Assembly (NCBI GenBank): GCA_964016885.1
Contig: OZ024746.1
Coordinates: 33,728,001-33,792,000, forward strand
From: Eledone cirrhosa
Taxonomy: Eukaryota
DNA: 64,000 nucleotides
Direction of reading: 5' to 3'
Shown here: piece by piece, positions 1 through 64,000 of the stretch
Layout of the letters: every line of letters starts with the position of its first letter
How positions within the stretch are numbered: the stretch's first letter is position 1
Notes under the pieces: model-generated
The model's database searches: none
What the model was told of the DNA's origin: nothing
Seen by the model: only the letters and a program-made list of their open reading frames with translations
Position numbers and translations under genes: made by a program

Positions 1-960
1 TTCCTCACATCATGTGATTAGCTGTTATTTATTCAGTCGATGATTCGAACTTACGATAATGAAATATTATAATTTTATCTGTGCAGCTATTCATTGTTAT
101 TTTCTGGGTACTGGTATTTGTGAGGTAATGGATTGTATTATAACACTAGTAGATATGAAATAGACCAGCAGGCAGCTAAAGATATTAAACCAGAAGGTAT
201 ATAAAGGCTGATGTCCAAGGTTGAGACAGAGGTTATTTCACACAGTTGCTGGGGATTTAAAGGGGAGTCGAATGTATATGTAGCATCTAAAGGTGTCATT
301 CTGACGGACATACCTGCGTGCTGCAATATATGTATGTATGTAAAAAGTAAACGAAGAAAGAGAAGGGAAGATTATTTAAAACATCTTTTTTTCATTTTAT
401 CATTATTTTCTTTAATCCGATAGAGTAAGAGTTTTTCAAAAGAGGGGTGTTTATAAAATATTACCGGTTTCGATGAATAAATTCATCTTATCAAATGTTA
501 AATTAAAATAATCTAAGATTAAATGTTGAAAAATTGGCAGTTGAAAAATGTATCTTCATTTCTATGTAATGAGAACATCTGGGATTTTCTTGAAGAATTA
601 TTCATTATTCACTGTTATTTGTATAGGCGCGTTTGTGGGATTTCAACAGTGGATTCAAATTCTATTGAATTTCTTTTTTGAAAATGTTCTTTGTGTGAGT
701 ATCTGGGTGTGTGTTTGTGTGTCTATAGTGTCACGTGAATGAATTGAAATCACCTATGCATACAAGATCTTAAATAATACGATTCATAATCCAAAATCTC
801 GCTTTGCGTAGTTTACATTTGGAATTAATCAGGGATGTCTGGGGGGAAACTAATGTTCTTTCGAGTAGGTCACGCTAATATACTTTATCCAGGACGGGGA
901 TAGATACATCTTCAAAGTACATATTGGCGGCAGTAATCGGATGAAATTATTAACTCTAGG

Positions 961-1153
961 GCGGAGGATTGGCAGTATTGGTTGAGGGTCGGACGCCATG
1001 TTTTGCAGCAAAAATTTACGGCCCTTTATGGTCGGAGTTCAAATCCCGCTGAGGTTAACTTTGCCTTTCATCCTTACGGGGTCGATAAAATAAAGTACCA
1101 GTAATACACTGGGATAATTGTTGGCCTTGTGCCAAACGTAGAAACAATTATTA
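961..1153 (+). mobile_element. SINE family S1 (~180 bp, pol III-type, ATT tail)
   Basis: tggcagtattgg A-box-like and gagttcaaatccc B-box-like motifs; core gttaactttgcctttcatccttacggggtcgataaaataaagtaccagt; near-identical copies at 10057, 26871, 50382, 58284 and 58465. Confidence 0.9.
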
Positions 1154-1834
1154 ACTTTAGTCACCCTCTCTCCTTACAATCTTCTCTTCTTTTGATCTCG
1201 TCCCATAAATTTTATATATTTCGCTACCCCCATTTCACTAAGCATGTAGCACATTCACGACTCTGGTAATTATCTTTGACAAATTACAGAATACTCTCTC
1301 CACATGTCGCCACTCCTATTTAGTTACTAATATATTAAGTTACTAATATATTCCATTGGTGACTTTAACCTTTTTGTTTACATCCTCTTTAATTTGTATC
1401 ATGTAATGTGCGCATCTATGTATATCTATATTTACTTATTTTAATTTTAGATTTACATGATTATTATCTGATAAATTTGTGAATAAGTTCTTAGAAGATG
1501 TCACTGCCTGCATGGTGGATTTACTATATAAGCGTGACCTAGTCTTTAAATTTCATCAGATCTTGCCTAGTTTTTTCTAGTATCCTTTTCACATTAAATG
1601 ATTCTCTCAAATTCTCCCTGTACCATACTCAATGGCACATCTCGTATGAAGTTACTTATGTTACACCAGTCAACCGTCAGCATTTAGCCTTTACGAAAAT
1701 ACGAATTACTCAAGATAAAACTGATACTCCTATGTCCTCTCATGTACACACATAAACACAATCTCCCACACACACACACACATACGCACACAGACAAACA
1801 CACACACACACACACACACACACGCGCACAACAT

Positions 1835-1864
<30 letters not shown>

Positions 1865-1868
<4 letters not shown>

Positions 1869-2080
1869 TTGTATTTGATTTGCAGGATTTCTTATCTGAA
1901 AACGTGTGGTGAAACATATATTGTTATACATTAGGAGGGTCATGCTTCCAATAAAGAAAATACACGCATATGTTGATTTTCACTTCAATCTATTTTAAAT
2001 GTCTAATTGGCTCGTCTAAACCGAGTAGTTGTTTATATGTCCTGCTGATGGTAGGATCCTGAAATGTACAAAGACTGTTG
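1865..2080. mobile_element. Degenerate Penelope pseudo-LTR-related fragment
   Basis: Similar to 59205-59310 (tatctgaaaacgtgtg.tgaaac...ttatac.tt.ggagggtcatg.t.ccaata); decayed HHR-like ctgatgg-tagg-at-cct-gaaa-tgtaca at 2045-2070. Confidence 0.55.
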
Positions 2081-2244
2081 CCCCGCTGCTTCTGCTGGAA
2101 TATGCTAGACGGCAGCGTTTCAATATACATAGCTGGAGTGCTTTTCCAATTGTTTATTTATTAAACATACCGTATAATCATTAAATATACGAAATTCACA
2201 TACTTTTATGTACAAAGCTATGTTGGAGTCAAAATTCTTGTATG

Positions 2245-2289
<45 letters not shown>

Positions 2290-2293
<4 letters not shown>

Positions 2294-2498
2294 GTAGAAC
2301 AGTGGAAGGTAATATCCGTAGTGGTAGAGCACTCAGTCCATGGGTCGAGTTAGGTAGAAATGGTATCATAACAGTTAGTTCACCATACCGAGAACAATTG
2401 TTTCACCTTAGCGGATCCTCAGCTTGTAACCCGAGCCGAGGATCCGCTAAGGTGAAACAATTGTTCTCGGTATGGTGAACTAACTGTTGTGTAACCAC

Positions 2499-2505
<7 letters not shown>
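2290..2505. repeat. Fold-back mini-element with two minimal hammerhead motifs (family H1)
   Basis: ~51 bp perfect inverted repeat 2370-2420/2438-2488, inserted in (TA)n; one-arm copy at 17938-18071. Confidence 0.85.
2431..2470 (+). ncRNA. Minimal type I hammerhead ribozyme (U4C variant); mirror copy on the - strand at 2388-2426
   Basis: ccgag-CCGAGGA-t-cc-gctaa-gg-t-GAAA-caattg-TT-ctcgg, giving stem I ccgag/ctcgg and a palindromic stem III; the mirror arm has canonical CTGAGGA but an imperfect stem I. Confidence 0.7.
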
Positions 2506-2568
<63 letters not shown>

Positions 2569-4007
2569 GTGTGTGTAAATTTGTATAATACCAACCCAAA
2601 TGCTTAAACGAAGTAATCGATAATCGTAATTTTTATATCAACAGGCATAACGAAACCTGATGTTTTGACAATAAAACAAAGGGGTTATTAGGACGAAAGG
2701 TTGCAAGACGAGACAGGATGAATGAGTAGATCGTAGAAACACCTAAACATAGATAATAACATAGAGAAGGAAATAGCAAGCAATAGCATACATAACTTAC
2801 AGAGGACATGGCTCTAACTGAAACACAAATAAAATGGCACAAAATTGGAAAGAAAAGTAATAGCAATAACGCAGAAAATCTCCATCCTAAAATCTCCATT
2901 GATAAATGTGAAATATACTGCTAGCAAAATCTAGACGTTACAATAAGGTAGAAAGCGTCTGGAAATGAACAAGGTGGGATTAATAATAACAGGTACCATA
3001 AATACTTTATGCAGAGTCGCCGACATTTATACAGATAAAGAAAGGCAATATTGAGAAAAAAAATCAACATGTTTCAGAGACGTTTGTGAAGCTATATGAA
3101 AGCTTATTGATACACTTTTCAGTACTTGCCAGCTAAAAGGAAAATGATTAAAAGTTGGGAGCAATATCACAATTCTATGTTACTAAAACGTCATACTAAA
3201 ACATGAAATATGTCAGCCATTACATCCATGTATTATATTAGATCTTCCTTGTACTAGTTCTTACAAACAGAATTGGTAAATAGGTGAATGGAAATAAACC
3301 AAAGAACAGTCAGCAAAGGTCATACTTATAATCCAAATAACCGAAAAATGGACAGAACCTATCATCCCATTATGCACAGCCTGTGTCACCTTCACAAAGA
3401 ATCCGGTACTATGACACACATGCAACACTTTTTCTCTGAATAATAATACATTTCCATAGCTTTTATTTTTGATATTGTTTCCCATCTATTCCGTTCAATA
3501 TAAATTTGTGTCGTCACATACACATTTATAACTATATATATATAGCACCAGGTGGTGCTATTAAGTTAGATATGGCCTGGGCCAATAATGGCCGAAATCT
3601 ATGCGTGTGTGTACTTGTGTGTGATTTCCTTTGCAGATTTCAACCACACAAGAGGGATTACATTCCCACATCAATATTAATATATACTGAGTTATGTATC
3701 TTACAAAGTTTTAAACAACACTGCAACAACGGAAGTTCTGCATAAAAAATACTACTTTGATAACATGTTGAATCTTGTCACATTTTAATATAGTGGCATT
3801 AGCAAGGCATGACGAGTGGGGTGTTTTGAATTGCATTGTAAAATAATTTTCTTTGGGGAAATCTTATTAATATTATACATACAGACACACACAGCCTCCC
3901 AAACACACGCACACGCATGTACACACACGCATGTACACACACGCATGTACACACACGCATGCACACACACGCATGCATACACACGCACGCACACACACAC
4001 ACATATA

Positions 4008-4046
<39 letters not shown>

Positions 4047-4148
4047 CTGTTCGTTTTATTAGCATTAGTAAAGTCAATATTAAAACTCTACAATATTATT
4101 GAGTACACTTTTCTATCAGCCGGCTCCCATATGCATACACTCATCCCC

Positions 4149-4230
<82 letters not shown>

Positions 4231-6875
4231 AGTAAAAGTCATGTTAATAATTGTTGAAATTTGAATCGTTCTAATGTGATCGAACTGTTGTAATGCAATT
4301 TGTTCTGCAAACAATTTTAAATATGAGTTGAATCCTGATGTATTCTGACAAAAACACTTACGTGTCGTCTTTCATACATTTTCAATTTGCATATTTCTTA
4401 TGGGATGCATACGTGTTTGCTTCAGTTTCATTAAATATAATTTCCATTGAGTGAAATTCTCACAGAAACATTTATGAACATATGCATACACAAACATTTT
4501 AAAATTAGAATATTTTATATTTTAATATAATTTCAAAATTGCTATGAAGCAGTACATTGAGATAAGAATGATATTATGCATATAGTTCCTGCTATAAATA
4601 ATTCACAACTTTAATTAATACGGCATTAGAATGTGTAATTTTACGCATCCATTAATATATAAGTACAGTTGCAGAGATATGTGGAACCATACGCATGTAT
4701 TACAATTTTTATTCAGAAATTAATTCTAAACATTATTTTTATAAGGTATAACAAATATATTCTTTGTTAACATATTCCAAGACAGGGTACCAACGTATGA
4801 GCATCTACATGACTGCATTGTCTGCCAGAAATAGAAACCAATCCATTAACTTATATAACGTCTTAAACTACAAAAGGAAATATTAAACATTTTGTATCTC
4901 CATCACAATAAATAAGGGTGGGCATAGTTAAGATACTTTAATTGTAGGTCTTTCGATCAATCCCAACATTTTCATTAAATTAGTGAATGAGGAAAGAATT
5001 ACACAGTTCAATCAAGATATCTGATAGCCATATAATATTGCAACTACTCAGATGAGATACAAATCTGTTATTTTTTATTCTTCCTAGTTCCCGAAGTATC
5101 TAGTGTCAGTTATATCCACTTATACAACGCTCTTGGAAGCTGTGGTTCAGCTATTTAATTTAAAACTGTAAAATGTTTCACAATCCCTTGACTTAATGGT
5201 ATCAATTACCTAGCCGGTATATGAGAGATATGGGGCTCAAGTACTCATAGCAGCCTCTGGTAACTTCTTTACCTGTATTTAAAGGGTCTTCACTCTATTT
5301 TATAAACTATTGTATGACATCTCCACGCACGAGTACATCATTCTTTGTATCAACTTTATATAATACGATGGACACAATGAATTATCTTTTCTCATTTTAT
5401 CCAACCACTTTTGGGGCACCCACAAGTTATCCATTACAAGATTCTTGTGCCACGCCATATTTTGTTTTTCAATAGACAAATTTAATTTAATCTAATTTTA
5501 TTTTAGTTTATAACTCCTGTTTCATACCTATATGTCCGGAAATATATTGCACAAACATTATCCAGTCAGGAAAGAAAGGAGGAGACTAGTTTAAAACTCA
5601 GGAAGTATGTGAAAGTCTGAGGGGCTGAACATGTTAATTACTTCCAGGAAAAATTTAATTAGGATAAATGCTGCATTTGTATGTTTATGGCAACACAAAA
5701 GAGACTGGTATATGGAAGTTAGTGTAACGAATACGTCTATGCTCTTCAATTATTAATGTATTCCTTTAGTATTTATTTACTTCATTATCCGCTTAATGCT
5801 TCTGCAATTATGTATATCCCGTATTAAATATGTTGACAAAAACAGACTAAATGTAAGCAATTATGCACATACATGTATATTAAATGTTGAAGATTTAATC
5901 GTGGGGAACACACAAATATGCAAGGATATGAACATATCGAATTGCATGATTTCATTCGCATACAATTTGTGCTATAAGTTATTCTTAATAGTTACAAGTG
6001 GCCTATGTCTCCAAGCAACATTTAACCTAGCACTAACCGTTTACATACCTTCCATTATCCAAAGCCGCACATTTATCAGGGAAGACGGTAAGAGCAAGCA
6101 TGGACCGGGAACGTGAATCGGCTCTGGTCGTGTTGGTCAACGATGGCCTCACTGTCTGCCAGGATGCAGGTTTCCAAACCAACTGGGATGATATTGAGTG
6201 CAGGTCAACCACCATGCAAATCGAATCTTCTCGTGGATACCATCGTCACGCCTGTCTCTTTTCTGTTTTGCAGCTAAACAGCTAGAAGTGGGTCAATTCC
6301 ATACTCTTCATCAACCGCTACAATTGTTTGTTTTGTTAACTTTACTCCGAAGAGTGAGTTCTACTTAAAGTGAGCTATACCTAACTACATCTCAATCTGT
6401 CATTTCTAACCTCATAACACGGAGTTACACGTGCATCATAATTTATAGATTTAAGCAACATATTGCATACACCAATCCCCAATTACATTCATCCAAATGA
6501 TTGTAAGTATCACACATACACAAACATGGTCGCGCATGCACACACTCATTATTTCCATACATACTCATAATTCTGACTACAGATTCTAACTCATATTTTG
6601 AACTGTGTAGACCTCCATAAATAAATCACTTCCATTCCATCCTCGATTGCTTCTCTATTTCCCTCTACCTCTACCATTTTATACAACATCCAGTTCATTC
6701 CTCAGACAAAATAATTATCTTGTCTGACGAGTGAAATGGATGTTCCTTGCAAAAATCATCTAGTTTCTTGATACCATCCGTTATTAAATAATTGTATTTT
6801 CTTATTCATTATGTAACTAAATAGCTCTGTACAATACATATACTACTCTCTTTCCTTTACATATCCCCCCCCCCG

Positions 6876-6909
<34 letters not shown>

Positions 6910-7433
6910 GGTAAGTATACACACATATACACACACACACACATATATATATGTGCGTATATAACTATATCCGTATGGTGGCTATGTTGGTATAGGTGTG
7001 TTTTGACAAGGGGAATACAATGTACACAGTGAAATATAGTTACAATAAATCATATTTACCGAGTTAAATACTAAAGTATCTTAATAAACAATGCAGCGCC
7101 AAGAATCCTCTTTACGTAAATGAAATTTCGAAAGATTCCTATAATTACAAGTGATAGATTTCTGGCTGGTGTCAAAAGAATTCCAATGTTTGATCAGCTG
7201 GCAACTTACGTAAAGCAGATGCAATTACCCTCTATGTACATATTTGTACCAATATTTTTATTTGTTTCTTTTTATCTCTCTCTATCTCTCTTTATATCCC
7301 CACACACATACACACTCACCTTTATATGGATAGAGAGAGAGGGAGGGAGAGAGAGAGAGAGACAGAGAGAGAAAATTACTTAGTATAGAATGTCACCATA
7401 AATATTGTCATTCCAATATATATATATATATAT

Positions 7434-8895
7434 AATTAGTCCTTCATCAGTGATCTTCCAACCTTCATTGGTATTACTTCGCTTTAAAGATCATATACCT
7501 CTGGTTGGTGCGAGCAATAACTAAATAAAGTTATTGGGACACGTAAAATGATGAAGCGAGCGAGAAATGTAAACAAACATAGATGGTAATGCAACGGAAA
7601 GAGAGGAAGATAAGAAGAGAAGAGACAAGTCCGTGATATCTTTGAAATTTAAGCTCAGTGAAATCATAGACGAGAGGCAAAGACCATCCGACCTGGGCAA
7701 GATGTGAGCAAGAAAAGGATTTTACACAGGTCAAACGGGAGGAAGTGAGAGAGGGGGAGAAGCAGAGAGTGAGTGAGTGAAAGGGTGAGGAAGAGGCCAG
7801 CTGAGAGAGAGTGACTGGCTATACCTCTGGCTGGTAAGAGCAATAACTGAAAAAAAAGCTTATTGGGACAAGTAAATTAGGGTGAAGCGAGCGAGACATG
7901 TAAACAAACGGAGATGGTAATGCAACGGAAAGATAGGAAGCGAAGAGACAGGTTCGTGATATCTATGAACTTAAGCTCGGTGAAATCATAGACGAGACGT
8001 AAAGACCATCCGACCTGGGTGAAATGTGAGCGAGAAAAGGATTTCACACAGGTCAAACGGTTGGAAGTGAGAGAGGGGAGAAGCAGAGAGTGAGTGAGTG
8101 AAAGTGTGAGGAAGAGGCCAGCTGAGAGAGAGTGACTGGCACTGGGGGTAAAAGATGGTGTGAGATACAGAGAAAGGGGAAGCAGTAAGGAAGAAACAGA
8201 CAGGTCGCAGCGGAGGTAAAAATATAAATATATGAAAAATGGCGTGCTGCATGGTTGCACATGGGTTACATATGAATCAAATTAGTCCTTAATCAGTGAT
8301 CTTCCAACCTTCATTGGTATTTCTTTGCTTTAAAGATCATATACCTCTGGTTGGTGCGAGCAATAACTGAAGAAGGTTATTGGGACACGTAAAATAGGGT
8401 GAAGCGAGCGAGACATGTAAACAAACATAGATGGTATTTCAACGGAAAGAGAGGAAGAGAAGAGACAAGTCCGTGATATCTATGAACTTAAGCTCGGTGA
8501 AATCATAGACGAGAGGTAAAGACCATCCGATCTCGGCGAGATGTGAGCGAGAAAAGGATTTGACACAGGTCAAACGAGAGGAAGTGAGAGAGGGGGAGCA
8601 GCAGAGAGTGAGTACCTCTCGTCTATGATTTCACCGATCTTAAGTTCATAGATATCACGGACTTGTCTCTTCTCTCCCTCTCTTTTCGTTGCATTACCAT
8701 CTATGTTTACATGTCTCCCTCGCTTCACCCTATTTTACGTGTCCCAATAACTTTTTCTAGTTATTGCTCGCACCAACCAGAGGTATATGATCTTTAAAGC
8801 GAAGAAATACCAATGAAGATTGGAAGATGACTGATGAAGGACTAATTTTATTCATATGTAACCCATGTGCAACCACGCAGCGCACCATTTTTCAT
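7434..8895. repeat. Tandem (~520 bp unit) plus inverted non-coding element, family H2a
   Basis: atacctctgg recurs at ~7495, 7821 and 8341; ~8610-8895 is the reverse complement of ~8230-8518; flanked by (TA)n; homologous to 50586-51420. Confidence 0.9.
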
Positions 8896-8961
8896 ATATA
8901 TATATAATGTACGTAGTATAATTGTCGATCTTTCAAGCGATGAGAATATATATATATATAT

Positions 8962-9411
8962 AGACGGGACCTGCAGAATGAGTGTTTGAGGACTCTGCCC
9001 CATGAACCTCTCAGGTATAAGTGGGCAAAGTACAAGAAGAAACAGAAAAAGAAAAAAGAAGTTAAAAACGCGGTGGAATAACTTATAGTGCCTCTTAGCT
9101 TATTCGTTAAAGAGTCTACCTGGAATCTCCGAGGTATGAAGTTCAATTCCTCATAAAATAGCTTACAATATAGGGTGATGACGATTAACAGACGGATAGA
9201 AATGTTGTCGTTGGCCGCTATGAGGAATTGAACTTCATACCTCGGAGATATAGGGTAGATGCTTTAACCAATAAGTTAAGAGGCACAGTAAATTATTCCA
9301 CCGCGTTTTTAACTTCATTGTCTTTTTCTTTTTCTTCTTGTTCTTTGCCCACTTATTCCTGAGAGGGACACGAGGACAGAGTACTCAAACACTCATGCTG
9401 CAGGTCCCGTC
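8962..9411. repeat. Fold-back element with ~190 bp imperfect inverted arms containing a tRNA-derived segment
   Basis: 8962-9155 is the reverse complement of ~9220-9411; right arm on - reads gcctcttaacttattggttaaagc...atgaagttcaattcctcatagcggcca (A box, B box, acceptor-like end). Confidence 0.75.
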
Positions 9412-10035
9412 TCCAACTGATCCGGCTGCATTCCCAAGCAAGATCAGCCAAACTCATGAATGTTATCCAACCATCTTGTTTGGGGTCTACCACTTGGTCT
9501 CCTGTCGGTTGGCTTTCCTCGTAAAACCTGACTAAAGATTCTTTCCTGATACATTCTAAACACGTGCCCATCGTATCGGAGCTGTGGCCTCTCAATTCGG
9601 AGAAGTAGCAGCTCTACTTGGAGTGACACCAGGTTCTCCGAGATACGCAATCTATCGAGTAAAGTTACTCCCAAGGCCCTTGAGATGAATCACATTTCGG
9701 CTGCTTGCATTTACGATCGGATTCTTTCGGTCATTGATCAAGATTCATGACCATAGGTAAGTGTTAGCACGAATAGTGAATTGAAGATAGCGAATTTGGC
9801 TTTTACGTATACCGCCCCTCTGATTAACGAATGCTGAAGCATTACTGTACCAGCTCCTCCAATTCTTGCAATTAATACAGCCTCCTGCCTTCCATCATTC
9901 GTAAACACGTCCCCGAGATATTTGAACTTCTCTACCTGCTCCAGTTGAACTCCATGCACATGTAGAATGCACTGAGCAGGCTAATCTTTGCAGGTTTATT
10001 AAAGTAGCAGATAGGTGACTGGTGCGAATAAGACC
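9412..10035 (-). pseudogene. RTE-like LINE 3' fragment (post-RT region)
   Basis: LEQVEKFKYLGDVFTNDG..ARIG..LTYGHES and LR.DGHVFRM..RPSGRPQTRWLDNI motifs, with frameshifts. Confidence 0.75.
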
Positions 10036-10056
10036 ACTGGAACTAAAATTGCAATA

Positions 10057-10240
10057 TAATTGTTTCTTCTTTTGGCACAAGGCCAACAATTATCCCAGTG
10101 CATTACTGGTGCTTTATTTCATCGACCACATAAGGATGAAAGCAAAGACCACCTCGGCGGGATTTGAACTAAGATCGTAAAGGGCCGTAACTCTGTGCTA
10201 CAACGCATGGCTTCCGACCCTCGACTGGTACTGCCAATCC
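10057..10240 (-). mobile_element. SINE family S1
   Basis: Reverse-complement match to 961-1153. Confidence 0.88.
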
Positions 10241-10589
10241 ACCATGGAAATATAATGAGGAAACGAAATAAGAATCATACTGTATTAACCTTCGCGCGAG
10301 TTAACAAGGGATGCGCCCATGTCTTTGTTAGATGGGCCTGTTAAAAATATATTGTAGTCTCGGTTTCATGCTGCAGAAACTGCGTACATCAAATTTAAGA
10401 ATTTGTTTTCAAAACGTTTCAGTTGCTCCGCGTAATTTCTCTAATAAGGAATCCTTAGAGAAATTACATGAAATTCTGGTAATTGTTTAATCACACATAT
10501 GGAATATTAAAAACAATAAGAGCAGATTAACTTGACGAATGATTTTAATTGAAACTATTAGCATAGACTAAATTCATATCTCACGAGTA

Positions 10590-10660
10590 TGTATATCTAT
10601 CTGTCAATCTATCTATCTATCTATCTATCTAGCTATCTATCTATCTTTCTATCAATTTAT

Positions 10661-10739
<79 letters not shown>

Positions 10740-10740
10740 C
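10590..10740. repeat. (CTAT)n microsatellite
   Basis: Direct reading. Confidence 0.95.
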
Positions 10741-11472
10741 CCTGGCCTGGCTGTGCTATCGAGGAGCTCTACCAGTTCGAGCCAAGCTCTACAGACACGA
10801 GCGCCCGGGTAGAGACCCTTTGAAAAAGATCTGTCCGAGATGCGTGTGCGACGAGGAAACCGTCGCGCACGCATTTGTACACTGTCCGGGAGTTACCGAC
10901 CTGTTGGGCTATGTAGAACGACTATTGTCGCGGGTTAGGACCAATCCAGTTGACCACCGAGTCCATTGTCTTGATCAAACCGCCACCCTCCTTCAAAGAC
11001 GAGGGAGAGGCGGTTTTCCTATGTTTTATGGCTATGGTGAAAGAGGTTATATGGTGGACGAGGTTAAAAGGGCAGAGGTCAGACACCTTTCTCTCCGGCG
11101 AGCAACTGATTCGTTTTTTCAAATATCATTTTGGAAGAAGAATCAGGATGGAGAGGGAGGTGCTGTACCCCAGCAAATTTTATAAAAGGTGGGTGAATGT
11201 GGCAAAGATAGCCCGAGTGGTTGGGCCTTCTGTCTATATAAGCCTGTAGCTTGAGGAAAAAGAGGAAGAGAGGAAGGGAGTACTCACTCTTCGTGCTCCT
11301 GGAGATGAGGGTTGTACATTTTTCAGGGTATGTACAACCCCTGTGTAATTCCTCCCCCCTATTGTGGATATCAATTGTTATTTGTTATTCTATTAATAGT
11401 TTTATTTTCATATACCTGTATGTAAACTCCCCATTTGTATTTGCCCGCTTCTTTTGTACCCTTGTGGAAATT
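10740..11472 (+). mobile_element. 5'-truncated Tx1/L1-clade LINE (C-terminal zinc finger plus 3' UTR) embedded in (CTAT)n
   Basis: LAWLCYRGALPVRAKLYRH..CPRC..ETVAHAFVHC and MAMVKEVIWWTRLKG match the C-terminus of ORF2 at 35321-38740; frameshifted; shares 3' motif cccttgtgg. Confidence 0.9.
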
Positions 11473-11626
11473 TATCTATCTATCTATCTATCTATATATA
11501 TATATATATATTAATAAGAGGAATTCCAACTTTGTCTGATTTACTCGTTTAATTTACAATCCTTTAAAATTTATAATGGTATTATAATGACATAGTATGA
11601 TAGAATATTAAATTCTAAGTGTTAAT

Positions 11627-11665
11627 TGAACAAGTACTTTCATGCATTCGCAATCTTCAGGTTCA
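11627..11665 (-). ncRNA. Minimal type I hammerhead ribozyme
   Basis: - strand tgaac-CTGAAGA-t-tgc-gaat-gca-t-GAAA-gtac-TT-gttca: intact core, 5 bp stem I, palindromic stem III; same sense as the PLE ORF. Confidence 0.85.
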
Positions 11666-11979
11666 TAATATGTGGTGACAGTCAAGTTTGCAATTTTCAA
11701 CTGTAATAAGATGGGTAAATTTTCTATCTTTTATACATTTTATACAGGGAAAAGTGGCTCCAGAATCCTAAGTCTTGCAAACTGTATTTCGACCAATCAG
11801 TGTGTAGTTTCACTGAATTACTAAAGCTGATTGGTTTAAGCGTCACGGCTGGTTGAGCATGTCTAACGACCAATAATTAATCATATCCAAAGCATCAATT
11901 GTTTTGCTATTTTTAGAAATGATGAAAATAGCATTTTCTATTAATCATCACCATCAACATCACTTTTAGTATTATTATT

Positions 11980-12024
<45 letters not shown>

Positions 12025-12071
12025 AGTGGTCGTAGTCATAGTGATAGTAGAAGTAATACCCCTAAGCGTTA

Positions 12072-12552
12072 TTATTGTTCATTTATCTTGGGTTTGAATT
12101 TATCAATAAAATTATTTTCCTTGATTTTTCTTTTGATATCACTTGGGCTGTGTAATTTGTAGAATGGGAATATTATAAATATTCTCTGACCACATTTTGC
12201 TAGATGGTTACGTAGGGGTATCTGACGTACATTTGGGTCTCTGATTTGTTGTCGGTGTACCCGTGCACGTTCCGATAGTGCATTTCCAGTTTGATCGATA
12301 TATAGTTCTTCACAATTCGGGCATTTAATGCAGTAAATTAGATTTCTGCTTTTGCAGTTCATATTTGCATTTGGGGAATATTTTTCCAGATTTTGTTTTC
12401 ATATATTGACCGGCGTGTATGGATTGACATGTGCCGCATCGACTATCATTACATTTAGATACAGTGAGTGATTGGTCTTTGTTGTTAAGGTCAAACTTTG
12501 CTTTTGTTAGTAATTGCTTCAAATTTTTTGGCTGTCTTTTACTAAGAGTCAA
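12072..12552 (-). pseudogene. PLE zinc-linker plus GIY-YIG endonuclease remnant
   Basis: KCNDSRCGTCQSI linker; NLIYCIKC..C..LYIDQTG..L.ER..H; split by a frameshift. Confidence 0.85.
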
Positions 12553-12873
12553 AGATTGATCCGTGATTAAGCCTTTTAATTCATTACTTTGAGCAATGAT
12601 CGGTAGGTTACACCGTCAACAAATCAGAGACCCAAATGTCCGTCAGATACCCCTAAGTAACCATCTAGCAACATGTGGTCAGGGAATATTTATAATATTC
12701 CCATTCTACAAATTACACAGCCCAAGTGAATTCAAGAGAAAAATCAAGGAAAAGAATATTATTGATAAATTCAAACCCAAGCTAAATGAACAATAATAAC
12801 GCTTAGGGGTATTACTTCTACTATCACTATGACTCCGACCACTAACAACAACAACAACAACAACAACAACAAT

Positions 12874-12911
<38 letters not shown>

Positions 12912-12980
12912 AAAATTTTAGTAAGTAAGTCAATTTTCATAACTTTCTTATTTACGTCTTTCATATATATATATATAATA

Positions 12981-14100
12981 TAAAGGTTTACATATACATA
13001 AACATAAAGTCATAGATGTATGTGTTGCAACCGGTCACGTTGTAGCTCTATGAAGAATTAATAAATTAAATAATCAGAGCAATATATCATAAATCATGTC
13101 CTTAGAATTATTAGATAAAATATCTACCATTTCCTCACCCAATTAGCATAATTAACCATATAAAAAATCAATTAGTCCAAGCTATAAGAATAAAGGCTCT
13201 TATGAAGAAATTTCCGAAAGCGGCCTCTTCGCGGTGGCCCCAATAGAGTATTTATCCAACATTTCGACAGCGTGTAGTAACTGACTAAATATACCATCAA
13301 CCATACACAATTAGGTGCAAATTCAAACTTAGAAGAAATGTGTACATATCGTAATTATATCTCTACCATGGTTTCATCCGTATTTTTAGACATCCAATTA
13401 ATAGGATATGTCTGGAGTATCGGATTCATCAGGAGACAAACTCAAAATTAGACATTAAGTTTTCCAAAGTGATCGCGCCAAAAATAGATTAAAAAATGAC
13501 TAAGAATCGTGACGTGGCAGTGGTCAAGTTAGAAAGAATGTGATTAGTTGCTTACGGCGGGTAGGCTTGTTGCTAGAAAGCGCAGCCAAATATCGCCCAA
13601 TTGTATCTCAATCTAACGGGAGATTATTAAATATAAAAGTTCACATATACATAAACATAAAGTCATAGATATATATGTTGCAACCGGTCACGTTGTAGCT
13701 CTATGAAGAATTAATAAATTAAATAATCAGAGAAATATATCATAAATCATGTCCTTAGAATTATTAGATAACATATATACCATTTCCTCTCCCAATTAGC
13801 ATAATTAACCATACAAAAAATCAATTAGACCAAGCTATAAAATAAAGACTCTTATGAAGAAATTTCCGACAAATAACCGAAATATACTGACTATATTTAG
13901 TCAGTTTCTACACGCTGTCGAAATGTGGGATAAATACACTATTGGGGCCACTGCGAAGAGGCCGCTTTCGGTTATTTGTCGGAAATTTCTACATAAGAGC
14001 CTTTATTTTATAGCTTGGTCTAATTGATTTTTTATATGGTTAATTATGCTAATTGGCAGAGGAAATGGTATATATTTTATCTAATAATTCTAAGGACATG
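12981..14100 (-). mobile_element. Retrozyme-like HHR element family H3: ~1.4 tandem copies of a ~650 bp unit plus an inverted partial copy
   Basis: ~12981-13218 repeats at ~13634-13868; ~13890-14100 is the reverse complement of ~13096-13292; no ORF; flanked by (TA)n. Confidence 0.85.
13359..13437 (-). ncRNA. Type I hammerhead ribozyme with extended stem II and palindromic stem III
   Basis: gtctc-CTGATGA-atccg...agacat..atgtct...cggat-GAAA-ccatgg-TA-gagat. Confidence 0.88.
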
Positions 14101-14102
14101 TA

Positions 14103-14130
<28 letters not shown>

Positions 14131-14134
<4 letters not shown>

Positions 14135-14542
14135 CAAAGACATGTTTTGAGTTAGAAACTCAAATTGGTCTCTTAGAATAAATTAGCTCTAGGAAAGAGG
14201 TATTTCGGAGCCGTATAATGTAATTGAACAGAAAAGAAAAACGAACACAGACATATACATATATGTGTTCAAATCGTAAGGGACTGCTGATGAGCTAGAA
14301 TTTTGGTATTCCTCTTCACAATTAATATTGCGAAACAGTATTATCAAAACTGTCCGGGTGATTGGTAGTTACCACAATTCGGGTTTGTATTTATTTTTCT
14401 TGATTTATTCTTAAATTGAGTCTGGCAAACCCTATTGTCTGTAGTTAGTATTCTTTTAACCTTAGCGACCTGGTCCCTTACGATTTGAACACATATATGT
14501 ATATGTTTGTGTTCGTTTTTCTTTTTTGCTCAGTTACATTAT
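14131..14542 (+). mobile_element. HHR-bearing fold-back element family H4
   Basis: ~70 bp inverted repeat ~14215-14284/14473-14542 encloses an HHR; internally deleted homolog at 50110-50375. Confidence 0.8.
14284..14357 (+). ncRNA. Type I hammerhead ribozyme (GUC site)
   Basis: ctg-CTGATGA-gc..(34 nt)..gc-GAAA-cagt-attatcaaa-actg-TC-cgg; stems I and II are short or imperfect. Confidence 0.7.
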
Positions 14543-14551
14543 CTATCTATC

Positions 14552-14614
<63 letters not shown>

Positions 14615-14617
14615 TAC

Positions 14618-14667
<50 letters not shown>

Positions 14668-15401
14668 ATGTGTGTGGTGTGTGTGTTTATGTGTGCGTAT
14701 GTGTTTGTTCGTGTGTCTGTATATATCTGTATCTGTATCTGTGTCTCATTGAAATAGAGGTGTTGCTATGCGTCTTCTTTATCTCTTTTTGTCGATAAGA
14801 CATCACTTTACCACCGGATCTTTCCAGCGTATTGCGATCGCAAGTAATGCCTTTCAGCATTGGTGTTGTTATGATAAATACTAGTTACATGTGGAACACA
14901 ATGAGATAGACAATTCTTAGACGCAAGTATATGGCAACTATTTCATATAATAGCAAGTGAGCATATCTCTCATCTGATATGTTTCTAAAACTCCGGTTCC
15001 CTATTTCTAATGTCTTGAGATGCACCTTTATGTTAAAACATCATATTTCCACATTTCTTTCTGAATAAAGTGCCAACAATATTCAATATAACAGATCTAT
15101 TAGACAACCCGCTATATTGTTCAAACCACCGTACACTGCTTTCACCCAATCATCTTATTGTAAGCTTCTGTACACACCCCACACTGCCTTTCCACTTTTA
15201 CTTTTATGTACGGATACTTTTGATTAATTATATCATGTATTATCGAGTTCATTACAAAAGACATATATTTCTTTCATGTAATTCAAGTCTTGTGACATAC
15301 ACACACATTCATACGCGCGCGTGTATATATATATTTATTATATATAAATATATATGTGTATACATGTATGTGTATGTATGTATATACATATGTATTCTAT
15401 A

Positions 15402-15434
<33 letters not shown>

Positions 15435-15435
15435 A

Positions 15436-15467
<32 letters not shown>

Positions 15468-15563
15468 GTATATATATACGCATATATGTATGTATATATA
15501 CATATATATGTTTATATACATATTTATGTATATATATATATATATATGTATATATTTATGTAT

Positions 15564-15608
<45 letters not shown>

Positions 15609-15613
15609 GGAAC

Positions 15614-15661
<48 letters not shown>

Positions 15662-15664
<3 letters not shown>

Positions 15665-15808
15665 AACATGTATGACCCCGATGGCAGAGCTCAAGCCATT
15701 TCGACGGCTATTTCTGTCATAGATTTTCCTATTACCCACTCTACTACCATAAGTATTGAGTAATCTGGTGCGTTATGTTCCATCTGGTTGCTTACTACAA
15801 CTCCTTCG

Positions 15809-15812
<4 letters not shown>
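15662..15812. repeat. Family H5 mini-element (homolog of 45606-45806)
   Basis: Shared gaccccga.ggc.gagctcaagcc.tttcgacggcta and ttcctattacccact..actacc.taagtattgagta...ccttcgtta. Confidence 0.8.
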
Positions 15813-15896
<84 letters not shown>

Positions 15897-16342
15897 ATGC
15901 GTATGTGCGTAAATGTGTATGTTAAAAAAATATTATCGTATTTTCATTTCCATTGAATTTGAATATTAATAAGTCATTACTAATTTAAAACTACCATATA
16001 GTTGTTGGGAAATATTTAGAAAGCTAAAACTGATATAAAGTAAAAATTCGTATGCACATGACACAGCTACAAAACCAGACGCATCAAATAGAGACTCAAA
16101 CAACCGCCTAGGCACACATAAACATACGTATACATCTAGACCTCACAGAAATGAATAACATAATTGAAAAAAGACTAGAGCAATAGCAAGAAGCATAACA
16201 CCAAAAATATTGATTATAATGTAAATAACTAGAAGAGCGTAAAAATTTCACTAAATACATCCTAATATAATGAAATGAATTTTCTAATTAAATTTTCATC
16301 GTCATATATATATATTACATATACATGTATGTGAATCTGTCC

Positions 16343-16390
<48 letters not shown>

Positions 16391-16893
16391 TGTGTATGTG
16401 TGTGTGCGTGTGTCTCTGTATATGTGTGCATACATGAGATATATCTGTGTATGTGTGGAAGAAAAATTAAACACTATATATATATATATATATATAAAGT
16501 GCAAGTTTTATAAATTCGTATTTTTCTATTATGAATATTTTAAACTTATAATTTACTGAAGTTGTACAAATCTACAAATGTCTGGAGACATTGCTATAAC
16601 TTCTTTCGTTTAAGTTATATGGTGTATTAAAAGTATCTACAAAAATGTATGTATGGATGTATATGTATGGATGTATATGCTCAATGAAAAACAATACCCC
16701 TACTTCAATTGGTAAAGGCTACATATATTTGCGGCTTATTTGTTTACACTACATCGAACCAAAGCTGAGAATGCTAGATGCTCGAGCTGTGTATGTTAAA
16801 CCTGCTACATGCAATTTACAGAAGCCTCAATACACATACACAGAAATTCATACATACACACCTATATTTCATATATTTACGCACTCACACATA

Positions 16894-16936
<43 letters not shown>

Positions 16937-17153
16937 AATCGATCGACTTTCGTCAAATCGGACCGAGGAAACAATGTTTCCATTGGTCTTTCCAATTGCT
17001 AATACTATCTATCGGTCGCAACTCCAGGTAGAAGGAGCAACGTGAAATAAAGTGTCTTGCTCAAGGACATAACGCATCGACTGGTCCAGGAATCGAACTC
17101 ACAACCTTACGATTGCAAATCCAATTTTCTAACCACTCAGCCACACGCCTTCA
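16937..17153 (-). mobile_element. tRNA-derived CORE-like SINE
   Basis: - strand tggctgagtggttag (A box), gagttcgattcc (B box), gtccttgagcaagacactttattt (CORE-like motif). Confidence 0.75.
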
Positions 17154-17154
17154 C

Positions 17155-17195
<41 letters not shown>

Positions 17196-17207
17196 TATAT
17201 AGTGGTC

Positions 17208-17842
17208 ATTTATTAATTCTTCATAGAGCCACAAAGTGACCGGTTGTAACATATATAACTTTATGTATATGTGAACCTCTATATTTAATAATCTCCCGTT
17301 AGGTTGAGATGCAATTTGGCGATATTTGGCTGCGCTTCCTAGCAACAAGCCTACCCGCCGTAAGCAACCAATCACATTCTTTCCAACTTGACCACGGCCA
17401 TATTGTGATTCTAAGCCATTTTCGAATCTAATTTTGGCGCGATCGCTTTGGAATACTAAGTGTCTATTTTTGAGTTTGTCTCCTGATGAATCGGAATTCT
17501 GTGGATTTTCTCTTAATTGGATATCTAAAAATACGGATGAAACCATGGTAGAGATATAGTTACGGTATGTACACATTTCTTCTAAGTTTGAATTTACACC
17601 AAATTATGTATGGTTGATTGTATATTTCGTCAATTTCTACATGCTGTCGAAATGTTGGATACATACTCTATTGAGGCCACCGCTAAGAGGCCACTTTCGT
17701 TTGTTTGTCGGAGATTTCTTCATAGGAGGCTTTATCCTTATAGCTTGGTCTAATTGATTTTTTATATGGTTAATTATGCTGATTGGCAGAGGAAATGATA
17801 TATATTTTATTTATCTAATAATTCTATAGACATGATTCATGA

Positions 17843-17845
<3 letters not shown>
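17208..17845 (+). mobile_element. Family H3 monomer (~635 bp), circular permutation of the 12981-14100 unit
   Basis: Reverse-complement homology over the whole unit; its two ends are near-adjacent sequences in the tandem array. Confidence 0.85.
17478..17555 (+). ncRNA. Type I hammerhead ribozyme (family H3)
   Basis: gtctc-CTGATGA-atc...gat-GAAA-ccatgg-TA-gagat; core and stems I and III identical to 13359-13437. Confidence 0.85.
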
Positions 17846-17930
<85 letters not shown>

Positions 17931-17937
17931 CATATAT

Positions 17938-18071
17938 AGTGGTAGAACACTGGAAGGTAATATCCGTAGTGGTAGAACACTCAGTCCATGGGACGAGTTA
18001 TGTAGAAGTGGTTACACAACAGTTAGTTCACCATACCGAGAACAATTGCTTCAGCTTAGCGGAACCTCAGC
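17938..18071. repeat. Family H1 one-arm copy with degenerate HHR on the - strand
   Basis: Near identity to 2290-2422. Confidence 0.85.
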
Positions 18072-18912
18072 ATTACATAGACATATGTACACTATATTCT
18101 TATCTTTACATTGTACTTCAGTACATCAAAGGGTATGTACTACTATAGTAATACATACCCTTTTCAAAGACCTCTCTGTATAGATAAGAAATGCATAATC
18201 TGTAAACTAAGCCCCCATATTAACTATAAAATTAGAAACATAGTATATAGTATAAGATGTACTGAAGGACAATGTAAACATAAGAATATAGTGTACATAA
18301 TTGAGACAGCTCGTAGTATAGGAGAACGATTAAATGAACACAGGCGAGAGCTTCAAGATGGAAAAGATTCATCAGTACTCCACCAACATGCTAAAATAGA
18401 ACATCAGGGCAAATTAGAGAACACAGAAATAAAAATAATATCTACACACAGAAAAGACGCAATGTTTAGACAAATCACAGAGGCAATAAACATAAATGAA
18501 CTCCAACCAAAATTAAATAGAAAATACGAATGGAATAGCAACATCACAACTTACAATTAAGGAGAAAATCAAAACACACACACTTTGAACAAGCAATCAA
18601 CCAGTATCATGTAAATAAACAAAAAAATAAACAAATAAAACACACATAGTCACCCGGATCTAACACATGCGCAAACTAAGCACACAACACATACAAAAAC
18701 AAGATGGCGTAGTATAGAACAACGGAGAAGCACAAAACAAAGAGAGAATCCCCAGTGACAATATATGAACATCTGTCCGGTTGTGGAACAAACCAACCAA
18801 CCAACCGGAAATTTATAAATTCTTAAATTCATAAATTTAATTTATAATGAATTGGAGTGGGACGGTTGGTGCGTGTGTTTCTTATTAGCAACATGACCCT
18901 CCCAAAGTATAA
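18072..18912 (+). mobile_element. 5'-truncated Penelope-like element (GIY-YIG plus pseudo-LTR), same family as 59260-63176
   Basis: ORF 18111-18560 IVYSIRC..YIIETARSIGERLNEH; 3' part matches 62906-63176; ~18083-18128 is a short 5' inversion of ~18257-18298. Confidence 0.88.
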
Positions 18913-19467
18913 AAAACATATATATATATATATATTTGAAAAAAAGGAAAAGAATGACTTCACTTGTAGCGTTAAATAATTTGATTTAATTTTATAATAT
19001 TATAATATTATGAGTAGGTAGATCTAGTAGGTTCCTTGTTAACTTCGGTGGCAAGAATGTTAAAGATTCCTGGTTAACTTCTGTTGGAGAACTTTCTCGC
19101 ATTCGTCGGTGGCGATTGTCAAACTGATATCATGTTGTGTTGAGATGTGTGACTATATATAAGAGAGATTTGGATGTGTCTGGTCTATGGGGTGTCGTGT
19201 CAATGAGTGTTGATGATGATAAAGATTTGGAGGAATTAAAGCATACATACACACACACACGCGCGTACACACACACACATACACACACAAATATATACAC
19301 TCAGAAAATGGTGAGGTTGCAAGATAAGGGTGTTTCAGAAGGTGCTTGTAAAGATCCCCTTCTGGTGGTTTTATTTCATTAGCTGAACTTTGATGAGTAT
19401 ATAATGGCATAGCTGAATCAAGACTCTTAAATTTATAAAGAATATATTCTACAAATTTCTTGACTTT

Positions 19468-19652
19468 GTTTAGACTTGTGATGTACTTATATTGACAGAA
19501 TCTTCCTTAGTATATGGGCAGTTTCCATTAGTACTATCTTTTGTATTTCTCCTATACGCAGGTTTCCTGGGATTTGCGAGATTATGTATCATTCCTAGAG
19601 CGCCTACAACAACTTGTATTGTTTTAGTTCTCAATGTCCACATTTTTCCAGT
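19468..19652 (-). mobile_element. Short, internally deleted 3' fragment of R4/Dong-like family B
   Basis: Matches 23957-24160. Confidence 0.85.
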
Positions 19653-19689
19653 TTATTATTATTATTATTATTATTATTGTTATTGTTAT

Positions 19690-19952
19690 TCCTTGAATCT
19701 CAGTCATTGATGTTGGTTAACTGGAAAGTCCGTTGGATTGAATATCAAGCCACTACCTGCAGCCTCAGATATTCAGGACGTATCGGAGGGTTCTTGCCGT
19801 TCCAAGCAAGCATGCCCTTTTCACCTCCCACTTTAGGTCCTGATATCGGTTAATTTTCTCCCTCTCCTTCTCTTGCACTCTCGTGTCGAACGGGCAGGCC
19901 ACATCCACAATCAGGCACGATCTTTTTCTTTGTCCACAACCACCAGGTCAGG

Positions 19953-19955
<3 letters not shown>
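19690..19955 (-). mobile_element. Short 3' fragment of R4/Dong-like family A
   Basis: Matches 29110-29500 with deletions; (TTA)n on both sides. Confidence 0.88.
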
Positions 19956-20020
<65 letters not shown>

Positions 20021-20021
<1 letters not shown>

Positions 20022-23000
20022 TTTGAGTCTCAGTCATTGATGTTAGTTAACTGGAAAGTTTGTTGAAATGAATATCAAGCCACTACCTGCAGCCTCAGAT
20101 ATTCAGGACGTATCGGAGGGTTCTTGCTGTTCCCAGCAAGCATGCCTTTTGAAGCGTTCCAAAAAGCGTGAAGGGGCCAATTTTCTTTAACCATCCCTGG
20201 AAACTTTTTGAGATAGTTCCTAGTGTGCCTATGACAATCGGGATCACTTTGACATCATAGCAGTTCCAAATCCTTTTTACCTCCGACTTTAAGTCTTGGT
20301 ATCGGTTAATTTTCTCCCTCTCCTTCTCTTGCACTCTCGTGTCGAATGGGTAAGCCACATCCACAATTAGGCACGATCTTTTTTCTTTGTCCACAACCAC
20401 CAGGTCAGGTCTATTGTGTTCCAGTTTCTTGTCCCTCTGTATCCTAAAATCCCACAACACCTTCACCTGATCGGTTTCTATCACCGACTCTGGCTTATGC
20501 TCATACCACTTCTCAGAATGTGGTAAACTGTTTACTTTGCATAGGTGCCAGTGGATCACCCTGCCCATCACATCATGTCTCCAGCCCTTATAGTGAGTCT
20601 GGGCTAGGTGTTTACACTCGGATACAATGTGAGCCACAGTCTCCTCTCTCTCTCTCCACAGATCCTTCACAGTCGGCTAGCCTTCTCCTTGTAAATATGG
20701 TGTTTCAACCACTTAGATTTGAGGGGCTGCTCCTGCGCAGCCATTAACATTCCTTCTGTAGCCTTTTTAAGGTCTCCTCTTTTCAACCAGTTCCATGTCT
20801 GTGGATCTCTGAATTCAGTTTTCCCAAAGAAGGTACTATGAAGGGATTTTTCCTGAAGGCTGCTCTTTTTCCTTGATGTTATTTCCTCCTTGGACATCCC
20901 TTGGCCTATTGTCCCCCTCCTTCAGTACAGTTCTGATCATTGGCTCCTTACTATCAGTCACGTATTTGTGTAGGTTGTTTTTCTCCATCTGAACACAGTC
21001 CTCTATGCTGATAAGACCTCTTCCACCTTTAGATCTCCTCTAGTAGAGTCTATCGACATCACTCCTCTTGTGGAACATGTTGTAGATAGTCAATAGCTTC
21101 CTAGTCTTCTATCCATTTCTTTTTGTTCAGCAACATTCCATCTCAGAATTCCCGCACTGTACCTAATAATAGACACAGCTCGGGAATTTACTGCACTTAT
21201 GGCATACCTACTGTTCAGATGTGATTTTAATACGCTCCTTATTCTCCGAATGTATTCAGTTCTTATCAATTCCTTCATTTTTTTGTTCTTGATGTCATCA
21301 GCCTCCAGAACACCCAAATACTTGTATCCTTCTTCAGAGTCAATTTCCTTTATCATCTCACCCGTTGTTACCTGGATTCCGTTACTTCTGCTCAACTTGC
21401 CCTCTTCATCACAATGACTCCACACTTACTAATACCAAATTGCATACATATATCACTGCTGAAAATACGGACAGTGTCAACAAGCAGATCCAACTCCTTC
21501 TCACTCTTCCCGAAGAGCTTAAGATCGTCCATGAAGAGGAGGTGATTGATGATAAGCCCTCCCTTTCCCAACCTGTATCCTGCTCTCACTTTTCGCAGTA
21601 CACTGGTCAGAGGCATGAGGGCAAAGACACACAACAGAGGGGACAGACTATCTCTCTGGAAGATACCTCTCTTGATCTTCACGCCTCCCATGGATTCTCC
21701 AGTTGATGTTAACTCTGTTTCCCAGGACTTCATACTTTTGCGCAACAACTGTCTGATGTTATCTGCCACCTTGAAGATCTCCAGGCTTTTGGTGATCCAA
21801 GAATGAGGCACCATGTCAAATGCCTTTTTGTAGTCTATCCATCCCATGGCAAGACCAGTGTGTCTCCTCTTGCAATTCCTCATTACCATCTTATCAATAA
21901 GTAACTGGTCCTTTGTACCACGTGACTTCTTTCGGCATCCTTTCTGTTCGTCCGGTAACAAGTTTTTTGTGTGGAGGTGATGGTAGATTTCCTCAGATAT
22001 AATGCCTGTCAACAGTTTCCACATTACGGACAGACATGTGATAGGTATATAGTTGGTAACATCATTACACTTGATTCGGTCTTTCATTATCAGAACTGGG
22101 GTACCTTTTGTCAACCACTCTGGTACCTCACCTGACATCAAGCAGTCATTGAACATGGTTGTCAGTTTCGGGTGGAGGGATGTTATATTTTTAATCCAAT
22201 ACCCCTGCACACCATCTGGGCCTGGTGATTTCCAGTTGGTTAGTTTTTTGGCCTGCCCCTTAAGAGTTTCAACTGTGATACTCAAATCAGTTTGTTGGTG
22301 TGCCTGTTCACTAATCTCCTTCTGTACTGTCTCAATCCACACTGCCTGGTCATTATGTTTAACATCCTCCTCCCATATTCCTCTCCAGAATGTTTTAGTT
22401 TGTTCCGCCTCAGGGATCAAGTCGTTGCCTCTTTCTTTCCCCTCAAGCTGTCCAAACAGCATCTTCTGGTTGTTCTCGAACATGCGGTTCTGTCTATACT
22501 GACTGACTCTGTTCTCGTATCGCCTGATTTTTGCACTCTTTGCTACAATGCGTTGCTTCAGTTCCTCTATGATAATATTTAGCTTTTTCCTCCTAGTGTT
22601 GTACTTTATTTCCAGTCTATTTTTAGTGTCTATGTTTTTTAGAGTCCCATTCAGTAGGGACTCAAGCTTTCCAATGTCATTTCTCATTTCCTTGATTTGA
22701 CCACTCAGTCGTTTCTTCCACCTAGGATCTGATCTTTCTTGTCTGTTGTTTCCTCTCGCTTTTATACCAAGTAGTTTCCTCACCGTATTTGCTGTTGCTT
22801 TGAGGATATTGTTGCACTGGTGAAGGCTCCTCGCCTCAAGGTATGGGATGACTTTGTTTACCTTAGCTGTTGTTTCTTTTAACTTTTTCCTGTCTACAAA
22901 TCTTAGGTTCATAGGTCTCCCACTATCATTGTTCAATTCATCTACCACTAAGTTTAGGATATCAACCAAATCTTGTCCTAGCCCGTCAGAATCCATCTTC

Positions 23001-23808
23001 TCAGTGGCCGTATCTCTGTTCCAGGTATTATTTATCTCAGCATTCAGATCATTGTCTGCTTCGGGTGGTTCCTCCGTTCTCTCGAACTCTTCACCTTCAT
23101 TTCCCACTGGCTCGTTTGCCTGGCATACTCCACTCTCCATCTCCAAGCTAATCTCTCTGCTCATTTCCTCCAGTTCCAGCTCGCTTATCCACCCATTAGT
23201 TCTTATTACCCGAGCCTGCCCGGCCAATTTTTGTTAATCTAATTTAAATAGACCAATCTCGTTCCAGATGTTATTCATCCGTTTCCTATAGCCTTTCTCC
23301 TTGGGGTTACTCTTCAGGTAACATTGCATAACAGTTCTATACAATTCTTTCGTCCAGTTGGTTCTGGTCCCTTTCCTTCTTCTTCTTCCTCCTCCGACAC
23401 CAGCCGTATTTGGTTGACAGCTAGGTCCCTGCTGCTGAGCCAGGCAACACCTGTTGGGTGAGAGTCTGTCACATGACATTCTAGTGTCCATTTCGCCGTT
23501 ATTCGAACTGTTTAGGTTCGACATTTAAACACTCTTATCGAGGATTGGCGAATGTATGGTTACATAAGCACCGGTGACCTCATCACCTCCGGTGATTTCG
23601 TCACTCCCGGTGATTTTTGTGTGGCATTATCACGCTGTAGACGAACATAAATAAACAAACAAACAAACAGCCAAAAAAAACCCAAGAACGAATAAGCATA
23701 AGTTTCATTGTAATGTAATGTTTGAATGTCTGACTTAGTTTTTCCCTTCCCTTCTCTGTCCGTCTGTTTGTTTTTCTCTTCATTTTCCTTTTCTTTACGT
23801 TTTTCGTA
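20021..23808 (-). mobile_element. Full-length but disrupted R4/Dong-like RLE non-LTR retrotransposon (family A, copy 1)
   Basis: ORF pieces 23524-20095: KSPGPDG, YKKAFDMVPH, LLFMDDLKL (RT); RHD, RPDLVV..DVAYP..EK..RY (RLE); several stops and frameshifts; (TTA)n flanks. Confidence 0.92.
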
Positions 23809-23833
23809 ATTATTATTATTATTATTATTATTA

Positions 23834-26800
23834 CAGTTGCATTTATCTTGCCTTATGTTCATACGAGTTATCACCAAGTCACAACCAGTGACCTCAAGAG
23901 ACAACAAGGTCCGCCATGTTCAAGAAAGAACATACATATACACATGCATCTTTAGTGTTTAGACTTGTGATGTACTTATATTGACAGAATCTTCCTTAGT
24001 ATATGGGCAGTTCCCATTAGTACTATCTTTTGTATTTCTCCTATACGCGGGTTTCCTGGTATTTGCGATAAGTAATCATTAGACCCTTTAGGTATCATTG
24101 CCAGAGCGCCTACAACCACTGGTATTGTTTTAGTTCTCAATTTCCAGATTTTTCCAATTTCTATCTCAAGGTCCTTATACTTGCTCAATTATTCCAATGT
24201 TTTTATAGATACATTCTTGTCTATTGGAACAGATATATCAATTAGCAGGCATACCCTCTTTTTAAAGTCCTTCAATATTATATCAGGTCTATTTGCATCT
24301 ATTTTTCGGTCTGTTTGGATGCTAAAGTTCCACAAGATTGAGATGTGATCTTTTTCAAGTATTGGAGGTGGTTGATTGGGCAGGTCAAAATGCTTACACA
24401 TTATCCAATGTATGTATTGTGAGGCTCTGTCATGCCTGTTTAGGTATTCGGTTGGAGCTATAGGACTGCACATTGAAATTATATGGTCAATGGTCTCTGG
24501 TTGTTTTTTGCATACACGGCATAATGGGCTGCATCCATTTTTTATTAAGTTGGCTTCGTAATTTTTTGTTGGCAGACACTGATCTTGTGCTGATATAATC
24601 AGTCCTTCAGTCTCCGATTTCAGTCCAGAGGATGCCAACCACTGATGGGTTAAAGTTTTGTCGACATCAGGATTGTTAGCTCGCTCTGGGTATTTTCCAT
24701 ACAGAGGCTTTTCTTGCCATTTCTTAGCCAGTTTCTGTAGCAGTTCTTTCTTTGCAGTTACTTTTACCTGCTTTGCTTTTTCTGTGTTTTCCATTTCAGC
24801 AGTAAATGGGACTTCTGAAATTTGTAGTCCATTACTGTATCTTTGTGCATCTTTTGTAATTGAATACGATCTTTTGATGCTTTCGTGTTTCAAAACGAGT
24901 TTGATAATCCAATCATGTGATTCCCTTAGATATGTAGATAATCCAATTGTTGCAGTTTTCAAGGCAATGTCTAACTGGAATAACCCACGTCCTCCTTCTT
25001 TCCTAGGGAGATATATTCTATCTATATCTGCCTTAGGGTGATGCATTCTGTGCATGGTTAAGAATTTTCGAATTTTTGTATCGAGCCTACGGATCTCTGT
25101 GCTTGACCAGTTGATGACATTGTAACTGTAGATTACTACTGGTATGGCAAGCGTGTTTATGGCATCAATCCTATTCCTTGCATTCAATCTCGTTCTTAAG
25201 ATTGCTCTTACTCTGCGGTAACATTCCTTCCTTATCCTGTACCTCATTGTCGAGTGCTTGATTCCGTCTCCTTCACAAACACCTAGATATTTGTAAGTTT
25301 TTTCTTGATCAAGTTCTCTTATCACGTTCCCCCGATCAAGATTAATGTCTGAACTCTTCAGCAGCTTTCCTCTGGTGAACGTTGCTTTGGCGCATTTATC
25401 TAGTCAAAACTCCACTTTAATGTCATCACTGAACTGCTCCACAGTGGATAATAGCCCTTGCAATTGTTCATCATTTTTTTGCAAATAGTTTCAGGTCATC
25501 CATGTAGAACAAGTGATTAATGGTTTTGTCATAGACTTTATATCCATGTTTTGTTTCATTGAGCATTTTACTTAATGGTATAAGTGCTATGCAGAATAAA
25601 AGCGGTGATAAAGAGTCACCCTGAAAAATTCCACAATTAATATTAACTTCTCCAGCTTCCAGTGATTTTGTTTCACTATTCAAAAGGAGTGTCGTTTTCC
25701 ATGTCTTCATACTGAATGACAAAAACCTCCTGACAACGGGGGATATTTTGAAAATCTCTAAACATTTTTCAATCCTACTGTGTGGCAAACTATCGAATGC
25801 TTTTTTATAATCTTACCAATCAATCAATAGATTTTTGTGTCTAATATGACAATCTTCCAGTATCATTTTGTTAACCAGAAGCTGATCCTTACAGCCATAT
25901 TGAGCCTCGTTTACACCCTTTCTGCTCAATGGGAAATAGGTCATTTGTTATCAGGTGGTCATATGTGTATTCAGTTAGGACTGATGTTAACATTTTATAC
26001 ATTGTGGTCAAGCAAGTTATCGGTCTGTAATTTTTGGGATTGTTTGTCTCATCATTCTTCGGAAGCAGGAATGTAATGCCGTTAACTAGCCATGATGGTA
26101 TCTTTTCTGGCTCCTTAACTATTTCATTGTAAATTTGGGCTAACAGCTCATGAGACTCTGTGAAGGCATTTATCCAAAAGTTTTGTATTTTGTCTTTTCC
26201 TCGGGATTTCCATTTGCTGGTTTTTCTTAGAGCCAAGCGCAACTGTTCAACTGTTATATTTTCCCAAATTTGTTCCTCAAGGTAAGCTGTATCTTTCATT
26301 TGTCTGTCTATCCATGGGGCATGTATGTTATGAACTTTTTCTTCGGCCCAGATCTTTTCCCAGAACTCTTGCACTTCCTCTTTGGGTGGTATTGATTTAG
26401 CAGTTATTGTTGACTTACCAATTTTTCTGTAGAAGTTTCTTTGGTTGTTTTTGAACATATTATTGTCCTTATAGAATCTAGATCGTTTTTCAAAGCGCCT
26501 TATACGAGCAGCTTTGGCCGACACTTTTTGCTTGATTATTTCTATCAGCATGTCTATGTCACTTGTTGATTTTATACTGTACTTTTTTTTCAATTTTCTA
26601 AGTTTAGTTTGTTTAACATGTTCACCTACTTTATAGTTTGTTAAAATTTCTATGTCAGATCGGAGAAGGTTTATTTGGCGATTGATGTTCTCTTGCCAAG
26701 TAGATTTCTTGTGGGAATTCCTTTGTTTTTTCATCTTCACTCCACATAAGTGAGTGGTGACTTTAGCCGATGCATAATAGAGATGATTTAAATCAGTAAT

Positions 26801-27975
26801 GTTTAGTTTGTTTGTGATGATAATGTTTTTGAGAATTATATTAGTCTTGTGTATTATCTTTTGGTTCTGTGGATTGGCAGTATCGGTAGAGGGTCGGACG
26901 CCATGCTTTGACGCATAGAGTTACGGCCCTTGCCATTCTGAGTTCAAATCCCGCCGAGGTTAACTTTGCCTTTCATCCTTATGGGGTCGATAAAATAAAG
27001 TACCAGTAATACACTGGGTAATTGCTGGCCTTGTGCCAAAAGTAGAAACAATTATCTTTTGGTTCTGTTTGGAGTTCTGGATCTTAGGGAGGGTGTCTCG
27101 TTTCCCCATGTCAGATTCTTTCATTTTCATCCATTCGATCATAATTTCATCCTTCAAGTTGGCAAGTTCATTCTCATTCATTTCTTTATCATTTACGATC
27201 TCATTATTTTCATTTGGAGTTTCATCTTGAGCATGCACTCCCTCCACTTTTTCGATCATTTCTTTAATTTGTTCTGTTGCCAGTGATTCCGCCCCAACCC
27301 TGGGATTCGAAGTGTTACAATTTACCTCGTTTTCACTGACACATGTTTCATTTTCCCTTCGCTGACTTTGTGCTAATAGCTTGATCTGATTAATTTCTAT
27401 ATCAGTTAGTAACTTTTTTCTTACAATATTTCTTCGTATATTGGCTAGTTTGTTACTGTCAATATAGCCTCTGTTTTCGGGATGTTTCTTTTTCCAGTTG
27501 ATATATGTCTGTTCTGTATTCGATGTATTTGATGGGTAGTACATGGCAGTGTAGAAAGCCTCAAGGAGTTCTTTATTATCTTCCCTTGACCATTTTTCTC
27601 TCTTTTTCATTGGATTTCTTGGTGGTGAGCATGGAGGGCCAACAGTAGGAGTATTCCAGTTATGTGAGGTCTCCAGCTCCGAAGTGATGGGAAGGTTTGA
27701 ACCATTAGCTGATTTTTCAACCCCAGTCTGGTTCCTCTCTGAGGGACGCGGCCCTTTTTTATCCGGGTGACGGCCGATCCTGTATGAGATTTTATCATTA
27801 GACATTTACTTTATTTTGTCGCGTTTTATCCTTATCCGCCAAGGGGTAATCATTTCGTGTTATCACTTCTAGAACGAGTGTCAACCAAGACTAGAGGGGT
27901 CGTTCTCCCCTAGAGACACGGCTATTCCCCGCCGGCCGCCATCCCGGTATTTCTTGGTCACGGGGTTTTCTTTCT
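23834..27975 (-). mobile_element. Full-length disrupted R4/Dong-like RLE retrotransposon (family B) with SINE insertion
   Basis: ORF pieces 27805-23976: GIFQGDSLSPLLF, LFYMDDLKL, CRVC..ETIDHIISMC, RHD, RPDII..DIS.P; (TAA)n tail. Confidence 0.92.
26871..27050 (+). mobile_element. SINE family S1 with 18 bp target-site duplication
   Basis: attatcttttggttctgt at 26853-26870 and 27051-27068. Confidence 0.95.
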
Positions 27976-28945
27976 GTTGTTTTGTTTAAATTGTTTTTAT
28001 CATGAGTGGTTCCTTAATGTGAACATTGCGTGGCTTAAGAATGAAATTATTAATAACTGTCTCCACTCCAGGCACAAGGCCAGCAATCACCCAGTGCATT
28101 ACAATAATATAATATACTTTTTGCTGAAGTTGCCTGTTATTGTTGTTGGCTATGTCGGTGGTGGTGCTGGGGCTTTTTATATTGTTGGTGAGAAAGGGGT
28201 GAGCCAGCAGTGCCATAGTTGTTGATGTTGACGTTTGGCCGGTGGCCAGGTCACTAAGTCAATCTATTTATATCTTTTGCTAGCCTCTCCCTTGTCTAGT
28301 GATACCGCCACCTTCCCCTTTCTCTCTCAAGTTAACAGAGGAATACTGGTGGTAGCAATGAAGGAGTGGTGGCGGCGGTGATGGGATAGTGGTAGCAATG
28401 ATGGATGGAGTGGTGGCGGCGGCGGTGGCGTTGTCGTTACTGAGTTTTGTGATATGTAGTATCTATGAGTTTGTGTCGCGTATGTTTAATATATATTGTG
28501 TTGACATATACCCGTAAAATTGGAATTAAACATTTTGTTAAAACTTGAGACAATAATAATAGGAATTATTATTATTATGATGCTGGGATTGGTGGTGGTG
28601 GTGGTGAAATTGCCGTTATCTGGCTGTTATATTTAGTGTGATGGGGTAGGTGGTGTATCAAGTTTCTGGTGTTCGTGAAATTGCTGTTATTTGGCTGTTC
28701 TATATAGTGTAGACAGAGGGTGTTTTCTTCCATGTATAACCATTTTCTTTTTTGTATACAAAATATATAATACAAAATTGAATATTTGAGCGATATAACA
28801 AAATAATATGGATCCGAAATTTTATGGGACTTGATTCGGTGGTTTATGCAACATTTGTACTAAGAATTGTTATTTCACAATTGATTTAAATATGTTAAAA
28901 ATCAAAAACTTACAGGAGCGATTTCATGACCTTCTACCACCACGT

Positions 28946-29030
28946 TCTTCTTCTTCTTCTTCTTCTTCTTCTTCTTCTTCTTCTTCTTCTTCTTCTTCTT
29001 CTTCTTCTTCTTCTTCTTCTTCTTCTTCTT

Positions 29031-29102
<72 letters not shown>

Positions 29103-29110
29103 GTTGTTAT
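28946..29110. repeat. (TTC)n-(TTA)n compound microsatellite; the TAA part is the tail or target of family A copy 2
   Basis: Direct reading. Confidence 0.95.
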
Positions 29111-32100
29111 TCCTTGAATCTCAGTCATTGATGTTGGTTAACTGGAAAGTCCGTTGGATTGAATATCAAGCCACTACCTGCAGCCTCAGATATTCAGGAC
29201 GTATCGGAGGGTTCTTGCTGTTCCAAGCAAGCATGCCTTTTGAAGCGTTCCAAAAAGCGTGAAGGGGACGATTTTCTTTAACCATCCCTGGAAACTTTTG
29301 GAGATAGTCCCCAGTGCGCCTAAGACAATCGGGATCACTTTGACTTCATGGCAGTTCCAAATCCTTTTCACCTCCCACTTTAGGTCCTGGTATCGGTTAA
29401 TTTTCTCCCTCTCCTTCTCTTGCACTCTCGTGTCGAACGGGCAGGCCACATCCACAATCAGACACGATCTTTTTTCTTTGTCCACAACCACCAGGTCAGG
29501 TCTATTGTGTTCCAGTTTTTTGTCCGTCTGTATCCTAAAATTCCACACCACCTTCAAATGATTGTTCTCCATCACCGCCTCTGGCCTATGCTCATACCAT
29601 TTCTCAGAATGTGGTAAATTGTTTACTTTGCACAGGTACCAGTGGATCACCCTGCCCATCACATCGTGTCTCCAGCCCTTATAGTGGGTCTGGGCTAGGT
29701 GTTTACACTTGGACACAATGTGAGCCACAGTCTCCTCTCTCTCTCCACAGATCCTGCACAGTGGGCTAGCCTCCTCCTTGTAAATATGGTGCTTCAACCA
29801 CTTCGTTTTGAGGGCCTGCTCCTGCGCAGCCATTAGCATTCCTTCTGTAGCCTTTTTGAGGTCTCCTCTTCTCAACCAGTTCCATGTCTGTGGATCTCTA
29901 AATTCAGTTTTCTCAAAGAAGGTACTATGAAGGGATTTTCCCTTAAGGCTGCTCTTCCTCCTTGATGTTATTTCCTCCTTGGACATCCCCTGGCCTACTG
30001 TCCCCTCCTTCAGTACAGTTCTGAGCATTGGCTCCTTACTATAGGTCACGTATTTGTATAGGTGGTTTTTCTCCATCTGAACACAGTCCTCTATGCTGAT
30101 AAGACCTCTGCCACCCTCAGATCTCCTTAGGTAGAGTCTATCGACATCACTCCTCTCGTGGAACATGTTGTAGATAGTCAATAGCTTCCTAGTCTTCCTA
30201 TCCATTTCTTTTTGTTCAGCAACATTCCATCTCAGAATTCCCGCACTGTACCTAATAATAGACACAGCTCGGGAATTTACTGCGCTTATGGCAATTCTGC
30301 TGTTCAGATGTGACTTCAATACGCTCCTTACTCTCCGAATGTATTCAGTTCTTAACAATTCCTTCATTTTTTTTTGTTCTTTATGCCATCAGCCTCCAGA
30401 ACGCCCAAATACTTGTATCCTTCCTCAGAGTCAATTTCCTTTATCATCTCACCTGTTGGTATCTGGATCCCGTTACTTCTGCTCAACCTACCCCTCTTCA
30501 TCACAATGACTCCACATTTACCAATACCAAACTGCATACATATATCACTGCTGAAAATACGGACAGTGTCAACAAGCACATCCAACTCCTTCTCACTTTC
30601 CCCGAAGAGCTTAAGATCGTCCATGAAGAGGAGGTGATTGATGGTAAGCTCTCCCCTTCCCAACTTGTATCCTGCTCTCACTTTTCGCAGCATAATGGTC
30701 AAGGGCATCAGGGCAAGGACAAACAACAGAGGGGACAGGCTATCTCCCTGGAAGATACCTCTCTTGATCTTCACGCTTCCCAAGGATACTCCAGTTGATG
30801 TCAACTCTGTCTCCCAGGACCCCATACTCCTGCCTAGCAACTGTCTGATGTTATCTGACACCCTGAAGATCTCCAGGCTTTTGGTGATCCAGGAATGAGG
30901 CACCATGTCAAATGCCTTTCTGTAGTCTATCCATCCCATGGCAAGATCAGTGTGTCTCCTCCTGCAATTCCCCATTACCATCTTATCAATAAGTAACTGG
31001 TCCTGTGTACCACGTGACTTCTTTCGGCATCCTTTCTGTTCGTCCGGTAACAAGTTGTTTGTGTGGAGGTGATGGTAGATTTCTTCAGACACAATGCTCG
31101 TCAACAGTTTCCACATTACGGATAGACATGTGATAGGTCTATAGTTGGTAACATCATTACCCTTGATTCGGTCTTTCATTATCAAAACTGTGGTACCTTT
31201 TGTCAACCACTCTGGCACCTCACCCGACACCAAGCAACTATTGAACATGGCCGTCAGCTTCGGGTGGAGGGATGTTAAATGTTTAATCCAATACCCCTGC
31301 ACACCATCTGGGCCTGGTGATTTCCAGTTGGTTAGTTTTTTGGCCTGCCCCTTAAGAGTTTCAACTGTGATACTCGAATCAGTTTGTTGTTGTGCCTGCT
31401 CACCGATCTCCCTCTGTACTGTCTCAATCCACCCTGCCTGGGCATTGCGTCTAACATCCTGCTCCCATATTCCTCTCCAGAATGTTTTAGTTTGCTCCGC
31501 CCCAGGGATCAAGTCGTTGCCTCTTTCTTTCCCCTCAAGCTGTCCAAACAGCATCTTCTGGTTGTTGTCGAACATGCGGTTCTGTTTATACTGACTGACT
31601 CTGTTCTCGTATCGCCTGATTTTTGCACTCTTTGCTACAATGCGTTGCTTCAGTTCCTGTATGATAATATTTAGCTTTTTCCTCCTAGTTTTGTATTTTA
31701 TTTCCAGTCTATTTTTAGTGCCTATGTTTTTTAGTGTCCCATTCAGTAGTGACTCAAGCTTTCCTATGTCATTTCTCATTTCCCCGATTTGCCCACTCAG
31801 TCGCTTCTTCCACCACGGCTCTGCTCTTTCTTGCCTGTTGTTTCCTCTCGCTTTTATACCAAGTAGTTTCCTCATCGTATTTGCTGTTGCTTTGAGGATA
31901 TTGTTGCACTGGTGAAGGCTCCTCGCCTCAAGGTATGGGATGACTTTGTTTACCTTAGCTGTTGTTTCTTTTAACTTTTTCCTGTCTACAAATCTTAGGT
32001 TCATAGGTCTTCCACTATCATTGTTCAATTCATCTACCACTAAATTTAGGATGTCAACCGAATCTTGTCCTAGCCCGTCAGCATTCATCTCCTCAGTGGC

Positions 32101-32930
32101 CGTATCTCTGTTCCAGGTATTATTTATCTCAGTATTCAGATCATTGTCTGCTTCGGGTGGTTCCTCCGTTCTCAGGACCTCTTCACCTTCATTTCCCACT
32201 GGCTCGCTTGTCTGGCATACTACACCCGCCATCTCCAAGCCATTCTCTCTGCTCAGTTCCTCCAGTTCCAGCTCGCTTATCCATCCATTAGTTCTTATTA
32301 CCCGAGCCTGCCCGGCCAATTTTTGTTCATCTAATTTAAATAAACCAATCTCGTTCCAGATGTTATGCATCCGTCTCCTGTAGCCCCTCTCCTTGGGGTC
32401 ACTTTTCAGGTAACATTGCATAACAGTTCTATTCAATTCTTTCGTCCAGTTGGTTCTGGCCCCTTTCCTTCTTCTCCTTCCTCCAACATCAGCAGTATTT
32501 GGTTGACAGTCAGGTTCCTGCTGCTGAGCCAGGGGGCACCTGTTGGGTGAGAGTCTGTCACATGACGTTCTAGTCTCCATTTCACCGTTATTCGAACTGT
32601 TTATGTTCGATATTTAAACACTCTTATCGAGGATTGGCGAATGTATGGTTACATATCCATCTGTGGATCCGCCATTCCACTTGGCCCTTGTGTGGCATTA
32701 TCACCACGCTGTATACGAACACACATAAACAAACAAACACACAGGCAGAAAGGGCCCCAAAAATGAATAAGCATAAGTTTCATTGTAATGTAGTGTTCGA
32801 ATGACTGACTTAGTTTTTGTTTTTTAAGTTTTAGTTTTTCCCCCCTCTTCTCTGTCCGTCCGCCTGCTTCTCTCTTCATTCTTATTTTCTTTACGTTTTT
32901 TGGTTTTTTTTTTTTATTTTTTGTATTATT
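29110..32930 (-). mobile_element. Near-intact R4/Dong-like RLE retrotransposon (family A, copy 2)
   Basis: Two abutting ORFs (738 aa and 393 aa); colinear with copy 1; (TTA)n on both sides. Confidence 0.93.
29186..32580 (-). CDS. RT - CCHC zinc knuckle - restriction-like endonuclease polyprotein (~1130 aa, one frameshift at ~30367-30375)
   Basis: GIFQGDSLSPLLF, FMDD, CRICGEREETVAHIVSKC, RHD, RPDLVVVD..DVACP; frameshift lies in a T9 run that is T7 in copy 1. Confidence 0.85.
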
Positions 32931-32931
32931 A

Positions 32932-32966
<35 letters not shown>

Positions 32967-33179
32967 GAATGCCATGGTTGACGGAGGCTCGGCTCTGTAA
33001 GGTATAGTAATTTTTAACCGTTAAAACAATTGTAAATTGTTTAAAACTTGAACCAAATTGTTGATAAAGACACCCTCCTCCTCGTGAGAGGGGTCTTTCT
33101 GTCCGTTATTTGGCCCTTCGGGGTTAAATAACCAGTTATTGGGGTTTTGTACCCAAAATTTCATTTTAAACAAAAAAAC

Positions 33180-35285
33180 ATGGCTACCAAAAAGAAATTT
33201 CATACGTCACTCCCACTCATTCCGTCTTCTTCTTCCTCAATCATCACTACAGCAGAGAGAAGATTGTCTCTCTCCCTCCCTTCTTTAAATGTGTCTCTCT
33301 CCCTCCCTTCTCTTTCGCAAGCGACGAAAGAAAAGAAAAGTCTCGTGCAAAGCGTGCAAGGTTTCTCCACGACGACGACGACAGCGACGAAACAGGTGTG
33401 CGGGAAATACGAAAACCCAGTTCATTCGTCTGACGTCAGGAATAATAGCAGTAGCAGCCGTAATAACAACAGCAACAGTGACAATGAAAACAACAGTAGC
33501 AGCCGCAACAGCATCACCAGCAGCATAAACAACAACAGCATAAACAACAACAGCATTAGCAGCAACACCAACAACAACCACAGCAACAGCGGCGGAGGCA
33601 GTAGTCGTAGTACCTGCAGCAACAAAAGTACCAGCAGCTCTGACGACAACAACAACAGCAGAGAAAAACCAATCTCATTTGCAGGTATTGCGAAAAACTT
33701 GGAAACAATCCTCATAACAAATGAGGAATTAGAGGAAGCGAAGAAGATGGTGACAAAGAACGGACACCGAGCAATCTGCAAGGCAGCGAAAAATTTTTTC
33801 GAAACCCAAGAGCACTGTACGGTCACGTACCGTACAGTAAGTACAAAATCCCGTAGGGTGGAAAGAGCCACAGAGGCCCAAATACAAAAAGCCTTGGGGT
33901 CTGTGTGGCAGAGGAAAACGCACATCACCCGAGGCAAAAAATACGCCACCGTAGACGTACTTTTTGCCACACCCCAGGAGGCAAAGGCCCAATCAGTAGT
34001 GACCCTAAGGAGCGAGGAAATGGTGTTGGTGCCCTCCTACTGCGGGCAAAAAATTGTGAGGGTCAAACTGACCCACGTCCCCCCCGGAATGACCCCTTCT
34101 TGGCTGGCCGCGTCTGTCCTCGTCGGAATCGAGGACAAAACAACTGTACTGCAAGTACAGAAAAAAGTAAGAGAAGATTGGGTCGGCTCCTCCATTGAGA
34201 TGCTAATCCAAACCAACCAGGAGTGCATCGAAGCTATCCCGGATGTGATAGACTTCGATAACGGCACTCAACTGCCCATAAGTGTTGAGGGCAAACGCCC
34301 GAAATGCTTTCGCTGTGGATCGAAGACTCACCTCAGGGCCTTCTGCAACGAGAAGACCCTGAGAAAGGAGAAAACCCCCCTCCTTCCGAATCCGGCTCCA
34401 CGGCTACCAGCAACAGGACAAGCGGCAACCAGGAACGATAGGTCCGTGGCACCCATACCCACTCCACGGAAATCAAAGACAGCAGCAGCAGTGGAAATAT
34501 TAACAACAACAACAGCAATACCAAATGCAGCTGCAACAGAGACTCCAGTGCAAACATCACCAACAACAACAAGTGAAAGAGTGGAGCTGGTACCCCTCCC
34601 CGACCTTACAGAATCAGACATGGAGTGTGAGGTGGGAGAGGGATGGCAAAAGGTCGCAAGAAGGCACAAACGCAGAAGCAGCGCATCGTCGCCTTTGAAA
34701 AGGGAGGAAAGAAATGAGAAAAGGGTAAAGTCTACTGCAAAGAGACCCACAGCAGCAACACCACCAACACCATCACCACCCACACCAGCACCACCATCAC
34801 CACCGGCGACAACCCCACCGCCAACAATACCTTCAACACCACCACCACAAGCACCAACATCGCAAACACAACAACAAAACACACACACCCAGCAACAACG
34901 ACAAGAAAATAGCAGAACCACACCCCACCCCCAGAAAAACAAATGCACGGCAATAAACACACACAACAAGAAACTAATGACTTACATAATTGAACACACA
35001 GACATTTCACAACAGGACTACATAATACCAGCACCAATCAAAACGCCTACTAACATAAGACTGCTAAAAATAGCACAGAAACAATACACAAACATTAAAA
35101 CGAAATTCCCCAACGCAGTTGGTGATTTCAGGGACCTAGGAGGAACCATTAATCGAAGAGTATATTCAGACATTCTCTTAGAAGAGCCGACGACCAGCCG
35201 AAGGGACGATTCAACGGTCCCTTCACCAGACGATCAAGTGAAAAGGGATGTAAAAACCATCCCTCCTCTACCAAAAGTACGGTAA
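33180..35285 (+). CDS. LINE ORF1 protein (gag-like, CX2CX4HX4C zinc knuckle, low-complexity N/S- and P/T-rich arms)
   Basis: First ATG at 33180 within the 33147-35285 ORF; CFRCGSKTHLRAFC; immediately upstream of ORF2. Confidence 0.88.
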   Translation: MATKKKFHTSLPLIPSSSSSIITTAERRLSLSLPSLNVSLSLPSLSQATKEKKSLVQSVQGFSTTTTTATKQVCGKYENPVHSSDVRNNSSSSRNNNSNSDNENNSSSRNSITSSINNNSINNNSISSNTNNNHSNSGGGSSRSTCSNKSTSSSDDNNNSREKPISFAGIAKNLETILITNEELEEAKKMVTKNGHRAICKAAKNFFETQEHCTVTYRTVSTKSRRVERATEAQIQKALGSVWQRKTHITRGKKYATVDVLFATPQEAKAQSVVTLRSEEMVLVPSYCGQKIVRVKLTHVPPGMTPSWLAASVLVGIEDKTTVLQVQKKVREDWVGSSIEMLIQTNQECIEAIPDVIDFDNGTQLPISVEGKRPKCFRCGSKTHLRAFCNEKTLRKEKTPLLPNPAPRLPATGQAATRNDRSVAPIPTPRKSKTAAAVEILTTTTAIPNAAATETPVQTSPTTTSERVELVPLPDLTESDMECEVGEGWQKVARRHKRRSSASSPLKREERNEKRVKSTAKRPTAATPPTPSPPTPAPPSPPATTPPPTIPSTPPPQAPTSQTQQQNTHTQQQRQENSRTTPHPQKNKCTAINTHNKKLMTYIIEHTDISQQDYIIPAPIKTPTNIRLLKIAQKQYTNIKTKFPNAVGDFRDLGGTINRRVYSDILLEEPTTSRRDDSTVPSPDDQVKRDVKTIPPLPKVR

Positions 35286-35320
35286 GTGGTCTTTCCCATC
35301 TTTTCCACTCTATTTTAAAC

Positions 35321-38300
35321 ATGACCTCACTCAGAATAGGCAGCATAAATGCGCGTGGCTTGGGGTCGTCATGGAAGCAGGGTCACCTGCTCAACGACCT
35401 CAGGTCACTAAACATAGATGTAGTGGCCATCAGCGAGACCAGAATCTCCGAAGCACGGGCCTTCGCACCGATCTTCGGCGGCTACGATGTGTACGCATCT
35501 CCCAGCCGTCCTGGATCCGGTGGAGGAGTTGCTGTACTTTTTCGGAGAGGTTTGGATCTCGCCATACGGGCCATCTTCCTGGACCCAGAGGGTAAGCTGG
35601 TGGTGCTGGACGTGACCAGCGGAGACGGGCAAGCTTTCAGGCTAGTGGCCGTCTATGCCCCGACAGGAGCAGGGCGGCCTGATTTCTTCCGGCGTCTGGA
35701 GACCTTTCTTGGAACGTCCCGCTCTTTAGTGTTAGTGGGCGACTGGAACGGGATCTTAGATGCACGCTGGGACTGTGTGGGATTAGCGGATAGGGGTGGA
35801 GGGTGCAAGAGCCTCACCAACCTGCTCAGGCGTTTTGAACTGTCTGACAGGTACCGATTGGATTTCCCGAATGTGCCAATGTGGACTTGGACAAACCGCA
35901 TAGGGTCATCCAGATCATATCTAGATAGAGTATTTTGTAGGGAAATAGATAGGTCTAGCATAGGCTGTCCACAATTCAAGATAGTCAGCTACACGGACCA
36001 CAAATTCGTGACCTGTGTGCTTGACTTAGATAGGCTTCATAGACGAGGACCCGGCTACTGGAAGCTAAACGCGTCCTTACCAGCGCGCAAGGCCTACAGA
36101 GACCGGATTAGCGAACTAGTTAAGCGGGCGTTGACGGGGGCCATCGTCAACAACAAGTGGTGGTTTGCTCTGAAAAGAGCGATTAGAATAGAATCGATTA
36201 GGTTTAGTAAGGCTTTAGCAATAGAGAAAAATAGAGCAGAGGGAGAACTAGTTAGAAAATTAGACGAGGCGCTTAGCAAAGGCATTGCGACCGACGTGCT
36301 TGCGGCGAAATTGGCCCTTGACCAATTCTTCAATGCAAAGCACGAAGGCTGCGTTGTCAGAGCTAGGGTGCGTGCTCTCAGACACGAGGGGACGAAAGCC
36401 GTTCAATGGGCCCGAGTGGCGGAGGCGCGTCGTGGCAACAAAGCCACGATCCGGTCTTTGGTGGACCACGACGGGCGCATGCTACTCGATCCCGGGCAAA
36501 TGTGTGAAGCTTTTCAGCGACACTTCGCTCAGCTGTTCGGGGGCAGCGGGGGGCCGGGTAGAGGGATGGACTTTAGTGTCTACCTCGACGGACTGCCGCG
36601 GCTCTCGGCCACTGAGGCGAAGTGTTGCGAAAAGCCGATAACAGCCGCTGAAGTACGGGAGGCAATGACTGTCTGCACAAGGGGTAAATCGCCTGGTTTG
36701 GATGGTCTGCCCTATGAACTTTACGTACAGATGCCAGACTTGTTCGGAGGCCTCTTGGCGGACGTCTACTGCAACTGGCAACAGAACGGGAGAATTCCCA
36801 GTTCTGTGAGCCGAGGAGCGGTGGCACTGCTGAGAAAGGATCCGAACAAGGGGGATAACATAGACAATTTCCGGCCCATAACTCTGCTAAACACAGAGTT
36901 TAAGATTTTGGCCAAGGTGCTAGCAAAGAGGTTGGCGCTTGTCGTTGGTGGTCTGGTGGGAGAGGCGCAGACATGCGCCATTCCCGACAGATCCATCCAC
37001 GACAACCTCCACCTCATGCGATACATCGTAGAGAGGGTAGCTAGGGAACCTGGCACGGGTGGGTCCTTGATCAATTTAGATCAGTCGAAAGCTTTCGATA
37101 GGGTCGACCATCGTTACCTAGCGGCAGTCCTGAGGGCGGCTGGCTTTGGGCCCGTCTTCAGAGGCTGGATCGCTGCCATGCACAGCGACATCTGCTCTGT
37201 GGTGAGAGTGAACGGTCACCTGTCGGAACCGTTCAACATCATGCGCTCGGTCCGCCAAGGATGTCCCCTCTCGTCCCTCTTGTACGTATTGACTCTCGAG
37301 CCATTACTGCACAAACTGGAGACGTTGAGGGGAGTCCCGCGCGAACTAGGATGCGGAAGATCCGTGTCAGCATATGCGGACGATGTCACCGTAGTGGTGT
37401 CGAACGCCAAACACATCGAGGCGATCGGCACTACACTAAGAGAATACGAAGCGGTGACAGGAGCAATGATCAACCAGGAAAAGTCAGTGGGCCTGCAGCT
37501 CGGCACCTGGAGAGGCAGGTCCATGCCGTCCAACAGCGTCGTCGGGCGCTGGACGGACGGACCGGTTAAATTGCTAGGGGTCTGGTTCGGTCCGGACCTC
37601 CAGACGGACAAAAACTGGGACGAGGTGACGAGCAGGGTGGCTTCTCTCACCCAGAAATGGGCGGAGAGGAAGCTATCCCTGAAAGGTCGAGCGGAGGTGG
37701 CTAACGCGTACATCGCGTCTGTCATCTGCTACCGCCTAACCGTCGTACCTTGTCCTAAGCCTCGCCTGACTGCGCTGGAGCGTTTGCTCTTTCGCTTTTT
37801 GTGGAAGGGACGCGCTCCGATGGTCAGGCGGTCCATCTGTTGTCAACACCCGCTACGTGGAGGGCTGGGCATGCCGTGGCTGATGATGCGCAGGCACGCG
37901 CTCAGGCTACGACATCTCCACCTCTTCCTCGACGGTGATCAGGTGTGGTCGCCGTTTGCTAGACGCGTTTTTCCCCAGCTCGTTTCCTTGACGGAGCTGC
38001 AGTCCTGGGTCAAGCGAAGACCGAGAGGGAGCGCCTGGAGACTGGAATGTCTTCAGGCGCTCACAGCCCTCGACCAATCGGGCAATGTGATCGGTGGAAA
38101 CTCCACCTCGGCGTTCTATAGAGGATTAGTGGAGGGGAAGAGCGACGACGTACTTGGGGAAACTCTAGGCGTCGACGAAAATCAACTAGCCAATCTCTTC
38201 GGAAGAACTTTCGGGCCAGGGCCTATGGACAACTTCCAGAAATCTCTGGCCTGGCAGTGCTACCGAGGAGCCTTGCCAGTTCGGGATAAACTCTACAGGC

Positions 38301-38740
38301 ATGGAGGTGCCGTCAGCCGGGCATGTCCGAGATGCGCGCAGGGCGACGAAACCGTCCTGCACGCACTCGTCCAGTGTCCGAAAATTGCTGACTTGTGGGT
38401 TTATGTCGAACACCTGCTGTCGCGTTTAGGACGGATCCAGCTATCATCTGAGTCTATCGTGAGGATTGCCCCGCCCTCCTCCTTTAGCCGGGAAGGGCAG
38501 GCAGTTTTTATCTGTCTGGTGGCCATGGCGAAAGAGATAGTATGGTGGACACGTTTGAAAGGGCTGAAGACGAGCACTTACCTCTTCGGTGATGCTCTGA
38601 TTGACTTTTTCAAATTTCATTTGAAAAGGAAAATCAGAGTAGAGAAGGAAGTGCTCTCTTCCCAGCATTTTGTTGAAAGATGGGTGAGAGAAGCAAGAAT
38701 GGCCCGAGTGAATGGGCCGACTCTGAGTATATATCTGTAA
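35321..38740 (+). CDS. LINE ORF2: APE endonuclease - reverse transcriptase - C-terminal zinc finger (1139 aa)
   Basis: SINARGL, SET, GDWN, YLDRVF, TDH (APE); KSPGLDG, DQSKAFDRVDH, QGCPLS, YADD (RT); CPRC..ETVLHALVQC; uninterrupted. Confidence 0.96.
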   Translation: MTSLRIGSINARGLGSSWKQGHLLNDLRSLNIDVVAISETRISEARAFAPIFGGYDVYASPSRPGSGGGVAVLFRRGLDLAIRAIFLDPEGKLVVLDVTSGDGQAFRLVAVYAPTGAGRPDFFRRLETFLGTSRSLVLVGDWNGILDARWDCVGLADRGGGCKSLTNLLRRFELSDRYRLDFPNVPMWTWTNRIGSSRSYLDRVFCREIDRSSIGCPQFKIVSYTDHKFVTCVLDLDRLHRRGPGYWKLNASLPARKAYRDRISELVKRALTGAIVNNKWWFALKRAIRIESIRFSKALAIEKNRAEGELVRKLDEALSKGIATDVLAAKLALDQFFNAKHEGCVVRARVRALRHEGTKAVQWARVAEARRGNKATIRSLVDHDGRMLLDPGQMCEAFQRHFAQLFGGSGGPGRGMDFSVYLDGLPRLSATEAKCCEKPITAAEVREAMTVCTRGKSPGLDGLPYELYVQMPDLFGGLLADVYCNWQQNGRIPSSVSRGAVALLRKDPNKGDNIDNFRPITLLNTEFKILAKVLAKRLALVVGGLVGEAQTCAIPDRSIHDNLHLMRYIVERVAREPGTGGSLINLDQSKAFDRVDHRYLAAVLRAAGFGPVFRGWIAAMHSDICSVVRVNGHLSEPFNIMRSVRQGCPLSSLLYVLTLEPLLHKLETLRGVPRELGCGRSVSAYADDVTVVVSNAKHIEAIGTTLREYEAVTGAMINQEKSVGLQLGTWRGRSMPSNSVVGRWTDGPVKLLGVWFGPDLQTDKNWDEVTSRVASLTQKWAERKLSLKGRAEVANAYIASVICYRLTVVPCPKPRLTALERLLFRFLWKGRAPMVRRSICCQHPLRGGLGMPWLMMRRHALRLRHLHLFLDGDQVWSPFARRVFPQLVSLTELQSWVKRRPRGSAWRLECLQALTALDQSGNVIGGNSTSAFYRGLVEGKSDDVLGETLGVDENQLANLFGRTFGPGPMDNFQKSLAWQCYRGALPVRDKLYRHGGAVSRACPRCAQGDETVLHALVQCPKIADLWVYVEHLLSRLGRIQLSSESIVRIAPPSSFSREGQAVFICLVAMAKEIVWWTRLKGLKTSTYLFGDALIDFFKFHLKRKIRVEKEVLSSQHFVERWVREARMARVNGPTLSIYL

Positions 38741-39001
38741 ACTAAAGGTGGAAAACTGGGAGAGGGCACTTGCCTTGGTGGTCAGGGTCATTGTGGCTTT
38801 TTACTGGGCTTTCTCCACAAATGTCCCTCCGAAGTCTCCCCCCTATTGGGGAATTTTTCATTGTTATTTTCATTGTTATTTTTGTTACATCCTCTGTTTT
38901 TGTTTTCTTTACACGCAGAAATGCCCATTTGTACCGTCCTGCATTGTCCTGCACTGTCCTTAATGTCTACTTTATGTAAACCCTTGTGGTTAATAAAGAA
39001 A

Positions 39002-39107
<106 letters not shown>

Positions 39108-41149
39108 TAGTGTTATTTGCAACGATAAAGGAATAGTTATCTAGAAGTTATATCGAGAAAAAAACACAAAAACGAAACCTCGATTGGAAAGTAAAACAAA
39201 ATGGACAATTTCAAAGAGAAGGAAAGTAAATACCACTCCATGTTTTTTCCCCCTAACTATATATGTTCTGTTCAATGATATTGCTAACTGATAAACACTA
39301 TCAATTATTGGACGTAAGGTAAATTTAATTCAATTATACAGCTTATCACCAAACAAACAAGAATGCCTATACTAACAGAATTCAATCTGAGCCCACTATC
39401 CACGTAGTTATCCGGTTTTTGAACTGGCTATTTACAATTATGACATCTAATAAACCTACTTCTTCTATATCTTCACTTTTCGTAACTTTGAATTCCAATA
39501 TCGAGTATAGAATACTACAAGATTTATTGCGATTTAGCTACGTATTCCGTAATATTGGTCCATCTGATTACCTACCGCATTGTGATTGCACGTGTGCCAG
39601 TGTAAACAGTCTCATTTAGAAATTGATGAATCCGCTTTTATTGCATACAAAATATTTCTACCTCGCGCATCAATACTTATTTTGGTGCCTCTACATCAAA
39701 TGTACGCTACACGTGACAGGCCCTAAATGATTGTATCCATTTTTCTTTTATTATTGCAAACAATTGGTGTATAGATAGAAAGGTTATTTCAGTATATACA
39801 CGGAATGTGATATCTCATCCTTACATTATTGAATATAATCAGTTCAAAAGTTAACGTTATTTATCTATTGTCGTGTTTTGTGTATTGTAAACGAGAATAT
39901 ATTTAACATCTTGCAGACTGATTTGCCAGATAACTACTTCCACATTTTCGTTCGTAAGGATTCAACATATATAAAATATAATCAACATAGCATATCTACC
40001 GTATGCCACAGAGATCACCTTATGATAAAGCGTTTCAAAATCCGAATAGGGCGTCGATTATTTCACTTTTATAAAAACAAAACAACTTCTAAAGTCAGCC
40101 AATATAAAATACTATTGACAGAAAATTATTGATTTCGTTTGGAATGAATTTCGATTTTTGAAAATTTATTATGCATCAGCTAGTAGTTAATAGTATGTTA
40201 TATATTAATGCAGTATAATATGTGCACACATTAGATGTATGCATTCAAATAAATGCAGTGAATTGCCTCTCAGATATTGATAATTTATGAGATGAATTGG
40301 GATGAATAAATGATATAGTGAAATTTATGCACGGAATTATGCGTGTTAAATCGTTTGTAGTTATTTATGTAGAAATATGTTTTATGTGAAATTCCCACAC
40401 ATTGAATTAGGAATTGTAGCAGTTTCGTTTTAAAGTTTCTACATTAAATTGTGTAAGATAGAGTATGATATGAATTGTTTCAGTTGAAATTTTGGGATGC
40501 GCATTCATTAAAATTAACTATAACAGGATATTTATTTGCTGTCAATATATGGTGATAATTATGTTGAAAATAATTATCATGTTGTTTGTTTTCGTTCAAA
40601 TGTGTGTAGCAAATGTTGTAGAGGTAGATCTGTGGAGTTGGTCGTATACGATAAAATTACTTCGTTACGATTTCTAAAGAAATAAAACTATCTACTGGAC
40701 AGGACCAAAAGGAAGTATAAACTGCACACGAAGTTAATCGAAATTTCTATTCTTTTTTTTCTCAGAAACGCGTACAACAGGTTTAAGCAAATAGTCCTTT
40801 TAATATAAATATTTTGGTAATTTTACAGGAATCTTCATCGTGTTGCTGCAAAAAATAGATATAGTGCAACTGCCATTGTGTGTGTGTGTGTGTGTATGCG
40901 TTGATATGTGTGTATATATGTGCGTGTGTATGTATGTAATATATATGGACTGTAAATATATTTACATATAGCGAAGTGAATATGTGAGCTAGCATGTCCC
41001 CCCTCACACACTCTCCCAAACCAATATCAACGACACATCTTTGACAAATGTTCCCAAACTATCCTTCTTTTCTCTTTTCCCTCTCATCCCATTCTTATCA
41101 AAAGACATGTATCTTACACCTCATTAAAACCCAGACAAGCACCTAAATT

Positions 41150-41287
41150 CATCTAAAGATGCATGTGTGTGTATGTATGTTCTTTCTTGAACATGGCGGA
41201 CCTTGTTGTCTCTTGAGGTCACTGGTTGTGACTTGGTGATAACTCGTATGAACATAAAGTAAGATAAATGCAAATATAATAATAATA
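41150..41287 (+). mobile_element. Very short 5'-truncated copy of the family B 3' UTR with TAA tail
   Basis: Reverse complement of ~23835-23955. Confidence 0.85.
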
Positions 41288-41404
41288 CTAGCAATAAAAT
41301 TAAAACAATTAGACATTTCTCATCAGGGGAGAGTAGCTACCAGATTCGAATCAGGTGCCCCACCAATCCTGAACCACCCGACGCCTTGAGAAGACCCTGG
41401 AAGG

Positions 41405-41900
41405 GCACACTTCTCCTCTTCAAATTAACCAGCCCACAGGCACATGCTTAGAGTAGGCCCATTCACATGAGCCATTCTCAAAACGTTCACTTTTATTTTA
41501 ATAAATGCACTGAAGGCAACACCTATGTCTTCACCCTCACCTTCCTTTCTAAGTAAAACTTGAAAAAGTTGGTGTGGGATTGGCTGAAGAGAAAAGTGCC
41601 TCCCTTCAGTCCTTTGAACCTGGTCGACCATACAACTTCGTTTGCTACTGCCACCAGACAGAGGAAAATTGCCTGCCCTACCCGGCCAAAATAAATCGAC
41701 GGGTCAGACATCGCTTTGGATTCCACCGATAGCCGCATCTGTTCTACACGCGCCGACAGTTCATTGACATAATTCCACGAGTCATTAATTCACGGACACT
41801 GGGCGAGTGCGTGCAGAACGGTTTCAGCTCTCTGCGCGCATCCCGAGCAGGTCCATCTGACAGCACCTGCGTGGAGTTTATCACGAACCGGTGGCACTGC
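41405..41900 (-). pseudogene. Degenerate Tx1-like ORF2 3' fragment
   Basis: PVRDKLH..C..CAQRAETVLHALAQCP; GQAIFLCLVAVANEVVWSTRFKGLK; MAHVNGPTLSMCL. Confidence 0.85.
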
Positions 41901-42879
41901 GAAGTGAGGGAGTTTTTTAAGGTATCCTCGGCTCAAAGGTCCCCCTAATATATAAAACTGTAATTTATCTATCACTTTTCTTCTTGTAAGTAGAAAAAAT
42001 ATGAACATAGTAGACAAAACAAATCAATGCCTGTCGGATTCGATCATACTGCATAATTTATTTATTGCAATATGCATTTATTTGATATGTTGTTGATTCC
42101 TGTCGACAGAGATATTTTATTATATGAACTAGCCAACTTTCTTAACTAATTCAATCATTTCGTATCGCTAAATATTATGACTGACATACCTTATTGAAAG
42201 GGAATCTTTCAAGAATTGACCATGAAGTAAAAGGAAAGAAAGTGTTATACTTTCGTTAAAATTGCAATATGTGAAGTGTCAGTGATTTCAATGCACCGCC
42301 TGTGTTTGCCAGCAGAAATTGATATACTATCTATGTATTTCAATTCATTGACAAAGCTTTCATCACGGAGACAATATTGAACTCCAATTCTACAAAGTTT
42401 AGTGTCTAGTGCTTCGGCTTATTTTGTTGTGGATGGAGATGTTTGTTATATAACAACATTTCTGTTTATAATTTTCAGATGCATTTTATAGTGGTGGAAA
42501 GAAACTGGAAAGATACTTGCAAAACTTATATACCGGTTATTACAAGCCCTAATGTAGTTGCTTAAATATTTCTAGTAATCTTCGTATCTTCAGAAATTCT
42601 TGATTGTATATTGGAGCTCATCCAATATAATTTCATACATGTGATGCGATTATATTCAATTCCTGATTATCACTGAAATCCTGCCCTGCTAATTGGTATT
42701 TTATCATGTGCATATGCATGCATGACCTCCTAACGTCTGAGCTAGTCGTAGGGGTGCAGTATTGTTACGGTATTTTACAGCGCATTGTTAAACCTGGAAG
42801 AGCCGATCTCTTTTCCAGATCTGAAAATTCAGATTTCTTGCAGAGAAGGATAGCGTGTGGGAGAATGGGAGTAATGAAG

Positions 42880-43050
42880 AAATATAGTGGAGAAATCGAT
42901 TCTAGTACTAGAGTGGTACTATATTTATTGATATGCAATGGATGAAAAGCAAAGTTGACCTTGGCGTGATTTGAACTCAGAGAGCAGAGAACGGAAACGA
43001 ATACAGAAAAACATTCTATTCGACGTTCTAACGGCTCTATCAATTCGTCA
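42880..43050 (-). mobile_element. Older SINE related to S1
   Basis: - strand ctgagttcaaatcacgccaaggtcaactttgcttttcatcc...aataaatatagtacca. Confidence 0.7.
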
Positions 43051-43949
43051 TCTCCTGTGTATATATACATGTTCATAAGGTTAAATTAATGTTTAGCCAC
43101 TTTTCATAATTGCTGGCGAAGTAATATAAATATTGTCGAACAACAAGGCTGGAGGTATTTATTTTTTATTTTGCCTTTAGCATTTTTCATTAAATTAAAA
43201 ACATGGCATCTATTTGACGATGAGTGCATCGTTTAGAGAAACAATTGTATATGCAAACATACACGCACATGTGCGTGTGTGTAAATATATGTGTGTACGG
43301 GAGTGCACGCATGCGTGTATAAGTGTCTGTGCATGTTTGTGTGTAGCGTAGTTGTCAATATGAATGACTTTATATGCTCCAGTAGAGCTAATATTCATTT
43401 GTAACTCGGACATATAATATGTTGAATTTTGGTTCCGTTAACCAATGGAGCTTACATAATGTACCAGATCTGACCGCTTGGATACGTATGAATGTATAAA
43501 TATGTACGATTGAAAGCATCCCTAGATCTCGAAAGATCATACTTTTAGGGTGCATACATGCGATGTGTGGGATAACAGAACATTTTACTGATATTCAATA
43601 ATATATAATATTATTCTGTCTATAAGGTTTCCTGAAATACCAAAATAGACTCACCCACACTAACAGAAATAGAGGAAATAGATGCGTTTTCATAAATATA
43701 AATCTGAAACATGAAGATTGTTTTGTTCCGAATATAATATATATATATATATATAAGAAACGATCTGGAAATTTAGTTGGAATTATTGTATTCGAAGACG
43801 TGTTTTCATATAATTGCTATTACATAGGATTCACTGAACAAGAGAAACATCATAATACATGATACATACATCCAGTAATCACACTAACATTCGCAAAATA
43901 GTATAAATAATATTAATATTGGCTTCTTGATTATGAATAAAAAAAGATG

Positions 43950-44023
<74 letters not shown>

Positions 44024-44301
44024 ACATATAAATCAGAAAAAATAAATAAAAAAATTATCCAATTTATTTCTGTCATGATATAGCTATACCTATATAAAGG
44101 ACGCATAGTAAAATAGAAAATAAGAATGATATATATTACAAATAATAATACGCATATACAGAAACTCATATGAAAAATAAAAACCCGCATGCAATATATA
44201 ACACATGGCATTGTTATGGGTGTACTAGCTGTCTTTTGTTCCTCTTGGAAAACTAGATGGTAACGTCTGCATATATGTGTATATATGAATCTATCCATAT
44301 A

Positions 44302-44464
<163 letters not shown>

Positions 44465-44511
44465 ATGTGTGTGAGTGTATGTTTTCATGTATTTGTGCAC
44501 GTTTTGAATGT

Positions 44512-44570
<59 letters not shown>

Positions 44571-44583
44571 ATATATATATTTT

Positions 44584-44650
<67 letters not shown>

Positions 44651-44765
44651 GTGTGTGTGTGTGTATGCGTGTGTGTGTGTGTGTGAGTGTATGTTTTCAT
44701 GTATTTGTGCACGTTTTGAATGTCACATACCGGAGATTCGAAATGTACATATATATATGTATGTA

Positions 44766-44798
<33 letters not shown>

Positions 44799-44824
44799 AT
44801 ATATATATATGTGTGTGTGTATGT

Positions 44825-44873
44825 GTGTCTTCTACATATGCACTTCCATTCATTTTTGAGGGTGAATATTCTT

Positions 44874-44942
<69 letters not shown>

Positions 44943-45000
44943 CACTCAGACACAATAACATATATATATATACACACACACACACATATATATATGTATA

Positions 45001-45035
<35 letters not shown>

Positions 45036-45133
45036 TATTGTCTTTGAGTGTGTGTGCGTGTGTGTGTGTGTGTGTATGCTGAAGCATATTCACCCTAAAA
45101 AATGAATGGAACTGCATATCTAGAAGACACACA
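44825..45133. repeat. ~55-60 bp imperfect inverted repeats enclosing a (CA)n/(TA)n/(TG)n core
   Basis: gtgtcttctacatatgcacttccattcattttt.agggtgaatat vs atattcaccct.aaaaatgaatggaactgcatatctagaagacac. Confidence 0.7.
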
Positions 45134-45549
45134 TAAACAGGTAGAGTGACATACAGACACACAGTGTCATTCATAATGATAGGTATATAAATTGATACAT
45201 GTCACGTATTTGAAAAAAAAAATCTATATGTTCTAAGCCAGACAGAGTGTGCGTATATAAACGTATGAACCTGTGCATACGTGTATGAGTGTACAGCGTT
45301 TTTAACATATAGAAATGCAACCCTAGATTGAGAAAATATATTTATTGATGCATAATCCTATAGTGAATGGTACTTGTCCATTTACTTTCACGAAGAGATT
45401 AATGTTTCTCATGCGAAAACGGAAAGTGATATGCATGGACATCAACAGCAAAATAAAATAAAACACTGGTAGAGTATTTGGAGACCCACACACACACATG
45501 AAGACTTATCTGCAAATATATACATACACAAACACACAATTTCAATATA

Positions 45550-45605
<56 letters not shown>

Positions 45606-45609
<4 letters not shown>

Positions 45610-45803
45610 AACTAGTATGACCCCCGACGGCTGAGCTCAAGCCGTTTCGACGGCTAATTCTGGACTAGTCCAGAATTAGCCGTCGAAACGGCTTGAGCTC
45701 AGCCGTCGGGGTCTTACTGGTTCCTATTACCCACTTTACTACCCTAAGTATTGAGTACTTTGGTGCGTTATGGTCCACCTGGTTCCTTACCACATTTCCT
45801 TCG

Positions 45804-45806
<3 letters not shown>
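45606..45806. repeat. Family H5 element with a perfect 90 bp palindrome (45622-45711) made of hammerhead 3' halves
   Basis: Centre ggacta|gtcc region at 45666/45667; each arm reads c-GAAA-cggct-tgagctc-agccg-TC-gggg. Confidence 0.88.
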
Positions 45807-45868
<62 letters not shown>

Positions 45869-45899
45869 TAAATATACATATATATATTTATATATATAA

Positions 45900-46000
<101 letters not shown>

Positions 46001-46239
46001 CACAATGTTGCCTCTGATAGAAATGATACATATGTATATATACTTATATATACATAGTTATCCACACATATGTATCTGCAAAAGCCCGCCTTAACGGCAC
46101 ATGACCATGGAGTTCTGTGTACATCGTTTGTATTTTTATTTTTAATACAATAATTTTATAAAGGTTCCCCTTAAATATTTGTTTTTCGTTCTTTGGCTTG
46201 TTATTTATTTTACGTTAATATATATATAATGTGATAAAA

Positions 46240-46430
46240 CTGAACGGTATAAATGGCAGAAGCAATCTCTACTCTGGAATTGAGATCACTTATTTTCATC
46301 TTGGGGAGCCCATACTTATGCATATGTATAGGTATATATGTAATCGTATACATGCATACATCAATGTATGTATATGTATGTATATCTATATCTATATATA
46401 TAGATATACACATATATATATATATATATC

Positions 46431-46462
<32 letters not shown>

Positions 46463-46509
46463 CATATATATGTGTATACACACACACACACAGACACACA
46501 CACACACAG

Positions 46510-46583
<74 letters not shown>

Positions 46584-46730
46584 CTTAATAACTGTATTTT
46601 CCCTTCTCGGGTCTTTGTCCACGTGACCAATTATTTTACTTCATAAGTGTGAGCTCTGAAAGACGGAAATAAGTGTTTTTATTCCACAGTAGAGATTGCT
46701 TATTGCCATTTTTATTGTACACATTTTATA
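46240..46730. repeat. ~85 bp diverged inverted repeats enclosing microsatellites
   Basis: aaatggcagaagcaatctctactctggaat..cacttattt..cttatg vs cataag..aaataagtg..attccacagtagagattgcttattgccattt. Confidence 0.65.
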
Positions 46731-47305
46731 TCATTTTTCTTTAATTTAAAATCGCTTTAACCAATTGTGATTCTATATATTTACTATATTACTGAAATAC
46801 GCGGATAATAATCTATTTTGAACGATGAATATTTCTGTCTCTTTTGTGTGTACGGTTTGAGACGTACCTTCGTTTATATAAAAATAAACGTTTCTTCCCT
46901 TGTCGTGTATTTATCGAGTCGTCGGCATTGTGTAAGCCTTGCCCCCATTTTGTTTCACAATATACTCTGAGTAAATGGACAATTCACTGCCAGCATACCA
47001 GCAACGACGTAATGCGAGCAGTTACGAATGGCTGTTCTACAGAAAATATAATTTATGTTCTGTCATGAATAACCTTTGAATTACAATTTTATTAAATCTA
47101 TTTTCTGATATTTTAATCAAGTTACATAAATACATACACTGTTTTAATAACATATTAATTGCCCAAGGGATAAACAAGGTTTTATTACTTCTGACAATTA
47201 TCCCTTCAAAATATATTATTCTGTACACTGTCAAAGACATTTAAAATCTCATACACGGACGTATATATATATATATACATAATATACATTTAAAATTACT
47301 CACAC

Positions 47306-47381
<76 letters not shown>

Positions 47382-47390
47382 ATATATATA

Positions 47391-47502
<112 letters not shown>

Positions 47503-47947
47503 CATATATGTGTGTGTGCGTGTGTGTGGGTGTGTGCGTGCATGGGTGTGACTACGTATGACCATATGCATGTATAAGTTAATATAAAGGAATCCTAATG
47601 CTGTCTGTATCCATATATACGGAATTTTTTATTGAAGATCCCGACGATTTGATACACATATATCATTTGCATGTTTGTATAGATGTTTCAAATTGTCTTG
47701 TGTGAGTGAATATATTATATATTTATATGTGTATGTTTCTTGCTTCGAGTATAGAAATATGCAAAATATTTCATTCATAATTCAATAAATCAATCCATCT
47801 GCAATTTATGTGACATTTACGAAGGTAACCTCCACTGTAATACGGTTAGATAGATCTAGATATATCTGCACACATTAATATATACAGGCACTCACAAACA
47901 CGCACACACCTATTATCACAAACTCGCTCGTTCACTCACACACACAT

Positions 47948-48000
<53 letters not shown>

Positions 48001-48003
48001 CCC

Positions 48004-48040
<37 letters not shown>

Positions 48041-48386
48041 AGTATATATATATATATATGCTTGTGTGCGCGTATCTCTATATATTTTATTGTTTGTGAA
48101 TATTTGTTGATAAATATATGATTGAAAACACTTGTATGAATTGCGGAGACAAATTTCGAACAATTCCGTTGGCAAACTTTTCAGAGATAATCTATAATTC
48201 ATTGCAGTTCATGTTTACTTATTGTTATATATATTGGTTCACAATTGATATGCTCTAGCTCTAATAACGAAAGATAATGGAAAAAACTTGATCTACGTTT
48301 TGATCCGTTGAGCTCTATTCGTACTGTGAAGTCATTTTCTATCAATGGTGCATATATGCGTTCATACATAGATACACTAATATATA

Positions 48387-48513
<127 letters not shown>

Positions 48514-48890
48514 ATACTTGGGGAGGGTCATATTTGTGTAATATTGCCAGAATTAATAACAGAACACACTCACTGTTTGGTTGGTTTTCGCTTCTCGCTG
48601 TCTTTTATATCTGTAATCTAGCTTACTCGGTCCTCAATGTTGCCATTGACTGACCGACGGTCAAAAATATTACAGATACAATATAGACATAAACACATAT
48701 ATATAGTTTACATAATTTACATAAATCTTTCGTTGCACATCTGCAACATCGTCAGTGGTGTTATATTTTCCTCCTGTTGTGTTGTATGTCTACGCCATTT
48801 TTTATTCAGTCTGTCTATATATTTATTTATTTATTTGCTTGTTTGTTTATTTTATTTTGTCTTCTTTGCGAATGTATGTATATATATATA

Positions 48891-49216
48891 CAGTGAACCC
48901 CCGACATTCGCACTCCCGGTTACTCGCGGATTTTCCTTAGAACCTCACTAATATTTATTCGCGGTAACCACTGCGTATTTTCAGAATCGTAAATATCTTC
49001 CGCGCTTTTTTAATGGCTTTTTTCGTTGCAATATATATTTTTTCACACTTTTCAACGCTAAATTATTAATAAGAATATACCATATTTGCCAGCCTATAAT
49101 TTACGTTATAGTTTGACGCTTATAGGCATGTTTAGGGACCACGTCGAATATTCGCTGTTTTTCACACTTCGATGGTATTCTAGGAACATAAGCCCCGCAA
49201 ATAAGGGGGACAACTC
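48891..49216. mobile_element. Tigger/pogo-like MITE remnant
   Basis: Begins TA-cagtgaacccccgacattcgc and ends cgcaaataagggggacaact (degenerate TIR pair). Confidence 0.55.
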
Positions 49217-50045
49217 TCTCTTTCTATTCGTAGGAAAATGAAAAAATTCTTGATTTTACACTATGTGAATATTTACATGTATATAGACGTTATACATGGA
49301 ACTTATTGTCATACGCGATCTTATTGTACGGTTCCTATATTAGATTTCTCCTATTGTCTCAAGTTTTACAAACCAAATGTTTATATATATATGATAATTT
49401 TTTATATTGTATGACCATTGTCTAATTAAAATTGTTCTCTATATTTTAAATACCTGATTTGGTTTGTGAGTTGGGAAATATTAGCAAAATACATTTCTTA
49501 AATTTGTAAATCCACGTGATGTATAATCATTAAAGCTAATCGTGAATTAAATATGACCTTTCAACTGATTTTTAAATTATGTACATTTTATATCTTCTAA
49601 ATCATTCCTAGCCCGAATAAACACTTCCGAATTCAATGCGCTTATTTAACTTGTTTTGTAAAATGTTCTAAAAGCTGATTACCAAGAGCCTCTACAATCT
49701 GCCTTTTAATTCGTATAAAATAAAACTCCATGCTTATATGGCTTTAAATTTGATTCCCTTTCCACCAAAAGATAATATCATTAGCTGTACATCTGAATAT
49801 AGCGCCTTGCGTAATGTATGTAACATCTTTATCTTTTAGATTTGAAACTTTGCCATGAGAACATGATACGTTTATTTATTCATGGCATTCACTGCAACGT
49901 GTTGTAGAAATCATGACTTGGCTTCAGAGGTAACTAAGTGTTTACGAAACCTTCTGATAATGAAGACGACCCATCAGGAGGGATAAATATAGTCACAATT
50001 CTTATTAAAGGATGATATGTGAGAGTGATTTTTAGTCTGAAGCAC

Positions 50046-50109
<64 letters not shown>

Positions 50110-50112
<3 letters not shown>

Positions 50113-50375
50113 TCAAAGGTATATATTGAGTTAGAAACTCAAAAGTGTCTCTTACAATAAAATAGCTCTAGGAAAGAGATTCTTTCGAGCCGTATATTAT
50201 AATTGAATATAAAAGACACATGGTGATTGGTAGTTACCACAAATCCGGTTTGTATTTATTTTCTTGATACCCATAGCTAAATATATTTTTCATCTTAGCG
50301 AATCTGGTCCATTACGTTTTGAACACATTATATGTATATACTTGTGTTTATCTCTCTTTTATATTCAATCATTAT
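50110..50375 (+). mobile_element. Family H4 copy lacking the hammerhead
   Basis: Matches ~14131-14250 joined to ~14357-14540. Confidence 0.8.
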
Positions 50376-50381
50376 ATATAT

Positions 50382-50563
50382 GATTGGCAGTATCGGTAGA
50401 GAGTCGGACACCATGCTTTGAAGCATCGAGTTACGTCCCTTTATGATCTGAGTTCAAATCCCGCCGAGGTTAACTTTGCCTTTTATCCTTACGGGGGCGA
50501 TAAAATAAAGTACCAGTAATGTAGTGGTTAATTGCTGGACTTGTGCCTAAAATAGAAACAATT
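50382..50563 (+). mobile_element. SINE family S1
   Basis: Match to 26871-27050. Confidence 0.9.
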
Positions 50564-50585
50564 ATATATATATATATATATATAT

Positions 50586-51416
50586 AAATGAAGAATTAGA
50601 AATAGAAGCCAACACTATCCGTCATCAGTGGTCTACTAGCCATAATAAGTATTTCTTCGCATATATACCTCAGGCTAGGGCGATGCAATAACTACCGCCC
50701 TAGCCTGAGGTATATGGTCTGTAATGCCAAGAAATACATATGATGGCTAATAGACCACTGATGTCGTATAGTCCTGGTTTCTATTTCTAATTATTCATTT
50801 TTATGTATATCCTATTTGCAACAACACAGCTCGCCATTTTTCATTCATGTATGGTTTCTCCTTAGCTGTGATCTGTATTTTTTTCTTCCCTTACTGCACT
50901 CCTCTTTCTCTCTCCCCCTTCTCTCTCCATCTCCCCCTTACTTTCACTCAGCCCCTCTGCTAAGCACCCTCTCTCGGCTAGCCTCTTCTCACACTTTCAC
51001 TCACTCATTCTCTGCTACTCACCCTCTCACTCCCTTCCTCCATCCTCCCAGACCGTACGAAATTCATTTCTCGCTCACATTCGCACGGCCAACATGTGTC
51101 TTTCGTTTTCTCGTCAATATTCGCACGTTCTAATGTTCAAAATGAATTATTGACTTGATTTTCTCATTTTTCCCTCTCTTTACGTTGCATCACCATTCGT
51201 GTTTGTTTACCTGTCTCTCTTTCTCCTCCCAACTCTTTTTATCCCAATAACTTATTTTAGTTATTGCATCGCCCCAGCCTGAGGCAAATGGTCTGTAATG
51301 CGAAGAACTACCTATGATGGCTAGTAGACCACTGATGACGTATAGTCCTGGCTTCTATTTATATTTCTTCATTTACATATATATCCTATTTGCAACAACA
51401 CAGCTCGCCATATTTC

Positions 51417-51420
<4 letters not shown>
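50586..51420. repeat. Tandem (~574 bp unit) plus inverted non-coding element, family H2b
   Basis: agcctgagg at 50702 and 51276; 50586-50694 inverted; homologous to 7434-8895; (TA)n flanks. Confidence 0.88.
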
Positions 51421-51452
<32 letters not shown>

Positions 51453-53539
51453 GGTTGACAGATTTCAGAATATTAATGGAACACTATATTGGGTTACTAC
51501 GAAATAGAGGCAGGCTATCTCCTAGTCACTTGTTCATAGAAGAATCTAGGTTCCATACGATGTTGATATTTCAGTTTAAATTGAAATGAAAACAAGATGA
51601 TATTCGGTTACTCCTTGTGTAGAACAATTGAACTCAAAATAAAAAGTTTAAAACAATATATGCCATAACGACATGAAATAGTCGTACTCTTTGAACAACT
51701 AGATTAGTTATACAGATGAAACATTCAGAAAAGGGATTAGAATGTGAAATTACGTTTTCTTTCAAGAATAATGATATATATATGAGCTTAAGATTATTCT
51801 TGGTTTTCACAATATTCCATACACTGTGGTGGGGAATCATATTAACCATAGACTCTACTAAATAAATGCCATAGGAAAATAGGTTCGGTTTTCGATTTAC
51901 TTCTATGTTATCGCGCGTAGAATTACTTCAATCAAGAAAAAAGGTAAATCAAATCTAGAAATTTTGAGAGCGTGCTGGTACGAAAGGTTAACTATCTATT
52001 ATACCATAATGAACGTAAAAACCTTTTACGTTTATTATGGTCATGTAAATGTTTGGTGAAATACGAAAACAGATGAATTAGTACAAGGTGAAATAGTAGA
52101 AATAGATTACATTCCCAATAAATAGCACACCGAATAATTAAGCACAAATATAATTACCTATTGGGTATGATGGTTCATCAACATTCAACCAAGCTATTAA
52201 TCGGTGTTACTCCACAATTTAGGAAATATATTAAATTTTACTAGCACTCCATACTTCCACCCAACGTCATATCTTTCCAGCTGCTCTCAGTAATATGCTC
52301 ACCATATTCTGAGATCTCGTCCATATATTATCAGATGGTTAAACATGTAATGTATATAAAGAGAGTTACGCTTTCACATTAGCATCCGCACACCACCCTA
52401 ACACATATTATTGTTTAGGAATAAGAATATGTAAAGAATCGTTGGAACATACTCATTTTTAAGACTTATTATCTGAGCAATAATGCTGTTCTTGCCGTGC
52501 CAACATATGAGCAGGACGCATTCTGCTTTCAGATCAAATAATGTACACTCAGAAACAAACATATCAAGTCAAGCTAGCATACATTGTTCAGTGTTATGTT
52601 TTATAAAACTTGGGGTAGATTATGATGTTCAGCAAAATAATACTATTACATAATGTGACATCGAACATAACACCGTACTATAAACAACATATCTCATAAT
52701 TTATTTATTTTTGTTAACAGCGATTCAGTGACTATAAGCTGTATATATTACACCTTGGTTGTAAGGAAGAATAGTACTCTAAGTACGCATATCAAAGTAT
52801 ACGTCTCGGAGGCGAGAGACTATGTAATTTATAATGTTAAGAACACACAGCTTTAGGCACAGATATGCAATAAATAAATCTACTCTATTAAGTTTGATTA
52901 AATAAGGATGTACATTCTATTATATCAGCAGTCGATGCTTCAATGAATAGAAGGGCAGCTACACATGGTACACGACTTGAAGTGACACAGTCGAATTGTT
53001 TGATACACGAAAAGCCTTCCGGTAACAACGTTAATTGTGTAGATATAATATGGGCTGTTGTCACCCTAGCTGAGCAGATGAGCATTAATAATTTCAAAAT
53101 TAGTTAAGTACTTAGAATGGTTATAGAAAATATCGAATAAGTTATGGTGAATTAGACAGGAATATAAATGGTTCACATGAGAAGGTGCCATTAACTAGAA
53201 AGCTGATAATAGGTATATAACATGATTTTATTGTTGGTAATTACCGCACTATAGTAAGTTATTTTTTATATGGGAAGTCTACTCATTAAATAAGGGCGTC
53301 GATGAAGTACGAATATTGGAGGATTGTCACTCATAATATTATGAATTTTGAATGGTTTGATTACAAATCTTGCTACCAAAGTAACGGTGGTTACAATTTT
53401 TGTCAATACATATATTTCCGCTGGTTTATATAAACATGTCGATTATGATGACACAATGGTCACCTTCAAACCCATTTCACACATTGAAAATATAAGTGAC
53501 ATCGTAGTGTTATCAAGTACCTGTAGAAAAAAGGTTTAG

Positions 53540-54544
53540 AACCAAGGACATTCAGGCAGACAGGGTTTCGGCCTTAAGGGATGGAGCCCCAGCTTTATCA
53601 TCAGTGCAAAAGTGTACAGCTGAACATAAGAGGAGAAGAGGAAGTTTGAATATGACTCAAGACCTTGACGTCTAGCAGCTGCCACCACCGAGGAAAACAT
53701 TGATCTTGTTCACCACATAATGATGGATGACATGGAACTGACTATGAATCAACTAGCCAATGTTATTATCATAACCCTGAGGTAGCTAAGGTCATGCTGC
53801 ACCCACATTTGACATGGTGACGGATTCTGCTCGTTGGGTACCAAGTCTTCTAAAATCTAATCGAAAACGAACCATCATGGAAAGATCTGACACTGTTTGA
53901 AGTAGCTCCCACTTTTCTCCTTCAACGTTTCCTAACCCAGGATGAGTGTTGAGTTTATCATTTTGAGACAGAGACACAGACGCAACCAATGCAGTGGAAA
54001 CAACTCCTCTCCTACTCTAAAGAAAGCCAGACTCGTTTAATCTGCAAGGAAAGTGATGACTTCATGTTTTGTGGATGCCAAAGCGTTATATTTATTGAAT
54101 AACGTCAAAAGGACAATACATCCTTTGGAAAGTGTAACACAAACTTGCTGCGTCATTTACAAAGTCCAAACGCTCAGCGATACTGTCGGACGGTGTCCTT
54201 TTTTCATCAGTACAATACTCTTGGTTTCAATGGCTGATGTGCGTGGCTGTGGATTTTAACTGGTTGATAACCATCCCTATTCTCCTGATTTGGCACCATC
54301 TAACTAACATCAGTTCCCAACATGGGAAAACGCTAAACTGGGAACCAATATCGCAGTGATGATGACATATTATCTGCTGCGGATGAATTATTTTACCAAC
54401 AAAATGAACGCTTCTTCACCAATGGTATCTATTCAATAGTAGCACCGATGTAAGAAATGTGTTGACTCAAGGTGAACTATGTTGAAAACTAAACGTCATT
54501 TAGGTAACATTCCATTAGTGTATATTGGACTGCTTACTCTCGTA
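53540..54544 (+). pseudogene. Decayed mariner transposase
   Basis: gctcgttgggtacca (ARWVP), gatgagtgttgagtttatcattttgag (DE.W..HFE remnant), ccctattctcctgatttggcaccatct (PYSPDLAPS), aaatgtgttgac..tatgttgaa (KCV..YVE). Confidence 0.85.
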
Positions 54545-55502
54545 CATCAAACAACTTCCACATAGAACGATATACGCTGGGGATTCTGCCTTCTGAGAGA
54601 TACAACCATATTGATACTACTCAGTCTGAAGAAATGGTATTTGATAGTTGAATATTCAAGTTGCTTATAAAAGTAAATAACCATTTTTCTAAAATGAATG
54701 CTGTTTTTAATAATGTAGTTTCATGTCAACAATTATAGGAATACGTATACGAACAACCAGAGAAGTGTGCATGCCAGACATGAAGTTCCTTTCACAATTA
54801 CGATTTATACGTCACTTTATCATATTTATTTTGTTAATCCGCACATATATTTTTCATTCAGAAGGCAAATCACCTAAATTTTCAGATATGCTTATTTTAA
54901 ATTGCTTACTTAGTGAATAGAATTTAAGCGGAAATAACATAGTATTTAAGTCCAACTAAGCACTGGAAGCAGGTGATTAAATATACTTAGAAGTCTTCTT
55001 AAAGATGTGTTAGCTAGTACTTAATTATATTAACATAGAACATATTTACACTGCATTTTTTGTTAACTATTCAATAGTGTCTGTAAGTTTTTCATGTGTT
55101 GCTAAACCATAGTTTTCTTAAAAGACAGTGTTTGCCATTTAAGTGAATGGATTGTGACGGATATCATAAAGTTTGCCTAAAAAACATGAAAGTTTCATGT
55201 CAGAGAGATGATGTTTGTGTACAGTATTACTGGTTGATTTTGCACGTACTTCAAATGATATAAATGGTCTATTGATAAATTTTGTTTCTCTACATTTATC
55301 GAATCTAATATCATCGACATACCTAATTGAATTCGGTATATTTGAAAAAGTATAAAAGGAGAACTAACAGATTTAGTGGCAGGCTTCAGAAGAGGTTTAT
55401 AAAATTGCAGGTAATGTAAGATTAGAAAAAGGTTATCTCGTAGTGGTGTCGAAATCGGGAACAATTAATAGGAAATGCAGCACCTTAACTACAACTTGCA
55501 TA

Positions 55503-56890
55503 TTACTATTTTACTCATTTACATGTTTCAGCCATCCGGCTGAGGCCATGCTGGGGCACCGCCCTTGTTGCTACACATTTTATCTCCAGCCTGTATAGGT
55601 TGGCCACTGGTGTAAGAGGGAGTTTGTTGCTGCTGCCCTTAGGTTTCCCTCGTGTCTTGCTGTGGGCTCATCCAGGAGACTGGATAACAATGTGTCGAGA
55701 TGTTTCTTGAAGACATCCACCACCAGGTCATGCAAATCTCTCAGATCCCTCGGCAGCTTGTTGAAGAGTTGAGGGCCCTTGAATCTCAGGCTATTGCAAT
55801 ACCTGCTCCTTATTCTAGATGTGGAATACGGGACCTTTGGCACCACACAATGACGTCCTGTTCGACGGTTGGTCTAGCTCCCAATGCCAAAGTTTGGTGC
55901 TAGTACCTCCAGGATTTTCCACATGTAGATCACTGCGTATCTCTCCCGTCTTCGTTCCAAGGAGTCGAGGTTCAGTTCCTTTAGCCTCTCCCAGTAGCTT
56001 GTCTCCCTCATCTTGGCAATCCTCTTGGTGTAGCTTCTCTGGATTGCCTCAAGCTCCGTGGTTAGTTTGACACTATGGGGTGACCACAACTGGGAGCAGT
56101 AGTCCAGGCGACTTAGGACAAATGTCCTCCATAGTGTCAACATGGTGTCTCGATCTCTTGTCCGGAAGGTCCTCAAGATCCAGCCAGCGAGTCGTCTGCA
56201 CATTGTTGCCACTTTCATGATGTGTGAAGAAAAAGATGCACCATCGCTCATGTCTATGGCCAGGTCTCGTATCAATTTTGACACGGGGATATCGGTCCCT
56301 CCTGGTCCTATGTAGTTGTGTTGTACTATATTTGTGTTTGCAGGTTTGTGAGGAGGTTTGTGTTGTAGGGCTTGGAATTTGCCAGCATTAAACTGCATGT
56401 TGTTTTCTTCCGCCCATTTGTATATGGCATCCAGATCCTGCTGTAAAAGGGCAGCGTCAGCCGGGTTTTTGATTGCCTGTGCTACCTTAGTGCCATCAGC
56501 ATAGCTAGTGAGGGATGTTGCTGTACGTACTACAGAGGGAATGTCTAAGAGAGCCACCAAAAACTGTAGTGGTCCCAGGACTGTCCCCTGGAGCACCCCA
56601 CTTGTTATTGGTGTTTCCTTTGAGAGGGCCCCATTTGCTGCGACTGCCTGGCTTCTGTCCTTTAGGAAGTCATACAGCCACTCACCTACTTTTCCAGTTA
56701 TGCCGAGTCCGTGTAGTTTGTGACATATCATTCCATGGTCGACCTTGTCAAAGGCCTTCGCAAAATCAAGATATATCACGTCCATATGTAAGCTGTCTAG
56801 TAGTTATTTCAGTACCCAGTCGTAGTGATGTAGCAGCTGTGTAAGGCAGATTCTTCCTAGGCGGAAGCCATGTTGCTGCTAGTCAGGCGG
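55503..56890 (-). mobile_element. 5'-truncated CR1/L2-group LINE (RT C-terminal half plus 3' UTR)
   Basis: ORF 55874-56785: DVIYLDFAKAFDKVDH, QGTVLGP, YADG (mutated YADD), SRLDYCSQLWSP, LERRRERY; tail gccccagcatggcc..gctgaaac. Confidence 0.88.
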
Positions 56891-56932
56891 TCATTTTCCT
56901 CGAGGAAATACATATATATATATATATATAAA

Positions 56933-56990
<58 letters not shown>

Positions 56991-57454
56991 TTGCGTGTGT
57001 GTGTGTGTGTGTATGTGTGAGTGTGTGAGTCACTGGTTAAATTGGTGGTATCCACAGTAACTAAAGAACTCAATACACTTGTAGAGTGTAAATATCAATA
57101 GAACTAACATCTAAGTGAATATAACAGTTGCATTCAAAAGAACTGAGAAAGCGTTCTTGAAGAATTCATTTGAATGTAACAGTTCTGATCCTGTAGAAGC
57201 TATTTCTAAATTAAACATGATATATATATATTTGTTTGTGTATGTGTCTAGGAACAGAAACGTCTGCAAATCTAAATATACTGCCATAATATTTATTCCT
57301 ATTGTTCGTAGTTTGCCAATGTCTTTTGTAAGTTTGCATTCTAGTCTAATTTAATATTCTTTTAAATTCTTGAAATAATGCTGACCCATTCAATTAGCCA
57401 GTATGCATATAAGCATACGCACACATAGGCACATACACATATAGACACATACAT

Positions 57455-57521
<67 letters not shown>

Positions 57522-57835
57522 GTATATATATATATATATATACGTATATATATATATATATCAAATCTATATATAATTTTAAATAAATTATTGTAACTTA
57601 CGGGTGTATTTGAAAATGGCTTTGACGAATTCAAATGATATTTAATTTGAGTCTACAGATATTAAAAAATAAATAAATTCCCTATTTCAAAACAACAGAC
57701 AAAAAACGTTGAATATTAAATTAAAAACTATTTTCCTAAATTTTTTTCTCTTGCATACACAACATGCTATTATGCCGACAGGTATTTATATACACACACA
57801 TACACACGCACACACAAATACACACACACAAATAA

Positions 57836-57930
<95 letters not shown>

Positions 57931-58283
57931 TATATATATATATATATTTATATATACAAGTTTAAATTCGGTGATTTACCACTTGGTAGAATTGGTTATT
58001 CTGCAATGTTTGTTATTCTTAAAAAATATATACTTCGAATGAAAATTGGTAGTACTTTTAATTAAATTGATAAGCTCAAATTCCATCCCTATAATGATTA
58101 GTAAAGTTAAAAGACAAGTATTAAACATACCAGTTAAAAAAACCACTTTAGTCAACAAAATATTTTGCACGTCTGGCTTTCCTTGATTTTAACGTGTCCT
58201 GCTTCGTATAATACTTGTTTATTTACGTTTTTTTAATTTTCGTATCACCAGACATACGGTTGGTAAAAAAGACATCATCATTA

Positions 58284-58646
58284 TGGCAGTATCAGTAGAG
58301 GGTCGGACGCCATGCGTTCCAGCATAGTTACGTCCCTTTACGATCTGAGTTCAAATCCCGCCGAGGTTGACTTTGCCTTTCATCCTTACGGGGTCGATAA
58401 AATAAAGTACCAGTAATGCACTGGTTAATTGCTGGCCTTGTGCCTAAAGTAGAAACAATTATTATGGCAGTATCAGTAGAGGGTCGGACGCCATGCTTTC
58501 CAGCATAGTTACGTCCCTTTACGATCTGAGTTCAAATCCCGCCGAGGTTGATTTTGCCTTTCATCCTTACGGGTTCGATAAAATAAAGTACCAGTAATGC
58601 ACTGGGTCATTGTTGGCCTTGTGCCAAATGTAGAAATAATTATTAT
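58284..58646 (+). mobile_element. Head-to-tail SINE S1 dimer (181 bp period)
   Basis: tggcagtatcagtagagggtcggacgcc at 58284 and 58465. Confidence 0.92.
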
Positions 58647-59413
58647 ATTACTTAATGATTCAGATGATTTTTATACAGCAAGGAAACCTCTTTCGTGTGC
58701 CCGTCCCTTAACACAACCTAGTCCTAAAGCATGGTCAATTCAAAGTACGATTAACGTAAATCTCTGGACCAATAGATGACCCAGCTGACGTTGTCGGACC
58801 AGGAAATGTATCTAGTTAAATCCTATACACAGGCCCTAATTCATCACACCATTAGCTAAATTATATTTTACATAAATTAAAACACAACTCTATGATCATC
58901 AATGACATCTTCACAGAAAGGTTTGCTTCGTCATACATAGGAAAATGTAAATTTAATAAAATCACAGACAAGTTTTTTATATATGGAAAGCCATTGCAGA
59001 TATTCTGCTCAACACGTCTTTTAATTTTTTGTTTAGTCTATACCAATATTAAATATGAATGAATGGGTAATTAACACTAACAAATGTGTGTTTCATTGTG
59101 GTAATTTAGTTTATGTACTTCTTTAGAAGAAGACACACCAAGGCCGGAAAATCAATTACATGTATATCTATATATCTCTCTCTCTCTGTATATATATATA
59201 TATTTCGTTTCTGAATTTGTTTAGCAAGATTCTTTATCTGAAAACGTGTGTTGAAACCGATATTCTTATACTTTGGGAGGGTCATGTTGCCAATAAGAAA
59301 CACACGAACCAGTTGCTTTCATTTCAATTTATTATAATAAATTTATAAATTTAGGAATTTATAAATTTCCGGTTGGTTGGTTGGTTCCACAACCAGATGG
59401 TTGTTTATATATT

Positions 59414-59456
59414 GTCAAAGTTCTTTCGTCACACATTCCGTGACCTCTTCAGTGAC
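59414..59456 (-). ncRNA. Minimal hammerhead ribozyme in the 3' pseudo-LTR
   Basis: gtca-CTGAAGA-g-gtcac-ggaatgt-gtgac-GAAA-gaac-TT-tgac. Confidence 0.85.
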
Positions 59457-62400
59457 TGGGGATTATTTTTTTTGTTTTTGTGCCTCTCCTTTGTTCTGTC
59501 CTACGCCATCTTGTTTCTGTGTGTGTGTTGAGTGCTCAGTCTGCGCATGCTCCACATCCGGGTGTCTGTGTGTGTTTATATTCATTTATTTATTTGTTTA
59601 TTTACATGTTACTGGTTGGTTGTTTGTTCTATGTGCGTGTGTGTTTTCATTTTGTCCTTAATTGTAAGTTGTGATGTTGCTGTTCCACTCATGTTTTCTA
59701 TTTAATTTTGGTTGTAATTCATTTGTTTATTGCCTCTGTGATTTGTCTAAACATTGTGTCTTTTCTGTGTGTAGATTCTATTTTTATTTCTATGTTCTAT
59801 AATTTACCCTTATGTTCTATTTTAGCATGTTGGTAGTGTACAGATGATTCTTTACTATACTGAAGGTCTCGCCAGTGTTCATTTATCCGTTCCCCTACTC
59901 TACGAGGTGTCTCACCTATGTACACTTTATTTCTATCTCTACATTGTCCTTCAGTAGATCTTATGCTATATACTACATTTCTAGTTTCACAGTTAATATG
60001 GGGGCCTAATTTTCAGGTTATACATTTCTTATCTATACAGGGGGTCTTTGAAAAGGGTATGTCTTGCTAATAAGTGTTTTTATGGAGGTACCTGGTTTTT
60101 CTACTATCTTAATATTGAGTTTATGTTTATCTAGGGCCCTTCTAAATTTGTAAGCTAATTCACCTCTAGGGGTGGTATCGATGAACATTACACTCTGGTA
60201 TTTATTGCTATCATACTATGAGTTTATTCTATTAGCCTTATTCCTAGTTCTTTCTATTCTATTCCAAAATGTGCTCCTATACAAGGGGCAGGTCCGATTT
60301 GTGTCATTATTTACCATTTTTTCCCATTTGGTTCTGGCTCCTCTATACACTCTGATTTTATCTCTCTGATTGTAACCAGAGAATTGCATACGGTGGATGA
60401 AGTGTTGTATGTGTCTCTCTAGTTCTTCGGGGTTGCACATGCGGGACACGTTTCTCATCACCCATACCAAATCAGCAATCAGTATGTTGATTTTGGTATG
60501 GTACGAAACAGCTGAGTTTCGGTGGATCAGATATTTGGAAGTCATGGGTTTGGCATAATGGGAATGGAGGATTTGTTTTTTTGTTATTAATGGTATCTAA
60601 CCAGAGCTCTGTGTCACCTACAGGTAATCGATTGTTGGGCTGTTTGCTTGGGTAGTCTATAGTAACTCTAATACTCTGGTGGATGGAGTTAGCTATTTGC
60701 TGGATGCTTTCCATTGTGTTTTTTCTCTAATTCCTGACTGTTCTCTAGTGGGTGTGTTTTAACTACGATGTTTATATCATCACAGTACATTATCAGGGAG
60801 TACATTATCAGGGTTAAGCTGTCTTCTAATTGTTCTTTAAGTTTAAGTTTAAGTCTACTGTCCCACCATACCATGAATAAGTTAGCTATGTCGCCTGCAA
60901 TGCTAACACCAATGGCTGATCCCTCCTCTTGGGCATATGTTTTTCCATTAAATTTGAATATATGTTCCTTAAGGGTTAATTTTATGCAGGCCCCCACCGC
61001 ATGTGCAATCATTTTCTTTAGTTCGTCGTGATTTTCGGGGGTCCGTATGGCTCTGGTCCACCCGTTCCATCTATCTGTGTGGGTTTTCTTGGCCATTGAG
61101 ATAATGGTAGGTGGTCTGCCTCTTGCTGGTCTTGTAGGGCACAGGCTGCTAAGGTCATATGTGTCTAGATAATTATTACTATAGGTAAGTTTAAGTAGGA
61201 GTCCCAGCTCACTAGTACCAATCCCACGGAACTCAACATTGCTCTCACTGATCATTTCTACGCATTTCTACACAGCAAAATCCACGCCAATAGATGGATA
61301 CAGGGACACAACATTCATACTACCTATTATGCAGTTTGTTAGGTCCCTATATCGGTTACTCCCGCCGATTCTGCTGAGGAGGTCCTCCGTGCTGTCACAT
61401 ACATCTGGGGACATTTCAATGATGGGGCGTATGATCAGGGAGAGGAAGTAGGACAGTCTGTAGTTACTAACAATGTTAGCTCCACAAACTGGCCGTGTTG
61501 GTGGTCCCGTGACAGGGTTCCTGCTCGTTTTATGGTCTTTTCGAAGCCCATACAACGCTGGCCCGTCATTGTTCCAGGCCTGGAAGTTGTTGGCAGTTCT
61601 TTTGTTGGGCTGCATTATATTTGTCCACATCACCATATGGGCATTGGGTTTTTTTCTCTATCCCCATGCTCTTGTGGTGTTACTTCTCCTGTGTTAGTGA
61701 TGCGGGGTTGCATTGCCTGCATGTAGTTTGGCAGACTGTCAACCGACAATATGCCAGACTTGTCTGTTGGAAAGCATGCTATCTCTCCATTACGCGAGCG
61801 CTGCATGAGCTTACGCAAACCATTTGCAGATGTTTCTCCCAGTTGCTGGGCCTCCATTCTATTATGCTTCTTGCTATACTGTTCTATAATATTTCTAAGT
61901 TTAGATCTAGCTATACTAAATTGTGCTACTGTCTGTTCATCGACCTGCGGCGGCAATTGCATGCGTTTGTTAAAAGCTAAAATCCTAGCGTGGACTCGTC
62001 GCAGGTCGAACGACTTATCGGAGGGATTATAAAAAGTAGAGTTCCAGGCTGCTTCTTTATGTGTACTAGTGCTATTGTTATTGTTAGTTGTGTTGTTTCT
62101 ATTTCTATTTCCACCAGCAGCCTCATGGTTGTTTCTATGTCTCTCATTATTACTCCTGTCTCTTTCCTCTGGCTCATTGTTATTATCTACTCTATTTTGT
62201 GTGTCTGTGTGTTCGTCTTGGTTATTTTCTCTGTCCATAGTCTCCCTTCTCCTTTCAATCCTATTACCTTCCCTTATTTCTGTGCTACTGCCATTACCTG
62301 TTTTCTGTGTCTGTGTATTTGTTAAGATTGTGGTGGTGGTGAGAAGCATTGAATGTGTGTTGTTGTTGTTGTTGTTTTTGATGTGTGCTGTTTTTGATGT

Positions 62401-62979
62401 GTGTTGTTGTTGTTGTTGTTATTGTTGTTCGTGTCTGAGTGTCTGTTGTTGTTGGGATGTGTGTTGTATATGTGTGTGCGTATGTTGTTACTTTTGTTTT
62501 TGTTTTTGTTTTTTAGGCTCCAACGTAATTTTGTAAATGATTTTTCTATTTCTGACAAACATCTAATCATATTTACCTTATTGAATGTGGCATACTTAGG
62601 CGGCAGTTGTAATACAGATAATTCATCAGAGTCGACCGTAGTGTTGCCGTATATATGTGTTGTTGTTGTTGAACTCATCTGTTAATTAGATGTCGGCTAT
62701 ATTTATACCGTCAATTTTGTCGGGCTGTCTATTGATATTCTCTAAAGATTCTTGATTTAGTTTTATTTGTTTAAGCCACTTTAGTTTCTTTTTAAAGTGC
62801 TTGTCACATTCTTGTACAATGTACTGTTCTTCAGAAAGTATTAGGTTTATAAATATTAGTTTTTCTCTTGGTGTGGTGATCTTAGTTATTTCTTGTATGA
62901 ACACACAACACACACACAGAAACAAGATGGCGTAGGACAGAACAAAGGAGAAGCACAAAAACAAAGAAAATAATCTCCA

Positions 62980-63022
62980 GTCACTGAAGAGGTCAAGGAA
63001 TGTGTGACGAAAGAACTTTGAC
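62980..63022 (+). ncRNA. Minimal hammerhead ribozyme in the inverted 5' pseudo-LTR
   Basis: gtca-CTGAAGA-g-gtca-aggaatgtg-tgac-GAAA-gaac-TT-tgac. Confidence 0.83.
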
Positions 63023-63172
63023 AATATATAAACAAGCATCTGGTTGTGGAACCAACCAACCAACCGGAAATTTATAAATTCCTAAATTTATAAATTTATT
63101 ATAATAAATTGAAAAGGAAGCAACTGGTGCGTGTGTTTCTTATTGGCAACATGACCCTCCCAAAGTATAACA

Positions 63173-63204
<32 letters not shown>

Positions 63205-63498
63205 GTATATATATATATTCAGGAGCTGGACATATCAATGTATCGACGGAGTAAAACACACTTCAACAACATCTGTACCTGTCTTTGCCACAGCAATTCG
63301 GACTGCCTGAAGAGATCCCAGCTAATGATGGCTGTCACCGAAATATATATAGCAGTATATGTATAATTTATAGTAAACGAAGCCAAATTTTACATATTCG
63401 CCTTAATTATTTTACATTACTCCGGAGTAAACAAATCAACCTGCGTACTTCGTCGAGTGATCCAATACTGAGGTGTCGGTAAACAACCAGCATATACT

Positions 63499-63529
<31 letters not shown>

Positions 63530-63583
63530 CGTGGAGAAGTATATAAAGGAGAACAAACCGTTAAAACATGTTTATTTAAAGCA

Positions 63584-63623
63584 GCTTCTACGTACGTTTC
63601 GCCCAAATGGACTTCTCAAGGGC
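63584..63623 (-). ncRNA. Variant minimal hammerhead (U3-A8 core)
   Basis: gccc-TTGAGAA-gtcc-attt-gggc-GAAA-cgtacg-TA-gaagc; stem I degenerate. Confidence 0.55.
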
Positions 63624-64000
63624 ATAAAAAACTAAAGGGTATTCTTTACGTGACCCAGAAGAGGATAAGTTCATATCACAGTTCACATCTTCGTAAAAAA
63701 CATGTATTGATATATATATATATATAAATTTCGCACACACGCAACAATACATTCCCATGTATCCCCTTCACACAAAAACACACACACACACACACATGCG
63801 TATCTTACATACACATACTCGACTCCGGACACCGCACGCGCCCCTGTCTCTCACACCCTCTGACACCTCTCCATGCACACGCACACACACACACTGACTT
63901 ACACCCCACCCCATCTAGACACTGGTTTTTCTATTACCCGAACATGGAACTTCGTTTTTCCACAAACTCTTAGACTCACATCTACACATACACATACACC

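Follow-up and report, generated by a model that had tools for sequence, protein, structure and literature searches.

Eckert et al. (2023) assumed that the blocks S, G and C of the hammerhead ribozyme cannot be interrupted and listed six orders for them (PMC10085705). The order S, G, C has already been published as type SGC; hammerheads of this type (HRIMA-1 and a variant) cleave in vitro, and they were recorded in metatranscriptomes only and in no genome of a known organism (PMC10085705). Type I hammerheads are carried by animal non-LTR retrozymes and by Penelope-like elements (10.64898/2026.07.22.740005; 10.1101/2021.04.23.441226; PMC7229834). In this study we analyzed H2, a repeat element found in the window, the whole stretch of 64,000 nucleotides under analysis. 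The RNA motif in the H2 unit appears to be a variant hammerhead that none of the six published permutations covers and is probably active at the level of the family. The overall explanation that we prefer, and regard as likely, is a fold formed within a single copy with predicted self-cleavage after position 17.

The window consists of AT-rich, microsatellite-laden eukaryotic DNA, possibly octopus-like judging from a SINE, with remnants of LINE and Penelope-like elements, and it contains two H2 insertions, both flanked by (TA)n. H2a (7434 to 8895) comprises tandem copies on the minus strand (8613 to 7434) and an inverted arm on the plus strand (8615 to 8895), and H2b (50586 to 51420) comprises a short inverted copy on the minus strand and a plus-strand tandem. 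Measured from cut site to cut site, the H2a unit (7820 to 8339, minus strand) is 520 nt long; the H2b unit has 574 nt. Sequence, coordinates, unit lengths and the tandem and inverted-arm arrangement were as described in an earlier note on this DNA, which had also seen no open reading frame: the H2 units have no ATG-started frame and hold two stop-to-stop frames of 123 to 134 amino acids without methionine. The earlier note had taken H2a and H2b for two diverged families. Diverged they are, but 392 of 496 aligned positions are identical and the homology spans the whole unit, so that the pair provides one contrast and not two separate origins. Apart from the junction and the deletion discussed below, the indels between H2a copies were 1 to 8 nt long and lay elsewhere than the cut site. 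In two runs of one related sample (X1 and X2), one H2 unit was covered by 2,589 and 2,690 contigs, respectively, with the highest contig depth at the motif, and head-to-tail joints of about 520 nt were found among these contigs. The H2 family is therefore high-copy in that sample too. H2 is a retro-element without coding capacity that is present in many copies, and its unit holds a covarying RNA of four helices with all core parts of a hammerhead; H2 showed no similarity to the Penelope-like remnants within the window.

The strands of the motif follow one another in the order II-5′, z-5′, III-5′, cut site, I-5′, II-3′, GAAA, III-3′, z-3′, I-3′ and CUGAUGA. In copy a3 (plus strand), an 8-bp hairpin h (8745 to 8766) lies directly upstream of the 5′ strand of stem II (8767 to 8771; partner 8799 to 8803), whose base 8767 is the mismatched position 10.1. 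Further downstream are the 5′ strand of helix z (8773 to 8778; partner 8818 to 8823), which forms the non-canonical arm of the kink-turn, the unbulged strand of the kink-turn (3n, G and A, 8779 to 8781; bulged strand 8812 to 8817) and block S (8782 to 8793), made up of the 5′ strand of stem III (8782 to 8786), position 17 (8787) and the 5′ strand of stem I (8788 to 8793). The stretch from 8794 to 8811 contains a 5-nt linker (8794 to 8798), the 3′ strand of stem II (8799 to 8803), GAA (8804 to 8806) and the 3′ strand of stem III (8807 to 8811), and that from 8825 to 8837 contains the 3′ strand of stem I (8825 to 8830) and CUGAUGA (8831 to 8837). The scissile bond is predicted at 8787/8788; the earlier note had placed the cut after 8787 and after 50714, and the full fold led to the same position. 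CUGAnGA directly after stem I is present in the motif (with its letters imposed by the search pattern in the outside loci described below), as are UH at the joint of stems III and I and a GAAA whose pair A15.1-U16.1 begins stem III.

Stems I and III and the upstream hairpin paired in the window copies as the earlier note had stated. That note had found no convincing stem II and described neither this stem nor helix z nor the kink-turn sequence, and the motif is more complete than it had noted. Stem II does form, with a partner strand upstream of the cut site and not after CUGAUGA, and it covaries: the four bases preceding position 11.1 find their partners in four bases upstream of z. With this upstream strand, 5 of 5 pairs were formed in the six outside loci and 4 of 5 in four window copies; the strands after CUGAUGA gave only 0 to 3 of 5 pairs with the 3′ strand of stem II in all 12 copies. 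The core-proximal pair 10.1-11.1 is mismatched in all six window copies and paired in all six outside loci. Helix z (6 bp), which starts one base after the 5′ strand of stem II, pairs bases upstream of stem III with bases just before the 3′ strand of stem I, and both z (two cases) and stem I show compensatory changes between H2a and H2b. Between stem III and z, a 3-nt bulge and GA on each strand constitute a standard kink-turn sequence (3-nt bulge, G·A and A·G between two helices), found in 11 of 12 copies; its letters were observed in H2 before the outside search, whose pattern then imposed them on the outside loci. For z′, we gave up an alternative pairing with the strand that follows the core in favor of the better, covarying upstream one. 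An HDV-like reading was rejected by eye because the HDV J4/2 strand has no room, and a box C/D snoRNA reading because its snoRNA scores lay far under threshold.

Six near-complete copies of the motif are present in the window, three in H2a and three in H2b, together with one copy (a4) that ends at the predicted cut. A covariance model run on the window found the six copies only, with nothing else above 11.5 bits, and a core-only pattern gave one match in the window and none in 100 shuffles. None of the window copies is free of defects, and all core letters were kept only in a3 (position 17 at 8787), where stem I and z each contain one mismatch. In a1 (7442 to 7514, minus strand, position 17 at 7494) A13 is changed, and in a2 (8288 to 8360, minus strand, position 17 at 8340) G8 and one stem II letter are changed, both departing from the run-contig majority. 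In b1 (51268 to 51340, plus strand, position 17 at 51288) the 15.1/16.1 pair is lost. In b2 (50694 to 50766, plus strand, position 17 at 50714) A9 is changed and the upstream part was lost at the inversion, and b3 (50620 to 50684, minus strand, position 17 at 50664) has an 8-nt deletion starting one base after position 17. Loose ends of run contigs at window positions 8363 to 8365 represent variants of hairpin h with letters changed on both arms, one of them fully compensatory and one mismatched on the motif strand.

Matches outside the window were sought with a pattern that prescribed the core, the letters of the kink-turn and the approximate spacing and, apart from two pairs of stem III, left the stem letters free. 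It matched 84 loci in metagenomes, 46 in prokaryote genomes, and at least 120 and 10 in viral sequences, with at least 263 matches in 258 of 260 loci. Six loci (L140, L153, L167, L178, L185 and L249) stood apart, forming 13 to 15 of the 15 free pairs of stems III and I and helix z, compared to at most 11 in the other 257 matches listed. Since these pairs served to pick the six loci and the core and kink-turn letters were imposed by the pattern, neither lends independent support in the outside loci. Three features played no part in the selection: the four pairs of stem II plus a fifth (6 of 6 outside loci versus 20 of 257 listed others), the linker K-UAAW (6 of 6 versus 1 of 257) and the exact spacing 16/14 (6 of 6 versus 24 of 257), with background rates that are only rough because of redundant loci and looser spacings among the 257. 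Stem II has four different sequences in the outside loci; at its core-proximal pair, four of these loci have G-C, one has G-U and another U-A. L178, L153 and L249 form one family (76 to 84% identical), so that the six loci represent about four outside lineages; L261 is a longer copy of L249, and a model search of 85 loci yielded no further member. A hairpin precedes stem II in all 10 folded sequences, with unrelated letters and only partially in L140. A possible closing helix x, noticed by eye (5′ strand 8741 to 8744, partner 8839 to 8842), is clearly formed in L140 and L167, in part in L185 and weakly in H2, and in the proposed register it was absent in the constrained folds of H2, L153, L178 and L249. 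In L185, positions 388 to 460 hold a fully paired motif with G10.1-C11.1.

In a gap-free alignment of 12 rows, 92.7% of the cells were paired and 16 of 22 pairs changed on both sides, compared to 29 to 43% paired cells and 1 to 5 such pairs in slid-register controls. The covariation score of these 12 copies was 0.676 versus 0.07 to 0.10 in slid registers, and a comparison with shuffles is inflated by the relatedness and selection of the copies. Stem I was 97% paired, with all six pairs changing on both sides, stem III 95% with three such pairs, and helix z 93% with three of six. Compensatory changes occur in all four helices, and RNAalifold recovered z and III unprompted. We are highly confident that the fold is real. 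The pseudoknotted hammerhead topology that had been suggested for the motif is supported.

Rfam produced no match at gathering score in the window, no hammerhead among the best 150 of 170 window matches with E up to 5, and no hammerhead at 8700 to 8900 or at the six outside loci. H2-specific patterns had no match in viral or metagenome contigs, and with general patterns the full fold was found in none of the viral contigs among the matches listed, which were chance-like only.

In five of the six outside loci, the motif stands just behind the stop codon, and on the same strand, of a LINE open reading frame of fish type that encodes reverse transcriptase and endonuclease; in L178, the stop codon lies about 60 nt before the cut site. 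L185 showed no LINE frame within 400 nt upstream. The encoded single protein has about 1,000 to 1,150 amino acids, with RVT_1, a zf-RVT-like zinc-binding region and a PD..E-type C-terminus, and named relatives of it occur in teleost fishes and a bivalve. We take the C-terminus to resemble a restriction-like endonuclease and that of the Hero clade of the R2-superfamily; Pfam did not recognize the isolated endonuclease piece. About 150 nt beyond the cut site are shared by the outside elements. L249 is a 2.7-kb contig in the record of a bacterial MAG with more than 80% protein identity to fish-type LINE elements, and L261 (G001:C302) is likewise a bacterial-MAG contig, with a fish-type LINE end and tRNA-like repeats; both are likely host contamination. 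The window contains no close relative of the outside reverse transcriptase, only matches of 18 to 29% identity. Its own LINE-type reverse transcriptase elements (19955 to 23833, 29046 to 32931, 24189 to 27805 and 33132 to 38740; two of them 91% identical) lie beside (ATT)n, and the motif was found in none of them.

From its sequence and predicted fold, we judge that the H2-type motif is likely to be an active cis-cleaving hammerhead at the level of the family. Copy a4 stops at position 17 (7820, minus strand) and is followed directly by sequence from the interior of the unit, 199 nt further along. This junction, 7820/7819, lies exactly on the predicted bond and has no microhomology, and chance would place it there at one position in 520. 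The same joint recurs in X1 and X2, and it is probably a single amplified event. In addition, the deletion in b3 begins one base from the predicted bond. Counting against activity, pair 10.1-11.1 is mismatched in every window copy and the core is damaged in five of the six. These two observations would fit the idea that the fold cleaves in the LINE relatives, where the 10.1-11.1 pair is formed, and that little or no activity is left in the H2 branch, which kept the structure for recognition by reverse transcriptase. We consider this unlikely, as the family majority retains CUGAUGA (more than 99.9% of depth at 8291, from 40 of 90 variant rows), the junction falls on the exact bond, and stem I and z underwent compensatory changes between H2a and H2b. 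Moreover, position 11.1 is U in 86% of the run contigs (from 40 of 90 variant rows) and could pair with the A after A9.

Another proposal extends the loss of function to the whole motif class, which would be a hammerhead-derived, non-cleaving, protein-binding structure of LINE 3′ ends with the kink-turn as the protein site. In its favor, the outside elements retain sequence 3′ of the cut site, and protein or tertiary contacts are required for folding with several of the 3b.3n pairs (PMC4382518). The exact hammerhead register, with three stems around the core across diverged lineages, and the junction at the predicted bond speak against it, and we regard it as still less probable than a loss of activity in H2. 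A type III hammerhead that becomes complete only with the following unit or a second molecule, the former as the earlier note had considered, fits the tandem arrangement of H2 and the dimeric hammerheads cited for Penelope-like elements, but it is very improbable and not needed, given that the outside loci hold the whole fold locally, that no conserved second GAAA or stem III exists in the units (each unit has a single further GAAA, which forms 4 of 5 pairs in H2a, where the mismatch is central, and 3 of 5 in H2b), that the strands following CUGAUGA pair so poorly with stem II, that the L249 contig has a single match, and that the invariant linker lengths argue for one folded chain.

According to the preferred explanation of a self-contained, cleaving fold, a single H2 copy would form, on its own, a closed hammerhead with three arms and cleave its own chain after position 17 (8787 in a3). 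By folding back the arm of stem III, the kink-turn would bring z to the far ends of stems I and II. Cuts at successive copies of a tandem transcript would release unit-length RNA, which a reverse transcriptase supplied in trans would copy into tandem and inverted insertions at (TA)n, and this enzyme may sometimes jump onto a cut end. The helper could be a Penelope-like element or the LINE clade that shares the motif, with about even support for the two; in favor of the former, the layout of the H2 insertions fits that of Penelope-like elements, and canonical hammerhead elements of this layout are present in the window. In the autonomous LINEs, the fold would cut the 3′ UTR, so that cleavage would have to be partial, gated or reversible. 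Efficient cleavage would strip the approximately 150 nt downstream of the cut from the LINE template, and since the outside relatives keep these nucleotides, cleavage there should not be fast and final. One candidate for such gating is an L7Ae/15.5K-family protein that binds kink-turns. Protein gating is suggested by the C-G and A-U pairs among the 3b.3n positions, since according to published rules folding with these pairs depends on a protein or on tertiary contacts (PMC4382518).

Other repeats were observed in the window. A second family with a canonical type I hammerhead, located at 13432 (minus strand) and 17483 (plus strand) in elements of about 12977 to 14134 and 17208 to 17873, has a long stem II, a palindromic stem III and a TA-flanked tandem and inverted layout, and it is absent from the Rfam matches. 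Minimal type I hammerhead-like cores with a short stem II occur at 14287, 63307 and 62984 (plus strand) and at 59452 (minus strand), two of the four lying in the inverted ends of a Penelope-like element. A broken Penelope-like element with inverted ends and a weak RVT_1 match spans 59260 to 63176, and a related piece at 18081 to 18935 has a frame that looked like GIY-YIG by eye and had no Pfam match. Directly after H2a, a nested inverted-repeat element (8962 to 9412) has arms of 39, 58 and 109 nt. A dispersed, SINE-like repeat of 180 nt is found at 966 to 1151, 10053 to 10242, 26872 to 27055, 50382 to 50565 and 58284 to 58646, once as a tandem pair.

The broadest reading of these data is a seventh natural hammerhead arrangement, split at A9 and closed by a kink-turn, perhaps dependent on 15.5K/L7Ae, that would be a regular feature at the 3′ ends of LINEs from a widespread animal clade and of the non-autonomous partners of this clade; on the sequence data we rate the odds for and against this as balanced. 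If true, the H2 motif is an exception to the stated rule that forbids any interruption of the CUGAnGA block, and non-circular hammerheads, recorded so far in unassigned RNAs of metatranscriptomes, gain a place in animal retro-elements. The kink-turn would be a geometric answer to the puzzle of stem III and the interaction helix of Eckert et al. (PMC10085705), and a ribozyme at a LINE 3′ end would imply that cleavage has to be controlled. As standard descriptors and Rfam miss the motif, many more copies may be unannotated.

Compared with type SGC, the H2 motif has the same block order and likewise a short linker from stem I to stem II, of 5 nt versus about 3 (PMC10085705), and z lies in the same place as the SGC helix that joins the far ends of stems I and II (PMC10085705). 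We infer that the motif is a type-SGC fold whose two ends are joined through the kink-turn, with the opening of the chain moved to a point between A9 and position 10.1 that takes up hairpin h and often helix x. Its stem II 5′ strand lies upstream of block S, which splits block C, whereas in type SGC this strand follows CUGAUGA after 0 to 1 nt (PMC10085705). H2 is thus predicted to act as an SGC hammerhead does but fails one defining SGC feature, the unbroken block C, and we did not file it as a member; the Eckert descriptor, which demands stem II right after the core, would miss it (PMC10085705). No description of such a split block C was found in the mainly open-access literature or the available part of the Eckert supplement. 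Furthermore, z is joined to stem III via the kink-turn sequence, a kink-turn being unmentioned in that part of the supplement, and unlike type SGC the H2 motif occurs in animal-type genomic DNA (PMC10085705). The sequence signature is that of the standard kink-turn (PMC5061560, PMC4382518), here placed inside a natural hammerhead arm; no such case was found in the mainly open-access literature.

As a repeat, H2 resembles the animal non-LTR retrozymes, which also consist of non-coding, tandem, many-copy hammerhead units (10.64898/2026.07.22.740005), but its motif is pseudoknotted and not of type I. With Penelope-like insertions it shares partial tandems, an inverted 5′-truncated arm and microsatellite flanks (10.1101/2021.04.23.441226), but its outside relatives stand behind a reverse transcriptase/endonuclease LINE frame and not a Penelope frame. 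No report of a ribozyme or hammerhead in Hero non-LTR retrotransposons was found in the mainly open-access literature. R2-superfamily LINEs, with reverse transcriptase and a C-terminal restriction-like endonuclease, have the same single-ORF architecture as the outside loci; R2 has its ribozyme at the 5′ end, whereas the H2-type motif lies in the LINE 3′ UTR.

What the first reader, a model, noticed from the sequence alone, without database searches (positions are those of the whole stretch)
12981..17845. Circularly permuted ~650 bp non-coding hammerhead element (candidate large retrozyme/circRNA family H3)
Seen: at 12981-14100 a ~650 bp ORF-less unit runs head-to-tail for ~1.4 copies and then folds back. 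At 17208-17845 a single monomer of the same family has different endpoints, and those two ends lie only ~15 bp apart in the tandem array, so it is a circular permutation. Both carry a full hammerhead. Its core, stem I (gtctc/gagat) and palindromic stem III (accatggt) are identical between copies, while the long stem II insert has diverged. Known: PLE-associated hammerheads with palindromic stem III act as dimers, and animal non-LTR retrozymes are tandem HHR repeats that yield circular RNAs, generally shorter than this unit. Inference: a non-autonomous element copied from a circular or multimeric RNA, probably by PLE reverse transcriptase.
Basis: partly seen in the sequence, partly recalled or inferred. 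Interest (0 to 1): 0.85.

Follow-up and report, generated by a model that had tools for sequence, protein, structure and literature searches.

The report
Penelope-hitchhiking hammerhead mini-element in octopus
A 660-base non-coding repeat carrying a predicted self-cutting RNA is scattered in many copies through octopus-type DNA, and its insertions have the layout known from Penelope jumping genes, so it is likely a small passenger copied by their enzyme from a circular or tandem RNA, which is a known kind of element.

Summary
Observation confirmed. A 653-bp unit runs 1.39 copies (12977-13882), then folds back through a small hairpin into a ~200-bp inverted arm. The monomer at 17208-17847 is 85.6% identical, and its ends lie 15 bp apart on the unit. 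Each locus holds ONE type I hammerhead, so neither could cut out a circle alone; the monomer's stem II is damaged. Related sequence is abundant in public DNA runs (2,602-3,401 contigs per run) and covers every bin of the unit, so there is no obligatory linear terminus. The layout (head-to-head arm with junction palindrome, one-sided tail, (TA)n target, probable short target duplication) is the published Penelope-like element (PLE) insertion layout, and decayed coding PLEs lie in the window. Best reading: a non-autonomous PLE passenger that works like a non-LTR retrozyme. Size is not novel (published consensus 51-972 bp), and a PLE origin is already proposed in print. Circular RNA and cleavage are unshown (no RNA run, no genome held). 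This scan has reported the same class many times on other DNA of this and other octopus genomes.

The parts
12977..13629 (-). Complete 653-bp unit of the direct arm; its outer 3' end (the 'long' or tailed end) abuts (TA)n at 12977; lacks an 11-bp stretch at ~13217 that the other copies hold
13630..13882 (-). Partial upstream copy (0.39 unit), 95% identical to the first; inner 5' end of the direct arm
13883..13905 (.). Head-to-head junction with an 8-bp hairpin palindrome (13886-13905) and about 3 filler bases
13892..14100 (+). Inverted arm (unit positions 13293->~13095), ending at the 'short' 3' end in (TA)n
13358..13438 (-). Type I hammerhead: 6-bp stem I, CUGAUGA, 49-nt extended stem II (5 bp, internal loop, distal helix), GAAA, palindromic stem III ACCAUGGU; predicted cut after GUA at 13364
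17208..17847 (+). Circularly permuted monomer (unit positions 13719->13082), 15 nt short of one full unit, 3' end in (TA)n near the 'short' end
17477..17556 (+). Type I hammerhead of the monomer; core intact, 5' arm of stem II altered; predicted cut after 17550
17195..17206 (+). Left copy of a probable target-site duplication (TA run + GTGGT); could instead be a stub of the neighbouring family's end
17932..17943 (+). Right copy of the same 12-mer, which is the outer end of a neighbouring hammerhead-family arm
59189..63176 (-). Decayed coding PLE (RT plus C-terminal GIY-YIG-type endonuclease) with the same direct/inverted, tailed layout in (TA)n; shows the type of helper, shares no DNA similarity with this unit

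Best explanation
This is a high-copy, non-coding ~660-nt repeat with one type I hammerhead motif per unit, likely a non-autonomous passenger whose RNA is reverse-transcribed into (TA)n tracts by the enzyme of a Penelope-like element. Shown: unit, permutation, ribozyme motif, abundance, insertion layout. Inferred mechanism: (1) a more-than-unit copy is transcribed; (2) the hammerheads, probably as dimers through the palindromic stem III, would cut it into units that may be ligated into circles; (3) a PLE endonuclease nicks (TA)n and the RT starts at preferred internal sites 270-390 nt downstream of the cut site; (4) copying passes through the uncut ribozyme site and stops at variable points, giving permuted monomers and 1.4-mers; (5) priming from the second DNA end, or snap-back, adds the inverted arm. 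The template must be closed or more than unit length. My split is about 45% circle, 40% uncut tandem transcript, 15% RT jumping between linear monomer ends.
For: Both long copies cross the predicted cut site intact, and the direct arm is 1.39 units. All 29 of 29 bins of one unit are covered in X3, X8 and X9, and an organism-B contig bridges 13540-13813 across the array joint and the monomer gap. Abundance: 3,401 of 17.1 M, 3,262 of 16.5 M and 2,602 of 16.3 M contigs laid. Layout equals the published PLE layout: partial tandem plus adjacent inverted 5'-truncated copy and one-sided tail (PMC8557442); head-to-head with junction palindrome and 8-10-bp TSD (PMC3846280); AT-rich nicking and internal RT starts (PMC11167929). 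Two of the three 3' ends lie within ~12 nt of each other (13095, ~13083). GTGGT follows only 3 of 221 TA-tract ends in the window: the monomer's left flank and the two ends of the neighbour family. Coding PLE remains lie at 11990-12878, 18146-18915 and 59189-63176. In summed contig depth the block around the short 3' end is several-fold deeper in X3 and X5, as 5' truncation predicts; this measure is biased by contig fragmentation. A distal stem II pair varies on both sides in reads (13391 C>T, 109 of 221 reads in X8; 13410 G>A, 65 of 152 in X7; phase not shown).
Against: Only one hammerhead per locus; no locus with two complete units was seen. Stem I forms in only 0.17-0.34 of the predicted ensemble of the array circle and ~0 in the monomer. 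In Li et al. only 1 of 9 Xenopus dimers cut in vitro, and in the Anolis PLE cleavage was not needed for insertion. No autonomous partner sharing the unit's ends was found, but only the 64-kb window could be searched. The two arms overlap by ~130 nt rather than fitting end to end, so simple twin priming on one RNA does not explain them. The 106-118-nt tail is longer than the published 30-40 nt. Whole-unit fold z is modest (-2.1 and -2.7, 30 shuffles).
Confidence: 0.75

Rival explanations
1. The unit is the pLTR plus 5' region of a coding PLE whose ORF was deleted in one lineage. Copies arise from linear tandem read-through transcripts with internal RT initiation; no circular RNA exists and the hammerhead is an inherited passenger.
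For: Insertion layout is that of coding PLEs. Xenopus retrozymes match pLTRs in 24 of 57 families. Internal initiation and dispensable cleavage are shown for the Anolis PLE. One ribozyme per locus. This overlaps with the best explanation on mobilisation and differs on template and ribozyme role.
Against: No coding remnant in the unit (11 PLE proteins against both copies: best E 0.72). No DNA match to the window's coding PLEs (nhmmer and blastn). The monomer stops 15 nt before its own start, which a circle explains directly (about 5% by chance, n=1, my estimate).
Confidence: 0.35
2. Most family members are ordinary truncated ends of an autonomous PLE not present in this window; the closed 653-bp unit is a local rearrangement.
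For: Some well-supported loose ends leave the unit at fixed places (13531: 448, 351, 267 reads in X7, X8, X9; 13507; 13524), and their sequences could not be followed. The 13700-13840 block is deeper than the rest.
Against: Two copies 14% apart both carry the closed order, which also occurs in another organism's contig. RAD loose ends can be single loci or ligation artefacts at AATT sites (my reading).
Confidence: 0.12
3. A DNA-level satellite or fold-back element spread by recombination, or an assembly artefact.
For: Microsatellite-rich context; inverted arms are unstable. The second copy and the inverted arm share a 1-bp deletion, which suggests conversion between them.
Against: Dispersed copies, conserved ribozyme core, 4-5% substitutions between arms (not a collapsed artefact), (TA)n-anchored 3' ends and the probable TSD.
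Confidence: 0.05

Closest known systems
Metazoan non-LTR retrozymes (Cervera and de la Pena 2020, PMC7229834; Li, Clavereau and Pollet 2026, 10.64898/2026.07.22.740005)
   Same: Non-coding unit with a type I hammerhead, low GC (34-35%), high copy, monomers and tandem forms, size inside the 51-972-bp range; PLE mobilisation is proposed in both papers.
   Different: No locus here has two complete hammerhead units; stem II is 49 nt instead of about 4 bp plus a loop; circular RNA not shown; cephalopods not covered in the passages read; the inverted arm, tail and TSD are read here from the insertion.
Endonuclease-bearing PLE insertions (PMC3846280; PMC8557442; PMC11167929; hammerheads in pLTRs, PMC4209133)
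   Same: Partial tandem, head-to-head inverted 5' arm with junction palindrome, one-sided tail, (TA)n target, short TSD, hammerhead with palindromic stem III.
   Different: No ORF; the whole repeating unit is 660 nt; tail 106-118 nt rather than 30-40.
Putatively non-autonomous Chlamys PLEs such as MRC1 (PMC8557442; active pair in PMC9977147)
   Same: Non-coding, pLTR-forming, multicopy head-to-tail inserts, microsatellite target, 5' truncation.
   Different: Algal, mostly without canonical hammerheads, and matched to an autonomous family at the 3' end, which was not found here.

Membership tests
Non-LTR retrozyme | Type I hammerhead with intact core in the unit | tested here: met
   Rfam models miss it
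Non-LTR retrozyme | [quoted passage not shown] 2026) | tested here: not met
   One hammerhead in the array and one in the monomer; other loci of the family could not be examined
Non-LTR retrozyme | Non-coding unit within the known size range | tested here: met
   Sense ATG ORFs 41-47 aa, no PLE protein match; range 51-972 bp
Non-LTR retrozyme | Expressed as linear and circular monomer RNA | not testable with these tools
   No RNA holder listed
Non-LTR retrozyme | Self-cleavage | not testable with these tools
   Fold only: active fold costs 2.7 kcal/mol in the array copy and 11.2 in the monomer
Non-autonomous Penelope-like element | Partial tandem with adjacent inverted 5'-truncated copy | tested here: met
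Non-autonomous Penelope-like element | Tail at one end only | tested here: met
   Direct arm ends 118 nt beyond the inverted arm; longer than published; one locus
Non-autonomous Penelope-like element | Microsatellite or AT-rich target and short TSD | tested here: met
   All three 3' ends in (TA)n; 12-mer on both sides of the monomer, TSD reading probable but not unique
Non-autonomous Penelope-like element | 3'-end similarity to an autonomous family | tested here: inconclusive
   None among the window's coding PLE pieces; genome not held
Autonomous PLE | ORF with RT and GIY-YIG endonuclease | tested here: not met

The most novel reading that the evidence does not exclude
These two loci are DNA fossils of a Penelope-type reverse transcriptase running around a 660-nt circular RNA. 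The monomer is one lap that halted 15 nt before its own priming site, and the array is a 1.4-lap copy joined head-to-head to a second copy primed from the other DNA end. The ribozyme has an unusually long, structured stem II, and A-to-I edits may have been written back into some copies. This would give an octopus circular-RNA parasite with a directly testable RT template.
Probability: 0.3. Interest if true: 0.65.

Novelty: new member of a known kind. Interest (0 to 1): 0.36.

Why it matters
How animal retrozymes get into DNA is proposed in print (PLE enzymes, circular template) but, in the passages I read, not shown. This family supplies insertion footprints that fit PLE enzymes, defined candidate start sites and a defined ribozyme for an in vitro test with circular versus tandem templates. 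It also shows that Rfam misses long-stem-II hammerheads, so such elements are undercounted. It is one more family among many that this scan has logged in octopus genomes, and it adds little beyond them except the near one-lap monomer with a probable TSD.

Tried and rejected
Whole genome: none held, so the endpoint plot could not be made. RNA: no RNA holder listed; no evidence either way. Rfam: 0 matches at gathering over 64 kb, and no hammerhead among 88 matches at E up to 10 in 12950-18100. Pattern scans: 0 in metagenome contigs and 0 in viral contigs. Coding remnant: none. Link to the window's coding PLEs: none. Pfam: 1 weak RVT_1 hit (E 0.0086) among 4 PLE pieces. RAD read ends as element ends: rejected, since the main ones sit at AATT sites. 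Joints 13882->13220-13249 (217 reads in X8 and 135 in X9 among listed rows; 3 rows not shown) are DNA and mark where I cut the stretch; they are not evidence of an RNA circle. Summed contig depth was not used as copy number. RNA-editing scar: sense A>G variable sites exceed sense T>C (X8 39/187 vs 22/252, p 0.0004; X9 34 vs 24, p 0.010; X3 17 vs 11, p 0.050; X5 11 vs 11, p 0.51). But the transversion control leans the same way (OR 1.5-2.35, p 0.055-0.15), X8 and X9 probably sample the same loci, and array vs monomer shows 21 A/G vs 18 C/T differences: a hint only. RNAalifold of the two hammerheads gave no compensatory pair and not the ribozyme fold (0 of 19 pairs). End-to-end twin priming: rejected for this locus because the arms overlap. 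Earlier-finding look-ups by sequence and by relatives gave nothing.
Full report
Observation. The + strand holds 12977-13629 followed by a second copy 13630-13882 (95.0% over 241 columns, period 653), then a reverse-complement copy of unit positions 13293 to about 13095 at 13892-14100. The monomer 17208-17847 aligns to 13719->13082 at 85.6%, so its two ends are 15 nt apart on the unit. My descriptor found three hammerhead-like motifs in the window. The two in this family score 14 and 13; 40 Markov copies gave none at 12 or more. The array carries only one, on the - strand (13438-13358); the monomer carries one on the + strand with GUA ending at 17550. Core, stems I and III and the 3' strand of stem II are unchanged in 36 positions, against 66 substitutions in 625 overall. 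Rfam detects neither.

Ribozyme. In the array copy stem II is a 5-bp helix, an internal loop and a distal helix (-12.4 kcal/mol), and the active fold costs 2.7 kcal/mol locally. In the circular unit stem II pairs have probability 0.87-0.98 and stem I 0.17-0.34. In the monomer the 5' arm has 10 substitutions in 24 nt, the active fold costs 11.2 kcal/mol, and neither stem forms in the whole-unit ensemble. Reads show both partners of one distal pair varying (13391 C>T, 13410 G>A), consistent with a compensatory change, though not phased. The 8-nt stem III is a perfect palindrome, as in hammerheads that act as dimers (PMC4209133, parts 1-2 of 4 read).

Host and abundance. No genome is held. The closest named relatives of a neighbouring RT are Octopus vulgaris proteins (64% and 70%; 2 of 11 hits named), so the host is octopus-like. 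Six of nine listed runs hold part of the stretch (best share 0.33) and none is on record as RNA. Laid at 80% likeness: X1 3,401 of 17,142,217 contigs, X2 3,262 of 16,517,967, X4 69 of 8,254,286, X7 4,089 of 12,467,656 reads; X3 2,602 of 16,285,364, X8 3,032 of 12,785,554, X9 2,598 of 12,647,150, X5 25 of 6,943,267. X1-X3 are one sample. On one contiguous unit (13220-13882), 29 of 29 bins are covered in X3, X8 and X9, and 23 of 29 in X5. A 276-nt X4 contig bridges 13540-13813, which includes the array joint and the monomer gap. So no position is an obligatory terminus. Summed contig depth in X3 is 124,000-419,000 over 13703-13840 and 3,000-78,000 elsewhere, with the same shape in X5. That fits preferred 3' ends plus 5' truncation, or a block shared with other families. 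The measure is inflated by contig fragmentation and is not a copy number; thousands of copies is my inference.

Insertion anatomy. In ribozyme sense both outer ends of the array are 3' ends in (TA)n: the direct arm ends 387 nt past the cut site and the inverted arm 269 nt; the monomer ends about 281 nt past it. The inner junction is an 8-bp hairpin. The monomer's left flank ends in a TA run plus GTGGT, and the same 12-mer begins the neighbouring element on the right. GTGGT follows 3 of 221 TA-tract ends in the window, the other two being ends of that neighbouring family. I read this as a target duplication; a 7-nt stub of the neighbour family is the alternative. These are the published marks of endonuclease-bearing PLEs: partial tandem, adjacent inverted truncated copy and 30-40-bp one-sided tail (PMC8557442, passages and section 11); head-to-head arms with junction palindromes and 8-10-bp TSDs (PMC3846280, passages); AT-rich nicking and internal RT starts that define the tail (PMC11167929, parts 1-2 of 4). 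A decayed coding PLE at 59189-63176 has the same layout, with its direct arm ending some 60-70 nt beyond the inverted one. By my reading its Cys linker and CCHH-like residues suggest the Neptune type; no tree was built. It shares no DNA similarity with this unit, and 11 PLE proteins find nothing in the unit.

Mechanism. Both long copies pass through an intact cut site and one exceeds a unit, so the template was a circle, an uncut tandem transcript, or a linear unit with an RT jump. The monomer stopping 15 nt short of its own start favours a circle slightly (one case). Against it, neither locus has two ribozymes, cleavage was dispensable for the Anolis PLE in vitro, and only 1 of 9 Xenopus dimers cut. 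The two arms overlap in sequence by about 130 nt, so they came from two RNAs, from strand displacement, or from snap-back with later deletion. A sense A>G excess among read variants is only a hint of editing, because the transversion control leans the same way.

Comparison and novelty. Cervera and de la Pena 2020 (PMC7229834, passages and Discussion) show circular RNAs from such repeats in coral, mussel and axolotl and name PLEs as likely mobilisers. Non-autonomous PLEs are described in Chlamydomonas (passages). Searches for octopus + hammerhead ribozyme + Penelope and for retrozyme + cephalopod listed only PMC8557442, and hammerhead + extended stem II + Penelope listed none; the library lacks most subscription papers. 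The locus fails the two-ribozyme definition of an active retrozyme, so I file it as a non-autonomous PLE-type element that works like a retrozyme. The scan's notes (unchecked) report the same class for other families in this and other octopus genomes. They gave me the two-ends and editing leads, which I tested on this locus only.

Verdict. Real, correctly described, and a new family of a known kind. Interest 0.36; 0.65 if the circular template were shown.

Noticed in passing
window 17937-18915: An arm of another hammerhead-like family (17937-18075, - strand) abuts a short inverted endonuclease piece (~18084-18135) and a PLE endonuclease plus pLTR arm (18146-18915, +); it may be one chimeric two-armed insertion joining a non-coding family to a coding PLE.
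   Followed up: partly
window 2290-2502: Small two-armed insertion of that same family in (TA)n, with two different outer ends about 65 nt apart and a palindromic stem III-like motif.
   Followed up: partly
window 59189-63176: Nearly full but decayed coding PLE (stops, frameshifts) with inverted 5' pLTR, one-sided tail and a hammerhead-like motif at 59452 (-) / 62984 (+).
   Followed up: partly
window 11990-12878: Fold-back insertion (263-nt arms, 95%) holding a weak PLE endonuclease match at 12383-12081, directly left of the array.
   Followed up: partly
window 14200-14560, 7421-8905, 50576-51429: Further inverted-repeat insertions in (TA)n with CUGAUGA cores, probably other hammerhead families; 14103-14546 resembles 50082-50379.
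   Followed up: no
window 13474-13482 and ~13545-13555 (- strand); 17435-17443 and ~17367-17372: Upstream of the hammerhead the unit holds an E2F-like TTTGGCGCG and a CCAAT-like box (motif names recalled); possible internal promoter, untested.
   Followed up: no
window 13369 (-), 17545 (+): The stem III palindrome contains ACCATGG, a strong start-codon context (recalled), followed by a stop after four codons in both copies; the Anolis PLE ORF also starts within its hammerhead.
   Followed up: partly
window ~17040-17150 (- strand): Looks like a tRNA-derived SINE (judged by eye); a ~185-bp repeat also occurs at 966, 10056, 26871, 50382 and twice head-to-head at 58264-58646.
   Followed up: no
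window 19955-32931 and 33132-38740: Several non-LTR retrotransposon copies, including an intact-looking 1195-codon endonuclease-RT frame at 35153-38740.
   Followed up: no
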